Shown here piece after piece: positions 1 through 63,987 of a DNA stretch of 63,987 nt. The translations under genes and the position numbers were made by a program. The notes under the pieces are model-generated. The model did not search any database. It saw nothing but the letters and a program-made list of their open reading frames with translations, and had not been told where the DNA came from. The stretch is taken from positions 1 to 63,987 of the forward strand of contig CAZBBK010000030.1 in NCBI GenBank assembly GCA_964490075.1, read 5' to 3'. Each line of letters opens with the position of its first letter. Position 1 is the stretch's first letter. Origin of the DNA: an uncultured Gemmatimonadota bacterium. GTDB taxonomy: Bacteria > GCA-2686955.

Positions 1-67
1 GACCAGCCGGGAGGGCTTTCCGCTGGTGCGGGAGCGGCCGCATGGGTGGTGAGAGCTCCGGAGCGTC

Positions 68-1969
68 CTAGTTCGTCACCCAAGTCCGATGCCAGGTCTC
101 GAACACCACCAGGCACCAGAACAGGTCCGTCAGGTCGCGTCGACCCGAGCTGTGCATCTTCCAGAGCGCCGCCATACGCGCCGGGTCGAGATAGCGAGCG
201 CTTCGGGAGTCGGGCGCCAGCAGCTCGTCCTCGATGCGCGGGCGCAGCTCGCCCCGCAGCCAGCTCGCGATCGGCGGTGAGAAACCCTGTTTCTTGCGGT
301 GCAAGGTCTCGTCCCCGACCCACGGCCGCGCGACCTCCTTGAGCATCGCCTTCGACTCCGCACCGGCGAGCCACCACTCGCTCGGACAGCGCGCGGCAAA
401 CTCCAGCAGCCGATGATCGAGAAAGGGCGAACGCACCTCGAGCGAATGGGCCATGCTGGCGCGGTCGACCTTGACCAGAATGTCCTCGGGCAGCCACAGA
501 CGCGAGTCGAGATGCTGGGCCCGCGACACCGGATCGCTCGTGCGACAGTCCTCGAGGGCGCGCAGGACCGGCTCGCCGGGATGGTAGCCATCGAGCTGCT
601 CGCGCAGCTCAGGCCGCAGGATCGATTCCAGTCCCACGAACTTGAGACGGTCGGCCGAGTGCGCCAGAGCCCGGGCCGGCGGCAAGCTGAGGTTGGTGAG
701 CAGGGTCTTGGCGCGCAGCACCCGCGGCAGCCAGTCGCCCTTCGGCGCCAGCCACGCCAGCGCCCCGAAGCCGAGACCGCGCAGCGGCGCCGGCAGCAGC
801 CTGCGCAATCGCTCTTCGACGCGCTCGAAGCGATAGTGACGGTAGCCGGCGAAGGCCTCGTCGCCACCGTCGCCCGAGAGCGCGACCGTCACCCGCTGGC
901 GCGCCATCTGGCAGAGATAGTAGGTGGGCACCGCCGAGGCGTCCCCGAAGGGCTCATCGAAATGCCAGCAGATGCGCTCCAGCGCCTCCAACGCGTCGGG
1001 TCGCACCACCATCTCCGACGCCTCGATCCCCAGCCGCCGCGCGAAGGCGCGCGCCGCCGGCAGCTCGTCGAGCTCCGCCGCTTCGAAGCCGACCGACGCG
1101 GTGTGCACCGGCGTTTTCGAGACCCGCGCCATCAGCGCCACCACCGTGGAGCTGTCGACCCCCCCGGAGAGGAAGGCGCCCAGCGGCACGTCGCTCTCCA
1201 GGCGCGCGGCCACCGCCTCTTCCAGGCGCCCGATCAGCTCCTCTTTGGCCCGCTTCCGCCCCGCCCGATCAGCGGCCTCCCAGGCCGGCTCGAAGCGCAG
1301 CGACCAGTAGCGCCGCTGCGTCCTGCCCTCCGCCCCCACCTCCAGAAAAGTCCCGGGGGTCAGCTTGCGGATTCCCGCGAAGATCGCGCGCGGGGCCGGC
1401 ACGTAGCCGTAGCTGAGATAGTCCGCCAGGGCCGGGAGGTCGACCTCGCGCGACACCTCCGGATCGGCCAAGAGCGCCTTCAGCTCCGATGCGAAGAGCA
1501 GCCTCCCGCCTCCCTCCCACAGATAGAGCGGCTTCTTGCCGACCCGATCGCGCCCCAGCACCAGCCGCCGGCGGCGGCGGTCCCAGATCGCCAGTGCGAA
1601 CATCCCCAGCAAATCCCCGAAAAGCTCCGTGCCCCGCTCCTGGTACTGGTAAAGGACCGACTCGGTGTCGGAACGGCCGCGATAGCGATGGCCGCGAGCC
1701 TCCAGATCGCGGCGCAGCTCGCGATGGTTGTAGATCTCGCCGTTGAAGACGAGATGCACCGAGCCGTCGGCGTTCGCCATCGGTTGGCGCCCGTGTCGCG
1801 ACAGATCGAGGATCTCGAGGCGCCGAAAGCCGAGCGCGACCCCGCCCTCGACGTGGACCCCGGCATCGTCGGGGCCGCGGTGCTCGAGGCTCGCCACCAT
1901 CGCTTCGAGCACGCCTTCGTCGAAGACCTTCCCGCCATCGAATCGCACGCCACCGCAGATCCCGCACAT
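68..1969 (-). CDS. asnB: Asparagine synthase (glutamine-hydrolysing) family amidotransferase
   Basis: N-terminal MCGI Ntn-Cys, HRGPD, FNGEIYN, GAFLSGGVDSS, LSGDGGDE, KVDRASMAHSLEVRSPFLD. Confidence 0.95.
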   Translation of the reverse strand: MCGICGGVRFDGGKVFDEGVLEAMVASLEHRGPDDAGVHVEGGVALGFRRLEILDLSRHGRQPMANADGSVHLVFNGEIYNHRELRRDLEARGHRYRGRSDTESVLYQYQERGTELFGDLLGMFALAIWDRRRRRLVLGRDRVGKKPLYLWEGGGRLLFASELKALLADPEVSREVDLPALADYLSYGYVPAPRAIFAGIRKLTPGTFLEVGAEGRTQRRYWSLRFEPAWEAADRAGRKRAKEELIGRLEEAVAARLESDVPLGAFLSGGVDSSTVVALMARVSKTPVHTASVGFEAAELDELPAARAFARRLGIEASEMVVRPDALEALERICWHFDEPFGDASAVPTYYLCQMARQRVTVALSGDGGDEAFAGYRHYRFERVEERLRRLLPAPLRGLGFGALAWLAPKGDWLPRVLRAKTLLTNLSLPPARALAHSADRLKFVGLESILRPELREQLDGYHPGEPVLRALEDCRTSDPVSRAQHLDSRLWLPEDILVKVDRASMAHSLEVRSPFLDHRLLEFAARCPSEWWLAGAESKAMLKEVARPWVGDETLHRKKQGFSPPIASWLRGELRPRIEDELLAPDSRSARYLDPARMAALWKMHSSGRRDLTDLFWCLVVFETWHRTWVTN

Positions 1970-1994
1970 CGGTCAGCTTCGTCTCGCCGGAGCG

Positions 1995-2993
1995 TCAGGA
2001 AGCGGCAGGGCTCTCATCATCGGCGAGCATACCCGGGCCGCGCGCCGCGAGCGCGATTCCAGAACGGGGCGCCAGGCGCTCGGCGATCCAGCCCGCCGCG
2101 CACACCAGGGGAACAAAGTCGACGTCGATGCGATAGCGGGGCAGCAGGAAGACCATCCAGAGGAGCTGCTGGCGGGGATCGCCCAGTCCGCGTCGTATCC
2201 AGTACTGGAAGCCAACCAGCAGCGCCACCAGCGAGGGCAGCCAGGTCGGCCACAGCCTGGCGCCGGCGTGGGTGATGTCGGCAACCAGGAAGTAGTAAGA
2301 CTTGAGCGTGAGCAGGCGCAGCTCGTGCCTGGGGTTTTCGATCATGTGGCGGGTCGCCATCTCGGTCTGTCGGTCGCGCGCCATCAGCTCGTCGACCGGT
2401 GCCGAATAGCTCAGCGAGTCGAGAAAAGTGTCGCTGGGACAAGGAGTCGACCGGTGGGGATCGAGCTTGGCCGCGGGCCACGGATCCCGCCCTGTACCGG
2501 AGGCATTTGCGTGATGTCCACGGAGTAGATTGTACCCACCCGATGTGCCCAGGACGAAGGAGTCGAAGACCTGGTAGTTCCGAGCGATCCACGGCGCCAT
2601 CGGGATCGAGAACGACACCAGAAACGCCGCGATCAGACCAAGAGCCGGACGTCCACCTCGGACCTCTCCTCGCAGCAGGTAGTAGGCGATCGGCACGCCG
2701 AAGAGAATCGCCTCGAAACGGAAGTTCCCCAACACGCTCAAGACGGCCCCGCAGAGCAGCGCCTTTCTCGTGCCTCCCCCGCCCGGAGCCAGCGCCACCC
2801 AATTGCGAGCGATCCGGCCGAACTCCCAGAGCAGCGGACGGCCCAGATCGGCATAGACGAGCAGTAGGTGCGCACGCATGCAAGCAACGGCCACGACCGC
2901 GATCGCCACCCAAACTGGTCGAACACACATCTTCTCGAAGCGAATCCGGCGAGAGGCTCCGTCCGCGGATCCCGGAGGCAAAGAGAGAGGCAA
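1995..2993 (-). pseudogene. ArnT/GT39-like integral membrane glycosyltransferase, apparently internally deleted; true start probably near ATG 2930
   Basis: Hydrophobic segments with EFGRIARNW, PWIARNY..F...GTSGGYNLLRG and LPRYR motifs typical of this family, but much shorter, with the central TM bundle missing. Confidence 0.5.
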
Positions 2994-3050
2994 AGGTCAC
3001 GCCACGTTGCCCCGGCCCCGGGCGACAAGTCCCGCCTCGACCGGCTCGAT

Positions 3051-4307
3051 TCAGCCCACGCCGCTCTTCCGCAGCAACACCACCCGATTGGTGTTGGTCC
3101 CCTTGCAGTTGTTCACCACGCCCCAGCAGTTCGCCGTCTTGGTGAATTGCTGAGCGTGGACCGCGATCGCGACACATTCGAATCCGCGCTCGATCCCCAG
3201 CGGCGCGACCACCTCGTCGAGCGCGAGCGCGCCGCCGCGCACCTCGCCCACCTCGAAGGCGACCCAGCCCCCGGGGCGCGTCACGCGGTGGAGCTCGCCG
3301 AGGACGGCCGCCATCGCCCGCGCCCAATCGTCCAGCTTGCGCGGCGTGGTCAGGCGTGCGCGCACCGCCTCGGCGTCGATCTCGGCGAACCAGCAGCGCA
3401 GCCAGTTGTCCTTGGCGTAGTCGACCACGTCGACGAAGGGGGGCGAGGTGACGGTCAGCGCCACCGAGCCATCGTCCAGGGCCGCGAGGCGCCGCGCCGG
3501 CCCGACCGTGAAGCGGGCGCGATCTCTGACCTCCGCCAATCGCGCACGCTCGGTGTCGCACAGATTGCGCAGCAACGATTTCGACTTGCGCAGGATGATT
3601 CCCGCCACGTCACGCGGCGGCGGCTCCTGCCCGCGCCGTCGATTCAGCTCGCGCTGCTTCGCGGCGCTCACCGCCTGGTTCGGCGGCATGGTGTAGACCG
3701 AGAAGAAGCCGCTGGAATGGCCGCTGAGGCGATTGATCGCGACCAGGCGGATCCAGCGATCGATCGAATCCTCTCGCCCCGCCGCACGCCGCTCGCGGAG
3801 GCAGCGACGCAGCGCAGTGATCCGGTCGAGGGTATCGGGGTGGTAGAACATCGACAGATCGATCCCCGGATCCTCCGTCTCTTCCCAGGGGATCTCGTCC
3901 AGGCGCTTCGCGATCTCCTCCAGAACCGGCGGCTCCAGGCGCGGCACCACCAGCAGAGGACTGAGCGGGTTCAGGTCGTTGCCCAGCGGCACCCGCCCGC
4001 GCAGCGCCGCTTCGATCGCCGTCGTCCCCCGTCCCAGGAAAGGATCGAGCACCCGCTCGCCCGCGGTCGTCAATCGCTCGATGAAGAAGGCCGGCAGCTC
4101 GGCCTTGAAGCAGGCTCGGTAGGAGATCTCGTGCAGCGAATGCCCCTGGCGCTGGCGCGCGGTCCAGAGCTCGTTGGAGATCCGCGGGACGACCAAGCCC
4201 CCCACCTCGATCGGCTCGAGGCGCGCACGCGCGATCGCCCGCCCGCCCGCGGCGCGCAGGTCGAAGTCGCGCAGTGCATCGACCATCGCTTCTGAGGTCG
4301 CGATCAC
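3051..4307 (-). CDS. Orphan site-specific DNA methyltransferase (amino-MTase, probably m4C, alpha-type motif order)
   Basis: Motif I LDPFLGRGTT precedes motif IV VTSPPF; no adjacent endonuclease gene. Confidence 0.85.
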   Translation of the reverse strand: MIATSEAMVDALRDFDLRAAGGRAIARARLEPIEVGGLVVPRISNELWTARQRQGHSLHEISYRACFKAELPAFFIERLTTAGERVLDPFLGRGTTAIEAALRGRVPLGNDLNPLSPLLVVPRLEPPVLEEIAKRLDEIPWEETEDPGIDLSMFYHPDTLDRITALRRCLRERRAAGREDSIDRWIRLVAINRLSGHSSGFFSVYTMPPNQAVSAAKQRELNRRRGQEPPPRDVAGIILRKSKSLLRNLCDTERARLAEVRDRARFTVGPARRLAALDDGSVALTVTSPPFVDVVDYAKDNWLRCWFAEIDAEAVRARLTTPRKLDDWARAMAAVLGELHRVTRPGGWVAFEVGEVRGGALALDEVVAPLGIERGFECVAIAVHAQQFTKTANCWGVVNNCKGTNTNRVVLLRKSGVG

Positions 4308-4470
4308 GTTGGTTGCTCTCTCGTCGGTTGGTGGCCTCTTCGGTCGCGGGGGATTTCGATCCTAGCATCCGTCCCCCCGGCCTGAGGTTTCCGCCGCAAC
4401 GGTCGATCAACCGAGCAGGAGGGTCGCGTCCGGCGGCCCCCGCGATGCGCATCCTGACCGGGAAACGACC

Positions 4471-5301
4471 ATGTTCGAGCACCACGCCGCCGCGGCGCCG
4501 GCGACGACGTCTCTCAGCAGCGCGATCCTGGACGCGCTGGAGCACGCCTTCCACGTGCAGGGCGGCCAACTGATCCCACGCGACCGCGGCCTGCGCAACC
4601 TCTGCCAGCGGGTGGCCGGCATGGGCTCGGAGGCCACCGCGCGTCTGATCAACCTCATCGCCGCGACCATTGGGCGCGGCATCTACGCCGAAGTCGGAAG
4701 CTACCGCGGCCGCTCACTGACCGCCGCGGCCCACGGCAACTCCCTCACCTGCCTCGGGATCGACAACTTCTGCCAGTTCGACAACGGCCAGAACGAGCCG
4801 GCCTTGCGCCAGGCGATCGCGCCCTACCCGAACATCCACTTCATCAACGGTGACTACCGCCAGGTCTTCGCCGCACCGCCCGCCCTGCTGCAAGAGCCGG
4901 GCATCGGCTTCTACTTCTACGACGGGCACCACAGCGCCGAGAACCAGTGGATGGGGCTGGAGGCAGCGCGCCCCTTCCTGCTCGATCCGGGGGTGATTCT
5001 GGTCGACGACGTCAACCTGCCGCACGTCCTCACCTCGACGCTGCAGTGGGCCGTGCCCAATGGATTCTCGCCGCTGCTCTATCTGAAGAGCCCGAGCCGC
5101 GCCCATCAGACCTGGGGCAACGGCGTGCTGGTGCTGATCTCCGAGACCGTCGATCATCGGCACGCCGCGCGCGTTCAGCAGACCCTCGAAGAGCTGACCG
5201 GCCAGGTCGACCCGCGCCTGCGCATCGACTACCGGAACGGCTCGCTCTACCTGCTCGAGGACGCGCAGAAAATGACCGGGCGCAGGGTGGCGAGCGTGTA
5301 G
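4471..5301 (+). CDS. Class I SAM-dependent methyltransferase (Methyltransf_24-like)
   Basis: YAEVGSYRGRS, GIDNF, FYFYDGHHS, GVILVDD. Confidence 0.8.
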   Translation: MFEHHAAAAPATTSLSSAILDALEHAFHVQGGQLIPRDRGLRNLCQRVAGMGSEATARLINLIAATIGRGIYAEVGSYRGRSLTAAAHGNSLTCLGIDNFCQFDNGQNEPALRQAIAPYPNIHFINGDYRQVFAAPPALLQEPGIGFYFYDGHHSAENQWMGLEAARPFLLDPGVILVDDVNLPHVLTSTLQWAVPNGFSPLLYLKSPSRAHQTWGNGVLVLISETVDHRHAARVQQTLEELTGQVDPRLRIDYRNGSLYLLEDAQKMTGRRVASV

Positions 5302-5383
5302 GTCTGGCAGGCGACTCCGATATACTCCCGGAGCCAGGAGCCCCCATGCCGACCCCCCTCGCCCGCCCCGCTTCCCCACGCCC

Positions 5384-6820
5384 ATGAGCAGCGCGCCGCC
5401 CTCGTGGGTCGCCGACGCCGTCTTCTACCAGATCTTCCCCGATCGCTTCGCGCGCTCCGGCCGGGCCGAGCAACCCCCCGGCCTCGAGGACTGGGACACA
5501 GCGCCCACCACGCACGGCTACAAGGGGGGCGATCTCTACGGCGTCGCCGACCGGCTCGACTGGATCGAGGAGCTCGGCGCATCCGCCCTCTACCTCAATC
5601 CGATCTTCCAGTCGGCCTGCAACCACCGCTACCACCCCTACGACTATCACCGGGTCGACCCCTTGCTGGGCGGCGACGCGGCCTTCGATCAGCTGCTCGC
5701 AGCTTGCCGAAAGCGCGGCCTCCGACTGGTCCTCGACGGCGTCTTCAACCACGCCAGCCGCGGCTTCTTCCCTTTCCATGACGTGCTCGAAAACGGCTCC
5801 GCCTCGCCGTGGCGCGACTGGTTCACCATCGAGCGCTGGCCGGTGCGTGCCTACGGCCGCCGTCGCGCCCGCGACTACACCGCCTGGCAGGGGCTGCCGG
5901 CGCTGCCGAAGCTCAACACCGACCATCCCGAGGTGCGCGAGTTCATCATGGGCGTCGGCGAGCACTGGACCCGCAAGGGGATCGACGGTTGGCGACTCGA
6001 CGTTCCGACCGAGATCACGACACCGGGCTTCTGGGAGGAGTTCCGTCAGCGCGTGAGAGCAATCAACCCCGAGTGTTGGATCGTCGGCGAGATCTGGCAC
6101 GACGCATCGGAGTGGGTGAATCGCGGCGACCGATTCGACGGCACGATGAACTACCTGCTGACCGAGGCGATCCTGCGCTTCGTGCTGGGGGACAGGATCC
6201 GGCACGAGGTCGTCGCCCAATGCGGCTACCGGGTGGACAAGGCGCTTGATGCGGCAGGTTTCGGCGCGGCGCTCAGGCGATTGTCGAGACGCTACACCCC
6301 GGCTGCGCTGCGCGCCAACCTGAACCTGCTGGGCTCTCACGACACTCCGCGGATGTTCACGGTGGCCAACGAAGACCAGGAATCTACGACATTATTGTAT
6401 CTGCTGCTCTTCGCGTTTCCGGGGGCACCCTGCATCTACTACGGAGACGAGATCGGACTCCGCGGGGGTCACGATCCCGACTGTCGCGCGACCTTTCCCT
6501 GGCACGATCCACAGCGCTGGAATCGTCGCGTATTGGCCGAGCTCCGCTCTCTGACACGGCTGCGGAAGAAGCTCAAGGCCCTGCGCTCCGCATGCGTCTC
6601 CATCTTGCGCAGCAACACTGAGATGGTCCACCTGGCGCTGCACGGATGCGACTCCGAGGGCTTCGCCCTGGTGGCCGTCAACGCCGGCCAGGATCGAGCG
6701 CATGTGTCGCTTGCCGGCGACACACGCGACAGAATAGCGGGAGACCTGAAGTTCGGCGCCGGTCGGATCGCCGGCGAGGGATTGGAGCTGTCGCCGCGCA
6801 GCGGATCGATCTGGGTGTAG
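5384..6820 (+). CDS. Glycoside hydrolase family 13 (neopullulanase/cyclomaltodextrinase-like)
   Basis: FYQIFPDRF, LDGVFNH, catalytic GWRLDV, IVGEIW, LGSHDT, GAPCIYYGDE. Confidence 0.92.
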   Translation: MSSAPPSWVADAVFYQIFPDRFARSGRAEQPPGLEDWDTAPTTHGYKGGDLYGVADRLDWIEELGASALYLNPIFQSACNHRYHPYDYHRVDPLLGGDAAFDQLLAACRKRGLRLVLDGVFNHASRGFFPFHDVLENGSASPWRDWFTIERWPVRAYGRRRARDYTAWQGLPALPKLNTDHPEVREFIMGVGEHWTRKGIDGWRLDVPTEITTPGFWEEFRQRVRAINPECWIVGEIWHDASEWVNRGDRFDGTMNYLLTEAILRFVLGDRIRHEVVAQCGYRVDKALDAAGFGAALRRLSRRYTPAALRANLNLLGSHDTPRMFTVANEDQESTTLLYLLLFAFPGAPCIYYGDEIGLRGGHDPDCRATFPWHDPQRWNRRVLAELRSLTRLRKKLKALRSACVSILRSNTEMVHLALHGCDSEGFALVAVNAGQDRAHVSLAGDTRDRIAGDLKFGAGRIAGEGLELSPRSGSIWV

Positions 6821-6821
6821 C

Positions 6822-7652
6822 GTGGACAGCGCTCTGGCAACGCTGATCCGCGTGCTCCATGCGCTGGAGCGGGTGGCCGCGACCAGCCTGGTATGGCCCG
6901 AGGGGCTGCTGAATCCCGGTGGCCCGCATCGGCGCCTCGACGGCCATCTCTATCCGATCTCGATCGGCGACGACGAGTGTCTCGTGTTCGGCAAGCTGAT
7001 AGAAGCGCTGCGACCACAGCACTGCTTCATCATCGGCAACGCTTTCGGCCTCTCGTCGGCCTACATCGCCTGCATGATGCGCGACCACGGCGGGCGCTCG
7101 GTGACGACCCTGGACGACCGCTCGGAAGGAGAGGGCGTGCTGATCGCCGAGGTGGCCCAGAGCCTGGCCGGCCAGCTGCAGCTCGACTCGATCCTCGAAA
7201 ACGTGCACGGCCGCGCGCCGGGCGATATCCCGGTGGCGGCGAAGCAGCCCAGCTACCAGCTGATCTTCGTCGACGGGCTGCACCGGCACCCACAGGTGAC
7301 CCGCGATTTTCGCGGCATGCTGCCCTACTGCGCGGCCGATACCGTGATCGTCTTTCACGACAGCTGGATCATCGGCGTTCCCGAGGCGGTGCGGGAGGCG
7401 AAAGAGCGCGGCATGTACTGTTGGTGGGTCCCGACCTCGTGCGAGATGATCCTGGTGACGGCGAAGCGCTCGCTCTTCGCGGAGCTCCAACGGCTCTTTC
7501 CCCAGGGCGTCGAGGACCGCGGCCGTCGCAGCTACCTCTATGGCTACCTGCTCCACCTGCGCGAAGTGGCGTCGTTTTGGATCGGGCGGCTGAGCCGATC
7601 GCTCCACCGCCGCCGCCGCGAACGCGCGACTACTCGATCACCCAGACCGTGA
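6822..7652 (+). CDS. Class I SAM-dependent methyltransferase (Methyltransf_24-like)
   Basis: IIGNAFGLSS, LIFVDGLH, VIVFHD; GTG start 1 nt after the GH13 stop. Confidence 0.7.
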   Translation: MDSALATLIRVLHALERVAATSLVWPEGLLNPGGPHRRLDGHLYPISIGDDECLVFGKLIEALRPQHCFIIGNAFGLSSAYIACMMRDHGGRSVTTLDDRSEGEGVLIAEVAQSLAGQLQLDSILENVHGRAPGDIPVAAKQPSYQLIFVDGLHRHPQVTRDFRGMLPYCAADTVIVFHDSWIIGVPEAVREAKERGMYCWWVPTSCEMILVTAKRSLFAELQRLFPQGVEDRGRRSYLYGYLLHLREVASFWIGRLSRSLHRRRRERATTRSPRP

Positions 7653-8130
7653 GTCCGCGCGCCCGGCGCACCAGCTCGTCGGCGATGTGGCGGTGGAAGA
7701 GCTCGCGGTACCACGGGTGGGCGCCACGCCCGACGGCGATGGTGCGATAGTCGCCGCCGCGCGCCGCATCGAGCAGCACCTGGGCCACGTGCTCCTCGGG
7801 CACCGGCGAGCGCAGGAGCGCGTCGACGCCCGCGCTCGGAAACCCCGCCTCGCGAATCACCTGGCGCATCTTGGCGACGATCGGCTTCGCCTCCTCGCGC
7901 GCCCGGCGCTCCCAGCTGCTCTCGTCTTCCTCGATCAGGCTCGGATGCTGCGCCGATCGCAGCGGCGCCGTGATCGCGTGGCTCTCGAGTAGCAGAGGCG
8001 GGATCGGCGGCAGCACATGGATCAGGCCGATGCGGGCCCGAGGATGCTCCGAGAGAATGCCCGCCACGTAGGCGGCCGCGCGGACCGACGCCTCGGAGTC
8101 GTCGACCGCGAGCAAGATCCTGTCGAACAT
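7630..8130 (-). CDS. Universal stress protein
   Basis: MFDRILLAVDDSEAS...IAVGRG...IADELVRRA..TVWVI; AAGGAAGGAG RBS upstream of ATG 8130. Confidence 0.9.
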   Translation of the reverse strand: MFDRILLAVDDSEASVRAAAYVAGILSEHPRARIGLIHVLPPIPPLLLESHAITAPLRSAQHPSLIEEDESSWERRAREEAKPIVAKMRQVIREAGFPSAGVDALLRSPVPEEHVAQVLLDAARGGDYRTIAVGRGAHPWYRELFHRHIADELVRRARGLTVWVIE

Positions 8131-8281
8131 CGCGGCGGCTCCTTCCTTGTACACAATCTAGTTCAAGAGCAGGACGCAGTCAGTTCACGCAGCGATTCGC
8201 CGCATCTCCATCGACCGCGCGCGGTAGGGTTTCGGGCCAGGATCGAGATGCTCCATACCCACCGGCAAGCGAGGTGAACCG

Positions 8282-9202
8282 ATGCCCGGCACTGTTTCTT
8301 GGCTCATCGCCCTGGTCGCGATCGGCGGCGGCCCGGCGACCGCCGACCCGATCGATGAAGATGCACAGGAGCGCGCCGCCCTCATGGCGCGCTTCGAGGG
8401 CGACCCCCAGTATGCGGGACGCAGCGCCTTCCTGGGGCACATCGCCCGCATGGTCGATCACGAGCGCCATCCGCTCGATGTCGACGAGCGGGTGGCGGCG
8501 CGCCTGGGCGACAACGGACGCCTGGCCGCCCGTTCCAGCTACCAGGATCTGACCGACTACTTCCAGGCCTGCGCCGACGACAGTTTGACGATGCTGCGCT
8601 CGATGGGCGCCATCGCCTCGCTGGCACGCTACAGCGAGACGCTGATCTACATGGACGGCCACACGGTTCAGCGCGCCATGTCCGACCTCGGGTTGACCCC
8701 CGGGTTGGCGCTGCCGATCGAACACTTGCGGCTCTTCGCCTACATTCCCCACCCCGAGCGCGCGGCGGCCGACTCGGCCTATATGTGCGACATCCTCGCC
8801 GTCTTCGACACCCAGTACAAGCACCGCTTTCAAAAGGAGGTGCTGAACGCCAACCTGAAGGTCGGCACCGGAGAGACGGCGCCCTTCGTCGACATCTTCA
8901 CGGGCGACGCCCGCGAGTGGACCGGCTACCTGGTGCAAGGGATCATCGCCAAGAGCTCGGACCACGTCGGGTTCATGGAGGTGAGCGGCATCGGCGGCGA
9001 GAAGCGGGGGCTGATGGGCTTCATGCAGAAGGTGCTCTTTTTCTTGCCCGACGCCATCGATGCCATGACCCTGGACGACGCCGGGACCATGACCACCGTG
9101 GCCTTGATCGACGAGCGCATCGAGCACTTCGAGACAATGCGCAGGTATCAGGTGCATCGCATCGGCGAAATGAGCTGGGAACAGACCTCGCCTCCGCGTT
9201 AG
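8282..9202 (+). CDS. Hypothetical secreted protein
   Basis: GAGGTG RBS, signal-peptide-like N-terminus, high-GC3 codon pattern; no family recognised. Confidence 0.7.
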   Translation: MPGTVSWLIALVAIGGGPATADPIDEDAQERAALMARFEGDPQYAGRSAFLGHIARMVDHERHPLDVDERVAARLGDNGRLAARSSYQDLTDYFQACADDSLTMLRSMGAIASLARYSETLIYMDGHTVQRAMSDLGLTPGLALPIEHLRLFAYIPHPERAAADSAYMCDILAVFDTQYKHRFQKEVLNANLKVGTGETAPFVDIFTGDAREWTGYLVQGIIAKSSDHVGFMEVSGIGGEKRGLMGFMQKVLFFLPDAIDAMTLDDAGTMTTVALIDERIEHFETMRRYQVHRIGEMSWEQTSPPR

Positions 9203-9222
9203 GAAGTCGCCGCCCCCTCGCC

Positions 9223-9840
9223 ATGTCCAAATCCCGACCCGACTCCCCTTCCGCGGAACCGAGCGACGCGGAGCTGGTGGAGCAAACGCTGCGCGGATCG
9301 CAGGCGGCGTTCGGCGTTTTGGTGCGGCGCTACGAGCGGCCGGTCTTTTCGGTGGTGGTGCGCATCGTGCGCGATCCGGAGCTCAGCGCCGACATCTGCC
9401 AGGAGGCTTTCGTGCGCGCCTATCGCTTCCTCAGCAGCTTCGATCCGCGCTACCGCTTTTCGAGCTGGATCTTCCGCATCGCCCACAACGTGGCGGTCGA
9501 TCATCTGCGGCGGCGACGCATCGCCACGGTGTCGCTCGACAGCGCCGCCGAGCCGGGGGGCGCGACGCTGGCGGAGTTTCTCGAGGACGAGCGCGGCGAA
9601 GCTCCGTCGCGCGCGGTCGAGAGGGCGAATCTGGCGGGTGCGCTGGAGCAGGCGCTGGCCGGCCTGCGGCCTGATTACCGCGAAGTCCTGCTGCTCCGCT
9701 TTCAGCAGGACCTGAGCTACTCTGAGATCGCTCAGGTCACGGGGTTGCCCCTGGGAACCGTGAAGACCTACCTGCACCGCGGCAGGAAAGCGATGGCGGC
9801 GCTGATGCGCGATCGCGGCTGGGAGCCTGATGCGCCATGA
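9223..9840 (+). CDS. ECF RNA polymerase sigma-70 factor (SigW-like)
   Basis: DAELV...AFGVLVRRY, DICQEAF, FSSWIFRIAHNVAVDHLRR, LSYSEIA...LGTVKTYLHRGR; start at ATG 9223 within the longer track ORF. Confidence 0.93.
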   Translation: MSKSRPDSPSAEPSDAELVEQTLRGSQAAFGVLVRRYERPVFSVVVRIVRDPELSADICQEAFVRAYRFLSSFDPRYRFSSWIFRIAHNVAVDHLRRRRIATVSLDSAAEPGGATLAEFLEDERGEAPSRAVERANLAGALEQALAGLRPDYREVLLLRFQQDLSYSEIAQVTGLPLGTVKTYLHRGRKAMAALMRDRGWEPDAP

Positions 9841-9864
9841 AACCGACGTCCGCGGGCTTCCGTA
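9838..9864 (+). promoter_or_regulatory. SigW-type ECF promoter (TGAAAC-N17-CGTA) upstream of the anti-sigma gene
   Basis: TGAAAC 9838-9843 overlaps the sigma stop codon; CGTA at 9861-9864; next ATG at 9884. Confidence 0.6.
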
Positions 9865-9883
9865 GGGTGGTCGGAGAGAGTCG

Positions 9884-10402
9884 ATGTCCAATTCCCCGTT
9901 CCCTCGAGTCGTGAAGGCCTGGCTGGCCGCGGAATCCGGCGGCCGAGAGGGCGACGCCGAGCGGCTGTTTCGCTCGGTCGCCGCTGCGCTGCCCGAGATC
10001 GCCCCGCCGCCCGGTTTCAGCGCCCGGGTGATGGCGGCCGTGGCGGTCGATCGGGCATCGCTCTTCACGAGGTCGTGGGCCAAGGCCTCGGTCGCCGCCG
10101 GCCTCTTCTGGGTCGCTTTGCTGGCCTGGTCGATCCAGCTCGCCGCGGCGCTGGGCCGTCCGCTCGACGCCGCCGACGTGGTGCACGGCATCGCCCGCGC
10201 CTGGGTGGGACTCGGTCTGGCGCTGCGTGAAGCCGCGGGAGTCCTCTCGATCGTCCGTTCCGCCTCCGACGCCTTCCGGAGCGTCGCGCTGAGCCCCGAG
10301 GGTGCGCTGATCTGCGGCGCGACCGTCCTGCTCGGCGCGGCGTCGCTGCTGGCGCTGCAACGGCTGCTCGAGAACGGGTCGCGAAGGGGGATGGGACTAT
10401 GA
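9884..10402 (+). CDS. Putative membrane anti-sigma factor
   Basis: Follows the ECF sigma gene; APPPGFSARVMAAV linker typical of anti-sigma factors, then TM helices. Confidence 0.65.
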   Translation: MSNSPFPRVVKAWLAAESGGREGDAERLFRSVAAALPEIAPPPGFSARVMAAVAVDRASLFTRSWAKASVAAGLFWVALLAWSIQLAAALGRPLDAADVVHGIARAWVGLGLALREAAGVLSIVRSASDAFRSVALSPEGALICGATVLLGAASLLALQRLLENGSRRGMGL

Positions 10403-12009
10403 TCGCGACCGCACCCCTGCCCGCCCTCCCCGGCTCCTCGTTCCGCTCGCTGCTCTGGCCGCTGCTCGGCGCCGCGCTGCTGGCGACCGCGGCGAGCGCC
10501 GCCAGCGACCCGGGCGCGCTGGAGGATCGATTCCGCCTCTTCGTCTCCGGCGGCGGCGACACGCTGCTGCTGCCCGAGCGGGACGACGCCGACTACGAGA
10601 CCATCGAGCTGCGTGAAGGCCGGGTCCACGTCGACGGCGAGCTCTGGTCCGACAGCGCGCTGGAGCGAGCCATCGGCGCCGACGACGCCGAGGCGATCCT
10701 CGGGCTGCTGGGGCGAACGCTCGACGAGTTCTCGATCGAGATCGAGGTGGACGAGGAGAACGAGAGCGTCTCGGTCGACTTCGGCGCGGGCGGCGCCATG
10801 CCAGGCATATCGGTGCGCAGCCGCGACGAGGTGGTGCGGGTCGGGGGCGACGTGCACGTCGCCGCGGACGAACGGGTCGAGGGCGACGTGGTGGCGGTGA
10901 TGGGGTCGGTGCACATCGAGGGTCGGGTCGAAGGCGACGTGGTGGCGGTGATGGGATCGGTGCGCCTGGGCGACGCGGCCGAGGTCGAGGGCGACGCGGT
11001 GGCGGTCGGGGGCAAGGTCCACCAGACCCCCGGCGCGCGCGTGCACGGCGACGTGGTGAACGCCAGCTTCTTCGGCGCCGGCGTGAGCGCCGGAGCGAGC
11101 TCCGGCGCCAAGGAGCACCGGATCGTGATCGGCGACGACGAGGAGGACGAGGGCGGCGAGCTGCTCCTCGATCTGGCGCGGATGCTGGTTCTCGGTCTGC
11201 TCGCCTGTGCCGTCCACCTGGTCGCCCCGGGCCCCGTGCGGCGGGTGGAGGCGGCCACTCTGGGTGCTTCCTGGAAGGCGCTTCTGGTCGGGCTGCTGGT
11301 CGAGGTCTTCTTCCTGCCGGTCTTCGTGGTGACGGTCGTGGTGCTGGCGATCTCCATCATCGGCATCCCGGTCCTTCTGCTCTTCGTCCCGGCGGCGCTC
11401 CTGGCGATCTCTCTGGCGCTCTTGCTCGGCTGGGCCGGGGTCGCCGGCGTGGCCGGCCGCTGGGTGGCGGCGCGCTTCGACTGGGACTGGGCGAAGGGAC
11501 GTTTCGGACCCTTCATGCTCGGCGCGGCGGCGTTGATCTTCCTGACCCTGATCGCCGACATGCTCTCCTTCGTGGGCGGGCTGCTCGGCCCGGTGGCGGT
11601 CGCGGTGGCGATCGCCGGCTTCCTGGTGGAGTACGCCGCCTGGACCGGCGGTCTCGGCGCCGTGGTGCTCACCCGCTTCGGCACGCGCGGCCCCGGCGAG
11701 GGCGGCACGGGCGGCTCCTTCACGGGCGGCGGTGGCGGCGGCGTACACTACGCTCCCGACGACGGAGGACTCTTCGACGCGGGCGTCAGCAACCGGTCGG
11801 CGCCGTCCCGGCCCGAGGCGCCCGTGCCGCCCTCCGCTCACCAGGCGCCGAGGGTCTATGCTCCTCCGGAGCCGGCGCAGCCGGGCGCCGGCGCGGGCAA
11901 GAAGGCGGGGGAGGATCCCGCGCGGCCGCTGATTCCGCCGCCGCCGCGGCAAGATGAAGAGGAAAAGGACGAGGAGCGGAACGATCGCCACGACGAGCCG
12001 AAAGAGTAA
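10399..12009 (+). CDS. Membrane protein with bactofilin-like (polymer-forming) beta-helix repeats
   Basis: Signal peptide, 17-aa repeats VEGDVVAVMGSV, 5-6 TM helices, Pro-rich tail; ATGA overlap with the upstream gene. Confidence 0.8.
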   Translation: MIATAPLPALPGSSFRSLLWPLLGAALLATAASAASDPGALEDRFRLFVSGGGDTLLLPERDDADYETIELREGRVHVDGELWSDSALERAIGADDAEAILGLLGRTLDEFSIEIEVDEENESVSVDFGAGGAMPGISVRSRDEVVRVGGDVHVAADERVEGDVVAVMGSVHIEGRVEGDVVAVMGSVRLGDAAEVEGDAVAVGGKVHQTPGARVHGDVVNASFFGAGVSAGASSGAKEHRIVIGDDEEDEGGELLLDLARMLVLGLLACAVHLVAPGPVRRVEAATLGASWKALLVGLLVEVFFLPVFVVTVVVLAISIIGIPVLLLFVPAALLAISLALLLGWAGVAGVAGRWVAARFDWDWAKGRFGPFMLGAAALIFLTLIADMLSFVGGLLGPVAVAVAIAGFLVEYAAWTGGLGAVVLTRFGTRGPGEGGTGGSFTGGGGGGVHYAPDDGGLFDAGVSNRSAPSRPEAPVPPSAHQAPRVYAPPEPAQPGAGAGKKAGEDPARPLIPPPPRQDEEEKDEERNDRHDEPKE

Positions 12010-13912
12010 CCGGCACCACGGATTCGGCTCTCGCTTCCTGGCCGCGCTGGGCATCTTCGCCGGCGTGGAGCTGGTCGTCGGTCTGAGCGACGCGGGCTGG
12101 TATCTCTGGGTGGAAGGGGGACTCCCGCACCCGATCTTCGGCGCCGTTGCGCTCGGGGTCTACCTGGCCTTCGGGTTGGTCGCGGGAACCCTGGTCGGGC
12201 TCGGCGCCGCCGCCGCCGTCGCCACGGAGCGGGGCGCCGCCACGATCGGTGCCGCGGCGGCACTTTTCCTCAGCTTCGGCGCCCTGGCCTTCTTTCGCTG
12301 GCTGCCCGAGGCGGTCGAGATCGGCACGGCGCTGGGGATGTTGGCGCTGGGCCTGCTCGCGTGCGGCTCGATCCTCGGCGGGGGCGCGCTCGGGGCATTG
12401 GCGGAGTGGATCGGGTTCCGGGCGCTTCGCCGCGGCCTGCTCGCCCTCGTACTGCTGTCGGCCGGCGCGGCGACGCTGCCGCTTCTTCGTCTTGGAGGCA
12501 GCGATCCCTTCGCCGAGCTCTCGCCTCGGCCGGGCGAGGGCCCGAACGTGCTGCTGATCGTGATCGACACCCTGCGGGCCGACCGAATCGGTGCCCACGG
12601 CAACCCCGACCGTCTGACTCCGGCGATCGACGCGCTCGCCGACGAAGGGGTGGTGTTCCGGCAGGCGATCTCGACCTCCTGCTTCACGCCGCCGCCGCAC
12701 GCCTCGCTCTTGACCGGCACCTACCCGGTGCGCCACGGCATCACCGGCGCGGAGCAGTTCCTGGCCGATGCCAACCTCACCCTGGCCGAGATCCTCGGCG
12801 CGCGCGGCTACGCGACCTTCGGTGTCGTGTCCAACCTCTTTCTGGCGAAGGTCTTCGGATGGGAGCAGGGGTTCCATCTCTACGACGACAGCCTGGTGGC
12901 CGGCTCCAGTCCGGGGATCTGGCTGGAGAGGACCCCGGCGGTGGCGCTGATGGCCAAGGTCGGCCTGACTCCGCGCCGCTGGCTGCTGCTGGCCGCCCAC
13001 GGCACGGGCCTGCTGGAGCCGGTCAACGCCAAGGCAACCATCGATCACGTGCTGGCGGCGCTGGACGCGGTCGGCGAGCGCCCCTTCTTCGGCTTCGTCA
13101 ACATCATGGATCCCCACTACCCCTATGGCCCACCGGGCGCCGGGTCCGGGGGCGAGGCGGCGCGCGCCAACGCCGAGGTGACGCCGGCTTTGCGCGCCAC
13201 GGGGCACCCGCTCGGCGCCGTCGACCATGGACGAGAGCTGGCCGCCACCCTGCTGGGCCTCTACGACGCCGAGGTGCGCTACACCGACCGCGAGCTGGCG
13301 CGACTCTTCGCCGAGCTGCGGCGGCGCGGCAAGCTCGACAACACCCTGGTGATCGTCACCGCCGACCACGGCGAGCATTTCGGGGAGCACGATCTGCTCT
13401 TCCACGCCAACTCGCTCTACCGCGAGCTGGTGCACGTGCCGCTGGTGATCCGCCCGCCGGGCGAGCAAGCGGACGCGGCGCGCGGCAAGACGCACGAGCA
13501 GGCCGTCTCGCTGGTCGATGTCGCCGCCACGGTGCTCGACCTGCTCCAGGTCCCGCCGCCCCCCACCCTGCACGGGCGCTCGCTGCTGCCGATCCTGACC
13601 GATCGAGAGGGCGAGGCGCCCGAGCGCATCGCGGTCTCCGAGTGGCAGGACCGGCGAGCCCTCGTATGGGGCGGCTACAAGGCCTTCTTCAGCGGCGACG
13701 AGCTGGAGCGCGTGGTGCGGCGATCGCCCTCCGGCGACCCCGCCGAGGCCGAAGACCTGGCCGCCGCCGACCCGGCCCTGCGCCAGGCCGCCATCGACCG
13801 CTACCAGAGGTGGCTGGAGCGCTGTGCCTCGTCCGGCAGTCTGGCCGAGGAGGGCGCAGCGATCGATCCGGGGATCGCGGAGCAGCTGCGGGCGCTCGGG
13901 TATTTGAACTGA
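11954..13912 (+). CDS. Membrane-anchored sulfatase-like hydrolase/transferase
   Basis: N-terminal TMs, PNVLLIVIDTLRAD, TPPPHASLLTG, MDPHYPY, YDAEVRYTD, VTADHGE, EQLRALGYL; start uncertain. Confidence 0.88.
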   Translation: MKRKRTRSGTIATTSRKSNRHHGFGSRFLAALGIFAGVELVVGLSDAGWYLWVEGGLPHPIFGAVALGVYLAFGLVAGTLVGLGAAAAVATERGAATIGAAAALFLSFGALAFFRWLPEAVEIGTALGMLALGLLACGSILGGGALGALAEWIGFRALRRGLLALVLLSAGAATLPLLRLGGSDPFAELSPRPGEGPNVLLIVIDTLRADRIGAHGNPDRLTPAIDALADEGVVFRQAISTSCFTPPPHASLLTGTYPVRHGITGAEQFLADANLTLAEILGARGYATFGVVSNLFLAKVFGWEQGFHLYDDSLVAGSSPGIWLERTPAVALMAKVGLTPRRWLLLAAHGTGLLEPVNAKATIDHVLAALDAVGERPFFGFVNIMDPHYPYGPPGAGSGGEAARANAEVTPALRATGHPLGAVDHGRELAATLLGLYDAEVRYTDRELARLFAELRRRGKLDNTLVIVTADHGEHFGEHDLLFHANSLYRELVHVPLVIRPPGEQADAARGKTHEQAVSLVDVAATVLDLLQVPPPPTLHGRSLLPILTDREGEAPERIAVSEWQDRRALVWGGYKAFFSGDELERVVRRSPSGDPAEAEDLAAADPALRQAAIDRYQRWLERCASSGSLAEEGAAIDPGIAEQLRALGYLN

Positions 13913-13934
13913 CGCCGCCGGGGTGCGCCGACAC

Positions 13935-16900
13935 TCATGCTGGTGGCCCGAGCACCTCGACGAGCTCCGCCACGAATCGCAGCGCACCGTCTTCGAGGTC
14001 TTCCTCATCGAACACAATGGGAGCGAAAGACGGGTCGGTGGAGGCGGGTTTCAGCGTGATGCGTGCGTGGCGGAGCTCGCCATCCTCGGTCTCGACTTTC
14101 TCGCTCTCGTAGACCTTCACGGTGTAGGTGCCGCCGTGCTCGGCGTCCTGGATGTCGCGGTGCCGGGCGAGCACCACACGCCCCTGTTTCGTGCCCGTCG
14201 GATCGAGCCGCCACACGCACCAGGCGCCGTTCGGAACGCGCCGGTTCATCGATTCGCCGACAACTTGGGCCACGAAGATGTCGCGTGCCGGCCGCGTGCG
14301 GCCCGCGAAGCTCACCCAGTCGAGGTCGTCGATGTTCACCGAGTCACCGTGGCCACCGACCTCGTCGACCACCTGCTCGCCAGAGAAGCGCCCGGCCGCC
14401 ACCTTGAGATCATAGAGCGGCACACAGTTCTCGAAGGGCTTGATACTCCGGCGATCCAGGCGTTGGAAGGGCAGCACCACGGCGCCTTCGGGCTCCGCCG
14501 CTTCGGCGGCCCTCTCCGCTGAGGCGGGCATCCTCTCGAACCAACTCATGTCGGCCTTCAACCGCCGCCCCGCGGCCTTCCCGAGCACATATTTGGCGAT
14601 TCTGGCGATGGCCGCGACCATCGCGGGCTGGTCGCCCAGGAGCGTCGACGGCACCTCGACGACGTTGTAGTACAGCTCGCGGAGCCGATTGCGCAGAAAA
14701 GTGTCTTTCTCTTTCTGCTCCGGGTTCCCGTGGATATGTCTCGACATGCCGTCCAGATAGATACAGGTGCCCGGCTCGTCGTCCTCCTCGGGGTCGCCCT
14801 CGTAGAAGAAATCGGGGATCGTCAGTCCGTATCCTTCGCCCAAGTGGATGGTCTTCTGGCAGATCGGAGCGGACAGCCCAGCGGAGAGCAGCAGCTCTTT
14901 GAAGCGGCCCTCGATGTAGGTCTGGTCCTGACCGGTGGTGGTCGCCGTCGACGGCTGTTTCTCTGGGATCTGGTGTGTCTCTTCCAAGACCCGACCGGCG
15001 CTCTCCAAGATCTCCTGCGCCTGGTGGCGATCGAGATACTCGTGGTAGTAGCGGTTCCGATAGGTCTGAAGGCAGTCGATGCAGGAGCGCTCGCAGGCAG
15101 AGGCGCAGCCCTTTGGAATCGCGATCGCCGCGGCGACGACCTCGTCCCATCGCGCACACATCTGCTGCAGCAGTCCACTGCCCCCCGGCATCGGGTCGTA
15201 GAGCAAGAGGTCGAACTCGCCCTCTCCCGTTCGGCTCACCAGCAGGATCTGCAGATCCTCCAGCTCCATGTCGAGCACGCGCGCGGCTCCCATCCGCAGC
15301 GCCTCGACAGTGCTGAATGCGCGCGTGCGATCATCGAGATCGTGAAAGCCCAGGGCGTCCACCTCGACGTCGGCGTAGAAGCCCGTAGGCTCCACCGCAT
15401 GCCCGCAGCGTTCGGCGTGGGACTCCTGGAATCTCTGCAGGCCTTCCTCGGAGGTGTAAGGCGAGCTCGTGTACCCGCAGGCCAGGCACACCGGGTAGCC
15501 GATTCGCTGTTGCTCGACCTCACTCCTGGGCCCCACGTTCACCAGCCGAACTTGCACCGCGCGACGTAGCTGCAGCATGAGTCCGCCGTAGGTGTAGGCC
15601 GTGCCCCCCTTGTGGCGCCCCCGCTCGGTGCCGTACACCGCGACCGGCATCTGAAAGCGAAACTCCTCCTGATCGGAGATGTGCGACTGGGAGGGCATCA
15701 CGACGTCGCAGATCGGTACGGCCCGCAGCTCCTGCTGCCCAAGCGCGCCCCCCGACTCGACGGCGCCGACTTCGTGCACCGCCTGGTGTTCGGAGTCCAC
15801 GCGAAAACGCAGGGTGTCGTCGGGGGTGAGCTGGAAGTGTCGGGGGACGAAGCGGAATCCGCACGCATAGACGGCGTTGCCCGGGACGTACTCACGCAGC
15901 GCGATCGATGGCGCCCGCGGCAGCTCGAAGTCGCCCAGGCCCTGCGTCATTCTCGGCGGTTCCGCGGTGCCGACGATGCTTCCCGACTCGAGCCCGTAGC
16001 CGGGGAGGAAGCCTTCCCGAGCCAGCGCCCCCATCGTCTCGGAGTCCGAGACTCCGCCCTGGGCATCGCCTCGTTGTCTGCGCGAATCCCCCTTGAAACG
16101 GCGAACGAGCCGCTCGCAACGCCTCCGGTGGGCCGCGTCCTCGGCATCGAGCGAGCCCTTTTTCGCCTCCACCTTCCGGAGCTGCTCGAGCTGCCCCAGC
16201 GCCCAATCCAGCCGCTTCTTGAAGCGCTTGATCACCGCCTGCAGCTCGTCCCCCATACCGTCCACGGTCTCTTCGAGCCGCGCCGCCTCGACGGCCTCGA
16301 CGTCCTCATCGGGCCACGCCGACTGGAAGATCGGCAACACGACCGCCATCACCGAGGGCCGATATTCCTGGATCATCAGGCCCAGCTCGGCCACGTCCAG
16401 CGGGTGCGGCAGCACATCTCCGGCGGACGTAAAGAGGTAGGTGCGCAGCGTCGGAGGAAAGGTCCGCACGAGCACATCCTTCAGCCGGGATCCCTCCGCC
16501 TCGCCCACCTCCCGCGCGATGCTGTTGAGTCGGGTGAGCACGGATGCATGCACATGCTTCCTCACCATCAAGGTGTTTTTCATGTTGAAGCGGGGCGGCT
16601 CCACCAGTCCTTCGAGCAGCTTGAGCGGCTCGCGGAAGTAGGCCTGATCGAAGCTGCGCGCCTGCGCGTAGGTGATGTCGACCGCCATGCGGTGGCGGCG
16701 TCCGGCGCGACCAGCCCGCTGCCAGTAGTTGGCGGCGCTGGGTGGGACGTTGCGCATCAGCACCGCGTCGAGCGCGCCGATGTCGACTCCCAGCTCCAAC
16801 GTGGGCGTGCACACCAGCGTATTCAGATGTTCCTTGTCGCCCTTGAACTGGTTCTCGATCGTCTCCCTCGCGCGCGCTGGAACCTGCGCCGAATGCTCGG

Positions 16901-19900
16901 CCGCGCGTAGCATCGCGTAGTCGCCGTCCAGCATGCGGAGGTCGAAGTCGTCGGGGTTCTCGGTCTCCCAGATGAGCCGCCCGCCGCAGCTCCAGGCCAT
17001 GCAGATCTCGCTGGGGGTCTTGCGGACGGTCAGCCGGCGACACCTTCTGCAACGCCAACGGCCGTCGTGCGGGTGGAGGCGGAGCCTCCCGGCATCGACC
17101 TGGTAGACACCCGCGCTGCCGCTCAGCGGCCGGCCCCAGCCGGTGAGCTGGGCGGGGACCAGCAGCCCCGCGCTGGTCAATGTCGACCACAGGTCGTCGA
17201 GAAAACGCCCGATGTCGTTCTTCTCCACGCCCCAGGCTCTCGCTGCATTCCACGTCAGGGTGGGAGCGCGACCGATCCACTGCATCGTGCAGCCGGGGCT
17301 GCTCTCGGCGCGACGGGCCTTCAAAACCCCCTTGGGCAACCCGGAGAAGGCGGAGAAGTAGCCGCGCTGGATCTCCTTGTCGCCGCTGTTCCACTTTTTG
17401 CCGAAGAGCTCGGTCTGCGCGTCATGGAGGATGCGCGTGCGCCGGTGGTGGTCGAGCAGGGCCGCGGCACCCTCTACCAGGTCCGGCGGCTCGACTCCGA
17501 GTGCTGGCGCCCACCGCTTGAAAAAGGGCAACTCGGCGGAGAGCCCGATGTAGTCGACCTTCAGTCGCCCCCACGGCTCGAGGCCGAGACGCTGCTTGAC
17601 GCCCGTGGCCACCTCGAGCAGCACCTGGAGCCGCAAGAAGTAGGCGCGCTCTTCCCGGTGCTTGGTGCTCGCGTCTTCGAAGTGGTGAACTTGCCAGACC
17701 TCGGGGACCAGCGCGCGAGAGAGCTCGCGGTCGGCTTCGAGCTCGGCGTCGACTTTCGCGACGACGTCTCCGATCGAGGCACCCTCGGCCGGCATGTGCT
17801 GGAAGAAGAGCGACCGCAGCCGGAAGCGGCGCGCGTGATCCCTCATCCACCCGGACTGGAAGGCGGCATCTTGGCGGTTGTCGGCGAAGACCAGGAGACG
17901 CCGGCGCTCGGACAGGTGCACCATCGATTGGGCCAGGATGTGCACATCGGACACCGTCACCGCGCGGATGGGACGGGCGGGCTCTCTGTGGCGCCCGTGG
18001 ACTCGCCGCCTCGCCGCCTGGCAGCACACGCAGCTCTGGAGTTGGCCTCCCTTGCCTTCTTTGTGGCGGACGGCGTGGATGGCCGCCAGCGATCCGATCC
18101 GCGCGCAGGCGCCGCAAGCGTCCGAGCCCTCTTCCTGGACTGCTCCGCAGCTCTTGCAGACCCACAGCGGCGCGAGGCGGCGGTGACTGAAAGCGTGCTC
18201 GCTCCCGGCATCTTGCGCCTCGTCGCCAGAGCCCTCCTCGTCCTCCTCTTCGTCCTCATCCTCGCCCGCGACCAGACGATCGACGAGCAGGACTCGCTTG
18301 CCCCGGAGCTCTTCCGCGAGATGCTTCCACACGCGGCGCTCGCCCACGATATCGCCGCCCTGCGGCGCGCCCGCGAAGAGCGCGAACTCCTCCAGAAAGC
18401 CCTCGTAGTAGTGCTGGCCGCAGGTGGTGCACGACAGGATGGGGAAGCGGAAAAACTCGTCTCCAAGCTCGGCTTCGGCATCTTCGCCGGCGAGCCACAA
18501 GCGGGCCGACGAGTCGGGTCCGGTTAGCGTGACGACGGCGCCGCCCACGCCGCGCACGAAGCTGTGGATCACCGGCCGCAGGAGGGGCTGATGACCGCCG
18601 CGCGCGCAGACCGCCCCGAGCGCCAACCAGGTGAGGATCTCGGCTTGCGTCACCGTGCGCCCCAGCGGCTCATCGAGAAGCTCACCGATCGTGGCGAGCG
18701 GCCGGGGTCGCTCGAGAAGGGCGGCGAGGCGGTAGACGAGCTCGCTGCACGCGAGCTGCCGGAAGAGCGGGCGCTGCCAGTCCTGCTCCGGTAGCTCCCG
18801 CCCTCCGAGTGACGTCATTACCTTCGAGATCGCTCGGGCGGCCGCCCCTTCGTCCTCGAGGTCCACTGCGACCAGCAGCTCCTCGATCAATCGGCCGGGG
18901 TCCGGCGGCGGAGTCGAGCTCCAGGCGTCGAGCCGGTTGAAGCGGATTTCGTCGTAGATCTCCCCGACTAGCTCGACCGTGTCGCCGTCGACGCCGAAGA
19001 AGCGCCGGGCGAAGGTCTTGCCGGCCTCCCGGCCCTCTTCGGGGTCGGCCATGGTGGCGGAGGTCGCGATGCAGATCGTCTGCTCGGGCGTGCGCCCACA
19101 GAAGGTGCGCAGGCGCCGGATCAAACACGCGGTCTCCGCGCCCTGAGCCCCGCGGAAGGTGTGGGCCTCGTCGAAGACCAGAAAATCGAGCGGCGCGTTG
19201 TCGAATAGGTGGACGTCCTTGCCGCGCGTGAGCAGCAGCTCGAGCATCTTCGTGTTGGTGAGCAGAATCCGCGGCTGCCCGCCGGGCTTGCGCATCGCCT
19301 CACGGCTCGCGCGTTCCTCGAAGGGGCGGAGGGTCGTTGCCTGGCCGGATTCCTTCAATTGTGCGAGGCGTTCGCGGTAGTCGGCCTGGGAGCTGCCCGG
19401 CGGGAGCCTCTCGTCGGCGACCTGGGACTCCTTCTCGTGCGTCTTGCCGACGTACATGCCGAAGGGGATCCCGCTGCCGGCCAGCAAGCCGCGGAGTCGC
19501 TCTAGCTGATCCTCGGCGAGGGCGTTCATCGGGTAGACCAGCACCGCCACGATGCCCGGGTCGGCGCCATCGTCCTTCAGCTCCAGGCAGCGACTGATGA
19601 TGGGGTAGAGGAAGGCTTCGGTCTTACCGGAACCGGTGCCGGTCGCGACCAGGGTGTGCTGGCCCTGGTGGATGGCGCGAATCGCTCGTGCCTGGTGGGC
19701 GCGGAGCTCGGGGTACGGAACCAGCGCCTCCATATGCGGGTGGAAGATGCCCTCGGCGATCAGGTCCTTGATGGCGTCGCCCTGCTTGAAAGGCTGGGAC
19801 AGGCTGATGAAAGGGCCCTGGCGCAGCGGCGTGTCGCGGGACGCGTCGAGCGAGAGCAGCTCCCGCATCCGCGCGTAGAGATCCACGTCGGCCAGCGGAT

Positions 19901-19970
19901 AGGTCGTGAGCTGGTAGCGCAGGAAGTCATCGACGACGGACTCGGTGAAGGCGACGGGGTTCAGGGCCAT
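13935..19970 (-). CDS. Large DEAD/DEAH-box helicase with Zn-finger motifs, DUF1998, PD-(D/E)xK/Vsr-like nuclease and C-terminal S24 peptidase-like domain (defence helicase)
   Basis: TGTGSGKTE, YPMNALAEDQ, DEAH, TSAT, TPTLELGVDIG, QRAGRAGRR, LYDPMPGGSG..C...C...C..C (DUF1998), IPDFFY..IYLDG..H, VVGESM..YTVK. Confidence 0.9.
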   Translation of the reverse strand: MALNPVAFTESVVDDFLRYQLTTYPLADVDLYARMRELLSLDASRDTPLRQGPFISLSQPFKQGDAIKDLIAEGIFHPHMEALVPYPELRAHQARAIRAIHQGQHTLVATGTGSGKTEAFLYPIISRCLELKDDGADPGIVAVLVYPMNALAEDQLERLRGLLAGSGIPFGMYVGKTHEKESQVADERLPPGSSQADYRERLAQLKESGQATTLRPFEERASREAMRKPGGQPRILLTNTKMLELLLTRGKDVHLFDNAPLDFLVFDEAHTFRGAQGAETACLIRRLRTFCGRTPEQTICIATSATMADPEEGREAGKTFARRFFGVDGDTVELVGEIYDEIRFNRLDAWSSTPPPDPGRLIEELLVAVDLEDEGAAARAISKVMTSLGGRELPEQDWQRPLFRQLACSELVYRLAALLERPRPLATIGELLDEPLGRTVTQAEILTWLALGAVCARGGHQPLLRPVIHSFVRGVGGAVVTLTGPDSSARLWLAGEDAEAELGDEFFRFPILSCTTCGQHYYEGFLEEFALFAGAPQGGDIVGERRVWKHLAEELRGKRVLLVDRLVAGEDEDEEEDEEGSGDEAQDAGSEHAFSHRRLAPLWVCKSCGAVQEEGSDACGACARIGSLAAIHAVRHKEGKGGQLQSCVCCQAARRRVHGRHREPARPIRAVTVSDVHILAQSMVHLSERRRLLVFADNRQDAAFQSGWMRDHARRFRLRSLFFQHMPAEGASIGDVVAKVDAELEADRELSRALVPEVWQVHHFEDASTKHREERAYFLRLQVLLEVATGVKQRLGLEPWGRLKVDYIGLSAELPFFKRWAPALGVEPPDLVEGAAALLDHHRRTRILHDAQTELFGKKWNSGDKEIQRGYFSAFSGLPKGVLKARRAESSPGCTMQWIGRAPTLTWNAARAWGVEKNDIGRFLDDLWSTLTSAGLLVPAQLTGWGRPLSGSAGVYQVDAGRLRLHPHDGRWRCRRCRRLTVRKTPSEICMAWSCGGRLIWETENPDDFDLRMLDGDYAMLRAAEHSAQVPARARETIENQFKGDKEHLNTLVCTPTLELGVDIGALDAVLMRNVPPSAANYWQRAGRAGRRHRMAVDITYAQARSFDQAYFREPLKLLEGLVEPPRFNMKNTLMVRKHVHASVLTRLNSIAREVGEAEGSRLKDVLVRTFPPTLRTYLFTSAGDVLPHPLDVAELGLMIQEYRPSVMAVVLPIFQSAWPDEDVEAVEAARLEETVDGMGDELQAVIKRFKKRLDWALGQLEQLRKVEAKKGSLDAEDAAHRRRCERLVRRFKGDSRRQRGDAQGGVSDSETMGALAREGFLPGYGLESGSIVGTAEPPRMTQGLGDFELPRAPSIALREYVPGNAVYACGFRFVPRHFQLTPDDTLRFRVDSEHQAVHEVGAVESGGALGQQELRAVPICDVVMPSQSHISDQEEFRFQMPVAVYGTERGRHKGGTAYTYGGLMLQLRRAVQVRLVNVGPRSEVEQQRIGYPVCLACGYTSSPYTSEEGLQRFQESHAERCGHAVEPTGFYADVEVDALGFHDLDDRTRAFSTVEALRMGAARVLDMELEDLQILLVSRTGEGEFDLLLYDPMPGGSGLLQQMCARWDEVVAAAIAIPKGCASACERSCIDCLQTYRNRYYHEYLDRHQAQEILESAGRVLEETHQIPEKQPSTATTTGQDQTYIEGRFKELLLSAGLSAPICQKTIHLGEGYGLTIPDFFYEGDPEEDDEPGTCIYLDGMSRHIHGNPEQKEKDTFLRNRLRELYYNVVEVPSTLLGDQPAMVAAIARIAKYVLGKAAGRRLKADMSWFERMPASAERAAEAAEPEGAVVLPFQRLDRRSIKPFENCVPLYDLKVAAGRFSGEQVVDEVGGHGDSVNIDDLDWVSFAGRTRPARDIFVAQVVGESMNRRVPNGAWCVWRLDPTGTKQGRVVLARHRDIQDAEHGGTYTVKVYESEKVETEDGELRHARITLKPASTDPSFAPIVFDEEDLEDGALRFVAELVEVLGPPA

Positions 19971-19977
19971 GGGGTCA
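19944..19977. repeat. 5' end of the helicase gene; a degenerate second copy lies at 21083-21117
   Basis: ggtgaaggcgacggggttca-gggccatgg versus ggtgaaggcgacgggtttca-caacgccatgg. Confidence 0.75.
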
Positions 19978-20993
19978 GCTTTCGTCGCGGGTCTGGCGGC
20001 CGAGCTCGGTCAGGCGGTAGCGCTGCTTGCTGCTGCGGGGCTTGTCGGGGATGGTCATTTCGACAAAGCTGCCATCCAGAGCCGGCTGCAGGTAGCCCTC
20101 CAAAGAAGTTCGCGCGACCTGCCAGGCCGAGTTGGGATTGGATCTGTGCGCGACTCATCTCGCCCTCGACAACCCTCGAGAGATCGAGCACTTGTCCTGT
20201 GACTTGTCCTGTGACTTGTCCTGTGACCTGCCGGGTGACCTGCCCTGCCACCTGATCCCGCACCGCCCGCTCGTGCACCGGCAGTCGAATCAGGAAGTAG
20301 CTGCGGTCTTCGTCGGTGTCGAATTCGGGCGGTGGCGATCCGTTCTGATCCATGGCTCGCAGGATCTTGCGGGAAGTTCCAGAGACGCTCGGCCTCGGGG
20401 CGATCGGGGTGCTTGATCACCGTCTGCTTCAGGTAGTTGCGCTCGATATAGGCGATCGCGTCGCGGGTGATTTGGGCGAGTGGTCCAACGAACTCCTTCT
20501 CTTCGAAACGATCGCCGCCCGCGTCTTCGTCCTCGCCTTTGGCCTCCACCGTGCTGGTGTAACGCCGAATGTAGTAGCGACGCTCGCTGCGCTTGGCGGT
20601 AACCGACTTGAGCACCTTGTAGGGTCGGTGGGTGCCCCCGTGCGCCCAAACGACAATGATGTTGCGGTTCTCGAAGCGTTCGACGCTCACGTTGGGAAAG
20701 TACGGCGGCTGGATCTTGGCGCAGTGCGCCAGCAGCTCTTGTTGGATGCGGTCGATCTGCTCCCTGCGTACACCAATCGGGGGAAACACCGGCTGGCCAT
20801 CGGCGTCGCAATCCTGGCCGATAATAATGTCGCCACCTCCGAGATTGGCGAAGTCGTTGGCGAAAGCGCAGATGGTGCGCAGGGTGGGGTCTGGGTTCCA
20901 GCCGGCTTTGTATTCGATTCGTTCGCTTTCGACGAAACGTTGGGGCCGCTGGTCGCGTTGGTTGATGGGGAGTGGGGTGGTGGGTTGCGTCAT
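19975..20993 (-). pseudogene. Decayed AlbA_2/Schlafen-domain ATP-binding protein with Fic-like C-terminal wHTH
   Basis: ESERIEYKAGW..ICAFANDF..GGG.IIIG; internal deletions; frame switch to NGSPPPEFDTDEDRSYFLIRLPVH and QVTG repeats; second switch to YLQPALDGSFVEMTIPDKPRSSKQRYRLT, stop at 19975-19977. Confidence 0.85.
20190..20255. repeat. 12-bp tandem repeat (acttgtcctgtg x3 plus degenerate units) encoding a QVTG linker
   Basis: Directly visible; lies inside the AlbA_2 pseudogene. Confidence 0.85.
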
Positions 20994-21082
20994 GGCGATC
21001 TCAGGCAACCCATCCTCACGTATCCTCGCGGCCATCGATACCGTTTGTACGCAAGGTAGAATGCCCTTTCTACGCAGTCTGT

Positions 21083-21117
21083 GGTGAAGGCGACGGGTTT
21101 CACAACGCCATGGTTCA
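21083..21117. repeat. Relic copy of the helicase gene start (ATG GCG TT GTG AAA CCC GTC GCC TTC ACC on the minus strand)
   Basis: 19/20 identity to 19944-19963 plus shared gccatgg; ATG lies 3 nt after the RNA ligase stop. Confidence 0.75.
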
Positions 21118-21807
21118 ACGTTTGGTTGAGGGGGAGAGGCGATTGCGGCGCAGCGGGCCACGGCTCCAGTGCGTGTCGATAGCCTGCACGAACTCCGCGC
21201 GCACCAGCTTGGCGCGCTGCACCAGCCAATCGCCCGAGTCGACTCGAACGTAGATTCCCTCCATGGGGGCCGACCCCACGCGCGACGTGGTCATTCGCGC
21301 CACGAGTTCCTGGTGCGAGAAACGCCCCCGGCCCAGCTCAGGCACTCGTTGGAGGCCGAGCCCGTCGAGCAGCTCGTTCCGGCGGGGTGTAGACCAGAAT
21401 CGGCCCTGGACACGATCAAGGAGGTCGAAGCCCAGGAACCAGCCGGGCAGTGCGTCGTAAGGGACGCTGTGAACCGCGGCGCACCACTCGCCGAAGAGGA
21501 TGAGGTCGGGCCACAGCGCATCTAACAGCGCCTCGCGCCTGGGGGCGAGCCAGGGCCAGAGCGATCGAAACTGTGGATGACACACATCGGGGGAGAGCCA
21601 GCTCCCCCGGTTTTGGGCGAGCAGCTCGCCGTCGTCGTTGGCGGAGAGGCCGAGGCTGGCGCCGTCGATCTTCTCTTCGAGGACGAGCTCGTTTCCCAGA
21701 AGTGTTGCCACCTCGTCGGCGCACAGGACCTTGTCCGCCCGCGGTGATCCTGCGCCGAGCCAGGCAAGGTGCGGGGTGTGGGGGAAGCGGTGGAAGGGCG
21801 GTGTCAT
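21115..21807 (-). CDS. RNA ligase family protein (Rnl2-like nucleotidyltransferase fold)
   Basis: FPHTPHL, motif I EEKIDG, III LFGEW, IIIa FLGFDL, IV MEGIYVR, V RAKLVR; ATGA overlap with the PIN gene. Confidence 0.9.
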   Translation of the reverse strand: MTPPFHRFPHTPHLAWLGAGSPRADKVLCADEVATLLGNELVLEEKIDGASLGLSANDDGELLAQNRGSWLSPDVCHPQFRSLWPWLAPRREALLDALWPDLILFGEWCAAVHSVPYDALPGWFLGFDLLDRVQGRFWSTPRRNELLDGLGLQRVPELGRGRFSHQELVARMTTSRVGSAPMEGIYVRVDSGDWLVQRAKLVRAEFVQAIDTHWSRGPLRRNRLSPSTKR

Positions 21808-22304
21808 GGGTTGTTCTTGGAGCTGAACTTGTCTCGCAGCCAATCCTCGAGCAGATGCTCCACGCGCGCTCCGGCGGCGGCGAGCTGCGCCTCGATCTCC
21901 AACCAGTCCGTGTCGGTCGCGTTGACCAACGTGGTCCCATTGACGTCTTCGAGCAACGCCGCCAGCAGCTTGCGATCAGATGGTTCGAAATCGGCGAACG
22001 CCTCTGGCACCACTCCGTACCCGTTGGCGTCGTAAGTCACCGGCACAAAGCGTGCGGTGGCCATTTTCTGGTTGATGAGCTGCATCCCGTAGTCCTGATC
22101 GGAGAGCTTGTTGCGGTACTCCCCATAGATCTTGAAGTCCGTATCCCAGACGATCTGTCGGGTGTTGTTGGCACGGAACGCTACCAACCACTCGAAGACC
22201 GTGTTCTGCAATGCCGGGGGAAGGCCTGAATCGTCGAAGGGAGAGTCAGGATCCGCCGCGCTCGCCACGAGCAGCACGTTGGTGTCGATCACGTGGTCAG
22301 CCAC
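21804..22304 (-). CDS. PIN-domain-like protein
   Basis: VIDTNVLLVA, IYGEY, SDRKLLA, NATDTDW acidic pattern; overlaps the ATPase stop. Confidence 0.7.
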   Translation of the reverse strand: MADHVIDTNVLLVASAADPDSPFDDSGLPPALQNTVFEWLVAFRANNTRQIVWDTDFKIYGEYRNKLSDQDYGMQLINQKMATARFVPVTYDANGYGVVPEAFADFEPSDRKLLAALLEDVNGTTLVNATDTDWLEIEAQLAAAGARVEHLLEDWLRDKFSSKNNP

Positions 22305-23646
22305 GGTCGCACTCCGCGGCCCGCGCCCGGAGGCGCGTGATCATGCTGCGCATCTGGCGCTCGGTCTCGCCGATAGCGTCGCCGAAGAACTTGTCGGGCC
22401 AGTTGGCGATTCGCCCGAACTCGTCGGTCTCGAGCCGATGCAGCGAGGCCGCGCCATCCTCGTCGTGGTCCGCGAAGTACATGCGACAGTCGTTCGGTGA
22501 GATCTTCTCGTCCGCGATCAAAAACTGAAGACGCCTGAAGACGTGCTCGGAGTGGGTCTCCACCAGGAACTGCACCTGTCGTTCCCGCGCGACCTCCACC
22601 ATCAGCTCAGCCAAGCCGACTTGCGCTCGCGGATGGAGATGGATTTCTGGCTGCTCCGCGATGATCACGCTTCCCCGGGGAACGAAATGGGCGAGCACGA
22701 TCATCGGCAACACTTGCGAGATCCCGAATCCGACATCGACGATATTGGCGCGCTGACCCCGTGTCGTGAGGACGACCTCGAAGTAGCGCGAAGGCCCCTG
22801 ACGCTCCAACTCCAGGCTATCGGCAACACCGAGTCTTGTGAGCCACTCGGATACCCGCTCGACCAGCCAGCCGCGGCCACCTTCCTGGCCGACTTTCTGC
22901 TTTTTGCGGCTATTGGCGCTGGCGAGCAGGGCGTGTACGGCGCGTTGGCCCCGTGGTCCGAGATCTCCCGGCGTCTGTCGTCCCCACAAATAGCTACGTT
23001 CGGGGGACTCGCGCAGAGGGCCCAAGTAGGCAACTCTGTCGAGGATGTGCCGTCTGGTAGCAAGGGCCAGGTCCTGAGCTCGGCTGCCGGCCTCACCCAG
23101 CTCCGCCAACGCATCCGCGGGCAGGGTCAAGGACCGCTCCGGTTGAAAGGTGCGCCGCGCGATCGGGCGACCGCCGACGATCGTCGGTTCGTAGCCGGGG
23201 GCTTCCAGGCGGTATCCGCCCTTGGACTGACGCCTCGCGGCGTAGGTCCTGTCTCCCTCCGCGTACTTCAGCTCCCGCAAGGCGGGGACCGTTCTGACGT
23301 GCCCGAAGTGCGCCTCATAGGTAAAGCTCGATGGTCCGCTGTGCTCGACGCCCAGGTCATCCAGAGACAGGCCGAACCCCATGTCCAACGACACGTCGTG
23401 GCCGTGAATCACGTCCTCGTAGCTGCCGAGGTCGAGTAGATCTCCCTTCTGGCCGCCCAGGTTGAGGTCCAGGCTGCGATCCGTGGATCCGAGGGTCTGC
23501 CCGAGCAGCAGTGGCACCTGTAGGAGGCTGGTTTTTCCTGAAGAGTTGGGGCCGAGGAGCAGCGTCACGGGCGCCAGCTCGACCCCGGGCTCCCACAGCT
23601 GCTCGTTCCAAGCCTTGAAGTTCTTGATGCGCAGTCGGGTGAACAT
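22297..23646 (-). CDS. ABC-type (AAA_15/AAA_21) ATPase with C-terminal DUF3696
   Basis: RLRIKNFKAW, Walker A GPNSSGKT, VGFGISQVLP, IIAEQPEIHLHP, VETHSEH, GRIANWPDKFFG. Confidence 0.92.
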   Translation of the reverse strand: MFTRLRIKNFKAWNEQLWEPGVELAPVTLLLGPNSSGKTSLLQVPLLLGQTLGSTDRSLDLNLGGQKGDLLDLGSYEDVIHGHDVSLDMGFGLSLDDLGVEHSGPSSFTYEAHFGHVRTVPALRELKYAEGDRTYAARRQSKGGYRLEAPGYEPTIVGGRPIARRTFQPERSLTLPADALAELGEAGSRAQDLALATRRHILDRVAYLGPLRESPERSYLWGRQTPGDLGPRGQRAVHALLASANSRKKQKVGQEGGRGWLVERVSEWLTRLGVADSLELERQGPSRYFEVVLTTRGQRANIVDVGFGISQVLPMIVLAHFVPRGSVIIAEQPEIHLHPRAQVGLAELMVEVARERQVQFLVETHSEHVFRRLQFLIADEKISPNDCRMYFADHDEDGAASLHRLETDEFGRIANWPDKFFGDAIGETERQMRSMITRLRARAAECDRG

Positions 23647-23649
23647 GGA

Positions 23650-23790
23650 TCAGCCTCCGTCTCGTGATGATACGCGGCCGAGCGCCCGCGCATGCCGCTC
23701 GCACTCCGCCCAGCTCTCCTCGGGTGTCTGCTCGAGCTGCCAGTCCAAGAAGCGCGGCTCCAGCACGCTTGCCACGGGTTGAAGGTTCAT
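23650..23790 (-). pseudogene. 46-aa mini-ORF duplicating the methyltransferase C-terminus (MNLQPVASVLEPRFLDWQLEQTPEESWAECERHARALGRVSSRDGG)
   Basis: Manual translation; ATG overlaps the YhcG stop; ends 3 nt before the ATPase ATG and carries its GGAGG RBS. Confidence 0.8.
23681..23782. repeat. 102-bp direct repeat copy A (copy B at 24891-24992), flanking yhcG
   Basis: Ungapped alignment at offset 1210; 11 mismatches in 102 nt by hand count. Confidence 0.95.
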
Positions 23791-24839
23791 GGGCGCGTTC
23801 CGCCGTCGGCATCCGGCAATGGGACCCGGTCTCTTGCGCGATCGATCGCGGCGTGCAATCTGGCTCGCAGGAGTTCGCGAGGAGGGAGCGCGGTGAGGTA
23901 TTCGGCGACGTGGATACCGGCCTCCTCCAACTCGAGGAGCTCGATCATTTCGTGCCCTTTGTCGGCGCAGAGGATGAGCCCGAGCGGGGTCGCTTCTCCC
24001 GATCGCCGTTCGTGCTTGTCGAGCCAGCGCAGGTAGAGCTCGACCTGTCCCTTGTCCGCCGCTCTGAACCGGTCGAGCTTGAGCTCGATTGCGATCAGGC
24101 GACGCAGCCCGCGGTGGAAAAAGAGCAGATCGATGTAGAAGTCATCGCCGTCGACAACGATGCGTTTCTGGCGAGCTACGAAGCTGAAATCGGTCCCGAG
24201 CTCCAGCACGAACGCCTCGAGCTCACGGAGGATGGCGTGCTCGAGGTCCCGCTCGCTGTAGGTGTCATGCAGCTCGAGGAAGTCCAGGAGGTATGGATCT
24301 CGAAACACCAACGCCGGCGTGAGTTGGTCCTCATCTCGCAACTGATCGAGCTCTTGGCGAATGAGGGCATCGGGCTTCTTGGACAGCGCCGTACGCTGGA
24401 AGAGCACTCCGGCAATCTTCGCGCGCAGCGTGCGCACGCTCCAGCCTTCGACGCGGCACATCTCGGCGTAGAATTCGCGGGCCAGGGGCTCTTTGACGAG
24501 CAGCAACTCGACGAAGTGGCTCCATCCCAATCGTCTCGACAGCGTCGAGACAATCTGCTCATCCGGAAAGACCTCGGCGAGCTGGATCATCCGGTGCAGA
24601 TTCGGTCGACTGAAACCACGACCATAAGCGTCGGTCAACTCATCCGACACTGTCGAGACAATCCGCCGGCCGTAGGGCGCGCGCCCTTCATGCAGTAGCT
24701 CGCTGTGGATGCGTCGTCCGATCTTCCAGTAGAGCAGCACGAGCTCCTGATTGACGGCTACCGCGGTCCGGTGGCGGGCGCTCTCGATCAGGGCACGCAG
24801 CTCGGTCAAGAGGCCGGCGGGCACGGGCAGCTCGGACAT
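23787..24839 (-). CDS. yhcG: YhcG/DUF1016 PDDEXK nuclease-domain protein
   Basis: AVNQELVLLYWKIG, GRGFS..NL, LGWSHF, WSVRTL, FRDPYLLDFL, FVARQKRI, FYIDLLF, IAIELK, GQVELYL. Confidence 0.95.
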   Translation of the reverse strand: MSELPVPAGLLTELRALIESARHRTAVAVNQELVLLYWKIGRRIHSELLHEGRAPYGRRIVSTVSDELTDAYGRGFSRPNLHRMIQLAEVFPDEQIVSTLSRRLGWSHFVELLLVKEPLAREFYAEMCRVEGWSVRTLRAKIAGVLFQRTALSKKPDALIRQELDQLRDEDQLTPALVFRDPYLLDFLELHDTYSERDLEHAILRELEAFVLELGTDFSFVARQKRIVVDGDDFYIDLLFFHRGLRRLIAIELKLDRFRAADKGQVELYLRWLDKHERRSGEATPLGLILCADKGHEMIELLELEEAGIHVAEYLTALPPRELLRARLHAAIDRARDRVPLPDADGGTRP

Positions 24840-27800
24840 CAGCGCTCATCCTCCGTCTTCATCTCGGGCACGTCCCCTCGATCGTGCGCGAGCACCCGAG
24901 CATGCCGCTCACACTCCGCCCAGCTCTCCTCGGGCGTCTGCTCTAGCTGCCAATCCAGAAAGCGCGGCCCCAGCACGCTGGCCACGGGCTGAGGCGCACG
25001 AGCCCGCTCGTCGTGCCCGAGGTCGTGGTCGGCGAGTCGCAGGGTCTCCGGCAGCAGCCAGCCCTCGCCGTCGTTTTGCTCGGTGAAGGCGCTGATGCCG
25101 GCGTCGCGGTCGCCGCTTGCGGCGTCGATCTGTTGCTGCAAGGCGTCGAAGGCTACCAGGGAGAGCACGGTGTGGCGCAGCTCGGGGGGTTTGTCTTTGT
25201 CTACGCGCCAGAAGCCCTTTGGGTCGAGGGTGCGGGTGAAGTTGCGGTCCGAGAGCGTTGCGACCGGGTGGTCGCAGTCGCGCAGGATCCAGGCGAAGTC
25301 GGGGCGGTCGAGGCCGTAGAGGGTGGCGACGATGGCGTCGAGGATGGAGCGTATGCGGAGGCGTTCGTGGGGGGTCAGGGCCCAGGCAGTAGCCGGGGTA
25401 GACGTCCGACAAGATGGTGCGAATACTGGGTGAACCGAGGTAAGACGCTTGGCCAATCGGCCGAGGCCCCCCAGACATGTATTCAGCCCTGGTAGCGCCG
25501 TCTCCTCGATGATGAAGTAATTCAAGGTCAACCCGCCCAGGCGCACACGTAGTTGCGCATCGTACGCGAACGAGTTGAGCACAGCACTCAGCGATGGCCC
25601 GTCCAGTTCCGTCGTCTGAAGCAACGGCGTCTTGTTGCCCGCGGGAAATGGAGGAACCACAGCAGCGATCATCGTCCGCTGGTTTGTCGCGGACGAGACA
25701 TCCATGAAGAGCACCTTCGTGAGGGCGTCGGTGGCTCGGTGCTCGGCGTAGTCTGCCTCGCTCATCAGGAACTGCGGCTCAAGCACCTTCGCATCCCACG
25801 GAATGTCCCGCCAAACAGCCGTCCGCCCCTTCCCACTCACCCACCCCTTTTCGCTGAAGTCGAACTGCCCGATCATCCGTCCCTCGAAGAGCGGCAGCGC
25901 CACATCCCCCCCCGGCCCAATCCACCGCCCATACTCATCCGGCCGATACCCCTTCGCCTCCCACTTCTCCCGCGGCGGGAAGAGCTTGGAGTCGTTGGTC
26001 ATGTCGAACTCGCGGGCGTACTTGATCCCCCAACCGTCGGGGCTCTCGTCGCCGAGCAGCACGCCGTTGTCGTAGATCTTCTGGAGCACCGCGAGGTCGC
26101 GCTCCGAACGGATCTCGAGGATGGACAGCGACCTGGGGCTGAACGCCTTGACCCGCTCCGCCGGGTACTCCAGCACGTACTCTGCGCCGTCGGCCCGCCC
26201 CCAGTCCTCCAAGTCGTGGCGCATAAAGGCCGCCCCGATGCCCTCGGTCTGGCCACCCTTCTGCGCGATCAAGATGCAGAATTTGAAGCTGCGATGGATG
26301 TCGAAGATCTTGTCGCGGTTCTCGAAGCCAAACAGCCACCGCCACCGGCTCTGCTCCAGGAGCAGACGGCGCAGATCCCCGGTACCCTTGTCGGTGTAGA
26401 TCCCGCTGGGCACGATGAGACCCAGCTCGCCGCCTTCGCGAAGCAGCGCGTGGCCCGCCTCGACGAACATCTTGTAGGTGTTCAGGTCGGCCGAGCCCTG
26501 GTGGCGGAAGGGGTGGCCCGGGTCTGCGAAACCCCGGTGCGCACGACGCTGCTTTCGCCAGTGCTCGTGGAGTGGCCCGCCCGCCTTCCCGCGTGCGAGC
26601 GAGACGTCGCCGCCGCCGTGACCGGCGATCTTGCCGTCGCCGAAGGGCTCACCGGCGTAGCGGACGAAGTTCCCCCGCGCCTTGTAGTCGGCGACGTAGC
26701 CCAACCACCGCTCCTCCTCTGCTGGCTGGTCTTCGAAGATCGCCCGCTGCCGACGAAGCGCCTCCTGCTTGCCGTAGCTTCGGTAGAGGGGGTCGAGGTT
26801 GGAGAAGTACTCCTTGCTGCTGGGCTTCTGGATCTCCCACGGTGGGTTGCCGACCACGGCGTCGAAGCCGGCGCCGCGCTTGTGGAAGACGTCAGGGTAC
26901 TCGAGCTCCCAATGGAAGAAGCGCCGGGCCGGCGTGCCGACCATCTCCTCGACGATCGCGACCGCTTCCGCGCTGGGCGCGTGCAGGGTCCGCGGGTCCG
27001 GGGCCGCGTCGAGTTTGTCGAGGGGCCAGAACCACAGCGCCGTCCAGACGTCGAACGCCGCCCTGAGGCGGTCGATGGCTGGGTGGTGCTCGATCTGCTG
27101 TCGGTAGAGCCGCGCCCGCCGGTCCGGACGGTTGGCGGGGATCCGGCGCAGCTTGGCGAAGAGGTCACGCACGGTCTCCAGGTCTCGACGCATCGCGCCG
27201 TCGTCGTCCTCGTAAGCGATCGGAATCTGCCCGGAAACGGCCTCTTGGAGAATCTGGTTCTGGCCTGCGATGACCGTTTTCCTCTTAGCGCCCAGCGCCT
27301 TGTGCCATCGCCCGGACTCATGATGCACCCCCTTGTACTTGTAGTCGGGGCTGTCGCGCAGCCACGCCAGGAGCGGGTACTCGCGGAAGCGGTCGACCCA
27401 GCAGCCCACGAGCGAGTTGCCGGCCTTGAGCTTGTGGTCGAGGAAGGTAAACGGCAGCTTGTCGTCGAGTGTCTCCACCCAGAGCGCGACCTTGGCGAGC
27501 TCGACCGCCAGTGGGTTGATGTCCACGCCGTAGAGGCAGTGCTCTACGACGTAGCGTTTGATGCAGTCCTCGAACTCCTCGTCGAAGCGCGGATCGTCGG
27601 CCGCGAAGGGGAAGACCCGATCGCTCTCCGCCAGCGTGGCGATCTCCACCCGCGTGCGCGTGCCCTCGCCGTGCACGCGCCCGTGGGTGTAGGCGCCTTC
27701 GATGACGGCCTGAGTCAGCACGCGTAGGGCCGCCACCAAGAAGGACGCCGATCCCATGGCGGGGTCGACGACCTTGAGTGTGAGAATCTCCTCGGGAGTG

Positions 27801-29644
27801 CGCGCCTCTCGGCCGTTTTCGGTTTCGGCGTGCGTCAGCGGCTGCAGCGTGCGTCGCACCGTCGGCATGGTGAGCTGGGGCCGCGTGTAGAACGTGCCCG
27901 AGCCCTTGCGGGTTCCGCCCCAGCGCACCAGGAAGAGCTCGCCGGGCAGCTTCAGGTCACTGATCAGGGCATCGGCGGCGCGTTGCTGCTGCTCGAGCTG
28001 GTCCTCGCCCCGGCTCTTATTGACGAGCTTGCCCACCTTGACCGCGCGCAACGCCCACACCATCGCGCGCTGCAAAGCAACCTCACGCAAGTCATCGACC
28101 GCGCTGTCGGGCTCCTTTTGCTCCCGGTCCTGGTCGTCCAGTGTCGGGTCGGTCACCGAGTCCGCAGTTTCGGTGTCATCTCTCTCCGCGGCATTCTCCC
28201 CGACGTCCTCGTTGTCGGGTCCGTCTTCCTCCCCGAGAACCAGCCCCTTGGTGTCCTTGGCCTTTTCGACGAGGGCCTTGATGGCCTTGTCGTCCATCGC
28301 TTCGAGCCGAGAGATGGGGAGCGCCGGCTGATCGCCCAGGTTCAGGAAGAGGACGGCATCGCCCGTGGCCTTCTGCAGCTCGTAGTCGAGCAGACCCTCG
28401 TAGAGGATCCCGATGTACTCGCTCGACAGATCGGTGAAATTCACCGGCTCGGTCACGCGACGCCACGCGCGACCGTCGCGCATCCTAACCGTGGTGCGGG
28501 TAAGCATGACGAGGATTTGGTGGATGACCTCGTCATCCGGCGGCGACTGCGTGGACTCGATTAGGTGCAGCGCCCGCCCGACGGGGTCGCCGTCTTTGCG
28601 GCCCGGACGGAACAGATCACCACCGTAGGCGGGCAGCGTGATCGCAGGGTGCGGCGAGCCTTCGTAGAGCAGAGAGAAGAGCGCCAAGAGCCGCGACCAG
28701 CTGCTGTGCCGGTTGCGTCGGCGGAGGCGGCTCACGCGATCGAGGGACTCGAGCAGCCCCGTGATGCCGTATGCGTGGTGGTAGACCGGGTTCTCCTGCG
28801 GCAGCATGCCTCGCGCCTCGGCGAAGAGCGTGACCACCAGGCGCATGACGAAGTGGCACGCCGCCACGTAGACCGTCTGGGCGTCGAGATCGTCCCACGC
28901 CTCCTCGATCACGGGTCGACGCGAGACGAGGAGCGCTTCCACCGCCTTGCGAACCCGCTCGCCCAGCTCGGATGAGAGTCGAGCCTGCCCCTGGCGAGTC
29001 TCGGCGATCGCCGCCAGCAGAGGGGATCGTGTGGCGCCCTCCGCGGGCGTCAGAACCTGCCTGCCCAGGAGGCGCGAGAAGCCTACGACGGAGTCTGACA
29101 GCCGCCCGCCGCTGAAGAACTCGCTCGTATCCCACTCGACCCAGGCTTGGGTGTCCGCGTCGGCGTAGATGAGCCGCCACTGCCGGCCGTTGGTGACCAA
29201 GCCGAGCGGTGCCCGATGTCGGCGCAGGTACTCGGTGATCTGGGCAACAGGACGCCTGCCCTTGTGCAGTCCCACCTGGCGGACCTTGGTGGTGAAGACG
29301 TGCAGCGACGCGCCCCCCTCGCCGTTCCACACCCGCCTCGGCTTCCATCGGGTGCCGTCGAGCAAGGTCTCTGCGTACTCGGGACCGACGTGGGATCCCT
29401 TCGACCAGCCTGATTTGAGTCCGGTCACCTGCTCGAGCAGGAGATCCATGAGCGTGGTGAGCGCATCACCCTTGGCTGCACCTTCATCGGGCAAGGCGAT
29501 GACCGCCGACCGAAGGGTTTCGGGCAGCTTCCACGGTAGCGGCTGGGTCTCGGGCAGCGCATCCAGGTGGGTGCGGTCGATCAGCTGCCCGCCGTGGCGC
29601 AGGCTGAGCCACCAGTCCATCAGCTCGTCGGGACGCTCCGTCAT
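24839..29644 (-). CDS. Large N6-adenine DNA methyltransferase (type IIG/Eco57I-like, DrmMI-like)
   Basis: YEGLL, RKGSGTFYT, motif I VVDPAMGSASF, YGVDINPLAVELAKVALW, FHWELEYP, motif IV VVGNPPW, FENR..IF.IH; ATGA overlap with the SNF2 gene. Confidence 0.92.
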   Translation of the reverse strand: MTERPDELMDWWLSLRHGGQLIDRTHLDALPETQPLPWKLPETLRSAVIALPDEGAAKGDALTTLMDLLLEQVTGLKSGWSKGSHVGPEYAETLLDGTRWKPRRVWNGEGGASLHVFTTKVRQVGLHKGRRPVAQITEYLRRHRAPLGLVTNGRQWRLIYADADTQAWVEWDTSEFFSGGRLSDSVVGFSRLLGRQVLTPAEGATRSPLLAAIAETRQGQARLSSELGERVRKAVEALLVSRRPVIEEAWDDLDAQTVYVAACHFVMRLVVTLFAEARGMLPQENPVYHHAYGITGLLESLDRVSRLRRRNRHSSWSRLLALFSLLYEGSPHPAITLPAYGGDLFRPGRKDGDPVGRALHLIESTQSPPDDEVIHQILVMLTRTTVRMRDGRAWRRVTEPVNFTDLSSEYIGILYEGLLDYELQKATGDAVLFLNLGDQPALPISRLEAMDDKAIKALVEKAKDTKGLVLGEEDGPDNEDVGENAAERDDTETADSVTDPTLDDQDREQKEPDSAVDDLREVALQRAMVWALRAVKVGKLVNKSRGEDQLEQQQRAADALISDLKLPGELFLVRWGGTRKGSGTFYTRPQLTMPTVRRTLQPLTHAETENGREARTPEEILTLKVVDPAMGSASFLVAALRVLTQAVIEGAYTHGRVHGEGTRTRVEIATLAESDRVFPFAADDPRFDEEFEDCIKRYVVEHCLYGVDINPLAVELAKVALWVETLDDKLPFTFLDHKLKAGNSLVGCWVDRFREYPLLAWLRDSPDYKYKGVHHESGRWHKALGAKRKTVIAGQNQILQEAVSGQIPIAYEDDDGAMRRDLETVRDLFAKLRRIPANRPDRRARLYRQQIEHHPAIDRLRAAFDVWTALWFWPLDKLDAAPDPRTLHAPSAEAVAIVEEMVGTPARRFFHWELEYPDVFHKRGAGFDAVVGNPPWEIQKPSSKEYFSNLDPLYRSYGKQEALRRQRAIFEDQPAEEERWLGYVADYKARGNFVRYAGEPFGDGKIAGHGGGDVSLARGKAGGPLHEHWRKQRRAHRGFADPGHPFRHQGSADLNTYKMFVEAGHALLREGGELGLIVPSGIYTDKGTGDLRRLLLEQSRWRWLFGFENRDKIFDIHRSFKFCILIAQKGGQTEGIGAAFMRHDLEDWGRADGAEYVLEYPAERVKAFSPRSLSILEIRSERDLAVLQKIYDNGVLLGDESPDGWGIKYAREFDMTNDSKLFPPREKWEAKGYRPDEYGRWIGPGGDVALPLFEGRMIGQFDFSEKGWVSGKGRTAVWRDIPWDAKVLEPQFLMSEADYAEHRATDALTKVLFMDVSSATNQRTMIAAVVPPFPAGNKTPLLQTTELDGPSLSAVLNSFAYDAQLRVRLGGLTLNYFIIEETALPGLNTCLGGLGRLAKRLTSVHPVFAPSCRTSTPATAWALTPHERLRIRSILDAIVATLYGLDRPDFAWILRDCDHPVATLSDRNFTRTLDPKGFWRVDKDKPPELRHTVLSLVAFDALQQQIDAASGDRDAGISAFTEQNDGEGWLLPETLRLADHDLGHDERARAPQPVASVLGPRFLDWQLEQTPEESWAECERHARVLAHDRGDVPEMKTEDER
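24891..24992. repeat. 102-bp direct repeat copy B (3' end of the methyltransferase gene)
   Basis: Matches 23681-23782. Confidence 0.95.
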
Positions 29645-32600
29645 GCGTCACCTCCCGGCAGCCGGAGCTCCACCGCGATCGGGTAGACCCTGGCCTCCCC
29701 CCGCAAGACGTAGCGTTTTGGGAGTACCCGCTCGAGCACCCGCTTTCTCTCGTCTCGCATGGTGCCGAGCCAGCGGTTGTAGTGCTCGCGACGCAGAGTC
29801 ACCTCGGCCTCCAGCTCCGCGAGCTGCTTCTCGAGGTCTGCGCGCAGGGTCTGAAAGAGGATCCCCTGCTTGAGCTCTCCGCGCTTTTTCTCCGCCTCTC
29901 GGGCCACCTGCTTGGCCGTGTTCTCGCGCTCCCTCTGGATCTCCTTGATGCGGCGGTCGAAACGCTCGCTCTCGGTATCCTGGGCAGCACCGCGAGCTTC
30001 AGACATCTGGCGTTCGATGTTGGCCTGCAGATCGGACTGGAGCGTCCTGATAGACCGCTTCAGGTCCTTCGATACGTCGTCCCACAGGTCGCGCGCTCGA
30101 TCGACATCTCCGACGTCGCCGCTTGGCAGGTCGCCCGCGGGGACATCGGGTAGCCGCTCAGCCAGCTCTCCGCCCCGCACCGCGTAGCGAAGGGTTCGCA
30201 CCCAGTGGTGGCATGGCTCCCGTAGCTCGTTGACAGCAAGCTCCTCCAAGGTGAGCTGGATGATGCCGTCCATTCCCGGCGGGACCCCACCACGCCGCGC
30301 CACCCAGCGACTCGCCGAGTCCACGCCCCCCGGAAAGCGGTAGCGCGCGAAGGTGGACATCACCCGGTGGTAAAGCTCATGGCCCAGATGCAGCAGTCTC
30401 GAGTCCGATTCGGGCGTGTAGACCGGCCGCCCCGAGAGATTCCGAATGTAGTGCGCCGGGTCGAAGACGAGGGCGGGCAGCGGGCCCCGGCCCCCCTGGG
30501 GCGGCTCGAGGCGGATGGTGGCGTCGACCAGCTCGGTCCACAGCGAGGGCACCGGTCGCTTCAGGCGGTCGCGCCCCTTCGGATCCTGCTCGAAGCGCGG
30601 CAGCTTCGGCGCCGGCGCCCCGATCGAGAGCGCGGTCTCCAAGGTCTCGCGCAGTGTCTCGGGCGACAGATCGACATCGCGTCGCAGGACCTCGAGCCGG
30701 GCCTGCTCGTCGGCGCCGGGAATGGCCTGGCCCTCCGGGATGTCGTCGGGCACCGACCGGGTCTCGAGCCGCATGTTCAGCTCGGCCTCGACACGCTCCG
30801 GGCTCTCGTCGTTTTCGAAGTGCGACAGGATTGCGCCGGCGAAGAGGTCATCGGTGGCGACGCGGTCCTCGCGGGTCTGGCTTCGCTTGGCCAGCACCTT
30901 GCCCAGGAACCGGACCGAGTCGTCGTCGAGGCTGTCGAAGTGGAAGACGGTCACGTCGCGGGCCTGGCCGTGACGATCCAGGCGACCGTTGCGCTGCTCC
31001 ATTCGCCCCGGGTTCCACGGGATGTCCCAGTGCAGCAGGTAGCGACAAGAGCGCTGGAGGTTGAGCCCCTCGCCCGCGGCGTCGGTGGCGAGCAGGATGC
31101 GCACCGGATGCCGCGGATCGTTGAACGCCATCTTCACCGCGTCCCGATCGGTCTCCCGCATGCCACCGATGAGCTCGAGAACCGCATTCTCGTCGCCGTA
31201 ACGGCGCAGGAGCCGGGCCCGGAGGTACTCGAGTGTGTTCAGGTACTCCGTGAAAATCACCACACGTTCGTCGGTCCGCCATCCGTCCCCTTGGCGAAGC
31301 GTTTGGTCGATCCAGGTCGTGAGCGTCTTGAATCGAGCGTCCGCGGCCACCCTGCCCGCCGCCTCGTCGATCGCCGCTCGATGCGCTTCGGGGTCGAGGG
31401 CGCGCGACACGAGCCCGAGGTCGAGCCGGTCCACGACCGAGCTGATCTCTCGAATCGGCTGCTCCACCTGCTCGCGGAAGGGGCGCAGCCACGCCCCCAG
31501 GGTTCGTTCCGCATGCTGCTGGCGGCTGGTCTGCTCCGCGTCGTCGTCGCTGTCCTCTTCCTGCGCGGCGCGCGCCTTGCGAACGGCTTGCGCCGACGCG
31601 GCGGCCTGAACATCATCGAGCCCGGCGAGCAGGTTGAGCCAGCTCTGGCCAAAGGCCCAGGGCCCCGACAAGAGACGCTTGGAGAGGACTTCGAGGGCGA
31701 AGTTGCTCGCCATTCGCCCGGCGTGGTCCCCTGCCGAGAAGGCCTCTTGCACCGACTTCCGAAAATCGTGAACGGCGATCTGGAGCGCCCGCTCGAGCGC
31801 TCCGAAGCGCAGAGGCGGCAGCGCCTCGATCGATCGCTTCGAGAAGCGGGGCGCCTCCCCCTGCGCCACATAGCTTCCATTGATCTGGCTCTTGAGCCGG
31901 CGAATGACGACCTGGCTCACCTGGGTGCGATCCTCGGTGCTGAGCTCTGTCTTCCGGGTGAAGCGCACCGGATCGAGCGCCTCGAGCAGCCCCGAGAAGC
32001 TGCGCGTGTGCCCGTTGTGCGGGGTGGCGGTCAGGAAAAGGCGGTGCTCGAACCAGGGCGCGATCGCCTGCAGCATCTTCGATAGATCGGAGTCGCGGCC
32101 GAAACTGGAGGGAGCCAGGTTGTGCGCCTCGTCGACGATGAGCAGGTCCCAGCGCAGCGTCCCGTCCTGCCCGGGTTCGGCGACCGCGCGGAACTGCTCC
32201 AGCACGTCGGGCTGCTTGAGGTAGTGGTAAGAAGCGATGATGCGCTCGTGGGAGCGCCACGGGTTGGCGTGGATGCCTTGCAGACGCTGAAGCTGAATCT
32301 GGTGACCGCGGTCCACCAACTGGAAGGGCAGAGAGAACTTCTCCTGCATCTCCTCGCGCCACTGGGTGCGAAGCGCGGCGGGGCAGATGACCAACACCCT
32401 TCGAATGCGGCGGCGGAGCATGAGCTCACGGAGAACGAGGCCCGCCTGAATCGTCTTGCCGAGACCGACCGCATCGGCCAGCATCAGCGTCACGCGCGGC
32501 ATCTCGAGCGCGCGCAGCAGGGGCACGAGCTGGTAGGCCTCCAGGGCCACCGCTCCATAGAGCGGGGAAGCGAGCGGCGGACGGTCCTTCGCGAGGCCCG

Positions 32601-32907
32601 AGAAGGGCAAAGTGGGGGTCAAGGCCGACCATCGCGCGGCGCGCACCATGGCGTCGAATTCACGCAGCTCCATCGGCTGCATGCTCTCGACGAGCGGCGG
32701 CGTGGCGGGCTCTACGACGCGGGTTCCCGGCTCCACCTCCCACAAGAGCTGGTCGGATTCCGCTCCCTGCCCGTCGGTGTAGTCGACCTCTACGAGGTGG
32801 TATCTGCCCTGCTCGGCGGCATCGTACGGTTGCACGCCGGTGATCATCGCGCGCCGATTGCGGACGACCGCCATCATGCCTTCGCGGGGTTGCAACTCGG
32901 TGCTCAT
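29641..32907 (-). CDS. SNF2-family helicase, DISARM DrmD-like
   Basis: N-terminal VVRNRR..LLWEVEPG, YQLVPLLRALEMPRV.LMLADAVGLGKTIQAG, DEAHN, LTATPHNG, TDAAGEGLNLQ, PWNP.RMEQRNGRLDRHGQ; ATG at 32907. Confidence 0.9.
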   Translation of the reverse strand: MSTELQPREGMMAVVRNRRAMITGVQPYDAAEQGRYHLVEVDYTDGQGAESDQLLWEVEPGTRVVEPATPPLVESMQPMELREFDAMVRAARWSALTPTLPFSGLAKDRPPLASPLYGAVALEAYQLVPLLRALEMPRVTLMLADAVGLGKTIQAGLVLRELMLRRRIRRVLVICPAALRTQWREEMQEKFSLPFQLVDRGHQIQLQRLQGIHANPWRSHERIIASYHYLKQPDVLEQFRAVAEPGQDGTLRWDLLIVDEAHNLAPSSFGRDSDLSKMLQAIAPWFEHRLFLTATPHNGHTRSFSGLLEALDPVRFTRKTELSTEDRTQVSQVVIRRLKSQINGSYVAQGEAPRFSKRSIEALPPLRFGALERALQIAVHDFRKSVQEAFSAGDHAGRMASNFALEVLSKRLLSGPWAFGQSWLNLLAGLDDVQAAASAQAVRKARAAQEEDSDDDAEQTSRQQHAERTLGAWLRPFREQVEQPIREISSVVDRLDLGLVSRALDPEAHRAAIDEAAGRVAADARFKTLTTWIDQTLRQGDGWRTDERVVIFTEYLNTLEYLRARLLRRYGDENAVLELIGGMRETDRDAVKMAFNDPRHPVRILLATDAAGEGLNLQRSCRYLLHWDIPWNPGRMEQRNGRLDRHGQARDVTVFHFDSLDDDSVRFLGKVLAKRSQTREDRVATDDLFAGAILSHFENDESPERVEAELNMRLETRSVPDDIPEGQAIPGADEQARLEVLRRDVDLSPETLRETLETALSIGAPAPKLPRFEQDPKGRDRLKRPVPSLWTELVDATIRLEPPQGGRGPLPALVFDPAHYIRNLSGRPVYTPESDSRLLHLGHELYHRVMSTFARYRFPGGVDSASRWVARRGGVPPGMDGIIQLTLEELAVNELREPCHHWVRTLRYAVRGGELAERLPDVPAGDLPSGDVGDVDRARDLWDDVSKDLKRSIRTLQSDLQANIERQMSEARGAAQDTESERFDRRIKEIQRERENTAKQVAREAEKKRGELKQGILFQTLRADLEKQLAELEAEVTLRREHYNRWLGTMRDERKRVLERVLPKRYVLRGEARVYPIAVELRLPGGDA

Positions 32908-32968
32908 GGCGCCACTCCCACGACCGATTGGGTTTGGTGGCGGCCTCCGCGGACTCCGGTCCGGGGGC

Positions 32969-33292
32969 TCAATGCCTGCCTTCCCCGCTCTTCCTCTTGC
33001 TCCTCCGCCCCTTCCGCCCCCGGGTCCCCCGCGGCGAAGCGACTCGATACAGCGCCGCTCTGCCCTCTCCATGCCCTGCGATGAGGCCCTCGGCGACCAA
33101 CTCCGCCTCGTGCCGCAGCTCCGAGGGGGTCTTCGGCCGGTGGCTCAGCAGAAGCGCGGTGATCTGCTTGGCCTCGGTGTTGAGGGCCCCGAGCGCGGCT
33201 TGCCGCCGGGTCTCGACCCCGCGCGGAAACGCCCGCTTCCTCGTGACCGTCCGGGAGACCACTGGCCGAGTCCTGCGATTCATGACAGGCAT
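32969..33292 (-). pseudogene. Possible winged-helix fragment upstream of the defence operon
   Basis: LVAEGLIAGHGEGRAALYRV resembles a wHTH wing; the remainder is low complexity. Confidence 0.3.
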
Positions 33293-33444
33293 CGTAGCAG
33301 TGCGGGCGGCCGGTCAGGCAGCTTCGAGCCGGGGCGACCGGACCATTGCCCGGCATCCGGCTCGGCCCGTGCCGATGCCTGGTGTCTCCTCGCGGTCCTC
33401 AAAGCGCATCGGTCGCCGCGTGCAATCCAGCCAGCGAAGTCGGC

Positions 33445-33960
33445 CTACCAGCCGTGGGGGGCCTCGTTCACCGCGGGGAACTCCTCGAAGGTGGTGAGCA
33501 GCCAACGATCGATCTCGATCGGCCAGCCCGGCAATGCGGATGCGTCGATTCGTAGGGCGATCAGTTGATTGGTCTGATCGAGCCGATCGGTCCCGAATAC
33601 CGCCTCGATCTGGCCATCGTTGTCGATGTCGCCGCCGGCGATCTCGCAGCCGATATCATCGTGGAAAGAGACTGGCCAATCTGGGAGCATTGTCCCGCGT
33701 GAGTCGAAGACGCCGATATCTGTCGTCGACCATCCACCAAAAACGGTCTCCAGTCGCCCGTCCCCATCCATATCGACGACGAGCGGCGATCCCGCCCCCG
33801 CCGCCCAGGTGATCGGCCAGCCCTCGTCTTCCGGATACGCCCACGCAGGAGAAACCACGATTGTCGCTGCCAGCGCCGCCGCGAAAGGCACGAGCGAGCG
33901 CTGGTGGTGTCCACCCGCCACGATCTCATGACGGGTGGCACCGGTCGTGCCCTGCCTCAA
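33445..33960 (-). pseudogene. Truncated secreted FG-GAP/VCBS-repeat protein
   Basis: Signal peptide, GWP..SP..DMDGDGRLE and DIDNDGQIE repeats; stops after about 2.5 repeats. Confidence 0.65.
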
Positions 33961-34313
33961 GGACTGAACTCGCAGTTGCCGATCCGCGGAGGATCGGCAT
34001 CGAAATCAAAGGGCAAGAGCGAGAGGTAGAACTGCATCGTGTCACCCGCGGGGGCGTAGATCTTCACTTGCTCCTGGTAGGTCGCCGGCTTTACCAGGAT
34101 CGTGTCCGCGTGAACCGCGGCGTCTACCGCCGACTGAATCGTGGCGAAGCAGGGCGGCGTGCAGTCCGGGGCGACCACCTTGGTCCCGCCCTCAGCTTCC
34201 GACAGCAGCAGAAGAGAAACTACTGCGAGTAGCGAGTAGCGAATGCGGTCGAGACCGCCCCCCGACCGCGGATGGATCCCCGGAGGCCGAGGGAACCCCA
34301 CCGACCCCGACAC
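33957..34313 (-). pseudogene. Truncated secreted pectin-lyase-fold (right-handed beta-helix) protein N-terminus
   Basis: Signal peptide then FATIQSAVDAA..DTILVKPATYQE; ends shortly after. Confidence 0.6.
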
Positions 34314-34356
34314 AAAGCCCAGCTCCGCGCCCGGAACCGCGAGTCATGACGCCTTT

Positions 34357-34560
34357 TCGCGACACTACTCACCACTCTCGATCGAGAGTGCGGAGCTACG
34401 ACCGTATATCCGTCATAACTCGCCGCTCATCGCGATGAACCCGGAGCCACGACCGTATTCGCGTCGTACCTCGCGACTCTCGATCGAGATCGCCGAGTTG
34501 TGACCAGAATCTGGCCGCACCCTTCAGCTTCTCGATCGGAGTCGCGTGTCGCGACCGGAT
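34357..34560. repeat. Four degenerate 51-bp tandem units, each with a central palindrome
   Basis: Units start at 34357, 34408, 34459, 34510; centres cactctcgatcgagagtg, tcatcgcgatga, tctcgatcgaga, ctcgatcgga; shared gacc tail. Confidence 0.8.
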
Positions 34561-34664
34561 TCCGGCCCTGATGCCACGACGCCGGAACGGGGCGGGGGCC
34601 CGCGGACACCGGACATCCAGGGGGGCCCGCGTGGGTGGCGGGCGAACGAGCCGAGAGCAAGGCG

Positions 34665-34815
34665 GCCGTTCCGCGCACCTGACTCGCCTCAGGAAGGGAT
34701 GTGGGTCTGTGCGCGGTCGCGCCCGGCGCCTGAGATTGCTCAGGCGGGGTTCGTGGCCGCTTCTCGGTCGATTCGCGCGCCTGAGGCTGCTCAGTCCGTG
34801 ATCGGCGCGCTTCGC
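34665..34815. repeat. Second 51-bp-period array (3 units) with a cctga-N6-tcagg palindrome
   Basis: cctgactcgcctcagg 34678, cctgagattgctcagg 34729, cctgaggctgctcagt 34780. Confidence 0.75.
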
Positions 34816-34935
34816 CCGAATGTTGTTCCACTGGCGTTTCGATATACGACCGCATCGTCGGCATCCGGGGGGAAACCGTTCTCGACAGCGGCACTTCTCG
34901 AGCCCCTGCCCTCGCCGACGTCCACACTCCAATTC

Positions 34936-36858
34936 CTACCGCCACTGCACCAAGTCGTCGAAGTAAGCCTCGCTGTCTCGGTAGAGCCCCAGGAAGGTCG
35001 TCCCGTAGAAGAAATCGCTGCCCGAGGCGGCGAAGAGCAGCGGCTGGCCGTCGATGACGACGCTCATGCTGACCCCGTCGTTCTCCAGGCGCACCGTGTG
35101 CCAGTCCCCGAGGGCGAGCTGCAGCGGGGCGGTGTCGACCAGCTCCAGGCCCAGGCGCGGCCGCAGCAGCCAGAGGCTGGCGCGCTCGGCGCCGATCGCG
35201 AGCAGGTTGCCCCACTGCGGGTGCATCTCGGGCGAGATCTCGGAGTGGAGCGCGGAGGTGGCGAGCGAGAAGCGGCCGCGTTCGAGCCGCACCCGCACTC
35301 CGGCGCTGTAGGGACTGTCGGGCTCCGAGAAGAGCCCCAGCGTCGACACCGGCAAGCTCGGATCGGCGCCGCCGCCGCGCAGGTGCCGGGCGTGCAGGAC
35401 CCCGTTCTGCGGCGCGTCGGGGTGCGGCACAACGCTCCAGGTCGAGCGGAATCCGGGCAGGTCCCAGTGGGCGCCGACATCGCTCAGCGGCGTGCTCAGA
35501 TCGAAGCGCACCCGCAGGAAGGGGCCGGGGCCGAAGCCAGGCGGGCGGCGGCCGTGCATGAGAGCCGTCGATTCGAGCAGAGCGCTCTCCAGCTTGCGCA
35601 GCAAGACCGGCTCCTGGGCCGCCAGATCGTGGCGTTCGCGCGGATCGTCCGGCAGGTGGTAGAGCTCGGTCGCGGTGCTGGGCTCCAGGAGCGCGCCGCG
35701 GTGGATCACCTTCCAGGCCCGGTAGTGCAGGGCGCGAGCCTCCAGGATATGCGACTCCGATTCGTCGCGGTCGCCGGCAGCCAGCAGATCACGCCCCTCG
35801 AAGTGGGACGGCCTCTCGATGTTCAAGAGCTCCAGAATGGTCGGAGCCAGGTCGACATGGCCCACGTTCTCCGCGCGCCATTCGCCGGCGCGCGAGCCGA
35901 AGCGCCGCTGGTGGGCGGGCGGCAGGAGCATGATCAGGGGCACGTGGGTGTTCCCCTGGTAGTGGCTGCGGTGGCAGAAGTAGTAGCCGTGCTCCCCGGC
36001 CAGCATCTCGCCGTGGTCGGCGGTAATGATGACCAGCGTGGAGTCGCGCAGCCCGAGCGATTCGAGCGCCTGCATCAGTCGCTGAATCTCTCGGTCCATG
36101 TAGGCCAGCAGCCCGTCGTACTGCGCCACGTACCAGTCCATCGACAGGGAGTCGCGCATCACCGCGACCCGCGGCATGCCTCCCTCGCAGAGCGGCCCCG
36201 GCAGGATCGCAGGCACGTCTCCCAGTCCTCCATAGTAGCTGTCGCCGACGAAGAGCTCGTCGAAGGGAGGGGGCGCTTCGTAGGGCGAATGGCAGGCGCG
36301 GGGCTGCAAGAAGAGCAGGAAGGGTTTGGCGTGAGCACGTTCCAGATAGTCGATCGCCAGATCGGTCAGGTTGGCATCGGGGCGGTAGGTGTGGGTCGCC
36401 TCGTCGAAGCGCGCGGCCAGCTGCCGGCCGGCCCCCATGAGCACCGGGTTGCTGGTGATCAGCCACGACTCGAAGCCTTGGGCCCGGAGCAGCTCGGGAA
36501 GCGTCGGCCAGTTTTGCGAGAGTGCCGAGGTGAAGCGCGAGGCCCGGTGGCTGGCGGTGGTCACGCCGGTGAGGATCGTCGAGGTGCCGGGGAAGGTGTG
36601 GGTGCTGGAGCTGGTGGCGCGCTCCCAGACGATCCCGTCGCCGGCCAGTGCATCGACATAGGGCGTGGTCTCGCGGGCATAGCCGTAGAGGCCGAAGTGG
36701 TCGGCCCGCGTGGTGTCGAGCACGTAGACGATCACGTTGTAGTCGCGCGGCACGCGCGGCGGTCGATCGTCGGCGCGGGCCGCGGACGAAGCCAGGCAGC
36801 CGGCCAGGGCGAGGCCCGCAACCAGCGCGGCGGAAGTTCCGAACGAAGGCGGTCTCAT
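34936..36858 (-). CDS. Secreted sulfatase-like hydrolase with C-terminal concanavalin-A-like domain
   Basis: NVIVYVLDTTRAD, THTFPGTSTILTG, HSPY, YDGLLAYMD, ITADHGE, ELYHL..DP.E; WHTVRLE..G..YFDDLV tail; GGAGG RBS. Confidence 0.87.
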   Translation of the reverse strand: MRPPSFGTSAALVAGLALAGCLASSAARADDRPPRVPRDYNVIVYVLDTTRADHFGLYGYARETTPYVDALAGDGIVWERATSSSTHTFPGTSTILTGVTTASHRASRFTSALSQNWPTLPELLRAQGFESWLITSNPVLMGAGRQLAARFDEATHTYRPDANLTDLAIDYLERAHAKPFLLFLQPRACHSPYEAPPPFDELFVGDSYYGGLGDVPAILPGPLCEGGMPRVAVMRDSLSMDWYVAQYDGLLAYMDREIQRLMQALESLGLRDSTLVIITADHGEMLAGEHGYYFCHRSHYQGNTHVPLIMLLPPAHQRRFGSRAGEWRAENVGHVDLAPTILELLNIERPSHFEGRDLLAAGDRDESESHILEARALHYRAWKVIHRGALLEPSTATELYHLPDDPRERHDLAAQEPVLLRKLESALLESTALMHGRRPPGFGPGPFLRVRFDLSTPLSDVGAHWDLPGFRSTWSVVPHPDAPQNGVLHARHLRGGGADPSLPVSTLGLFSEPDSPYSAGVRVRLERGRFSLATSALHSEISPEMHPQWGNLLAIGAERASLWLLRPRLGLELVDTAPLQLALGDWHTVRLENDGVSMSVVIDGQPLLFAASGSDFFYGTTFLGLYRDSEAYFDDLVQWR

Positions 36859-36920
36859 GGTCTCCTCCGCGGCCGTCTCATCCCATCCACTCCCAAGCTA
36901 ACCCGTGGGCTCGCCACCGC

Positions 36921-38210
36921 TCAGCCGCTGACGGTCTTCTCGTCGACCGGGCTCGGATCGGGCTCCGCGGCGCCCTTCCCCTCGACCTTCTCGCCAACGA
37001 TGCCGCGGTAGAAGGCGACCATGCGCTGCCCCATCAGCTTGCGGTCGAAGCGGGCCACCGCCTCCATGCGCGCCTCGCGACCGGCCTCGCGCAGCGCCGC
37101 GGGATCGGCGACGACGTCGCGCATCGCCCCCGCCAGAGCCTGCGCATCGCCACGTGGGATCAGGAAGCCGGTGCGGCCGTCGTCGACGATCTCGGTCTGG
37201 CCGCCCAGGTCGGTGGTGATGACCGGCAGGCCGGACGCATGCGCCTCGAGCACCACGTTGCCGAAGCTCTCGCGGTAGGTCGGAGCGACCAGCACGTCGG
37301 CCACCGCGTAGATCTCCGGCATCCGCTCGGGCGACACCGTCCCCAGGAACAGGACCTGCTCGTCGATCCCTTCGGTTTCGAAGCGAATCTCCAGCCAGCG
37401 CCGCATCGACCCCGACCCCGGCGCGGTCAAGTGGTCGGTGCCGGCGATCACCAGCATCGCCCCGGGGGTTTCGGCCGCCACCTGCTGGAAAGCCGCCGGC
37501 AAGAGCTGCACTCCCTTGCGGAACTCCAGCGGTCCGGCATAGAGGAACACGCAAGCGTCTCGTGGGATGCCCGCCGACTGGCGTGCGGCCCCCCGATCGG
37601 TGGGACGGAAGCGATCGAGATCGGTGCCGTTGGGAATCACGTGGGCCGGCGGCCGGGACGGCATCTTGCCGCCCAGCTCCGCCGCCGCGTACTCCGAGGG
37701 AGCCAGCAAGGCGGCCGCGCGGCGCAGCGGAATCCGCTCCAGCAAGGCGGCCAGCCACTGGTCCAGGCGCTGCAAAGGCCCGGCCGGCCAAGCCTTGCGA
37801 TTGATCTCCTCGAGATCGGGCAGACTCATGGCGGCGCGCACCACGAAGGGCGGCGAGCTGGCCCGCCGGGCGAACGCGAAGTGGAAGGCCTCGCCCAGAA
37901 GATCCGGGAACTGCACGATGTCGATCGGCCGTTCCTGCCTGATGCGCTTGAGCTGCCGGGCGACTCCTCGCGAGTAGCGCAAGGCGTTGCGGGTCTTGGG
38001 CAGGAAGAAGCTCTTGCGCCAGCGATACTCGAAGCGGAACACGCGGACCCGGCCGTCGCGTTCCTCGACGGTCGCCGCCGCGGAGCTCGACACGACCATC
38101 ACCCGATGCCCCGCCTCGCTCAGCGTGCGCGCCAGCGTCTGGGTGTAGGTCCCCAGCCCCCCGCGCCCGGTTTCCGATGGGTAGTGGCGCGAGCAGAGAA
38201 CGATGTGCAT
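36921..38210 (-). CDS. Glycosyltransferase family 4
   Basis: GGLGTY, VIPNGTD, KG, ESFGNVVLEAHASGLPVI; GAGGAGG RBS before ATG 38210. Confidence 0.93.
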   Translation of the reverse strand: MHIVLCSRHYPSETGRGGLGTYTQTLARTLSEAGHRVMVVSSSAAATVEERDGRVRVFRFEYRWRKSFFLPKTRNALRYSRGVARQLKRIRQERPIDIVQFPDLLGEAFHFAFARRASSPPFVVRAAMSLPDLEEINRKAWPAGPLQRLDQWLAALLERIPLRRAAALLAPSEYAAAELGGKMPSRPPAHVIPNGTDLDRFRPTDRGAARQSAGIPRDACVFLYAGPLEFRKGVQLLPAAFQQVAAETPGAMLVIAGTDHLTAPGSGSMRRWLEIRFETEGIDEQVLFLGTVSPERMPEIYAVADVLVAPTYRESFGNVVLEAHASGLPVITTDLGGQTEIVDDGRTGFLIPRGDAQALAGAMRDVVADPAALREAGREARMEAVARFDRKLMGQRMVAFYRGIVGEKVEGKGAAEPDPSPVDEKTVSG

Positions 38211-38433
38211 GCTCTTCCGCCTCCTCGATGAGACCTCCCGGGCGCCACGGCTCGAATGCCGCGCGTGCCCCACTTTCATCATCGGCGCGCCGGCGGCGCC
38301 AGCTTGAAGGTCCCCGCGGCTACAATCGTCGCGAGTCGCCTGGGTGGCCGTGGCGGCCCCGCCATCGGGCCGCCGCGACGATTTCGACGCAACGGGACCG
38401 CCGCAAGGGTCCAGGGAGGCATCCGCGACCAGA

Positions 38434-41400
38434 ATGGAGCGCTTCGAGGCTCTCGGGCAATGCCGGAGCGGAGGCATGGGCCGCGTGCAGCGGGTGCGCG
38501 ACCGGGCCGGCGCGGGGATCGTGGCGCTCAAGACCAGCGAGGCTCCAGAGCACGACGAGGCGATCCGCCGCGAGTTCGAGCTGCTCTCGCGGCTGCGTCA
38601 TCCCGCGCTCCCGGTCGGGCTCGAGCTCGGCGCCGCGCCCGGGGGCCGCGCGGCCTTCACCCAGACCTGGGTCGCCGGCGAGCCGCCGCGGCCGGGCACG
38701 CTGACCGAACCGCGCCAGCTGGCCGCGCTCGCCGCTCGCCTGCTGCACGTCCTCTGCTACCTGCACCGGAGCGGCCTGGTCTACCTCGACCTGAAGCCGG
38801 ACAACATCCTCTGCCCGCCCGGCGCAGGGCCGCACCTCGTCGACCTGGGCTTGGCGCGCGACCTGGGCCGGCACGGCGCGGGGATCACCGGCACGGTTCA
38901 CTACTTCGCACCGGAGCTGCTGCGCGGCGAACCGGTCGACGGCCGGGCCGATCTCTACTCGCTGGGGCTGCTGCTGGTCCATCTGCGCACGGGTCACTTG
39001 CCTTTTCGCGCGGCCGGAGGCAACGCCCTGGCGCGCGAGAAGATCGAAGAGGGCGGCGCGGTCGTCGAGCGGGCGCGTCTGGCCTTCGGTGGGGACTGGG
39101 GGGACTGGATTGCGTCGCTGCTGGCGCCCGATCCGGGGCGGCGTTGCGCCGGCACCGAGCGCGCCCTCGAGAGCATGCCCGAAGACGCTCCCGCCCCGGC
39201 GCCACGCGACGCGGAAATCATGGGGCGCGAGGCGCCCTTGGCGCTCGTGGCCGAGGCGCTGGACGCCGCCTCGGCGCAGGGACGGGGCGGGATCTTCGTG
39301 GTGCGTGCTCCGGAGGGCGCCGGAACCAGCCGGCTGATGATCGAGGCGCTGCGACGCGCCCAGCTGCGCGGCATCCGGGCGGCGCGGCTGGTGACCGGAC
39401 CGGGCGATCCGGCGCGCCGCTTGCAGCATGCGTTGGCCTCTTTCGCGCCCGGTCGGGCCGGGGACTCCACGGATCCGCTGGACCGAGTCCTGGTGGCGAT
39501 CGACGCCGCGGGGCGGACCGGAGGGGCTGCGCTCTTCGCGATCGAAGCCGGTGACGACGCGGCAACGCTGACGGTGTTGCGCCAGTGCGCCGCGGCCACG
39601 ACCGATCTGCCGCTGGTGGTGCTCTGCGATCGCGTGGTCGAGAGTCCCGCCCGAGAGACCCTCGATCTGCCGGCGCTGGGCGTCGAGGATGTGGCGTCGG
39701 TCACGGCCAGGGCCTGGGGGCAGGATGCGGCGGAGCGCTTCGCCGCCAAGCTGCGCGAGACCACCGGAGGCAATCCTCGTTTCTTGCTGGCTCTGCTCGG
39801 CTCGGGCCCACCGCACGCGGCCCGCATGCCCGATTCGATGGTGGCGCTCTTCGACGAGCGCGCCCGCTCGCTCCCCGAGCCCGCGCAGGCGCTGCTCGAC
39901 CTCCTCTCGTGCGTGTCGATCCCGGTCGACCTGGCGACCGTCGCCGAGGCGCGATCGCGCTCCGAGGCGGACATGCGACGCGAGCTGGCGGAGTTGACGC
40001 GCCGCGGCCTGGTGACCGAGAGCGCGCCTTCCATGGGCAGCTCGGCGGTGCATTTCGAGCTGGCCTTGCGCGAGCTGGGCGACCGGCGGGCCGCGCGGCT
40101 GGAGGCCGCGGAGCGCCGGGCGCTGCACGAGCGCCTGGCGGGAGCGTTGGCGGCGCGGCGGGGACCGGCCGAGGCCGGGGAGCGTGCCCGCCAGCGGGAG
40201 CTGGCCGGCGACGCGGCGGGCGCCCGCGCCGACGCGCTGCTGGTGGCGCGTCACGAGGAGGCCACCGGGGAGCAGCGCATCGACGCCCTGCGCGGCGCGT
40301 TGAGGCTGCGGCCCCCGGCCGAGTCCCGCGCGGCGTTGGAGGACGAGCTGGCCGAGTGCCTGGGGCGCGCCGGTCGTGTCGACGAGGCGCTCGCCCTGCT
40401 GTCCGAAGAGGGCGACGGCGGCCTCCGGAGGCTGAGGATTCGCGGAGAGCTGCAGATCAGGCGGGCCTGCTTCGACGCCGCCTGGACAGATTTGACGCGC
40501 GTCATGGACGCGCCGGCCGGCGACCGGAGCGGCGCCGAGGCCGAGCCCGCGAAGGCGGCGATGCGGCTGGTGCGCCTGCTCGAGGGGCGCGGCGAGATCG
40601 ACGCCGCGTTGGACTGCGCCCGAACCGCCATGACGCGCTCCGCGGCCGCATCGCAGGACCACAGAGAAGCTCGCAACGTCTTCGGCTCTCTGCTCCTGGC
40701 CGCGGGCCGGGGAGAAGAGGCCGAGGCCGAGCTGGAGCTCGTGCTGCGGCACAGCCGCGACGCGGGCGACCGGCGCGAAGAAGCGGGCGCCTGGAACAAC
40801 CTGGGGCTGGCGGCGATGGCGCGCGGGGCCTGGAGCGAGGCGGGCGAGCGCTTCCAGCGGGGCCTGGAGATGCAGACCGACCTGGGGGACCTGGCCAAGC
40901 AGGCGACCGGCTGGGACAACCTCGGCGTCGCGGCGCACCGGGCGGGCGACGATGCGCGCGCCATCCGCGCCCTGGAGCGCGGCCTGCGCTACCGGGTGCG
41001 GATCGGCGACCCGAAGCGGATCGCCGACTCGCACAACAACATCGGCGCGCTCTGCTACACCCGTCGCGAGCATTCCGAGGCGGCGCGTCACCTGGAGCGG
41101 GCGCTGCAGCTGCGGCGCGCCCTGGGAATCCCGGCGGACATCTCCAAGACCCTCAACAACCTGGCCCTGGTCCACTCGTCGCGCGGCGAGCTCGGCGAGG
41201 CGCGGGCGTGTCTCGAGCAGTCGATCGAGCTCAAGCGAGGGCTCGATGACGCGGTCGGCGTCGCCAACTCGTGCGTCAACCTGGCCGCGACCGTGCTGCG
41301 CGCCGGGGATCCGGCGCGGGCCCATCGACTGCTCGACGAGGTGGCGGCGTACGCCGACCGCGAGAGGAACGACGAGCTGCGCTTGTCGGTGCTGGAGCAT

Positions 41401-43491
41401 CGGGCGCCGGCTCACCTTTCCTCCGGGCGTCCCGATCTGGCGCTGGCGGCGGCGCTCGGCGCAGTCGATCTGCAGGGGGGCGAGGGGGCTCGGGTGATGC
41501 ATGCCCTGCTGGCGGCGATCGACGCCAATCTCGCTCTCGGTCGCGTGCCGGAGGCGCTGCACCTGGCGGCGCGTGCGAGCACGACAGTGGAGAGCTCGGG
41601 CACGCCCGAGGGGCTGCAGGCTGCGCTGCATCGCCGCCTCGCGGAGGTGCACATCGGCGCCGGCGATCTGCCCAGCGCCACGATCCACCGCGGGCAGGCA
41701 TGGACCGCGCTGCAGCGCGGGGTGGGCGACCCCGAAGAGGGGGAGTGCCTGCGCATGGAGGGCGACCTGCTGCTGGCGCGCGGGCGGACCCAGGAGGCGA
41801 TGGCGGCCTTCGAGCGAGCAGTCGACCATCACCGGCGCTGGGGCGGACGCCTCGCCCTGGCGATGGCCTATGCTCGGCTGGGCGACGCGGCGGCACGCTG
41901 CGGAGCGGCGCAGCGCGCACGCGAGGCGCAACAGGAGGCACGAAAGGTGCAGGAATCGATGGGCAACGAGTGGCGCAGGGGCGGCGCGGACCAGCCCGAG
42001 GCGAGTGGGGCGGGCCCCGATCCGCTCGAGATCCTGCGTCGCGTCGGCGGCATGCTGACCGGCCTCGGCGATCCCGACGAGGTGTTGCACGGAGCGCTCT
42101 CGGTCGTGCTCGAGACCATCGGCGCCGAGCGCGGTCAGGTTTTCCTGCTCGATCCCGGCTCCGGTGAGCTGCAGATCCGCGTGGCGCGCAACATGGATCC
42201 CGAGACCAGCGAGGACGCCGCCCATCACTCCCGCACCATCCTCGAGCGCACGCTCAGCGAGCGCACCGTGCTCTTCAGCGACGACGCGCAGAGCGACGAG
42301 GACTTCCGCCACTTCCAGAGCGTGGCGCGCTACAAGATCGTCTCCTTCATCTGCGTGCCGATGGTCAGCCGGGGCCGGGCGATGGGCACCATCTACGTCG
42401 ACAACCGCAGCGTGGTGAACCGCTTCGATCGCTCCGACGCCGACTTCATGCAGGTCTTCGCCTCGCTTGCCGCAATCGCGGTCGAGAACGCGCTCTTGAC
42501 CCGGCGCCTGGTCCGGGAAAACGAGGAGCTGCGGCGCGAGGCGCGCGAGGAGTGGGAGCTGCCCAACGTGGTCGGGCGCAGTCCCGCCATGCAGCGCATC
42601 GCCGAAGTGGTGCGCAAGGTCGCCGCCACCCGCTCGATCGTTCTGCTCCTGGGCGAGACCGGCACCGGCAAAGAGGTGCTGGCGCGCGCGATCCACTACG
42701 AGAGCGAGCGCGCCGATCAGCACTTCGTCGCCGTCGACTGCGGCGCGCTGCAACCGACGCTGATCGAGTCCGAGCTCTTCGGGCACCGGCGCGGGGCCTT
42801 CAGCGGCGCCGTGGCCGACAAGCCGGGCCTCTTCGAGGAAGCCGACGGCGGCACCATCTTCCTAGACGAAATCACCAACATGGAGCTCGGCCTGCAAGCC
42901 AAGCTGCTGCGGGTGCTGCAAGAGGGCGAGGTCCGGCGCCTCGGCGATACCCGCGCGCGGCGCGTCGACGTGCGCGTGATCTGCGCCACCAACCGCGATC
43001 TGCGACAGGCGGTCGACGCCGGCGAGTTCCGTGAGGACCTCTACTTCCGCATCAACATCGTGCCGATCTCGCTGCCGGCCCTGCGCGAGCGCCCTTCCGA
43101 CATCGCCCCCCTCACGGCCCACTTCCTGGAGCGGATCCAGGAGCGCATCGGACGCCCCATCCAGTCGATCTCGCCGCGGGTTCGCGACGCGCTGCTGGCG
43201 CACGATTGGCCCGGCAACGTGCGCGAGCTGCAGAACACCCTGGAGGGGATGGCGGTGCTCTGCACCTCGGACCAGCTGACCGAACACGATCTGCCGGTGT
43301 GGCTGACCGAACGCGCCGCGGAGCCCGCCGCCACGCTCAGCGGCGGCGAGCGGCGCAGCCTGGTCGAGGCCCTCGAAGAGGCGGAGTGGATTCAGACCCG
43401 CGCGGCGCGCAAGCTCGGGGTAAGCGAGCGGGTGATGCGCTACAAGATGAAGAAGCACGGAATCGCCAATCCCAGGCGCGGCCCGACCTGA
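38434..43491 (+). CDS. Ser/Thr kinase - degenerate AAA - TPR - GAF - sigma54-interaction - Fis HTH fusion regulator
   Basis: [41 protein letters not shown] repeats; [65 protein letters not shown]. Confidence 0.92.
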
Positions 43492-43547
43492 TCCGGTACG
43501 CGGAAGAGGATCGAAAGCTGCGCAGCGCTGCGAAGAACTGCGCAATT

Positions 43548-43574
43548 CCGTCGACGATGTCGACGATATCGTCG
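43548..43574. promoter_or_regulatory. Putative enhancer (bEBP binding site)
   Basis: gtcgacgatgtcgacgatatcgtcg containing the perfect palindrome cgacgatatcgtcg about 100 bp upstream of a sigma54 motif. Confidence 0.45.
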
Positions 43575-43663
43575 CCCCACTCTCCCACCACCAGCGGCCA
43601 TAGGCCCCACGAAGCACCGCCAACTCTCGTGCGGTTCGTTCCGTCGAGCCCTCGCGGCACCAG

Positions 43664-43680
43664 CGGCATGCGACTTGCAA
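43664..43680 (+). promoter_or_regulatory. Sigma54 (-24/-12) promoter
   Basis: cGGcatgcgacttGCaa: GG 43665-66, GC 43677-78, exact 10-nt spacing, TTGC intact. Confidence 0.7.
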
Positions 43681-43721
43681 CGTTGCGGCCGATGGTCTCT
43701 AAATCTGGAGCGCGCGTACCC

Positions 43722-44669
43722 ATGATCCTTCCACTCGTCCTCGCGGCGGGGCTGTCGGTCTCGGCGGAGCCGATCGACCCCCAGCGCATCGGTGTCTTCA
43801 TCAACGAGGTGATGTACCACCCCCACGAGCGCATGGGAGATCCCGAGGACTTCCAGTGGATCGAGCTCTACAACACCAGTGACCAGATCGTCTCGGTCAC
43901 CGGCTGGGAGCTGAACGGCTACACCTTCCCGCAGAGCCGCATCGGCCCCCACGGCTTCCTGGTCATCGCCCGCCAGGACCTGAGCGATCCCGACGGCGAC
44001 GGTCTCTACTACTCGACCTACTACCACCGCGGCAACGGCTTCCCGCACCACCAGGCCACCATTCTCGACGCCGAGAACCACGACTTCGGCCTGCTCGCCC
44101 CGGGGCGGGTGACGCTGCAGCTGCGCGACGATGGCGGCGAGCTCCAGGACGAGATCACCTATATCCGCGAGCTCGGCGGAGACGGCGACGGCCCATCGCT
44201 GGAGAAGATCGTCTCCTACTTCGAGCACCAGGAAGTCCTCTGGCGGCCGAGTCAGAATCCCTGGATCGTCGGCACACCGGCGCTGCAGAACTCCGCGGTC
44301 GCGGTGCGGATGGAGGTCCAGCGGCAGCGCGAGCTCTACCACCACGGCGAGATCCTGCACCTGTGGACCATGGTCGCGAACCGCAGCGCCTACCAGGCCC
44401 GCGGCAAGCTGCAGACGCGCAGCGTCGATCCCGAGCAGGACGAACGCATCGTCGAGCCCGGTCTGCTCTTCCATCTCGCCCCCGGCGAGAACCAGGTCTT
44501 CCACCAGAAGTGGAAGATCCCCACCGGCGCGCCCACCGGCGAGTGGCTGCTCAAGCAGGTCTCGTTCGGCCAGAGCCAGTCTCTGGCCCCCGAGATCGTC
44601 GAGTTCACGCTCGGCACCGTCGACGCCGAAGGCGAAGAGTCGCCCCCGGAAGCCGAGGCCCGCCGCTAG
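43722..44669 (+). CDS. Secreted lamin-tail-domain protein
   Basis: Signal peptide, VFINEVMYHP..QWIELYN...VSVTGWEL, GPSLE, GTP; GGAG RBS. Confidence 0.85.
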   Translation: MILPLVLAAGLSVSAEPIDPQRIGVFINEVMYHPHERMGDPEDFQWIELYNTSDQIVSVTGWELNGYTFPQSRIGPHGFLVIARQDLSDPDGDGLYYSTYYHRGNGFPHHQATILDAENHDFGLLAPGRVTLQLRDDGGELQDEITYIRELGGDGDGPSLEKIVSYFEHQEVLWRPSQNPWIVGTPALQNSAVAVRMEVQRQRELYHHGEILHLWTMVANRSAYQARGKLQTRSVDPEQDERIVEPGLLFHLAPGENQVFHQKWKIPTGAPTGEWLLKQVSFGQSQSLAPEIVEFTLGTVDAEGEESPPEAEARR

Positions 44670-44744
44670 CGACGATCATGTTCGCCGATCGTCGTGCCGA
44701 ATAGTATGGATGGGTGGAGCGCTGCCTCGTGCGGAGAGCCGGCC

Positions 44745-45743
44745 ATGGCGAAAGGCGAACGGATCCTGGTCGTCGACGACCAGGAAGACAACGTGTTCAT
44801 CCTGGAGCAGTTGCTCCAGCGCAACGGCTACCAGGTGGCCGTGGCGCGTGACGGCGTCGAGGCCCTGGAGAAGGCCGCCGAGCAGCGCCCCGACGTGGTG
44901 CTGCTCGATATCAACATGCCCCGCATGGACGGCCTCGAGGTCTGCCGCCGGCTGAAGAGCGACGAGTCGATGGCGGGAGCGGCGATCATCTTGATCAGCG
45001 CCCGCACCGAAAAGGGGCAGCGCGTCGAGGGACTCGATGCCGGAGCCGACGACTACATCTCGAAGCCATTCAGCCCCAAGGAGCTGCTGGCTCGAGTCCG
45101 GGCCCAGCTGCGGCTCAAAGGCCGCCAGGATCAGCTCCGCGACAGCAACGAGACCCTCAAGGAGATCTCGATCCGCGACGCCCTTACCGGGCTCTTCAAT
45201 CGCGGCTACCTCGACGCCCGCATCGAGGAGGAGATCGCACGCCGCGACCGCATCGCCGCCCCGCTCTCGGTGGCGCTGGTCGACATCGACCTTTTCAAGA
45301 GGGTGAACGACACGCGCGGACACCTGTGCGGTGACGAGGTGCTGCGCGAGGTCGGGGCCGAGATCCTCGCGTCGGTGAGGCGCTGCGATGTCGCCGCGCG
45401 CTACGGCGGCGAGGAGTTCTGCGTGGTCCTGCCGGACGCGGACCGGCACGGCGCGCGCCGGGTTGCCGAACGGCTGCGGGCGGCGGTCGAGGCCAAGGTG
45501 ATGACTTTCGCCGGAGAGGATTTTCACGTGACGGTGAGCGTGGGAGTGGCGCAGTTCTCCCACGAGCTGAGCGGAGCTCCGGATCTCCTGGCGCTGGCGG
45601 ACCGGGCGCTCTACGACGCCAAAGAGCAGGGCAGGAACCGCGTCGTGGTGGCCGCCACACCGGTCCCGGTGGAAGGGCTGCTGCCGAGCGATCCCGGCGC
45701 GGAGGAGTTCAGCGATCGCTCAGAGAGCGCAACGCCTCGTTGA
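44745..45743 (+). CDS. Response regulator / diguanylate cyclase (REC-GGDEF)
   Basis: ILVVDD, LLDINMP, KPF; DALTGLFNR, DIDLFKRVND, RxxD I-site (RRCD), RYGGEEF. Confidence 0.95.
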   Translation: MAKGERILVVDDQEDNVFILEQLLQRNGYQVAVARDGVEALEKAAEQRPDVVLLDINMPRMDGLEVCRRLKSDESMAGAAIILISARTEKGQRVEGLDAGADDYISKPFSPKELLARVRAQLRLKGRQDQLRDSNETLKEISIRDALTGLFNRGYLDARIEEEIARRDRIAAPLSVALVDIDLFKRVNDTRGHLCGDEVLREVGAEILASVRRCDVAARYGGEEFCVVLPDADRHGARRVAERLRAAVEAKVMTFAGEDFHVTVSVGVAQFSHELSGAPDLLALADRALYDAKEQGRNRVVVAATPVPVEGLLPSDPGAEEFSDRSESATPR

Positions 45744-47160
45744 GCTCGCGAATCCGGAAGGGCTTCGCCAGGTGCCGCGCGTTGGTCTCGCGGAAGAAGC
45801 TCGCCGTCTCCGGACTCACCACGTCGCCGGTCATGAAGACCAGACGGCCCAGCAACGCCGGGCTCTTCTGCTCCAGCAGGCGGTAGAGATCCCGCCCCCC
45901 GAGGCCGGGCATCCGCACGTCCGACATGATGACGTCGAAGTCTTGCGCTTCGATCGCCTCGAGCGCTGACACCACCGTCGCCGCGGTCACCACCTGGTAG
46001 CCGGCCTCGACCAAGATCTCCCGCAAGAGATCGGTCAGCGCCTCTTCGTCATCCACGACCAGCACGCGCCTGGAATGCGTGATCTCCAGTCGATCACAGG
46101 ACTCGACCCGCGTGTCGACCGCCTGGACCGAAGCGCCCGCCGCGGGCAGGTCGATGGTGAAGGTGGTGCCGACTCCGACCCGGCTGCGCACTCGCAGCTC
46201 GCCGCCGTGCGATTCCACGATCCCGCGCGCGATGCTCAAGCCGAGCCCGGTGCCGTCGCCGTTTCCCTTGGTGGTGAAGAACAACTCGAAGATCCGTCCC
46301 TGCAGCTCCGGCGCCATCCCCGGACCGGAATCGGCCACGTCGATTCGAACCCGTCTCCCCCGGCTGCGAATGGTCACCACGATCTCGCGCCGGGGCGCCT
46401 CCTCCTGCAGGGCGTGTTGGGCGTTGGTCAGCAGGTTCACCAGCACCTGGCGCAGCTCCAGAGTGTCGCCCTCGACCCGGGGCTCGCCGGGATCGGGCGT
46501 GCAGCGCAGCGCGATGCCGCCTCCTTCGATCTGCCGGCGGACCAGCTCCACCGCCGACAGCGCCAGGCGATTGGCGTCGATCGCTTCCCGCCTCGGCTCC
46601 GATACCCGTCCAAAGGCCAACACCTTGCGGGCCAGGTCTCGGGCTCTCGCGGTGTCGCGCTGGAGCTGCTGCAAGAGCTTCTGCTGCGCGCCCTTCCCCT
46701 TCTGGCAGAGCATCTCCACCGCCACGCTGATCGAGGTCAGGGGGTTGTTCAGCTCGTGCACGATCTTCGCCATGTCCTTGCCGACCGAGGCCAGGCGATC
46801 GAGATGCGCCACCTGGCGCAGCAGAGATTCGTTCTCGGTGTGGTCGTGAAAGGTGAAGACGACGAATCCGTCGAGAGGACCCTTCAGCGGGCGTGCCGTC
46901 CATCGAATCAGACGCTGATCGAGAACCAGGGTGCCCGATTCACTCGGCACCGAGCGGGTCGCCGCTCCCCCCACGCACAGGGATTCGAAGAGCGGTCCGG
47001 AGGGCGCGATCTGCTCGAGGATTTCGTTGGCCGCCGCGTTGCTGTGCAGCGGTTGCCCGTGCCGGTCGGTTACAATGGCCGGCACGTCGATCGCGTCGAT
47101 GAGCGCCTGGGTCGTCCCAAGGCCCACCGGGGGCTCGCCGAGAGTTGGCCGTCGCGTCAA
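45709..47160 (-). CDS. Hybrid sensor histidine kinase (PAS-HisKA-HATPase-REC); start uncertain
   Basis: IVHELNNPL, NLLTNA, DSGPGM, FFTTK, GTGLGL; VVDDE, SDVRMPG, KPF; TTG 47160 with upstream GGAG chosen over the longer track ORF. Confidence 0.9.
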   Translation of the reverse strand: MTRRPTLGEPPVGLGTTQALIDAIDVPAIVTDRHGQPLHSNAAANEILEQIAPSGPLFESLCVGGAATRSVPSESGTLVLDQRLIRWTARPLKGPLDGFVVFTFHDHTENESLLRQVAHLDRLASVGKDMAKIVHELNNPLTSISVAVEMLCQKGKGAQQKLLQQLQRDTARARDLARKVLAFGRVSEPRREAIDANRLALSAVELVRRQIEGGGIALRCTPDPGEPRVEGDTLELRQVLVNLLTNAQHALQEEAPRREIVVTIRSRGRRVRIDVADSGPGMAPELQGRIFELFFTTKGNGDGTGLGLSIARGIVESHGGELRVRSRVGVGTTFTIDLPAAGASVQAVDTRVESCDRLEITHSRRVLVVDDEEALTDLLREILVEAGYQVVTAATVVSALEAIEAQDFDVIMSDVRMPGLGGRDLYRLLEQKSPALLGRLVFMTGDVVSPETASFFRETNARHLAKPFRIRELNEALRSLSDR

Positions 47161-47491
47161 TGGAGAGGTCTCCAGGCAGGAAACGGTGCTGCTCCTGTCG
47201 ACTCGAGAAGATCCTCTTTCTCTAGATCGACTTGGGGGGCGATTCCTTGACCTCCCTGGCGGCCCGCGCGGAGCCCGGCTCGTGCGTCGAAGCCACCGCC
47301 GTCGGCGCCGTCGAACACCGCATCGGACCAAGGCTCGGCGATCGCCGGAGCGCCAATGCCTGAACCGTCGGGGGCGGGTCGACGCAGACGGCGAAGCTTG
47401 CGACATAGCCCCATGAAGTTCAAGCATTTGCGCAGAAAGACGAATGACTCCATGAAATCGGTGTGCGCAGCCCGACGCTGCGCGACCTCAC

Positions 47492-49933
47492 GTGAAAAGG
47501 AATGACCCTATGGCGTTGGGCGTTGAAGAGCGCCTGCTGGAACGATTCCCCGAGCTCGGAGCGGAGTACGGCTCTCCCGTCCTGGTCCTGATCGGTGGCG
47601 GCCGCGTCGTCCGCCATCCCGACGCCGACCCCAAGCTGCTCTCCGGCACCAACGAGAGCAGCATCTTGTCGCGCGCCCGTCTGGCGTTGCTGCGCGGCGG
47701 CTCCCAGGTCGACGAGATCGCGGGGGGGCACCTCTTCGTCCACCCGATCGTGTCGCTGCTCGGCGAGCCGGTCGGCGCGGTCTGCGTGGCGGTGGCCCGA
47801 GAGCTGCCGGCCGATCGATCGCCGATGCCGGAATCCCAGCAGGCGCTGCTGCGCCGGTACCTGGAGCTGTGGGTGAAGGACTCGCTCGGGGACGAAGCCG
47901 AGAGCGCCTCCGAGCCACTGCTCGATCTAGACGATGAATCTGCCGAACGTGCCCTGGAGGAACGGCTGGGAGCCGTGCAGCGCTGGGTGCCGGTCGACGA
48001 TCCAATGCACGACGATCCCTTCGACGAGCCCCCCCCCCCCCCCACCCACCCGCCCCCCCCCCCCCCCGGGGAGGGATCAACCGGCGGCCACGAGGGCGTC
48101 GAGGCTCCCCCGGACGATCTCGCCGCGGCCGGCCTGAACGGGGTCCCGGCCGATTCCGAAGCAGCGGAGGAGGAGCCGGTAGCTGCGCAAGAGCGGGAGG
48201 CGGCGGCGACCAGCGGGGGCGAAGCGATCGAAGCCGCGGTGGGCGCGGGCCCGCGGATCGCGGCGCGCACCAAGATCATCCCGGTGGTGGTGCCCGAAGC
48301 ACGAGACGCGGCGCCGGTCGTATACTCGAAAGCCGAGGATGCCCCCCCCGAGACCCCCCCGCCTCCGAGCATCGAGCGGACCGGCGTCGAGAGGGAAGAG
48401 CGTGACCAGCCGGTCGCGACCGAGGGCTTGGCCGCCGACACCAGCGAGACCGTGCAACAGACCAGCGCCAGCGAAGCGACCAGCGCGCCGATCGCGCCGA
48501 TCGCACCGACCCCGGAGGAGTCCGCTCCCGAGGCCGCCATGGCCGACGCCCCGCCCTCGATTCTGGTCACGGTCCCTTATCAGCTCAGCGCGGCGAACGA
48601 GGGCGCCTCCGACCTGGTGGGAGTCGAACGCGGCACCCGCGGAATCCCCTGCTACGAGTTCCTGGGCAGGCGCGCGCCCTGCCGTCCCTGCGTGGCGGTG
48701 GCGGCCCACCTGCAGGGCTCGATCGCCACCGCCCGGGTCGCCGGCGAGAGCGGCTGCGACTACCTGATCACCTCGACCCAGCTCGTCGGCTCCGATCCAC
48801 CGCGTTTCATCGAGCAGATCGAAGAGGCGCCCGCGCTCCGCGAGCCCGATCCGGTTGCCGATCTGCCGCCCTGGCCGCCCATCGATGACGCGCCGGCCGA
48901 CTCGGAAGAGGTCGCGCCCGCCGCGGAGCTCGGCAGCGGCGTCGAGCCCTTCGACGAGCCCACGCCCGAGGTGACCATCGAAGAGCTGGATGGCTTCGAA
49001 GACGAGGATCCACCGCGCCCGGCGCTCGACGAGCTGGCCGAGGCCGAAAGCTACCTGCTCGACGAAGCGCTGCCGAGCGCCGCGCCCGACGGCCGGCCCA
49101 GAGAGCCGAACGCCAGTGTCGAGACCGCCCCCTTCCGTCCGATCGAAGCGCCCGCAGGCCCGCGCCACCCCTGGCTGCGCAACGTGATGGCCGGCCTCCT
49201 GGGGGCGGCGCTGATCGCGTTCGGGTATCGCTGGGCGACACAAGGGGAAGAGGCACCTGTGCTCCCGCCGGGCGCGATCGAGCTCGATCTGCCGCCGGAG
49301 CTGGTCGCCGAGCTCGAATCGCGCACCGATGCCTGGAATCGCCCGGGCGCGATCGCGCTCGATTCGGTCGGCGTCGCCGTGCCGACCGCGGAGCCGCGCC
49401 AGGCGCCCGACACGCCGCCGGCGACTCCCCCCGATGCCGGCCCCGAGGCGATCGTCGAAGAGCCCCCGGTTGCTGCCGCCGATCCGGATCCGCAGACGCC
49501 GGACACCGAGGCGGACCCGCCGCCGGTGCTCGCCGAGAGCGGCGCGGCCCAACCGGTCGGTCCCCGGATCGACTCCCCTTTCGCCAACTGGGTCGCCTAC
49601 GAGGTCGCCCTGGAGTTTCTGGAGCGCGGAGACCTGAGCGGCGCCGCCGACGCCTGGGACGCCATGCTCGAATCCGAGCCGAAATCGAACTCCACTCTGA
49701 TGCTCGAAACCAACTGCGAGGAGTGGGCGGCGAAGGAGAATCTGAAGCGCTTCACCGGCGACACCGCCGCAATTCTGAAGCCGATCTACATCGAAGGCCG
49801 CAAGTGTTTCTTGCTCGCCTACGGTTCTTTCGCCAACGAGGCCGAAGCGAACGCGGCGATCGACCGCCTCCCCGAGCCTTTCCGATCGCGCTCCACCCGT
49901 CCGATCATTCGCTCTTTCAATCTGTTGCCGTAG
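47492..49933 (+). CDS. Acidic Pro-rich single-TM protein with Cys-PAS-like motif and C-terminal SPOR-like domain
   Basis: CYEFLGRRAPCRPC, TM VMAGLLGAALIAFGY, C-terminal CFLLAYGSFANEAEANAAIDRLP. Confidence 0.6.
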   Translation: MKRNDPMALGVEERLLERFPELGAEYGSPVLVLIGGGRVVRHPDADPKLLSGTNESSILSRARLALLRGGSQVDEIAGGHLFVHPIVSLLGEPVGAVCVAVARELPADRSPMPESQQALLRRYLELWVKDSLGDEAESASEPLLDLDDESAERALEERLGAVQRWVPVDDPMHDDPFDEPPPPPTHPPPPPPGEGSTGGHEGVEAPPDDLAAAGLNGVPADSEAAEEEPVAAQEREAAATSGGEAIEAAVGAGPRIAARTKIIPVVVPEARDAAPVVYSKAEDAPPETPPPPSIERTGVEREERDQPVATEGLAADTSETVQQTSASEATSAPIAPIAPTPEESAPEAAMADAPPSILVTVPYQLSAANEGASDLVGVERGTRGIPCYEFLGRRAPCRPCVAVAAHLQGSIATARVAGESGCDYLITSTQLVGSDPPRFIEQIEEAPALREPDPVADLPPWPPIDDAPADSEEVAPAAELGSGVEPFDEPTPEVTIEELDGFEDEDPPRPALDELAEAESYLLDEALPSAAPDGRPREPNASVETAPFRPIEAPAGPRHPWLRNVMAGLLGAALIAFGYRWATQGEEAPVLPPGAIELDLPPELVAELESRTDAWNRPGAIALDSVGVAVPTAEPRQAPDTPPATPPDAGPEAIVEEPPVAAADPDPQTPDTEADPPPVLAESGAAQPVGPRIDSPFANWVAYEVALEFLERGDLSGAADAWDAMLESEPKSNSTLMLETNCEEWAAKENLKRFTGDTAAILKPIYIEGRKCFLLAYGSFANEAEANAAIDRLPEPFRSRSTRPIIRSFNLLP

Positions 49934-49987
49934 CGAGCGCGCCCCGGTCTGCTATCCTCGCCCGGTTTTCCAAGCCGGAGCAGGTTC

Positions 49988-52576
49988 ATGCATTCCCCAC
50001 CGATCTCCCTCGCCGCCACCGCCCTCCTGATCTCGTCCGCGTTCGCCACCGCGCCCCTTCCCCCGGCGGCGCCCGAGGTGCCGGTGCGGCTCTCCGCGGA
50101 GGGCACCCAGGCGGTCTCCAAGACCATCCAGAAGGTCCACCATGTGAGCAATATCTGGCTCACCACGTCGAACTTCGGCTTCTTCGGAGATCCTGGCGAG
50201 ACCTTCCCCGACCATTACGAGAGCACCGACGGGATCGACGGCCACATCAGCTGCCAGTTCCCGGCCCGCAGCGGCCACGACTACCTCTTCCAGGGGGGGA
50301 TCTGGATCGGCGCGATCGTCGGCGACGACACCCTGGTCTCGGTCGGCACCGACGGCTGGGCCTTCCCCGATGCCTCCAAGGAGTTCTTCGCCGGAGGCGA
50401 CGCCGCCGACTCGATCCAGGTGCGCTCCACGCGCAACAGCTCGATCCACTTCGACGAAGAGGCGATCAGCGAAGAGGATTTTGTCGCGACCTACACCGAC
50501 ACCCTGCTCACCTCCGACTTCTCCGCCGTCTCCATCAACCATCGCAGCCCGCTGAACATCCTGATCGAAGAGCGATCGTACGCCTGGAGCTTCTCCTACG
50601 CCGAAGACCTGGTGATCTTCGACTACGTGATCAAGAACAACGGGCTGAAGACCCTGCAAGACGTCTACATGGGGGTCTATCTCGACGGCGACGTCGGCCC
50701 CACTCCGCGCAGCCAGTCGGACGGCTTCGGCAACGCCCAGGACGACATCACCGGCTTCCGCCCCTTCGACTCCGCCGGCAAGGTGATCAACACCGCATGG
50801 CTGGCCGACTTCGACGGTCCCGAGTATCGCAACGCGGTCACCGGCGACGGCATGTTGCTCCCCGGCGTGATGGCGCTGCGGGTGGTGCGCACGCCCGCCA
50901 AGCAGCTGCGCACCACCTACAACTGGTGGTTCTCCGACGACGACGTCGAGGTCGACTGGGGCCCGGGCCGGCGCTTTCCCGACGGCCTGCGCGGCACACC
51001 GGACGGCGACGTCAACAAGTACCTGATCATGCGGGGATGGCAGAACGAGACCCTGCCCGACTCGCTCGCCGATCCGATCACCGGCATTCGCCGTGACCCG
51101 AGCCAACTCGACGCCAACAAGGACGGCTCGGTGATCGGCGCCGACGACACCCGCTTCCTGCTCTCCTTCGGTCCCTTCACGGTGCCGCCGGACGACGTGC
51201 TGCCGGTCACGCTGGGCTACTTTTGCGCCGAGAACTTCTTCCGCGGCGGCGATCCCGACCAGTTCGACTTCACCGATCTGGACATCAACGCACGCTGGGT
51301 GCAGTTCGTCTTCGACAACCCCAGCGTCGACACCCCGACCGACGATTTCGGGGCCGACGGAATGGAGGGCACGGGCGATCCGGGAGAGGGCGACGGGGTG
51401 CTCGACACCGGTGACTTCTTCTTCGGCGAAGATGTCGGCGTCGACGGGGTTCCGGGGACCGGCGATTACGGAGAGTCGAACGGCCGCCTGGACACGCTCC
51501 AGGTCGGTGGCCTGACGAAGAGCGAAGACACCGCGCTGCGTTGGGTGATCCACGCGATCGAGCCCGATCCCACCAATCCCGAAGAGAGCGCCCTCGACTA
51601 CCTGCGCTCGGTGGCCGGCGACATCGACTGGAGCGCGACCGCGGCCGTGATCATGTCCGAGCTCCCGCGTCTGAGACTGAGCTCGGTGACTCGCTTCGGA
51701 CTCGAAAACGGTTTCATGGACGAAGGCGACGGATTGCCCGACTTCTCCGGTCCTCCCCCGCCGCCGGCGCCAGAGCTGAAGATCGAGAAGAGGAACGACC
51801 ACTCGATCACCATCAAGTGGAGCGCGTCGGCGGAGGATTTCGTCGACAGCTTCATCCCCGAGCGCCGTCGCCAGCGCGACTTCCAGGGCTACCGGATCTA
51901 CTCCAGCCGCACCGGCGCGGGGGCCGACTTCACGGCCCTGAAGGATTTCGACCTGGCCGAGGTGCCCGATCGCGACGAGGATGGCGTGCCGCTGCTCGAT
52001 CCCCTCGGGGACGTCCTCATGCTGCCCGACACGGTGGGACGCAACACCGGCTTCGCCGCGATCGAGAACCCCGACGCCGACTCGTCGAGCTACGACTACT
52101 CCTGGACCCTCGAGCCGGTGATCCCGAGCTGGCCGCTCTTCATCGCCGTCACCGCCTACGACAACGGCTATCCGCCGGCCCGGCTCGGTTCGCTCGAATC
52201 GAGCGTCTTCGCCAACGCGGTCGAGGTCACGCCATCGACCCCATTGGGCGAGGATCTGCCGGTGCTGGTGGTGCCCAACCCCTACAAGATCAACGCCGAG
52301 TACTCCGAGAGCGGCTGGGAGCTGCCGCCCGAGCAGTGGACCGAGTTCGACCGCCGGATCGACTTCACCAATCTCAATGGCCCGGGCACGATCCGGGTCT
52401 TCACCCTGGCCGGCGATCTGGTGCAGACGATTCCGCACCAGGAGCAGGAGAGTCGCGCATCCTGGGACCTGATCTCGCGCAACGGACAGGCGATCGTAAG
52501 CGGCATCTACCTCTTCGCGGTGACCTACGACGATGACTCGAAGACCGATGTGGGGAAATTCGTGGTGCTGAAATAG
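49988..52576 (+). CDS. Large secreted protein with Ca-binding Asp/Gly repeats and C-terminal T9SS/FlgD-Ig-like sorting domain
   Basis: Signal peptide, YLFQGGIWIGA, DFGADG..GTGD repeats, FQGYRIYSS, VTAYD, VVPNPY..IDFTNL..TIRVFTLAGDLV..WDL.SRNGQAIVSGIYLF. Confidence 0.75.
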   Translation: MHSPPISLAATALLISSAFATAPLPPAAPEVPVRLSAEGTQAVSKTIQKVHHVSNIWLTTSNFGFFGDPGETFPDHYESTDGIDGHISCQFPARSGHDYLFQGGIWIGAIVGDDTLVSVGTDGWAFPDASKEFFAGGDAADSIQVRSTRNSSIHFDEEAISEEDFVATYTDTLLTSDFSAVSINHRSPLNILIEERSYAWSFSYAEDLVIFDYVIKNNGLKTLQDVYMGVYLDGDVGPTPRSQSDGFGNAQDDITGFRPFDSAGKVINTAWLADFDGPEYRNAVTGDGMLLPGVMALRVVRTPAKQLRTTYNWWFSDDDVEVDWGPGRRFPDGLRGTPDGDVNKYLIMRGWQNETLPDSLADPITGIRRDPSQLDANKDGSVIGADDTRFLLSFGPFTVPPDDVLPVTLGYFCAENFFRGGDPDQFDFTDLDINARWVQFVFDNPSVDTPTDDFGADGMEGTGDPGEGDGVLDTGDFFFGEDVGVDGVPGTGDYGESNGRLDTLQVGGLTKSEDTALRWVIHAIEPDPTNPEESALDYLRSVAGDIDWSATAAVIMSELPRLRLSSVTRFGLENGFMDEGDGLPDFSGPPPPPAPELKIEKRNDHSITIKWSASAEDFVDSFIPERRRQRDFQGYRIYSSRTGAGADFTALKDFDLAEVPDRDEDGVPLLDPLGDVLMLPDTVGRNTGFAAIENPDADSSSYDYSWTLEPVIPSWPLFIAVTAYDNGYPPARLGSLESSVFANAVEVTPSTPLGEDLPVLVVPNPYKINAEYSESGWELPPEQWTEFDRRIDFTNLNGPGTIRVFTLAGDLVQTIPHQEQESRASWDLISRNGQAIVSGIYLFAVTYDDDSKTDVGKFVVLK

Positions 52577-52762
52577 GGGTCCGCGCAGTCCCCTCCACGG
52601 CCGTCGATTGCGGTTGACCGCCCCCTCTGCCCGATGGGAGACTCTGGGCTTTCGTCGAGCGGACCGCGCCCAGAAGCGGACGGTACGCTCGGTGCGTCCG
52701 GTCGGGCTTGCGATTCTGTGCGCGCACCCGGCCGCTCTGTTGCTCGCACACCATGCGTCGAT

Positions 52763-52847
<85 letters not shown>

Positions 52848-52883
52848 TCCGAAGGACACCCGCCAGCGTCGCGCCGGAGAGGA

Positions 52884-54170
52884 TTGAACGTGCACGTGGA
52901 AGTGGTCCAGGAGCCGTCCTGGAAACGACGTCTCCAGATCGAGGTTCCCGCCGAGCAGGTCTCGCGCGAGTACGAAGAGGTCTCCCGTAAAGTCCAGCGC
53001 ACCGCCAGCCTGCCGGGCTTTCGCAAGGGCAAGGTGCCGCGCAGCCTGGTCCAGAAGTCCTTCGGTGAGAGGATTCAGCAAGAGGTGGTCAACCGACTGC
53101 TCGACGAGGCCTACCGGAACGCGTTGAAAGAGACCAACATCGAGCCGATCTCCTACCCCTCGATCGACAAGCTGGAGTTCCAGATCGGCGAACCGATGAC
53201 CATTCACGCCATCGTCGAGGTGAAGCCGGTACTGGAGCTGGTCGACTACAAAGGGGCGAAGCTGGTGCGCCCTACGGCCTCGATCACCGACGACGACGTG
53301 GCGCAGACGCTCGATTCGCTGCTGGACCGCCAAGCGCAGTACATGAGCGAGGAGGGACGGAGCGCCCAGCCGACCGACATGGTGATCGTCGACCAGGTGG
53401 CGCACGACGAGACCGGCCTGCGGATTCCTAAGGGATCGGGAGAGGATCTCGCCATTCCGGTGGGGCATCGGCTGACCCGGCCGGAGTTCGAGAAGGTCCT
53501 GGAGGGGGCGAGCGCGGGCGACGATCTCGAGGCGCGCATCGAGTTCCCGGAGAGCTCCGAGGACCCCGCCTTCGCCGGCAAGACCGTGACCTTTTCGCTG
53601 CACGTCAAGGAGGTCAAGGTCAAGCAGCTGCCCGAGCTCGACGACGGGTTCGCACAGAGCGTCGGCAGCTTCGAGACCGCAGAGCAGCTGCGCGACGCGG
53701 TGCGCGGCGACCTGGAGCGGCAAGCCTTGCAGCGCGCCGAGGAGTCGGTGCGCAATCAGCTGGTGGAGATCTTGATCGAGCGCAACCCCTTCGATCTGCC
53801 CGAGTCGATGGTCGAGCGCTACCTCGACAGCGTGGTCGAGAGCGCGGCCGCGCAAGCGCGCCAGACGCCGGGAGAGGCCGCCCGCTTCGACCCCGACGCG
53901 GTGCGCGAGCAGAATCGCGAGTTCTCCCAGAAGCTGATCCGCAAGACCTTGCTCTTCGAGGCGATCCAGAAGCTGGAATCGATCGAGGTGAGCGAGGAGG
54001 AGATCGACCAGCAGGTGGCGCGGGCCGCCGAGGTCAACAACTTGCCACCGCGGAAGATGCGGGTGTCCCTCGAAAACGAGGGCAAGCTATCGCAGCTTCG
54101 CGACGAACTACTGGAAGAGAAGACCTTCCGTGCGTTGATCGACATGGCCGACGTCGCGGAAACGTCCTAG
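52884..54170 (+). CDS. tig: Trigger factor
   Basis: [10 protein letters not shown] signature, FKBP-like middle, tRNA-Leu-tig-clpP-clpX synteny; start TTG 52884 or GTG 52890. Confidence 0.95.
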
Positions 54171-54245
54171 TGTCCAGTTGCGTGCCGGCCGGCGATCCCT
54201 TCGAGCAATCTCGGAGAGCGCCGGGTCGAAAGAAAAGGACTGAGG

Positions 54246-54857
54246 ATGAAGGCCTATAATCGGATCCCAGGGGTCTGGGAGCGAACCTCCCGCGGCGACC
54301 AGCCGATGGACATCTACACCAGGCTGCTGCGGGATCGAATCATCTTCCTGGGAACCCCGATCGACGACGATGTCGCCAATGCGACCATCGCCCAGCTCTT
54401 GTTCTGCGCGGCCGACAATCCCGAGCAGGACATCAACGTCTATATCAACTCGCCTGGCGGGCTGGTCTCGTCGGGCCTGGCCATCTACGACACGATGCAG
54501 TACATCCAGCCCGACGTGGCGACCTGCTGCATGGGAATGGCGGCGTCGATGGCGGCGATCCTGCTGGCCGCCGGCACCCCCGGCAAGCGCACGGCGCTGG
54601 AACATTCCCGCGTTATGATTCATCAACCGGTGGGTGGCATCGGGGGGCAAGCTTCCGATATCGCCATCCACGCCCAGGAGATGATCAAAGTCCGCGGCGA
54701 GCTGAACACGATCCTGGCCCGCCATACCAAGCACAAAGTCGACAAGGTCAAGTCCGACACCGACCGCAACTTCTTCATGAGCGCCGGCGAGGCGCTCGAC
54801 TACGGCATCATCGACGAGATCATCAAACCCACGGAGATCGACGAAAACAGCGACTAG
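54246..54857 (+). CDS. clpP: ATP-dependent Clp protease proteolytic subunit
   Basis: [43 protein letters not shown]. Confidence 0.98.
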
Positions 54858-54907
54858 TCGAGTCAGCTGAAGCCGATCGTACCCACGCCGACGCGGAGCA
54901 CCAGGCC

Positions 54908-56197
54908 ATGACGCGCAGCACAGGAGGACAGGGCACACTTCGCTGCTCCTTTTGCAGCCGAGGCCAGGATTCGGTAGAGAAGCTGGTCTCAGGGCCCTCG
55001 GTCTACATCTGCAACGAGTGCATCCAGCTCTGCAACGAAATCCTGGCGGAGGACGTCAGCTACGAGAGCCGCATCCGCCCGGACGGCCTGCCCAAGCCGC
55101 ACGAGGTCAAGGCATCGCTCGACGAGTACGTGATCGGCCAGGAGCGCGCCAAGCGGGTGCTGGCGGTCGCGGTCTACAACCACTACAAGAGGATCACGTC
55201 GACCAAGCAGCTCAAGGATGTGGAGCTGGACAAGGCGAACATTCTCATGGTCGGTTCGACCGGCACCGGCAAGACCCTGCTGGCCGAGACCCTGGCCCGC
55301 ACCCTCAAAGTGCCCTTCGCGATCGTCGACGCCACGACCCTCACCGAGGCCGGCTACGTGGGCGAGGATGTCGAGAACATCCTGGTTCGGCTGCTGCAGG
55401 CGGCCAACTACAACGTGTCCCAGGCCGAGATCGGTATCGTCTACATCGACGAGATCGACAAGGTGGCACGCAAGGCCGACAACCCCTCGATCACCCGCGA
55501 CGTGTCGGGCGAGGGGGTGCAGCAGGCCCTGCTCAAACTGCTGGAGGGCACCTCCGCCAACGTGCCGCCCCAGGGGGGGCGCAAGCACCCGCAGCAGGAG
55601 TACATCCAGATCAACACCAAGAACATCCTGTTCATCTGCGGTGGTGCTTTCGATCATATCGAGCAGATCATCGAGCGGCGCACCGGGCGCCGCACCATCG
55701 GCTTCGGCGGCACCAGCGAGCGCTGCGGCGCGCCCGAGGTGGCCCGGGGCGAATCTCAGGCCGAGGCCGACCGCGCCCGAATGCTGGACCAGCTGGAGCC
55801 CGACGATCTGCTGCGCTACGGCCTGATCCCCGAGCTGGTGGGGCGTCTGCCGGTGGTGACCGCCCTGCACCCCCTCGACCGCGAGGCGATGCTGCGCATC
55901 CTCACCGAGCCGAAGAACGCCCTCACCCGCCAGTACCAGCAGCTCTTCGAGCTCGAGGACGTGAAGCTGAAGTTCTCGCCCGAGGCGCTCGAGGCGGTGG
56001 TCGATATCGCGCGCAAGAAGGAGACCGGCGCCCGCGGCCTGCGCGCGGTGATGGAGTTGATGATGCTCGACATCATGTACGACATCCCGGCCCGCGACGA
56101 CGTGGAAGAGGTGCTGATCTCCAAGGACGTGATCGAGAAGCAGGTCGACCCGATCTTCACCGTGCGGGATCGCAAAGCGCGGCGTCGGAAGGCGTAG
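54908..56197 (+). CDS. clpX: ATP-dependent Clp protease ATP-binding subunit
   Basis: CSFC..ICNEC zinc finger, [42 protein letters not shown] loop. Confidence 0.98.
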
Positions 56198-56232
56198 GCG
56201 CCTCTGGTCGGCATCGAGCCGGGCAGCTCCTC

Positions 56233-56889
56233 ATGCAGCACATCGTCAAGCTGCTCGCCACCGTCGGCCGACCCGCGGGGCCCTTCCCGGCGCCGCGGCT
56301 TCCCGAGATCGCCTTCGCGGGCCGGTCGAACGTGGGCAAGTCGAGCCTGATCAACACGATCCTGCGGCGCAAGAACCTCGCCCGGGTATCCAAGCGCCCG
56401 GGCAAGACCACCACCATCAACATCTTCGAGGTCGACCGGCTCTTCCACCTTGCCGATCTGCCGGGCTACGGGTTCGCGCGGGTGCCGGCCTCGGAGCGGG
56501 CGCGTTGGAGTGCCCTGGTCGGCGCTTACCTGGAGGCGCGCAGCAACCTGGCCGGAGTGCTGCACCTGGTCGACGGCCGTCATCGGCCGCAGCCCGCCGA
56601 CCTGCGGATGCGCGACTGGCTCAAGCACGGCGACACCCCCTTCCTGGTGGTCGCGACCAAGATCGACAAGGTGAAGCGCTCGCAGCGGCGCACCCGGATC
56701 GGTGAGATCGCCGCGGGGCTCGAGCTGCCGTCGACGGACCACGTTCTGCCGGTGTCGTCCGAGACCAAGGAAGGGCTGCGCGAGCTGATGCGCGAAATCC
56801 ACACCTTGATCGCCGCGGCGCGCGAACAGCCCTCGCCACCCGAGATCGACGCGGAGATCGAGCAGCCGCGGGCCGGAGACCAGTCGTGA
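56233..56889 (+). CDS. engB: Ribosome biogenesis GTPase YihA/YsxC
   Basis: PEIAFAGRSNVGKSSLIN, PGKT, DLPGYG, TKIDK. Confidence 0.96.
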   Translation: MQHIVKLLATVGRPAGPFPAPRLPEIAFAGRSNVGKSSLINTILRRKNLARVSKRPGKTTTINIFEVDRLFHLADLPGYGFARVPASERARWSALVGAYLEARSNLAGVLHLVDGRHRPQPADLRMRDWLKHGDTPFLVVATKIDKVKRSQRRTRIGEIAAGLELPSTDHVLPVSSETKEGLRELMREIHTLIAAAREQPSPPEIDAEIEQPRAGDQS

Positions 56890-58034
56890 GGCGCGTCTAC
56901 CTCGACAACAATGCCACCACGCCGCTTCTGCCCGAGGCCCGCCGGGCGATGCTCGAGGTGCTCGACGAGCGCTTCGGCAACCCCTCGTCGGCGCATTCCT
57001 GGGGGCGGGCGGCACGCGCCGTGGTCGATTCCGCGCGGCGCCGGGTCGCCGCCCTGATCGGCGCACGCCCCTCGACCGTGGTCTTCACCTCGGGCGGCAC
57101 CGAGGCCGATCATCTGGCGCTGCGCGCCGGCACCGAGGGCGGCGGTCATGTGGTCACGTCGGCGATCGAGCATCACGCGGTGCTCGACGAGCTACGCGCG
57201 CTCGAAGCCGGCGGCGCGATCGAGCTCACGGTGGTTCCGGTCGGCCGCGACGGGGTGGTCGATGGCGGCGCGATGATCGCCGCGCTGCGCCCCGACACGA
57301 CACTGGTCTCCCTGATGCTCGCCAACAACGAGACCGGCGTGATTCAACCCCTGCGCGAGCTGGCGGCGCACTGCCGCGAGCGCGGAATCACGGTGCACAC
57401 CGACGCCGTGCAGGCGATCGGCAAGATCGGGGTCGACGTCGCCGCGCTCTCGGTCGACCTGCTCTCGCTCTCGGCCCACAAGTTCGGTGGACCGAAGGGG
57501 ATCGGTGCGCTCTACGTGCGCCGTGGGCTGCGCTTCGCGCCACTGCACGCGGGCGGCGGACAGGAGCGGGGCATCCGCCCGGGCACCGAGAACGTGGCCG
57601 GCATCGCCGGCATCGGCGCGGCCGCGGAGGCGGTGGGATCGAATCTGGCCCCGGAAGCGGCGCGGCTGCGCGGGCTGCGCGACGCGCTGGAGACGCGGCT
57701 GCTGGAGGAGCTGCCGGGAATCGTGGTCAACGGCGCCGGCGCCGATCGGATCGCCAACACCTCGAGCCTGACGCTTGAAGGGATCGACGCCGAGGCGCTG
57801 ATGCTCGCCCTCGATCTGGAGGGGATCGCCATCTCGACCGGCTCCGCCTGCACCACCGGCGCGATGGCCCCCTCGCACGTGCTGACCGCACTGGGCCTCG
57901 ACTCAGCCGCCACACAGAGCACCGTGCGCGTCGCCTGGGGGCGCGTCAATGACGCGGCCGATCTGGACCTGGCGACGGCCAAGCTGATCGCCGCGATGCG
58001 CACGCTCCGAGCCGGCGCGGCGCGGAACCGATGA
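56886..58034 (+). CDS. iscS: Cysteine desulfurase (IscS/NifS family)
   Basis: YLDNNATTP, GNPSS, FTSGGTE, HTDAVQ, SAHKFGGPKG, STGSAC. Confidence 0.93.
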   Translation: MRRVYLDNNATTPLLPEARRAMLEVLDERFGNPSSAHSWGRAARAVVDSARRRVAALIGARPSTVVFTSGGTEADHLALRAGTEGGGHVVTSAIEHHAVLDELRALEAGGAIELTVVPVGRDGVVDGGAMIAALRPDTTLVSLMLANNETGVIQPLRELAAHCRERGITVHTDAVQAIGKIGVDVAALSVDLLSLSAHKFGGPKGIGALYVRRGLRFAPLHAGGGQERGIRPGTENVAGIAGIGAAAEAVGSNLAPEAARLRGLRDALETRLLEELPGIVVNGAGADRIANTSSLTLEGIDAEALMLALDLEGIAISTGSACTTGAMAPSHVLTALGLDSAATQSTVRVAWGRVNDAADLDLATAKLIAAMRTLRAGAARNR

Positions 58035-59131
58035 GCTCCGCGGTCCTGGTGGCGCTCTCGGGTGGGGTCGACAGCTCGGTGGCCCTGGCGGCGATGGTGG
58101 AGGCCGGGGAGCGCGTCATCGCGGTGACCATGCGCACCTTCTGCTACGCCGGCACCGGGCCCGAGCCGGAGCGTGCCTGCTGCGGGCTGGAGGGGATCGC
58201 CGACGCCCGCTCGGTGGCCGCCGCGCTCGACGTGCCGCACCACGTGGTGGACGTCTCCGAGCTCTTTCAGCGCCGGGTGATCGACGACTTCGCCGCCGAG
58301 TACGCGGCGGGGCGCACCCCGAACCCCTGCATCCGCTGCAACACCTACGTGAAGTTCCCCGCCCTGCTCGAGCGCTTCCGGTCGCTCGGGGTGGAGAAGC
58401 TCGCCACCGGCCATCACGCCAGAATCCGCCGCGCACCCGAGGGCGCGCGGCTGGCGCGCGGTGCCGACGCCGCCAAAGACCAGTCCTACGTGCTCTGGGG
58501 CCTGCCGCGGGAGATGCTGGCCCGGCTGCGCCTGCCGATCGGCGAGATGACCAAGAGCGCGGTTCGGGCGCGGGCCCGCGAGCTCGGGCTCGACACCGCC
58601 GACAAGCCGGAGAGCCAGGAAATCTGCTTCGTGCCGGACGGTGACCACCCCCGCTTCGTGGGCGAGCTGCGGCCCGGCGCCCTGCGACCCGGACCGATCG
58701 TCGATGCGCGGGGGATGCGGATCGGCACCCATCGTGGCATCGCCCGCTACACCGTCGGGCAGCGCAAAGGGATCGGGATCGCGTCGCCCGAGGCGCTCTA
58801 TGTGAAGGCTCTGGACGCCGCGACGGCCACGGTGGTGGTCGACCACGAGAGCGGTCTGCGGATCGACCGCTGTGGAGTCGACGCCCTGAACCTGCACGCG
58901 GATCTATCCCATGGACGCTGGATCGACTCCTTGCTGGTGCAGTTCCGGGCGCACCAGGAGCCCTTCGCGGCCCGCGTCAAGATCGACGGCCGTGAGGCCT
59001 GCATCGAGCTCGAGCGGGACGCGATCGGAATCGCACCGGGGCAGAGTGCCGTGCTCTACCGGGGCGACGAGCTGCTGGGGGGGGGCGTGGTGCGTCATGC
59101 CGCGCGTCATGGCGGAGCGCAGCGATGCTGA
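58031..59131 (+). CDS. mnmA: tRNA 2-thiouridine(34) synthase
   Basis: SGGVDS, TPNPCIRCN, ATGH, KDQSY, ESQEICF, YTVGQRKG, PGQ. Confidence 0.97.
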   Translation: MSSAVLVALSGGVDSSVALAAMVEAGERVIAVTMRTFCYAGTGPEPERACCGLEGIADARSVAAALDVPHHVVDVSELFQRRVIDDFAAEYAAGRTPNPCIRCNTYVKFPALLERFRSLGVEKLATGHHARIRRAPEGARLARGADAAKDQSYVLWGLPREMLARLRLPIGEMTKSAVRARARELGLDTADKPESQEICFVPDGDHPRFVGELRPGALRPGPIVDARGMRIGTHRGIARYTVGQRKGIGIASPEALYVKALDAATATVVVDHESGLRIDRCGVDALNLHADLSHGRWIDSLLVQFRAHQEPFAARVKIDGREACIELERDAIGIAPGQSAVLYRGDELLGGGVVRHAARHGGAQRC

Positions 59132-60174
59132 GCTGGCGGACGAGAACGACCTATCTGGCGCTGGCGGCGCTCTCCTCTTTCCGCCTCGCCGCGGCCGCCC
59201 CCCCCGTCCTGCCCGACACGCCGGAGTTTCGCGAGCGCTTCGAGTCCCGGTCCTCCTCCGACCGGCTCGTCGTCCACACGCCGCGCGAGCTGACGCTGCC
59301 CCGGGAGTGGCTGAGAGAGCGTGCCGGAAGGGCACTGATCCGGCTCGAAGAGGAGTCCGGCCTGTGCGCCGGAGCGCCGATCGACGTGGTCTTCGCCGGC
59401 AGCGAGGAGATCTTCCACTGGGTCACGGGCGGGCTGGTTCCCGAGTGGGGAACCGGCGCCGCGCTCTCCGAGCAGCGTCTGATCGTCGTGCAGTACTCCG
59501 ATCAGCCCGAGCGACTACCGAGCGAGCTGGAGCGCGTGCTGATGCACGAGTTCAGCCACGTCTTGCTGAGTGCCCTGCAGACTCCGGCGCCGCGGTGGTT
59601 CGACGAAGGCCACGCCATGTTCCGCTCGCAGCAGCCCGATCCATCGACGCTCCTGACTCTGGCCCGGGCGGCGGTCTTCGACCGGTTGATCCCGCTGCCC
59701 GCGCTCGCCGACTCCTTCCCCACCTCCATCGCCCTGGCCCGACTGGCCTACGCCCAGAGCTACGACGCCGTGCGCTGCATCGAGGAATGGTGGGGCCACA
59801 ACGCGGTCGAGTGGCTGTTGAGCGACCTCGCCGCCGGAATGTCGTTCGACCAGGCCATGATGCGCGCCACCGGCCACTCACCGGCCGTATTCGGCGCGCT
59901 CTGGGCACAGCGGGTGCGCGCCCGCTACGGGCTACTCGACGCGCTGGGCGGCGGAACCCTGCTCTGGGCCCTGCTCGCGCTGGTGGCTCTGCTGGGCGCG
60001 GTGGGCCGGCGGATGCGCCTGCGGCGCCGGCGCCAGCGAATGGATGATTCCGATCCGCTTGACGAGCCTTCCCCCGGTCGGTCAGACTATGGCCCTTCCG
60101 GTCGTCCCCCGTCCGAGCCTTCACCGCGTACCGATGGGCGCTTCTTGGAGGGTGGCGGCACCCCGGAGGGCTAG
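59125..60174 (+). CDS. Peptidase MA-like zinc metallohydrolase with C-terminal TM
   Basis: HEFSH (HExxH), PRWFDEG, AYAQS. Confidence 0.8.
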   Translation: MLSWRTRTTYLALAALSSFRLAAAAPPVLPDTPEFRERFESRSSSDRLVVHTPRELTLPREWLRERAGRALIRLEEESGLCAGAPIDVVFAGSEEIFHWVTGGLVPEWGTGAALSEQRLIVVQYSDQPERLPSELERVLMHEFSHVLLSALQTPAPRWFDEGHAMFRSQQPDPSTLLTLARAAVFDRLIPLPALADSFPTSIALARLAYAQSYDAVRCIEEWWGHNAVEWLLSDLAAGMSFDQAMMRATGHSPAVFGALWAQRVRARYGLLDALGGGTLLWALLALVALLGAVGRRMRLRRRRQRMDDSDPLDEPSPGRSDYGPSGRPPSEPSPRTDGRFLEGGGTPEG

Positions 60175-60250
60175 TCTAATTGGTAAGGCGGCGGTCTTGA
60201 AAACCGCTGGGTGCAAACCCTTGGGGGTTCGAGTCCCTCGCCCTCCGCCA
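60165..60250 (+). tRNA. tRNA-Ser(TGA)
   Basis: ggagggc/gccctcc-G-CCA, gcggt-ctTGAaa-accgc, long variable arm. Confidence 0.95.
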
Positions 60251-60332
60251 ATCTTCCGACACACCGGCGTTGCCCGGCCACCGGCGGTGTGGAGCGCAGG
60301 GGCGTGACCCGGCGCGACAACTCAATAGCCGT

Positions 60333-60422
<90 letters not shown>

Positions 60423-60656
60423 GCCCCGCCGCCCCGGGCCGATCGGCTCGGGGCGGTTGGCGTCTGTGTCCGATCCCGCCCGCGGGGCGGCGTGTTAGCC
60501 TCGATGGGCTGCGGCAGTGGGCGCGATTTCGCTGCGCCGATGCGGTGCGCATCGCCTACGATGTGCTTGGCTAAACTGGACTAGCGGGCTCCGATTTAGC
60601 AGGAGCCCAGCCCTCGCACCGAGTCCGCGCCCAATGGCCGGCTTCGCCGAGAGACC

Positions 60657-62189
60657 ATGCGTGTTTTTCTGATCAACCCCGACTCCCAGATCGAGGAGAA
60701 AGTGGGCGGGCGTTTCGCCCGCTACGCCATCCCGGTGCCCCCCCAGGGCATTACCTACCTGGCGGCGCAGCTGCTGCGTGCCGGCCACCAGGTCCACTGC
60801 CACGATCAGTACGCCACCAAGATCTCCAATCGCGAGCTGGTCGACCTGATCGAGCGCTTCGCCCCCGACGTCGTCGGCTTCTCGGTCATCACCCTGGCCA
60901 TGAGCTCGGTTCGCGAGGCGGTTCGGCTGATTCGCGCGACCATGCCCAACGTGAAGATCGCCCTGGGCAACGTCCACGCCACGGTCTTCCCGGAGGAGCT
61001 GCTGAACAACGGCCACGCAGACCTCGTGGTGCGCGGAGAGGGCGAGGCGACCTTCCTCGACACGGTCGACACCCTGCAAGCGTGCGGCGACCTCGCGTCG
61101 GTCGCCGGACTCTCCTTCCTGCGTGATCAAAGCCCGGTCCACAACCCCGATCGCCCCACCATCGCCGATCTCGACACGCTCGCGTTCCCGGCCTGGGACG
61201 GCCTCGACATCGACCTCTATCGCTGTGTCTCACTGCCGCTGAAGATCTTCGAGGGAACCCGCCCTTTGCCGATCCTCGCAGCTCGCGGCTGCCCTTTCCA
61301 CTGCAGCTTCTGCGCCCAGGACTTCGCCGGCAAGCGCCTGCGCACCCGCGATCTGAACAAGGTCTGCGACGAGATCGAGTCGAGCATCGAACGCTACGGG
61401 GCCGACTGCTTCGGCTTTCTCGATGCTTGTTTTCCGGTGAGCAAGCGCCAGGGGCTGGAATTCGCCGAGATCTACATGCGCCGCGGCCTGCACAAGAAGG
61501 CGATCTGGTTCACCGAGACTCGGGTCGACCTGGTCGACGCGGAGGTGCTGGAAGCGATGCGCGAGGCCGGTTGCCGAATGATCCAGTACGGCTTCGAGAG
61601 CGGCTCCGATCGAGTGCTGCAAGCCATCAACAAGGGAGGCCGGGCCACGACGGAGCGGGCGCTGCGGGCGATGCGCGACACCAAGAAGGCCGACATTCTG
61701 ACCTTCGGCCTGTTCATGATCGGCTCGCCAGGAGAGACTGAAGAGGACTGCAACAAGACCATCAGCTTCGCGCGCAAGCTCGACTGTGACATGGCCAAGT
61801 TCAACCTCGTGGTTCCCTACCCGGGATCGGAGCTCTTCGAGCAATTTCGCGCCCGTTACGAGCAGAGCGGTTTCGACGAAAACCGAGTCACCGGCTTCTT
61901 CGATTGGTCCGATTTCTCCGGCGATCTGATCTACGTGCCCGACGGCATGAGCTCGGAGCAGCTGATCCGCCTGCAAAGAAGGGCGCTGCTGCGCTTCTAT
62001 CTGCGCCCGGCCCTGGTGTGGCGCTATCTATCGCGGCGAATCCTGAGCTTTACCGAGCTGGCGATCGGGTCGATCAATCTCTTGTTCGAGGTGCTGCGAC
62101 ACCAGCGCTGGACATCCCGCAAGGCCTCCGGAGCCGCCCCGACCGGAGAGATCGGCCCCGCTCTTGACTTGCCACCCGGGGCTGGCTAA
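60657..62189 (+). CDS. Cobalamin-binding (class B) radical SAM protein
   Basis: PPQGITYLAA, PDVVGFS, VRGEGE, RGCPFHCSFC, GFESGS, FMIG.PGET, PYPGSELF. Confidence 0.92.
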   Translation: MRVFLINPDSQIEEKVGGRFARYAIPVPPQGITYLAAQLLRAGHQVHCHDQYATKISNRELVDLIERFAPDVVGFSVITLAMSSVREAVRLIRATMPNVKIALGNVHATVFPEELLNNGHADLVVRGEGEATFLDTVDTLQACGDLASVAGLSFLRDQSPVHNPDRPTIADLDTLAFPAWDGLDIDLYRCVSLPLKIFEGTRPLPILAARGCPFHCSFCAQDFAGKRLRTRDLNKVCDEIESSIERYGADCFGFLDACFPVSKRQGLEFAEIYMRRGLHKKAIWFTETRVDLVDAEVLEAMREAGCRMIQYGFESGSDRVLQAINKGGRATTERALRAMRDTKKADILTFGLFMIGSPGETEEDCNKTISFARKLDCDMAKFNLVVPYPGSELFEQFRARYEQSGFDENRVTGFFDWSDFSGDLIYVPDGMSSEQLIRLQRRALLRFYLRPALVWRYLSRRILSFTELAIGSINLLFEVLRHQRWTSRKASGAAPTGEIGPALDLPPGAG

Positions 62190-62192
62190 GTT
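62164..62192 (+). promoter_or_regulatory. Sigma70 promoter for tRNA-Gln
   Basis: TTGACT-N17-TAAGTT. Confidence 0.6.
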
Positions 62193-62228
62193 TCCCGCGG
62201 CAGTCCTACCATGCCAATCATCTTCCGC

Positions 62229-62302
62229 TGGGGAGTCGTCTAGAGGTAGGACACAGGATTCTGGTTCCTGGTGCCGGGGTTCGAATCCCTGCTCCCCAGC
62301 CA
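62229..62302 (+). tRNA. tRNA-Gln(CTG)
   Basis: tggggag/ctcccca-G-CCA, cagga-ttCTGgt-tcctg, GTTCGAATC. Confidence 0.97.
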
Positions 62303-62329
62303 ACTTACACCGGTACCGCGGTTCACGTA

Positions 62330-62358
62330 TTGACACCGCGTACCGGCTCGCGCATAAT
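62330..62358 (+). promoter_or_regulatory. Sigma70 promoter for tRNA-Glu
   Basis: TTGACA-N17-CATAAT. Confidence 0.75.
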
Positions 62359-62438
62359 TCTCATGCGCATTTCGACCAGAGGTCGGTCGTGCGGGCCGGC
62401 GGGTTTTGACCCGCTCCGCTCGATCGCCCAGTCTTTGT

Positions 62439-62514
62439 GGCCCCTTCGTCTAGTGGCCTAGGACGGGTGGTTCTCAGCCATCAAACAGGGGTTCGATTCC
62501 CCTAGGGGCTACCA
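62439..62514 (+). tRNA. tRNA-Glu(CTC)
   Basis: ggcccct/aggggct-A-CCA, ggtgg-ttCTCag-ccatc, GTTCGATTC. Confidence 0.96.
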
Positions 62515-62539
62515 ACTCTACTTCTTCGGAAGTGCTAGG

Positions 62540-62581
62540 AAGACCGGAAGCTGGTGAAAACCATGGCTTTCGGTCTTTTTT
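62540..62581 (+). terminator. Intrinsic terminator after tRNA-Glu
   Basis: aagaccggaagc ... gctttcggtctt stem followed by a T run. Confidence 0.7.
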
Positions 62582-62606
62582 GCGTGCGGTGGGGTAGACT
62601 CCCACC

Positions 62607-62855
62607 ATGAAACTCGACCCCGCCGATCTCAGAGCGTATGCACGGCGCGACTGGTCGGCCCTCGAGGCGCGGTCGAGAAGAGCTCGCGCCGCCCTGCCAC
62701 CGGCGCAAAAAGTGGCGGTCGCCATCGCGCTCTACGAGAGCGCGCGCGCCACGCTCCCAGGCTGGCCCACGGAGGCCGATCGGCGGCGAGATCTGCAGGA
62801 TACGCTTCGATTGCGCAGGCTCCTGGACCGCGCTTCCCATGTCGGCGCTCGGTGA
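62607..62855 (+). CDS. Small helical protein, putative partner of the downstream nucleotidyltransferase
   Basis: 82 aa, overlaps the next gene; GWPTEADRRRDL. Confidence 0.65.
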   Translation: MKLDPADLRAYARRDWSALEARSRRARAALPPAQKVAVAIALYESARATLPGWPTEADRRRDLQDTLRLRRLLDRASHVGAR

Positions 62856-63402
62856 TCTGCTGGGCGCCTTGGCGCCCGTGCTGGACCGGCACGCCGAAGG
62901 CTGGTTCCTTTTCGGCGCCCAGGCAGTTGCGGTTCGAGGGGCCCCCAGGGCCACCCAGGACGTCGACATCACGGTGAAGATCGCACGCGCGCGGCTTCCG
63001 ATGCTGATCGAAGAGACACAAACGATCGGATTCGCTCCCCGGTTTCCGGAGCTGGCCGAAGAGCTGCTGCGCGCAGGGGCCGTGATCCCCCTGACCCACC
63101 AGCCATCCCATATGGATGTCGATCTTGTGTTGGCGGGTTCCGGTCTCGAGGACCTGGCCCTTTCGCGGACGACGCGGATGGCGCTGGATGGGGTTTCGGT
63201 GCCAGTGGCCCACGCCACCGACCTCGTCGTCATGAAGGTGCTGGCCGGCCGCGGAAAAGACCTGGACGATGTGCGCTCCCTGCTGGCCACGGGGGAAGTG
63301 GACCGCGACGAAGTGCTGGACCTGCTCCGGCAGCTCGAGTCGGCTCTGGGCCAGTCAGACCTGATGCCGCGCTTCCTGGAGGCGGTGGCGGAGGCCGACT
63401 GA
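62839..63402 (+). CDS. Pol-beta-superfamily nucleotidyltransferase (DUF6036/AbiEii-like)
   Basis: FLFGAQAV..RGAPRATQDVDI, VDLV, DLVVMK.LAGRGKDLDD. Confidence 0.85.
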   Translation: MSALGDLLGALAPVLDRHAEGWFLFGAQAVAVRGAPRATQDVDITVKIARARLPMLIEETQTIGFAPRFPELAEELLRAGAVIPLTHQPSHMDVDLVLAGSGLEDLALSRTTRMALDGVSVPVAHATDLVVMKVLAGRGKDLDDVRSLLATGEVDRDEVLDLLRQLESALGQSDLMPRFLEAVAEAD

Positions 63403-63776
63403 AGGGCGGGTGTTCTCGCTCCGGCGCTCGACTGAAAGAGATGGAGTCCGGACTCCGTGGCGCCGCCCGGGTCCTCGCGCCCGTGTTCGAGCGCACATTG
63501 TGGTTCCCTGGAGTCTGCGCGCGCCGATGCGCTTCCAGGGAGCGGCTACGTGCCGCAGCGAGTGCGGGTCAGCACGATCCCCGATGTGGGCTGTCCAGCG
63601 CGCCGCATGGCAGCGCATTCCCCTGGGTCAAACCTGGCCCAACCACATCCGCACGGGTACGACCTCGTCCAGCTTCATCCCAATAGAGCCGACGCGAACC
63701 GTAGACAGCGCTCGCTCCATGTGGTTGGAGGTGCGGAACCTCAGCGTGGAGAAACCCAATGAAGTCGGAGGCGCCC

Positions 63777-63938
63777 ATGCCGGATGATGATCGCTGGCTG
63801 TCGGTGGAGGAGATCGCGCAGTACCTCGGCGTGAGCCGCGACGCCGTCTACGCATGGCTGAGCAAGAAGGGGCTCCCCGGGCACAAGATGGGGCGGCTCT
63901 GGAAGTTCAAGCGCGACGAGGTCGATGCCTGGGCTTAG
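63777..63938 (+). CDS. Excisionase-type HTH_17 DNA-binding protein (Mad1-like), below the ORF track cutoff
   Basis: MPDDDRWLSVEEIAQYLGVSRDAVYAWLSKKGLPGHKMGRLWKFKRDEVDAWA*; GGAGG RBS. Confidence 0.85.
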   Translation: MPDDDRWLSVEEIAQYLGVSRDAVYAWLSKKGLPGHKMGRLWKFKRDEVDAWA

Positions 63939-63987
63939 ACGCTCGCCAGAATTGACCCGGGTCCGCTCACGAGAATTGACCCACTTG
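63935..63987. mobile_element. Probable IS21-family terminal region at the window end
   Basis: Two 19-bp direct repeats cgctcgccagaattgaccc (63940) and cgctcacgagaattgaccc (63964) resembling IS21 subterminal repeats. Confidence 0.6.

What the first reader, a model, noticed from the sequence alone, without database searches (positions are those of the whole stretch)
19944..24992. Cassette-stacking hotspot: both core defence genes left duplicated termini inside the cargo region
Seen: the order is MTase | yhcG + copy of MTase 3' end | ATPase-PIN-ligase | copy of helicase 5' end + AlbA_2 pseudogene | helicase. Each outer cargo gene is bracketed by a direct repeat made of the neighbouring core gene's terminus, and each relic sits exactly where the core gene would abut the central trio. 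Inference: the ancestral operon was MTase-ATPase-PIN-ligase-helicase, and new cargo is added by recombination at the conserved core-gene ends, regenerating the core gene. This would give an integron-like variable array with no integrase or attC site in view.
Basis: partly seen in the sequence, partly recalled or inferred. Interest (0 to 1): 0.85.

Follow-up and report, generated by a model that had tools for sequence, protein, structure and literature searches.

The report
Recombination scars in a defence-gene slot
A three-gene anti-phage operon carries a slot between two of its genes where extra defence genes pile up, and leftover copies of the neighbouring gene ends show that the extras arrived by recombination with related operons.

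Summary
All genes lie on the minus strand, in the order SNF2 helicase, type IIG-like methyltransferase (MTase), yhcG, a 133-nt in-frame copy of the MTase 3' end, ABC ATPase, PIN-like gene, RNA ligase, a 29-nt copy of the helicase start, a decayed AlbA_2 gene, and a DruE/YprA-type helicase.

The core trio fits ARMADA, a published DISARM-related defence system. In 99 non-redundant related loci the helicase abuts the MTase in 35. The other 64 hold 0.3-9.6 kb of very diverse, mostly defence-type cargo.

Five other loci (L013, L053, L059, L120, L152) also carry copies of the slot-facing core-gene ends at cassette borders. That makes 6 of 64 cargo-bearing loci.

Differences between relic and intact copy are mostly synonymous (window 9:2, L013 10:2, L059 5:0). 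The two copies therefore come from diverged working alleles, not from local duplication and decay.

Breakpoints vary, one incoming cargo gene is truncated (L152), and I saw no shared junction motif or recombinase.

Best reading: cargo is added by homology-anchored illegitimate recombination between related operons, as proposed for T6SS, Rhs and CDI orphan arrays. The integron comparison holds only as an analogy.

Embedding itself is already published. These scars as evidence for how it happens appear not to be.

The parts
29641..33072 (-). Core gene 1: SNF2 helicase (ArmA/DrmD/BrxHII-like), 1143 aa
   Evidence: Pfam SNF2-rel_dom and Helicase_C. PADLOC DrmD E 4e-187 and BrxHI|BrxHII E 4e-69.
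24839..29644 (-). Core gene 2: N6-adenine MTase of type IIG / DrmMI / PglX-like kind, 1601 aa. Overlaps the SNF2 stop by 4 nt.
   Evidence: Pfam Eco57I E 1e-20. PADLOC REase_MTase_IIG 1309 bits and DrmMI E 4.5e-126.
24889..24992 (-). Intact copy of repeat 1: the last conserved block of the MTase (QPVAS...ECERHAR), 50 nt before its stop
   Evidence: This block is nearly invariant in 40 homologues.
23787..24839 (-). Newer cargo on the MTase side: intact yhcG (DUF1016 PD-(D/E)xK nuclease; PADLOC candidate PDC-S02), 350 aa. Its ATG shares one base with the MTase stop.
   Evidence: Pfam YhcG_C E 3e-44 and DUF1016_N E 9e-44. PADLOC PDC-S02 E 2e-123. Sequence read.
23650..23782 (-). Relic of an MTase 3' end: 104 nt at 89% identity to 24889-24992, then a 29-nt divergent tail with its own stop (TGA 23652-23650), 3 nt before the ATPase ATG. 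A GGAGG lies inside the tail.
   Evidence: There are 11 differences, 9 synonymous and 2 not (P = 8.5e-5 against random change). Its ...ARALG ending matches the closest homologue P0002 rather than the intact copy...ARVLA.
22297..23646 (-). Older cargo: ABC ATPase (AAA_15/AAA_21 + DUF3696), HEC-03 type, 449 aa
   Evidence: Pfam. PADLOC model named HEC-03B, E 6e-94.
21804..22304 (-). Older cargo: 166-aa partner of the ATPase, PIN-like by family assignment only
   Evidence: PADLOC model named HEC-03A, E 2.6e-9, and no Pfam hit. Payne et al. 2024 describe the HEC-03 partner as a VapC-like PIN domain (passages read).
21115..21843 (-). Older cargo: RNA ligase (PF09414). The real start is probably downstream of the listed TTG.
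   Evidence: Pfam RNA_ligase E 2.6e-29. The same trio occurs in 11 other loci.
21083..21111 (-). Relic of the helicase 5' end: an ATG 3 nt after the ligase stop, then the first 9 helicase codons with 2 extra bases that create a stop
19975..20993 (-). Newer cargo on the helicase side: AlbA_2/HATPase_c_4-type gene, decayed (two internal deletions, one frame change, one polymorphic 1-nt frameshift at 20102)
   Evidence: Pfam SLFN_AlbA_2 E 8.5e-12. Relatives are about 506 aa and were mapped by tblastn. The polymorphism is seen.
19944..19970 (-). Intact copy of repeat 2: the first 9 codons of the helicase (MALNPVAFT)
13935..19970 (-). Core gene 3: DruE/YprA-type DEAD-box helicase with MZB/DUF1998, 2011 aa
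   Evidence: Pfam DEAD, Helicase_C and MZB. PADLOC DruE E 6e-104, against DrmA E 6e-15.

Best explanation
The locus is an ARMADA-type defence operon: SNF2 helicase, MTase, YprA/DruE-like helicase. The MTase/helicase junction serves as a slot for embedded defence genes. Related operons in other strains and species carry different cargo between the same two conserved genes.

Usually cargo can be swapped cleanly by two homologous crossovers in the flanking core genes, which leaves no scar. This step is inferred.

Now and then incoming DNA pairs with the resident operon on one side only, inside the MTase or inside the helicase. Its other end is then joined illegitimately a short way inside the resident gene end that faces the slot. 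The incoming piece supplies a complete new gene end plus its own cargo. The resident gene end stays behind as a relic, still attached to the older cargo. This is homology-facilitated illegitimate recombination.

In the window this happened once on each side:
- An MTase 3' part plus yhcG came in on the MTase side.
- An AlbA_2 gene plus a helicase 5' part came in on the helicase side.
- Both were added around an older ATPase-PIN-ligase module.

Shown: the relics, their positions, their recurrence in other loci, their origin from diverged functional alleles, and the variable breakpoints. Inferred: the recombination pathway, the direction of transfer and the order of events.
For: 1. The relics sit where the model predicts.
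- The junctions core gene to new cargo and relic to old cargo are tight and native-like. The stop and start share one base at MTase/yhcG. There are 3 nt from the relic stop to the ATPase ATG, and 3 nt from the ligase stop to the relic ATG.
- The other sides are not native-like. The MTase relic starts mid-gene 6 nt after the yhcG stop. The helicase relic breaks off after 9 codons into 89 nt of unrelated DNA.

2. The pattern recurs. 6 of 64 cargo-bearing loci have slot-facing core-gene ends copied at cassette borders.
- L013: 361 nt at 96.7%.
- L152: 197 nt at 97.5%.
- L059: 68 nt of the helicase plus two MTase pieces.
- L053: 25 nt.
- L120: 284 nt at 77%.
- The window itself.
- A self-comparison of 157 whole loci found no core-gene piece in the slot other than these ends. 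The one exception is a second fragment of the same L013 relic.

3. Differences between relic and intact copy are mostly synonymous.
- Window: 9 synonymous to 2 non-synonymous, P 8.5e-5.
- L013: 10:2, P 5.5e-5.
- L059 helicase: 5:0, P 6e-4.
- L059 MTase: 9:5, P 4.5e-4.
- L120: 35:30, P 2e-8.
- So both copies evolved as working genes before they met.

4. In L059 a second helicase relic matches another locus's helicase best (72% over 40 aa). A second MTase relic likewise matches another locus's MTase best (82% over 51 aa).

5. The junctions look illegitimate.
- In L152 the helicase relic is fused to residues 277-482 of a 485-aa AlbA_2 protein, so the incoming cargo gene was cut.
- In L059 both helicase relics break at a CAC codon.
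- I saw no common motif.

6. The MTase looks mosaic. P0002 is 87% identical over residues 1-1200, where the next best is 72%. Over residues 1401-1585 it only ties with P0003, 76.8% against 76.5%.

7. No integrase or transposase family was found among the slot genes or the flanking ORFs scanned.

8. The same pathway was proposed for T6SS effector-immunity arrays and for Rhs C-terminal displacement (PMC5361080, passages read).
Against: - No donor locus was found. None of the 160 fetched loci has yhcG right after the MTase, so the direction of transfer is inferred.
- The final structure does not tell a linear one-sided event from integration of a circle, or from tandem duplication followed by cargo replacement.
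- Three relic pairs are too short or too altered to show the synonymous bias: L152 3:2, L053 1:1, and the internal MTase piece in L059 4:8.
- All six relic loci come from metagenome-assembled genomes or metagenome contigs, none from an isolate. The loci whose record titles name a strain or isolate and that hold over 300 nt in the slot, such as L063, L075, L057 and L028, show no relics.
- The mosaic signal in the MTase could equally be a recombination event in P0002's lineage, and it overlaps a region that is variable in every comparison.
- 58 of 64 cargo-bearing loci show no relic, so most acquisitions leave no trace or happen another way.
Confidence: 0.62

Rival explanations
1. Circular cassette plus single crossover. 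A piece such as [MTase 3' end + yhcG] is cut out of a donor operon, closed into a circle, and integrated by one homologous crossover in the shared gene end. This duplicates that end on both sides of the insert (Campbell-type integration).
For: - It gives exactly the observed direct repeats flanking the new cargo.
- The L059 borders, each a helicase start fragment followed at once by an MTase end fragment, look like closure joints of units of the form MTase end - cargo - helicase start.
- Copies from diverged alleles are expected under this model too.
Against: - The homology available would be very short in the window's helicase relic (27 nt) and in L053 (25 nt).
- No circle or excision joint was seen. 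The only joint reported near the repeats skips 1375 nt, not the 1210-nt repeat spacing, with 21 letters on its shorter side.
- Making the circle still needs an illegitimate joint.
Confidence: 0.15
2. One event instead of two. A unit [MTase end fragment - ATPase - PIN - ligase - helicase start fragment] from an ATPase-bearing operon was dropped between yhcG and AlbA_2 of a recipient operon MTase-yhcG-AlbA_2-helicase.
For: The central trio is flanked by exactly these two fragments. Units of that shape are stacked in L059.
Against: - It needs two illegitimate joints and no homologous anchor.
- The resident MTase's closest relative, P0002 (87% over residues 1-1200), is itself fused to this ATPase, so the resident core comes from an ATPase-bearing lineage.
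- 11 related loci have the trio directly between MTase and helicase, and none has yhcG-AlbA_2.
Confidence: 0.1
3. Local tandem duplication of the slot region, followed by decay or by replacement of one cargo copy.
For: Tandem duplication gives a helicase-start/MTase-end joint like those in L059. Both L059 helicase relics break at the same codon 32.
Against: The mostly synonymous differences between copies reject duplication followed by neutral decay in the window, L013, L059 and L120. The cargo on the two sides of each relic is unrelated.
Confidence: 0.06
4. A true site-specific cassette system (integron-like) with a recombinase encoded elsewhere.
For: Newest cargo next to the core genes and older cargo displaced inward resembles the order in an integron array.
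Against: - Breakpoints vary and one cargo gene is truncated.
- I saw no shared motif at ten junctions.
- No integrase or transposase family was found among the ORFs scanned in the slot and flanks.
- No attC model was run.
Confidence: 0.03
5. Assembly artefact: strains with different cargo merged into a chimeric contig.
For: - The genome is a 136-contig assembly.
- There is strain variation at 20102.
- A 2160-nt contig leaves the window's sequence at about 20011.
Against: - Zero-difference contigs from separate assemblies of two runs span the relic junctions.
- A path switch at shared words cannot create a duplicated gene end (my reasoning).
- The same pattern occurs in five other assemblies, including a 2.66-Mb contig, L013.
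Confidence: 0.03

Closest known systems
Defence genes embedded within multi-gene defence systems (Payne et al. 2024, bioRxiv 10.1101/2024.01.29.577857; passages read)
   Same: Extra defence genes sit between the genes of a host system in the same orientation. [quoted passage not shown] The window's cargo matches their models: HEC-03 (ABC ATPase + PIN, shown there to protect against phage) and PDC-S02 (yhcG).
   Different: The paper uses embedding as a way to discover new systems. In the text held, 'recombination' and 'hotspot' occur 0 times. It gives no account of how genes become embedded and does not mention duplicated core-gene ends. Its supplements were not seen.
ARMADA, disARM-related antiviral defence array (Bell et al. 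2025, bioRxiv 10.1101/2025.09.15.676423; passages read)
   Same: The same three proteins: a BrxHII-like SNF2 helicase, a PglX-like MTase, and a YprA-family helicase closest to Druantia DruE. The gene order SNF2-MTase-helicase is described there for type II and for some type I systems.
   Different: No ArmD (RelE-UvrD) gene follows the helicase here; a sulfatase gene on the other strand does. In the passages I searched the paper does not mention cargo between ArmB and ArmC: 'accessory', 'intervening' and 'additional genes' occur 0 times.
Orphan arrays of T6SS effector-immunity modules, Rhs C-terminal displacement and CDI orphan modules (Kirchberger et al. 2017, PMC5361080, passages read; Rhs and CDI papers seen only as references cited there)
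   Same: A conserved gene part acts as the anchor. Incoming modules displace older ones, which stay behind with a fragment of the conserved part. Homology-facilitated illegitimate recombination is proposed, clean homologous replacement is thought to be commoner, and the integron is explicitly used as an analogy.
   Different: There one gene's variable 3' end and its immunity gene are displaced in one direction. Here whole unrelated defence genes accumulate between two different conserved genes, from both sides, and the host genes are enzymes of an immune system rather than toxins.
Integron
   Same: An ordered array of promoterless cargo in one orientation, with the newest cargo next to the entry point.
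   Different: No IntI, no attI or attC, and variable breakpoints inside coding sequence.

Membership tests
ARMADA (Bell et al. 2025) | ArmA: BrxHII-like Swi2/Snf2 helicase | tested here: met
   Pfam SNF2-rel_dom + Helicase_C. PADLOC BrxHI|BrxHII E 4e-69 and DrmD E 4e-187.
ARMADA (Bell et al. 2025) | ArmB: PglX-like (YeeA-related) DNA methyltransferase next to ArmA | tested here: met
   Pfam Eco57I and N6_Mtase. PADLOC DrmMI E 4.5e-126, type IIG model 1309 bits, PglX only E 3e-8. Overlaps the SNF2 gene by 4 nt.
ARMADA (Bell et al. 2025) | ArmC: YprA-family DEAD/DEAH helicase with DUF1998, closer to Druantia DruE than to DISARM DrmA | tested here: met
   Pfam DEAD, Helicase_C and MZB. PADLOC DruE E 6e-104 against DrmA E 6e-15.
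ARMADA (Bell et al. 2025) | Placement of the helicase inside the ARMADA clade of the YprA tree (type I or II) | not tested
   No tree was built with named ARMADA representatives.
ARMADA type II | ArmD (GajB-like UvrD helicase with N-terminal RelE) after ArmC | tested here: not met
   Downstream of the helicase lies a sulfatase gene on the other strand. The minus-strand ORF 11786-14017 has no Pfam family.
DISARM class 1 | Separate DrmA, DrmB (DUF1998) and DrmC (PLD) genes | tested here: not met
   One fused 2011-aa helicase with DUF1998, and no PLD gene in the operon.
Embedded defence cargo (Payne et al. 2024) | Genes nested between the genes of a defence system, same strand, defence-type families | tested here: met
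   Five ORFs lie between MTase and helicase, all on the minus strand. In related loci, 48 of 117 slot ORFs had Pfam families and 45 of those 48 were on the operon strand.
Displacement arrays formed by homology-facilitated illegitimate recombination | A fragment of the conserved anchor gene is retained beside the displaced module | tested here: met
   Window. L013, L053, L059, L120 and L152.
Displacement arrays formed by homology-facilitated illegitimate recombination | Retained fragment and resident gene come from different alleles | tested here: met
   Synonymous excess in 5 of 8 relic pairs tested; the other 3 are not significant.
Displacement arrays formed by homology-facilitated illegitimate recombination | One homologous and one illegitimate joint, shown by recovering the event | not testable with these tools
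   Only indirect support: truncated cargo in L152, a shared CAC at the L059 breaks, and a mosaic MTase.
Integron | IntI tyrosine recombinase beside the array | tested here: not met
   No integrase family in the operon or in the flanking ORFs scanned, about 0.3-12 kb and 33.4-52.6 kb.
Integron | attC sites at cassette borders | tested here: inconclusive
   Ten junctions were compared by eye and showed no shared motif. No attC model was run.

The most novel reading that the evidence does not exclude
The conserved, slot-facing ends of the MTase and the helicase act as portable homology arms. Defence genes would then travel between ARMADA operons, and perhaps other host systems such as BREX, type I RM, Hma and DISARM, as units of the form MTase end - cargo - helicase start. 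This would amount to a recombinase-free counterpart of an integron, in which retained relics add further landing sites and allow cassettes to be lost again. The window gives one concrete case. Recombination between the two in-frame 104-nt copies would remove yhcG and leave a complete MTase directly upstream of the ATPase.
Probability: 0.2. Interest if true: 0.8.

Novelty: new variant of a known kind. Interest (0 to 1): 0.58.

Why it matters
It is known that defence systems host other defence genes. How the guests get in has not been addressed in the papers I could search. These relics are direct sequence evidence for a route: recombination with related operons, anchored in the conserved host genes, with an occasional additive outcome. 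That would explain several things:
- why embedded cargo is co-oriented and tightly coupled to the host genes;
- why closely related cores carry different cargo;
- why such slots diversify quickly without mobile-element genes.

It also offers a practical handle. Relic gene ends mark cassette borders and the relative age of acquisitions, and the same test can be run on BREX, type I RM, Hma and DISARM loci.

Tried and rejected
- Order-level relatives: the order holds only 4 genomes and none of the other 3 has the MTase.
- Donor search: no fetched locus has yhcG directly after the MTase. L050 has a yhcG homologue between SNF2 and MTase instead. The genome has no second copy of the AlbA_2 gene.
- AlbA_2 comparison: tblastn with the AlbA_2 proteins of L080 and L082 did not align usefully to the window's copy. 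Closer relatives were needed.
- False relic hits: MTase-tail queries taken from loci where MTase and ATPase are fused (L018, L024, L103-L105) gave false hits inside ATPase genes. I discarded these, together with a 17-aa hit in L031 at the MTase border and a minus-strand 28-aa hit in L104.
- Repeats that are not core-gene ends were set aside: L028 and L082 (repeats inside the cargo), L063 (16 nt), L070 (a second MTase upstream), L073 (inverted contig ends) and L029/L032 (short repeats).
- Read evidence for deletion or circles: the only joint near the repeats (23718 to 25094, skipping 1375 nt, 21 letters on the shorter side, runs X2 and X3) does not fit the 1210-nt spacing and cannot be interpreted. 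Parts without cover in X2-X4 say nothing.
- Earlier notes of this scan: two look-ups returned nothing.
- Literature: searches found no description of duplicated core-gene ends at embedded cargo. Supplements of the two preprints could not be read.

Full report
**What is in the window**

All genes of the locus lie on the minus strand, in this order:
- A 1143-aa SNF2 helicase (33072-29641).
- A 1601-aa Eco57I/type IIG-like MTase (29644-24839).
- yhcG (24839-23787).
- An ABC ATPase with DUF3696 (23646-22297).
- A 166-aa ORF (22304-21804).
- An RNA ligase (21843-21115).
- An AlbA_2 gene (20993-19975).
- A 2011-aa DEAD-box helicase with an MZB/DUF1998 domain (19970-13935).

PADLOC models call the three large proteins DrmD/BrxH-like, DrmMI/type IIG-like and DruE-like. 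The ATPase and the 166-aa ORF match the two HEC-03 models, and yhcG matches PDC-S02. The PIN label of the 166-aa ORF rests only on that weak family match (E 2.6e-9). In the database the two HEC-03 model names are the reverse of the A/B names in the paper's text.

**The two repeats**

Repeat 1 is 104 nt at 89% identity, 23679-23782 against 24889-24992. These are the only two copies in the 5.7-Mb genome.
- On the coding strand the intact copy is the last conserved block of the MTase, 50 nt before its stop.
- The second copy begins 6 nt after the yhcG stop and keeps the MTase reading frame.
- It ends in its own stop codon (23652-23650), 3 nt before the ATPase ATG.

Repeat 2 is 19 of 20 bases, 19944-19963 against 21083-21102. 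None of 100 shuffles of the window gave a match with up to 2 mismatches.
- By eye the copy starts with an ATG 3 nt after the ligase stop.
- It covers the first nine helicase codons, with two extra bases that create a stop.
- It then breaks off into 89 nt of unrelated sequence before the AlbA_2 start.

**The AlbA_2 gene is decayed**

Relatives are about 506 aa with AlbA_2, HATPase_c_4 and a C-terminal DNA-binding part. The window copy lacks about residues 160-250 and 304-384, and the second loss changes the frame. A third lesion is a 1-nt frameshift at 20102. It is present in the window and in run X2, but absent from contigs of X1 and X3.

**Is the assembly sound?**

Logan contigs of four runs from one study were laid on 19000-26000. 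Contigs with zero differences span the unusual junctions:
- X1 covers 20967-24036 and 24007-25847.
- X2 covers 22315-23828 and 20960-21231.

X1 may be the source sample, so only X2 is partly independent. A duplicated gene end cannot arise from a simple path switch between strains in an assembly graph; that is my reasoning, not a test.

**What the core is**

The three large genes fit ARMADA as described by Bell et al. 2025 (passages read): a BrxHII-like SNF2 helicase, a PglX-like MTase, and a YprA-family helicase closest to Druantia DruE. The fourth gene of type II (ArmD) is absent; a sulfatase gene on the other strand follows the helicase. I did not place the helicase on their tree. The flanks hold sulfatases, a kinase-sigma54 activator and two-component genes. 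No integrase or transposase family was found among the ORFs scanned. The tRNA genes lie far away, at 52.7-62.5 kb.

**Related loci**

With an alignment of 40 MTases I fetched 80 loci from genome contigs and 80 from metagenome contigs. I mapped the window's eight proteins on them by tblastn. After removing 4 duplicates, 99 loci hold both the MTase end and the helicase start.
- In 35 of them the two genes are less than 300 nt apart, and 15 of those overlap by 4 nt.
- In 10 the gap is 300-1000 nt.
- In 54 it is 1-9.6 kb.

So the compact three-gene operon is the basic form, and the MTase/helicase junction is a slot.

Of 117 slot ORFs from the genome loci, 48 had Pfam families at E up to 1e-5, and 45 of those 48 were on the operon strand. 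The families found were:
- The ATPase-DUF3696 and RNA ligase set.
- GmrSD, Fic, BrnT and AbiEii.
- M78/IrrE with HTH, and HNH.
- AAA_21 with RloB, and OLD-type TOPRIM.
- Two reverse transcriptases.
- DUF3644, UvrD, a kinase-helicase with PLD, Macro, Mrr_N and DUF932.
- AlbA_2-HATPase_c_4.

**The central trio is the older state of this lineage**

- Eleven further loci (L010, L014, L020, L022, L092, L093, L097, L103, L104, L105, L111) have MTase-ATPase-(PIN-like)-ligase, with the helicase starting within 30 nt of the ligase match. The PIN-like ORF fell below my threshold in L014 and L097, and L104 ends soon after the helicase start.
- Of the 120 listed closest MTase homologues, 29 are single proteins that also carry the ATPase domains.
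- The closest one, P0002, ends its MTase part in the same five residues as the window's relic, not as the intact copy. That difference is only two residues.

**Relics elsewhere**

I ran a self-comparison of the slot plus 600 nt of each flanking gene, a cross-locus protein search and a whole-locus self-comparison of 157 loci. They found the same kind of copy in five other loci.
- **L013** (2.66-Mb contig): 361 nt at 96.7% of the helicase start, right after the ligase. A 40-nt piece of helicase +860 to +899 follows, then 2 kb of cargo with an M78 protein, then the helicase.
- **L152**: 197 nt at 97.5% of the helicase start, 5 nt after the MTase stop. It is fused in frame to the last 206 of 485 residues of an AlbA_2-HATPase_c_4 protein, and the helicase follows.
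- **L053**: 25 nt of the helicase start, 18 nt after the end of an M78 gene, then 3.1 kb with HNH and AAA_21-RloB.
- **L120**: the MTase, a 95-aa ORF, a still-open copy of the last about 140 MTase codons (77% nt identity over the 284 nt that align), more cargo, then the helicase.
- **L059**: three cassettes (DUF3644, a UvrD-like gene, and a 310-aa ORF without Pfam family followed by AbiEii) separated by two borders. Each border consists of helicase codons 1-32 followed at once by an MTase C-terminal fragment. The second pair is most similar to the genes of other loci (72% and 82% at protein level).

That is 6 of 64 loci with at least 300 nt in the slot. Apart from a second fragment of the L013 relic, no other part of a core gene was found in any slot. 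The single short non-terminal hit at the same threshold (L063, 16 nt) is about what chance predicts. All six relic loci come from metagenome-derived assemblies. The few loci whose record titles name a strain or isolate and that hold cargo show none.

**Where the copies come from**

I counted differences between relic and intact copy in the frame of the intact gene. I compared them with the share of non-synonymous changes expected for random single-base changes, 0.71-0.80.

| Relic pair | Synonymous : non-synonymous | P |
|---|---|---|
| Window MTase | 9:2 | 8.5e-5 |
| L013 helicase | 10:2 | 5.5e-5 |
| L059 helicase | 5:0 | 6e-4 |
| L059 terminal MTase piece | 9:5 | 4.5e-4 |
| L120 MTase | 35:30 | 2e-8 |
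| L152 helicase | 3:2 | not significant |
| L053 helicase | 1:1 | not significant |
| L059 internal MTase piece | 4:8 | not significant |

A local duplicate whose spare copy decays should collect mostly non-synonymous changes. The excess of silent changes means the two copies diverged as working genes in different operons and were later brought together.

**How it most likely works**

The junctions between a core gene and the newer cargo, and between a relic and the older cargo, are tight and operon-like. The junctions on the other side of each relic are abrupt. Breakpoints differ from locus to locus, one incoming gene is cut in the middle (L152), and ten junctions share no motif that I could see.

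This fits homology-facilitated illegitimate recombination. DNA from a related operon pairs with the resident MTase or helicase on one side. Its other end is joined without homology just inside the resident gene end that faces the slot. The incoming piece brings a complete gene end and its cargo, and the resident end is left as a relic beside the older cargo.

A mosaic signal in the MTase agrees with a crossover upstream of its variable region. P0002 is 87% identical over residues 1-1200, where the next best is 72%, but only ties with P0003 over 1401-1585. The event could equally lie in P0002's history.

The same pathway, the same argument that clean homologous replacement is commoner, and the same integron analogy were put forward for T6SS effector-immunity arrays and Rhs loci (PMC5361080, passages read). 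Integration of a circular piece by one crossover, or tandem duplication followed by cargo replacement, would give the same final structure. I cannot exclude them for individual loci.

**What is known and what is not**

[quoted passage not shown] 2024, passages read). That text does not contain the words 'recombination' or 'hotspot'. ARMADA is published, and the passages I searched do not mention cargo between ArmB and ArmC. My three literature searches found no account of duplicated core-gene ends at embedded cargo.

I therefore rate this a new variant of a known kind. The host system, the embedding and the recombination pathway are each known. Relic gene ends as evidence that this pathway builds embedded defence arrays, from both sides of a slot, appears to be new.

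Noticed in passing
window 21115-23646; also L010, L014, L020, L022, L092, L093, L097, L103, L104, L105, L111: The HEC-03 pair (ABC ATPase + PIN-like) is joined here by an RNA ligase (PF09414) as a conserved third gene. In 29 of the 120 listed MTase homologues the ATPase is fused to the MTase. A nuclease paired with a ligase suggests an RNA-cutting module with a built-in repair or reset step.
   Followed up: partly
window 19990-20720: In runs X1-X3, contigs follow the AlbA_2 pseudogene (20011-20715, 3 differences in X2) but leave the window's sequence at about 19997-20011, where the reading frame would continue. This suggests strain variation exactly at the helicase-side border of the slot. The run-on sequence could not be retrieved.
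   Followed up: partly
window 20102: A 1-nt difference in a run of T restores the C-terminal frame of the AlbA_2 gene in contigs of X1 and X3, while X2 has the window's version. It is either a population polymorphism or an assembly error in a homopolymer.
   Followed up: partly
L015, L039, L040, L041, L050, L077, L081, L112, L121, L122, L155: A second, less used slot lies between the SNF2 gene and the MTase, with gaps of about 0.6-6.6 kb. L050 holds a yhcG homologue there. No relic gene ends were seen at that slot in the whole-locus self-comparison.
   Followed up: partly
window 19975-20993; L082 22626-24668; L152 15226-15744: An AlbA_2-HATPase_c_4 gene, whole or as a fragment, sits immediately upstream of the helicase in three unrelated loci. 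In L080 it sits directly after the MTase. It may be a favoured companion or regulator of the helicase.
   Followed up: no
window 20190-20237: Three and a half tandem 12-nt units encode a repeated (Q)VTG motif in the linker of the AlbA_2 gene. Relatives have similar short serial repeats at that place.
   Followed up: no
window 11954-13912 (+) and 34936-36858 (-): Sulfatase genes flank the defence operon on both sides. Direct repeats of 38-48 nt lie at 34356-34505, just outside the operon.
   Followed up: no
L070 142-14764: This Nannocystaceae locus has a second MTase upstream of the SNF2 gene, with partial internal duplications (524-535 nt at 92%).
   Followed up: no
PADLOC models PDLC04147 and PDLC04148: The database names the short PIN-like model HEC-03A and the ATPase model HEC-03B. 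The preprint's text calls the ATPase HEC-03A and the PIN protein HEC-03B.
   Followed up: no

What the first reader, a model, noticed from the sequence alone, without database searches (positions are those of the whole stretch)
21115..23646. ABC-ATPase(DUF3696) + PIN + RNA ligase trio: candidate undescribed RNA cut-and-repair defence module
Seen: three translationally coupled genes (8-nt and ATGA overlaps) with intact Walker A/B and H-loop, a PIN-like acidic pattern and all five ligase motifs. Known: ABC-ATPase plus nuclease pairs are a recurrent anti-phage design (PARIS AriA/AriB, Septu PtuA/PtuB, Gabija GajA, PrrC/RloC), and anticodon nucleases are countered by RNA ligases. Inference: an ATPase sensor gates a PIN RNase while the ligase restores or modifies the cut RNA. 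Nested in a methyltransferase-based system, it could back up restriction the way PrrC does with EcoprrI. I do not recognise this trio as a named system.
Basis: partly seen in the sequence, partly recalled or inferred. Interest (0 to 1): 0.8.

Follow-up and report, generated by a model that had tools for sequence, protein, structure and literature searches.

The report
ATPase–PIN nuclease–RNA ligase defence cassette
Three overlapping genes encode a sensor-type ATPase, an RNA-cutting PIN enzyme and an RNA-joining ligase; they travel together in many bacteria, the first two resemble a tested anti-phage pair (HEC-03), and the ligase probably reseals the nuclease's own cuts, which nobody appears to have tested.

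Summary
Three minus-strand genes at 21115-23646 overlap by 8 nt and by ATGA. They encode an ABC ATPase with a DUF3696 tail, a 166-aa protein that folds as a VapC-like PIN with an intact D-E-D-D set, and a 230-aa RNA ligase that is only a nucleotidyltransferase domain. One correction: Walker B here reads E-Q, not D-E.

The linkage is strong in both directions. The ligase follows the ATPase-PIN pair in 73 of 80 genome loci. Starting from the ligase, the PIN lies upstream in 60 of 64 metagenome loci with room.

The trio is not undescribed. The ATPase-PIN pair matches the PADLOC candidate HEC-03, a two-gene system reported to defend E. coli in a 2024 preprint, and is related to Menshen NsnB/NsnC. 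A PIN review cites a 2016 comparative-genomics paper that proposed PIN/ATPase/ligase operons in which the ligase neutralises the nuclease. Two earlier scan reports on this trio were marked "in print".

Here the cassette sits inside a DISARM-like helicase-methylase island, an embedding shared by 7 of 80 related loci.

Best reading: the ATPase gates the PIN RNase and the ligase reseals its 5'-P/3'-OH cuts. Only the parts and the linkage are shown; the mechanism is inferred. This is a new member of a known kind.

The parts
22297..23646 (-). ABC ATPase (OLD-ABC/AAA_15-AAA_21 type) with a C-terminal DUF3696 helix; HEC-03/NsnB-like sensor-transducer. Walker B reads E-Q.
   Evidence: Pfam AAA_15, AAA_21, DUF3696. 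PADLOC HEC-03B 6.3e-94, NsnB 1e-56, PDC-M55A 2.3e-55. Motif conservation.
21804..22304 (-). Standalone VapC-like PIN nuclease, 166 aa, with a conserved D7-E62-D110-D131 set; predicted effector.
   Evidence: No Pfam hit. PADLOC HEC-03A 2.6e-9. 132 homologues. Conservation. AF2 pLDDT 96.1. VapC21 5sv2_A Z 9.7, rmsd 3.1, 120 aligned.
21115..21807 (-). Minimal ATP-dependent RNA ligase (nucleotidyltransferase domain only, 230 aa), closest in fold to the nick-sealing ligases NgrRnl and T4 Rnl2.
   Evidence: PF09414 2.6e-29. Invariant motif residues. AF2 pLDDT 93.5. Foldseek 6vt4 1.9e-8, 2hvr_A 1.6e-7, 2vug_A 2.4e-7.
23787..24839 (-). Context: DUF1016/YhcG PD-(D/E)xK nuclease, a second embedded candidate (PADLOC PDC-S02).
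   Evidence: Pfam YhcG_C 2.8e-44, DUF1016_N 9.4e-44. PDC-S02 1.9e-123.
24839..29644 (-). Context: large Eco57I-type N6-adenine methyltransferase (DrmMI / type IIG-like) of the host island.
   Evidence: Pfam Eco57I 9.9e-21. PADLOC REase_MTase_IIG E=0, DrmMI 4.5e-126.
29641..33072 (-). Context: SNF2-family helicase (DrmD-like) of the host island.
   Evidence: Pfam SNF2-rel_dom, Helicase_C. PADLOC DrmD 4.3e-187.
20055..21035 (-). Context: Schlafen/AlbA_2-domain gene directly downstream of the ligase; its 3' part looks frameshifted and carries a 12-nt tandem repeat.
   Evidence: Pfam SLFN_AlbA_2 6.8e-12. Tandem repeat at 20190-20227.
13935..19970 (-). Context: 2011-aa DEAD/DEAH helicase with an MZB (DUF1998) zinc domain (DrmA+DrmB / DruE-like) closing the island.
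   Evidence: Pfam DEAD 9.8e-24, Helicase_C, MZB 9.2e-9. PADLOC DruE 6.2e-104, DrmA 6.3e-15.

Best explanation
This is a three-gene anti-phage cassette of the HEC-03 / Menshen-NsnB family, embedded as a second-line module in a DISARM-like helicase-methyltransferase island. The ABC ATPase probably holds the PIN nuclease through its C-terminal DUF3696 helix and keeps it quiet until an infection cue arrives. The released or activated PIN then cuts RNA (target unknown; tRNA or rRNA by analogy with VapC) and stops translation. Metal-dependent PIN cuts leave 5'-phosphate and 3'-OH ends, which an ATP-dependent ligase can seal with no end-healing enzymes. The co-translated minimal RNA ligase therefore reseals those cuts. 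That would buffer leaky nuclease activity in uninfected cells and/or let the cell recover after the threat passes, making the response a reversible arrest and not suicide. SHOWN: the gene anatomy, the folds, the conserved catalytic residues, the conserved three-gene linkage and the embedding. INFERRED: defence function for this clade, the RNA target, ATPase gating through DUF3696, and the direction of the ligase's action.
For: Family assignment: ATPase vs HEC-03B 6.3e-94 and NsnB 1e-56; PIN vs HEC-03A 2.6e-9. [quoted passage not shown] PIN: AF2 pLDDT 96.1; the top 40 of the 50 rows shown by VIA are PIN domains, best VapC21 Z 9.7, rmsd 3.1, 120 residues aligned; D7/E62/D110/D131 conserved. Ligase: all catalytic motif residues invariant in 36 sequences; fold matches the nick-sealing RNA ligases NgrRnl, T4 Rnl2 and Pab1020. 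It is the most conserved of the three proteins (mean pairwise identity 0.54, against 0.49 for the ATPase and 0.47 for the PIN, 62 loci). Linkage: ATPase upstream in 80 of 80 and ligase directly downstream in 73 of 80 PIN-seeded genome loci, mostly with -8/-4 overlaps, across 8 phylum labels. Reciprocal, ligase-seeded metagenome loci: PIN upstream in 60 of 64 with room, ATPase in 47 of 50 with room. Pairwise distances co-vary (PIN-ligase r 0.84, 0 of 999 permutations as high). Ligase-less loci are nested among ligase-bearing ones on the ATPase tree (at least 3 changes for 6 rows) and carry no replacement gene or remnant. The same ligase family follows two other ATPase + small-protein pairs: a PIN clade closer to HEC-03A (7e-27) and PDC-M07B (3.4e-48). 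DUF3696-to-PIN contact was predicted by AF3 in 23 of 24 Menshen models (paper passage). The ligase-neutralises-nuclease idea is attributed to Burroughs & Aravind 2016 (passage in PMC5499597).
Against: There is no experiment on any ligase-bearing member. The PIN end chemistry and its fit to the ligase are recalled biochemistry, not tested here. The window's PIN matches the HEC-03A model only weakly and partially (residues 67-151), so a defence phenotype is extrapolated to a sister clade. 7 of 80 loci lack the ligase and the published HEC-03 worked as a two-gene system, so the ligase is not essential for defence. The ligase has no substrate-binding accessory domain (230 aa against 320-380 aa for solved relatives), so its substrate is open. 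The window's ATPase has Q at the usual catalytic-glutamate position, so an ATP-hydrolysis-driven cycle is uncertain. No fused PIN-ligase or PIN-ATPase protein was found (weak evidence).
Confidence: 0.5

Rival explanations
1. Cut-and-rejoin is offensive, not reparative. PIN and ligase act together to make damage irreversible. For example, they could excise nucleotides and religate a shortened tRNA/rRNA, or circularise or 5'-adenylylate fragments, so that phage RNA-repair enzymes cannot restore the target.
For: The ligase is a bare nucleotidyltransferase domain that may need a partner for substrate binding. PIN and ligase distances co-vary most tightly of the three pairs (r 0.84). JGI names relatives 'ATP-dependent RNA circularization protein'. 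RloC-type wobble excision is a precedent for repair-proof damage (paper listing and abstract).
Against: No evidence of a PIN-ligase complex. 7 of 80 cassettes do without the ligase and two-gene HEC-03 defends alone. The literature's stated reading is neutralisation.
Confidence: 0.12
2. The ligase is a general RNA-repair gene that protects host RNA from foreign RNases (phage or competitor toxins). It merely hitch-hikes in defence islands and is functionally independent of the ATPase-PIN pair.
For: 62 of 65 viral-contig relatives of the ligase are lone genes. These include one at 52% identity set among small phage-type ORFs (L163). The ligase also occurs next to other partners (L102, L112, L091).
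Against: Strict adjacency, same order and start/stop overlaps in 73 of 80 loci. Reciprocal linkage 60 of 64. Co-variation. The other partners found are again an ABC ATPase with a PIN-like small protein, or a nuclease.
Confidence: 0.13
3. The module works on DNA together with the DISARM-like island. A structure-specific PIN-like nuclease nicks or cuts invading DNA or R-loops, and the ligase seals nicks in self DNA or RNA:DNA hybrids.
For: The cassette sits between a DrmMI-like methyltransferase and a DrmA/B-like helicase here and in 7 of 80 loci. NCBI labels one relative 'DNA ligase'. Weaker Foldseek matches include DNA ligases.
Against: The best structural matches of the PIN are VapC RNase toxins and those of the ligase are RNA ligases. 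Most cassettes (at least 65 of 80) lie outside such islands within 6 kb. HEC-03 works alone.
Confidence: 0.1
4. It is an addiction (toxin-antitoxin-like) module that stabilises the mobile island and is not an anti-phage system. PIN is the toxin, and the ligase and/or the ATPase is the antidote.
For: VapC-like fold. Toxicity of HEC-03 on induction. Presence on conjugative plasmids beside Hok/Gef and AbiE genes.
Against: HEC-03 reduced plaquing by orders of magnitude. There is no small labile antitoxin gene. The cassette also occurs in chromosomal housekeeping contexts.
Confidence: 0.08

Closest known systems
HEC-03 (Hma-embedded candidate 03; Payne et al., bioRxiv 10.1101/2024.01.29.577857; PADLOC-DB v2 models PDLC04147/PDLC04148)
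   Same: An ABC ATPase and a small VapC-like PIN protein, adjacent and co-oriented, embedded in a helicase-methylase defence island. The ATPase matches at 6.3e-94.
   Different: Published and tested as a two-gene system; 'ligase' occurs 0 times in the main text. The window's PIN matches only weakly (2.6e-9, partial), whereas a sister PIN clade that is also followed by the ligase matches at 7e-27. Here a third, translationally coupled RNA ligase is present. The A/B letters are swapped between the preprint text (A = ATPase) and the PADLOC models (A = the 159-position PIN model).
Menshen (NsnABC; Li et al., NAR 2025, PMC12065111)
   Same: NsnB-type ABC ATPase with a DUF3696 tail, a GxG signature and a non-DE Walker B. 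A PIN-fold partner protein predicted to dock on DUF3696.
   Different: No NsnA (ParB-DUF262) gene in the island. The PIN here is standalone, keeps D-E-D-D (Menshen's are inactive 'inPIN') and has no fused C-terminal nuclease. A ligase is present instead.
PIN / ATPase / ATP-grasp(RNA) ligase / HNH conflict system of Burroughs & Aravind 2016 (NAR 44:8525), as cited in Matelska et al. 2017 (PMC5499597)
   Same: The same three functions in one operon, and the same proposed logic: the RNA ligase neutralises the nuclease (passage). PIN_3 is the top marginal Pfam hit for 9 of 32 members of this PIN family.
   Different: No HNH gene in the window; an HNH_2 gene followed the ligase in 1 metagenome locus, L112. 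I could not read the 2016 paper, so identity of the families is not verified.
PrrC / RloC anticodon nucleases with T4 Pnk/Rnl1 repair
   Same: An ABC-ATPase-regulated RNase nested in a restriction-type locus, with RNA ligation as the antidote to the cut (abstract of PMC2610378).
   Different: There the ATPase and nuclease are one polypeptide, the host locus is type I R-M, the cuts need end-healing, and the ligase belongs to the phage. Here the ligase is encoded by the defence cassette itself.
PARIS (AriA/AriB) and P2 OLD
   Same: An OLD-ABC-type ATPase sensor controlling a separate or fused nuclease that cleaves tRNA (abstracts). AriA models hit the ATPase at 5.4e-20.
   Different: The effector there is a Toprim nuclease, not a PIN. 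There is no ligase.

Membership tests
HEC-03 (PADLOC) | ABC ATPase matching the HEC-03 ATPase model | tested here: met
   PDLC04148 6.3e-94, 313.6 bits, best of 110 PADLOC hits.
HEC-03 (PADLOC) | Small PIN protein matching the HEC-03 PIN model | tested here: inconclusive
   PDLC04147 2.6e-9 but only residues 67-151. Sister-clade PINs reach 7e-27 over the full length. The window's clade is a distant relative.
HEC-03 (PADLOC) | The two genes adjacent and co-oriented | tested here: met
   8-nt overlap. ATPase upstream of the PIN in 80 of 80 loci.
HEC-03 (PADLOC) | Anti-phage phenotype requiring both genes | not testable with these tools
   Reported for the tested homologue only.
Menshen (NsnABC) | NsnA sensor with ParB-DUF262 + ParBDB | tested here: not met
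   None of the 8 island proteins has a ParB/DUF262 Pfam hit.
Menshen (NsnABC) | NsnB: ABC ATPase + DUF3696 | tested here: met
   DUF3696 1.8e-10. NsnB model 1e-56 over residues 1-423.
Menshen (NsnABC) | NsnC: inactive PIN fused to a C-terminal nuclease effector | tested here: not met
   166-aa single-domain PIN with conserved D-E-D-D. No longer fused relatives found.
PIN domain, VapC-like | PIN fold | tested here: met
   pLDDT 96.1. Top 40 of the 50 rows shown are PIN domains; 5sv2_A Z 9.7, rmsd 3.1, 120 aligned. Foldseek alone was weak, best E 3e-3.
PIN domain, VapC-like | Four conserved acidic residues (D-E-D-D) | tested here: met
   D7 at 90% or more; E62, D110 and D131 invariant in 32 sequences.
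VapBC type II toxin-antitoxin | Small upstream VapB antitoxin gene | tested here: not met
   The upstream overlapping gene is the 449-aa ATPase.
ATP-dependent RNA ligase (PF09414; Rnl2/Rnl3/Rnl5-like) | Family HMM and motif I lysine KxDG | tested here: met
   PF09414 2.6e-29. K46, D48 and G49 invariant.
ATP-dependent RNA ligase (PF09414; Rnl2/Rnl3/Rnl5-like) | Motifs III, IIIa, IV and V | tested here: met
   E107, F127-D128, E183-G184 and R198/K200 invariant. Motif numbering is recalled. R replaces K at the end of IV and the start of V.
ATP-dependent RNA ligase (PF09414; Rnl2/Rnl3/Rnl5-like) | Accessory substrate-binding domain (Rnl2 C-domain, Rnl5 N-domain, Rnl3 dimerisation and C domains) | tested here: not met
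   230 aa, one domain in the model. Solved relatives are 317-381 aa, and the match is to their NTase domain.
Burroughs & Aravind 2016 PIN-ATPase-ligase-HNH system | PIN of the PIN_3/COG1569 group | tested here: inconclusive
   PIN_3 is the top marginal hit for 9 of 32 members, best E 0.0048. The window protein itself has no hit.
Burroughs & Aravind 2016 PIN-ATPase-ligase-HNH system | HNH nuclease in the operon | tested here: not met
   No HNH among the island proteins. Seen once next to a related ligase, L112.
PrrC/RloC anticodon nuclease | ABC ATPase and nuclease in one polypeptide, inside a type I hsd locus | tested here: not met
   Separate genes. The host island is SNF2 + Eco57I-type MTase + DEAD/MZB helicase.
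DISARM class 1 (context island) | DrmD SNF2 helicase + DrmMI methyltransferase | tested here: met
   DrmD 4.3e-187, DrmMI 4.5e-126.
DISARM class 1 (context island) | DrmA helicase + DrmB (DUF1998) + DrmC (PLD) | tested here: inconclusive
   One 2011-aa protein carries DEAD + MZB/DUF1998, but its best PADLOC hit is DruE 6.2e-104 and DrmA only 6.3e-15. I did not search for a PLD gene.

The most novel reading that the evidence does not exclude
PIN and ligase form a programmed RNA cut-and-rejoin machine. The bare ligase domain borrows the PIN (or the ATPase-PIN complex) as its RNA-binding module. The pair would then either give the first host-encoded, self-reversing RNase immunity (arrest, then enzymatic restoration of the same RNA), or rewrite a target RNA into a form that phage repair enzymes cannot fix. 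Either way, ligation would be an intrinsic step of a bacterial immune effector and not a counter-defence.
Probability: 0.3. Interest if true: 0.7.

Novelty: new member of a known kind. Interest (0 to 1): 0.4.

Why it matters
RNA ligases are classically the phage's answer to host anticodon nucleases (T4 Pnk/Rnl1 against PrrC). Here the defence cassette itself carries the ligase, in roughly nine of ten members of a widely transferred family. If the ligase reseals the PIN's cuts, HEC-03-type immunity would be a tunable, reversible translation arrest and not cell suicide. It would also mean that the published two-gene tests, which were toxic on induction, left out the system's own safety device. 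The cassette offers a compact, testable model: three small genes, chemically matched ends, and natural ligase-less variants as controls. In this window it also illustrates layered defence: three candidate modules (DUF1016 nuclease, the trio, an AlbA_2 gene) sit inside one DISARM-like island.

Tried and rejected
1. Complex prediction on PIN (A1) + ligase (A2) gave 'no answer' (score 0.00, controls not run). This is no evidence either way.

2. Search for fused forms with the PIN as query and 'longer' lengths: 4631 candidates, none at E<=0.001. This is weak evidence against fusions.

3. phmmer of the ligase against PDB sequences: 0 hits at E<=1. Only the fold search found relatives.

4. Foldseek of the PIN model against PDB: no hit at E<=0.001, although the top weak rows were PIN proteins. 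The VIA wide search settled the fold.

5. The genome search within the window's own phylum: only 5 genomes are held and only G000 has the PIN, so it says nothing about linkage.

6. NCBIfam: nothing for the PIN or the ligase, and only sub-threshold ATPase hits.

7. tblastn for degraded ligase remnants in the 7 ligase-less loci: best E 0.009-0.2, at scattered positions. Rejected.

8. Promoter/terminator scan of 20800-24000: counts as in shuffles, nothing usable.

9. Literature. Burroughs & Aravind 2016 and Krishnan et al. 2020 are not held. Full-text searches found no experimental study of a ligase-bearing ATPase-PIN system. Passages read in PMC12839542, PMC10853773, PMC11090510, PMC12707154 and PMC9252829 held nothing on the trio.

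10. Supplements are closed. Table S2 and the figure supplements of the HEC-03 preprint could show whether the tested homologue had a ligase next to it.

11. My first adjacency count in the metagenome loci under-counted PINs, because of a divergent PIN clade and a flawed coordinate test. One search replaces it.


Full report
**What is there.**
The region 21115-23646 holds three minus-strand genes.
- A 449-aa ATPase at 22297-23646.
- A 166-aa protein at 21804-22304, with a GTG start.
- A 230-aa ligase at 21115-21807, with an ATG start.

Pfam gives AAA_15, AAA_21 and DUF3696 for the first protein, nothing for the second, and RNA_ligase PF09414 (2.6e-29) for the third. NCBIfam adds nothing above its cut-offs.

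**The ATPase.**
Its best PADLOC matches are HEC-03B (6.3e-94), NsnB of Menshen (1e-56) and PDC-M55A (2.3e-55). AriA, GajA and others follow far behind.

I aligned 73 sequences: the window plus the 72 of 80 related loci whose ATPase ORF is at least 400 aa. The 8 shorter ORFs were left out.
- Walker A (G32, N34, S35, G37, K38) and the H-loop (E363, H365, S366, E367) are invariant.
- Walker B is not canonical. Position 331 is E in 69 of 73. Position 332 is E in 46, Q in 26 and D in 1. The window reads E-Q.
- The ABC signature is a GxG form.

The Menshen paper describes the same kind of deviations for NsnB: EN instead of DE, and GxG instead of SGG (passages). So 'intact Walker B' needs qualifying, and how this ATPase uses ATP is open.

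**The middle protein is a PIN.**
It has 132 homologues of about 165 aa, all unnamed. In a 32-sequence alignment E62, D110 and D131 are invariant and D7 is conserved at 90% or more.

AlphaFold2 on that alignment gives pLDDT 96.1 and pTM 0.91. Foldseek against PDB gave only weak rows, though PIN proteins led them. The independent VIA search of 48,161 chains put PIN domains in the top 40 of the 50 rows shown. The best is M. tuberculosis VapC21 (5sv2_A, Z 9.7, rmsd 3.1, 120 aligned).

Menshen's NsnC N-domains are described as catalytically dead. This PIN keeps the full acidic set.

**The ligase.**
The catalytic residues are invariant in 36 sequences (motif numbers are recalled):
- E44-E45-K46-x-D48-G49 (motif I)
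- E107 (III)
- F127-D128 (IIIa)
- E183-G184 (IV)
- R198 and K200 (V)

The AF2 model (pLDDT 93.5) matches RNA ligases:
- Naegleria NgrRnl (6vt4, 1.9e-8)
- T4 Rnl2 (2hvr_A, 1.6e-7)
- archaeal Pab1020 (2vug_A, 2.4e-7)
- REL1 and the isolated Rnl2 adenylyltransferase domain (1s68)

Sequence search against PDB finds nothing.

The protein is only the nucleotidyltransferase domain. The solved relatives are 317-381 aa with extra substrate-binding domains. From memory, the isolated Rnl2 NTase domain is defective in one step of nick sealing. If so, a partner may be needed here. That is inference.

**Is the ligase linked to the pair?**
Yes, in both directions.

Seeding with the PIN alignment in one-genome-per-species contigs gave 115 relatives, of which the best 80 loci were kept. 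By tblastn the ATPase lies directly upstream in 80 of 80. The ligase lies directly downstream on the same strand in 73 of 80.
- Five of the 73 ligase ORFs are short. In some (L033, L047, L053, L076, L081) the tblastn match runs to the contig end. In L038 it stops inside the locus.
- Junctions are mostly -8 and -4.

The 7 ligase-less loci are L021, L022, L060 and four Sorangium genomes. They show no ligase remnant, and the neighbours scanned (L021, L022, L023, L060) are housekeeping-type genes.

On an ATPase tree (73 rows; L022 omitted because its ATPase is partial) the 6 ligase-less rows need at least 3 changes and are nested among ligase-bearing rows. This fits secondary loss. The tree mixes 8 phylum labels, so the cassette moves horizontally.

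Seeding the other way, with the ligase alignment in metagenome contigs, gave 549 relatives, of which the best 80 were kept. With HMMs built from the three families, the PIN is directly upstream in 60 of 64 loci that have room for it. The ATPase is upstream in 47 of 50 with room. My earlier counts were too low and are superseded.

Pairwise identities of the three proteins co-vary across 62 loci: PIN-ligase r 0.84 and ATPase-ligase r 0.70, with 0 of 999 permutations as high. Shared ancestry alone can produce this, so it shows co-inheritance and nothing more. The ligase is the most conserved of the three (mean identity 0.54).

**A wider pattern.**
Nineteen ligase-seeded loci had no tblastn match to the window's PIN. 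In 18 of them the gene between ATPase and ligase belongs to a second PIN clade with the same D/E/D/D landmarks. L088 gave only a low-complexity ORF.

Two members of that clade match the PADLOC HEC-03 PIN model far better (7e-27 and 2.5e-26, full length) than the window's clade does (2.6e-9 to 2e-5, with 6e-12 for Sorangium). So relatives closer to the published HEC-03 also carry the ligase in nature.

Other exceptions:
- In L102 the ligase follows a different AAA_21 ATPase and a 174-aa protein that matches PDC-M07B (3.4e-48).
- In L112 an HNH_2 gene follows the ligase.
- L091 has unknown partners.

In viral contigs only 3 of 65 ligase relatives sit in the trio. The rest are lone genes, including one at 52% identity set among small phage-type ORFs.

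On plasmids 32 records hold a relative. In an Aeromonas conjugative plasmid the trio is annotated 'DUF3696 domain-containing protein / hypothetical protein / RNA ligase family protein', beside AbiE and Hok/Gef genes.

**Context in the window.**
The trio lies inside a minus-strand island spanning 13935-33072, in this order:
1. SNF2 helicase (DrmD 4.3e-187)
2. Eco57I-type methyltransferase (DrmMI 4.5e-126; type IIG model E=0)
3. DUF1016/YhcG nuclease (PDC-S02 1.9e-123)
4. The trio
5. An AlbA_2/Schlafen-domain gene
6. A 2011-aa DEAD + MZB(DUF1998) helicase (DruE 6.2e-104, DrmA 6.3e-15)

The island's GC (0.62-0.69) is mostly below the stretch just before it (0.71-0.73 at 10-14 kb).

The same MTase upstream and helicase downstream, at 50% identity or more, flank the trio in 7 of 80 loci: L002-L005, L012, L020 and L077. 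Two more have the helicase only, and six have a distant Eco57I-type MTase. The window's nearest ATPase relatives (L012, L002, L005) are among the embedded ones.

So embedding in this DISARM-like system is recurrent but not obligatory.

**What is known.**
HEC-03 is described as an ABC ATPase with a VapC-like PIN protein found embedded in Hma systems. It reduced plaquing in E. coli, needed both genes, and was not induced because of apparent toxicity. The word 'ligase' does not occur in the main text (passages).

Menshen (NsnABC) pairs an NsnB ATPase+DUF3696 with inactive-PIN-plus-nuclease effectors. AF3 models place the PIN-like domain on the DUF3696 tails in 23 of 24 cases (abstract and passages).

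The PIN classification of Matelska et al. 2017 states that some PIN_3/COG1569 members lie in operons with an ATP-grasp ligase, an ATPase and an HNH nuclease. [quoted passage not shown] PIN_3 is the top marginal Pfam hit for 9 of 32 members of the present PIN family. I could not obtain the 2016 paper or Krishnan et al. 2020.

Earlier reports of this scan describe the same trio in other genomes. Two carry the later mark 'it is in print'.

My full-text searches found no experiment on the ligase's role.

**How it most likely works.**
- Shown: the parts, their catalytic integrity, and their conserved coupling.
- Inferred from relatives: the ATPase docks and restrains the PIN through DUF3696 and releases or activates it on an infection cue. 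The PIN cuts RNA.
- Inferred from chemistry (recalled): metal-dependent PIN nucleases leave 5'-phosphate and 3'-OH ends, the substrate of ATP-dependent ligases with no kinase or phosphatase step. This would explain why the ligase alone, with no healing enzymes, accompanies the PIN.

I therefore favour a cut-and-reseal design in which the ligase limits self-damage or permits recovery (confidence 0.5). Three observations fit this, but none is decisive:
- The reported toxicity of the ligase-free HEC-03 construct.
- The high conservation of the ligase.
- Lone phage-borne relatives of the ligase.

The rivals are an offensive rejoin or editing role, an independent repair gene, DNA-level action together with the island, and a pure addiction module. 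They are listed with their tests.

**Verdict.**
The claim of an undescribed system is not upheld: the pair is a member (sister clade) of a named, tested family, and the three-gene logic has been proposed in print. What remains open, and testable, is what the ligase does.

Noticed in passing
window 20055-21035 (-), repeat at 20190-20227, ORF 19961-20353 (-): The AlbA_2/Schlafen-domain gene downstream of the ligase seems broken. After the AlbA_2 domain the frame runs into low-complexity sequence that contains a perfect 12-nt tandem repeat (3.2 copies). An overlapping ORF in another frame has a weak Fic-like_C hit (E 0.014). This suggests a frameshifted or split gene.
   Followed up: partly
window 13935-14900 (-), C-terminus of the 2011-aa helicase: The DEAD+MZB helicase ends in a region with a sub-threshold Peptidase_S24 (LexA-like) hit (E 0.0023, 18 bits against a cut-off of 23.3). 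This would be an unusual appendage for a DrmA/DruE-type helicase.
   Followed up: partly
window 23787-24839 (-): A DUF1016/YhcG PD-(D/E)xK nuclease (PADLOC candidate PDC-S02, 1.9e-123) is a second embedded gene, between the methyltransferase and the trio. It is absent from the otherwise similar islands L003, L004 and L012, where the MTase ends about 100 nt before the ATPase.
   Followed up: partly
window 22650-22662 (ATPase residues 331-332): The window's ATPase has E-Q where ABC ATPases usually have the Walker B D-E. Across the family the second position is E in 46 and Q in 26 of 73. This is a natural 'EQ' state, which in other ABC ATPases (recalled) blocks hydrolysis.
   Followed up: partly
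L163:2992-3702 (viral contig): A lone ligase 52% identical to the cassette's ligase sits in a run of small, overlapping phage-type ORFs on an 85-kb viral contig, with no ATPase or PIN nearby. It could be a phage counter-measure of the same enzyme family.
   Followed up: partly
L102:2112-4690; L112:2681-4332; L091:1074-3518 (metagenome loci): The same ligase family follows other partners. L102 has a different AAA_21 ATPase plus a PDC-M07B-like 174-aa protein. L112 has an HNH_2 nuclease downstream. L091 has two proteins with no Pfam hit.
   Followed up: partly
window 11954-13912 (+) and 34936-36858 (-): By eye, the ORFs flanking the island on both sides look like sulfatase-family proteins with similar motifs. 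The 19-kb island may therefore be inserted between two paralogous genes. No search was run on them.
   Followed up: no
PADLOC models PDLC04147/PDLC04148 versus the preprint text: The letters are swapped. In PADLOC-DB 'HEC-03A' is the 159-position PIN model and 'HEC-03B' the 458-position ATPase model. The preprint text calls the ATPase HEC-03A and the PIN protein HEC-03B.
   Followed up: yes
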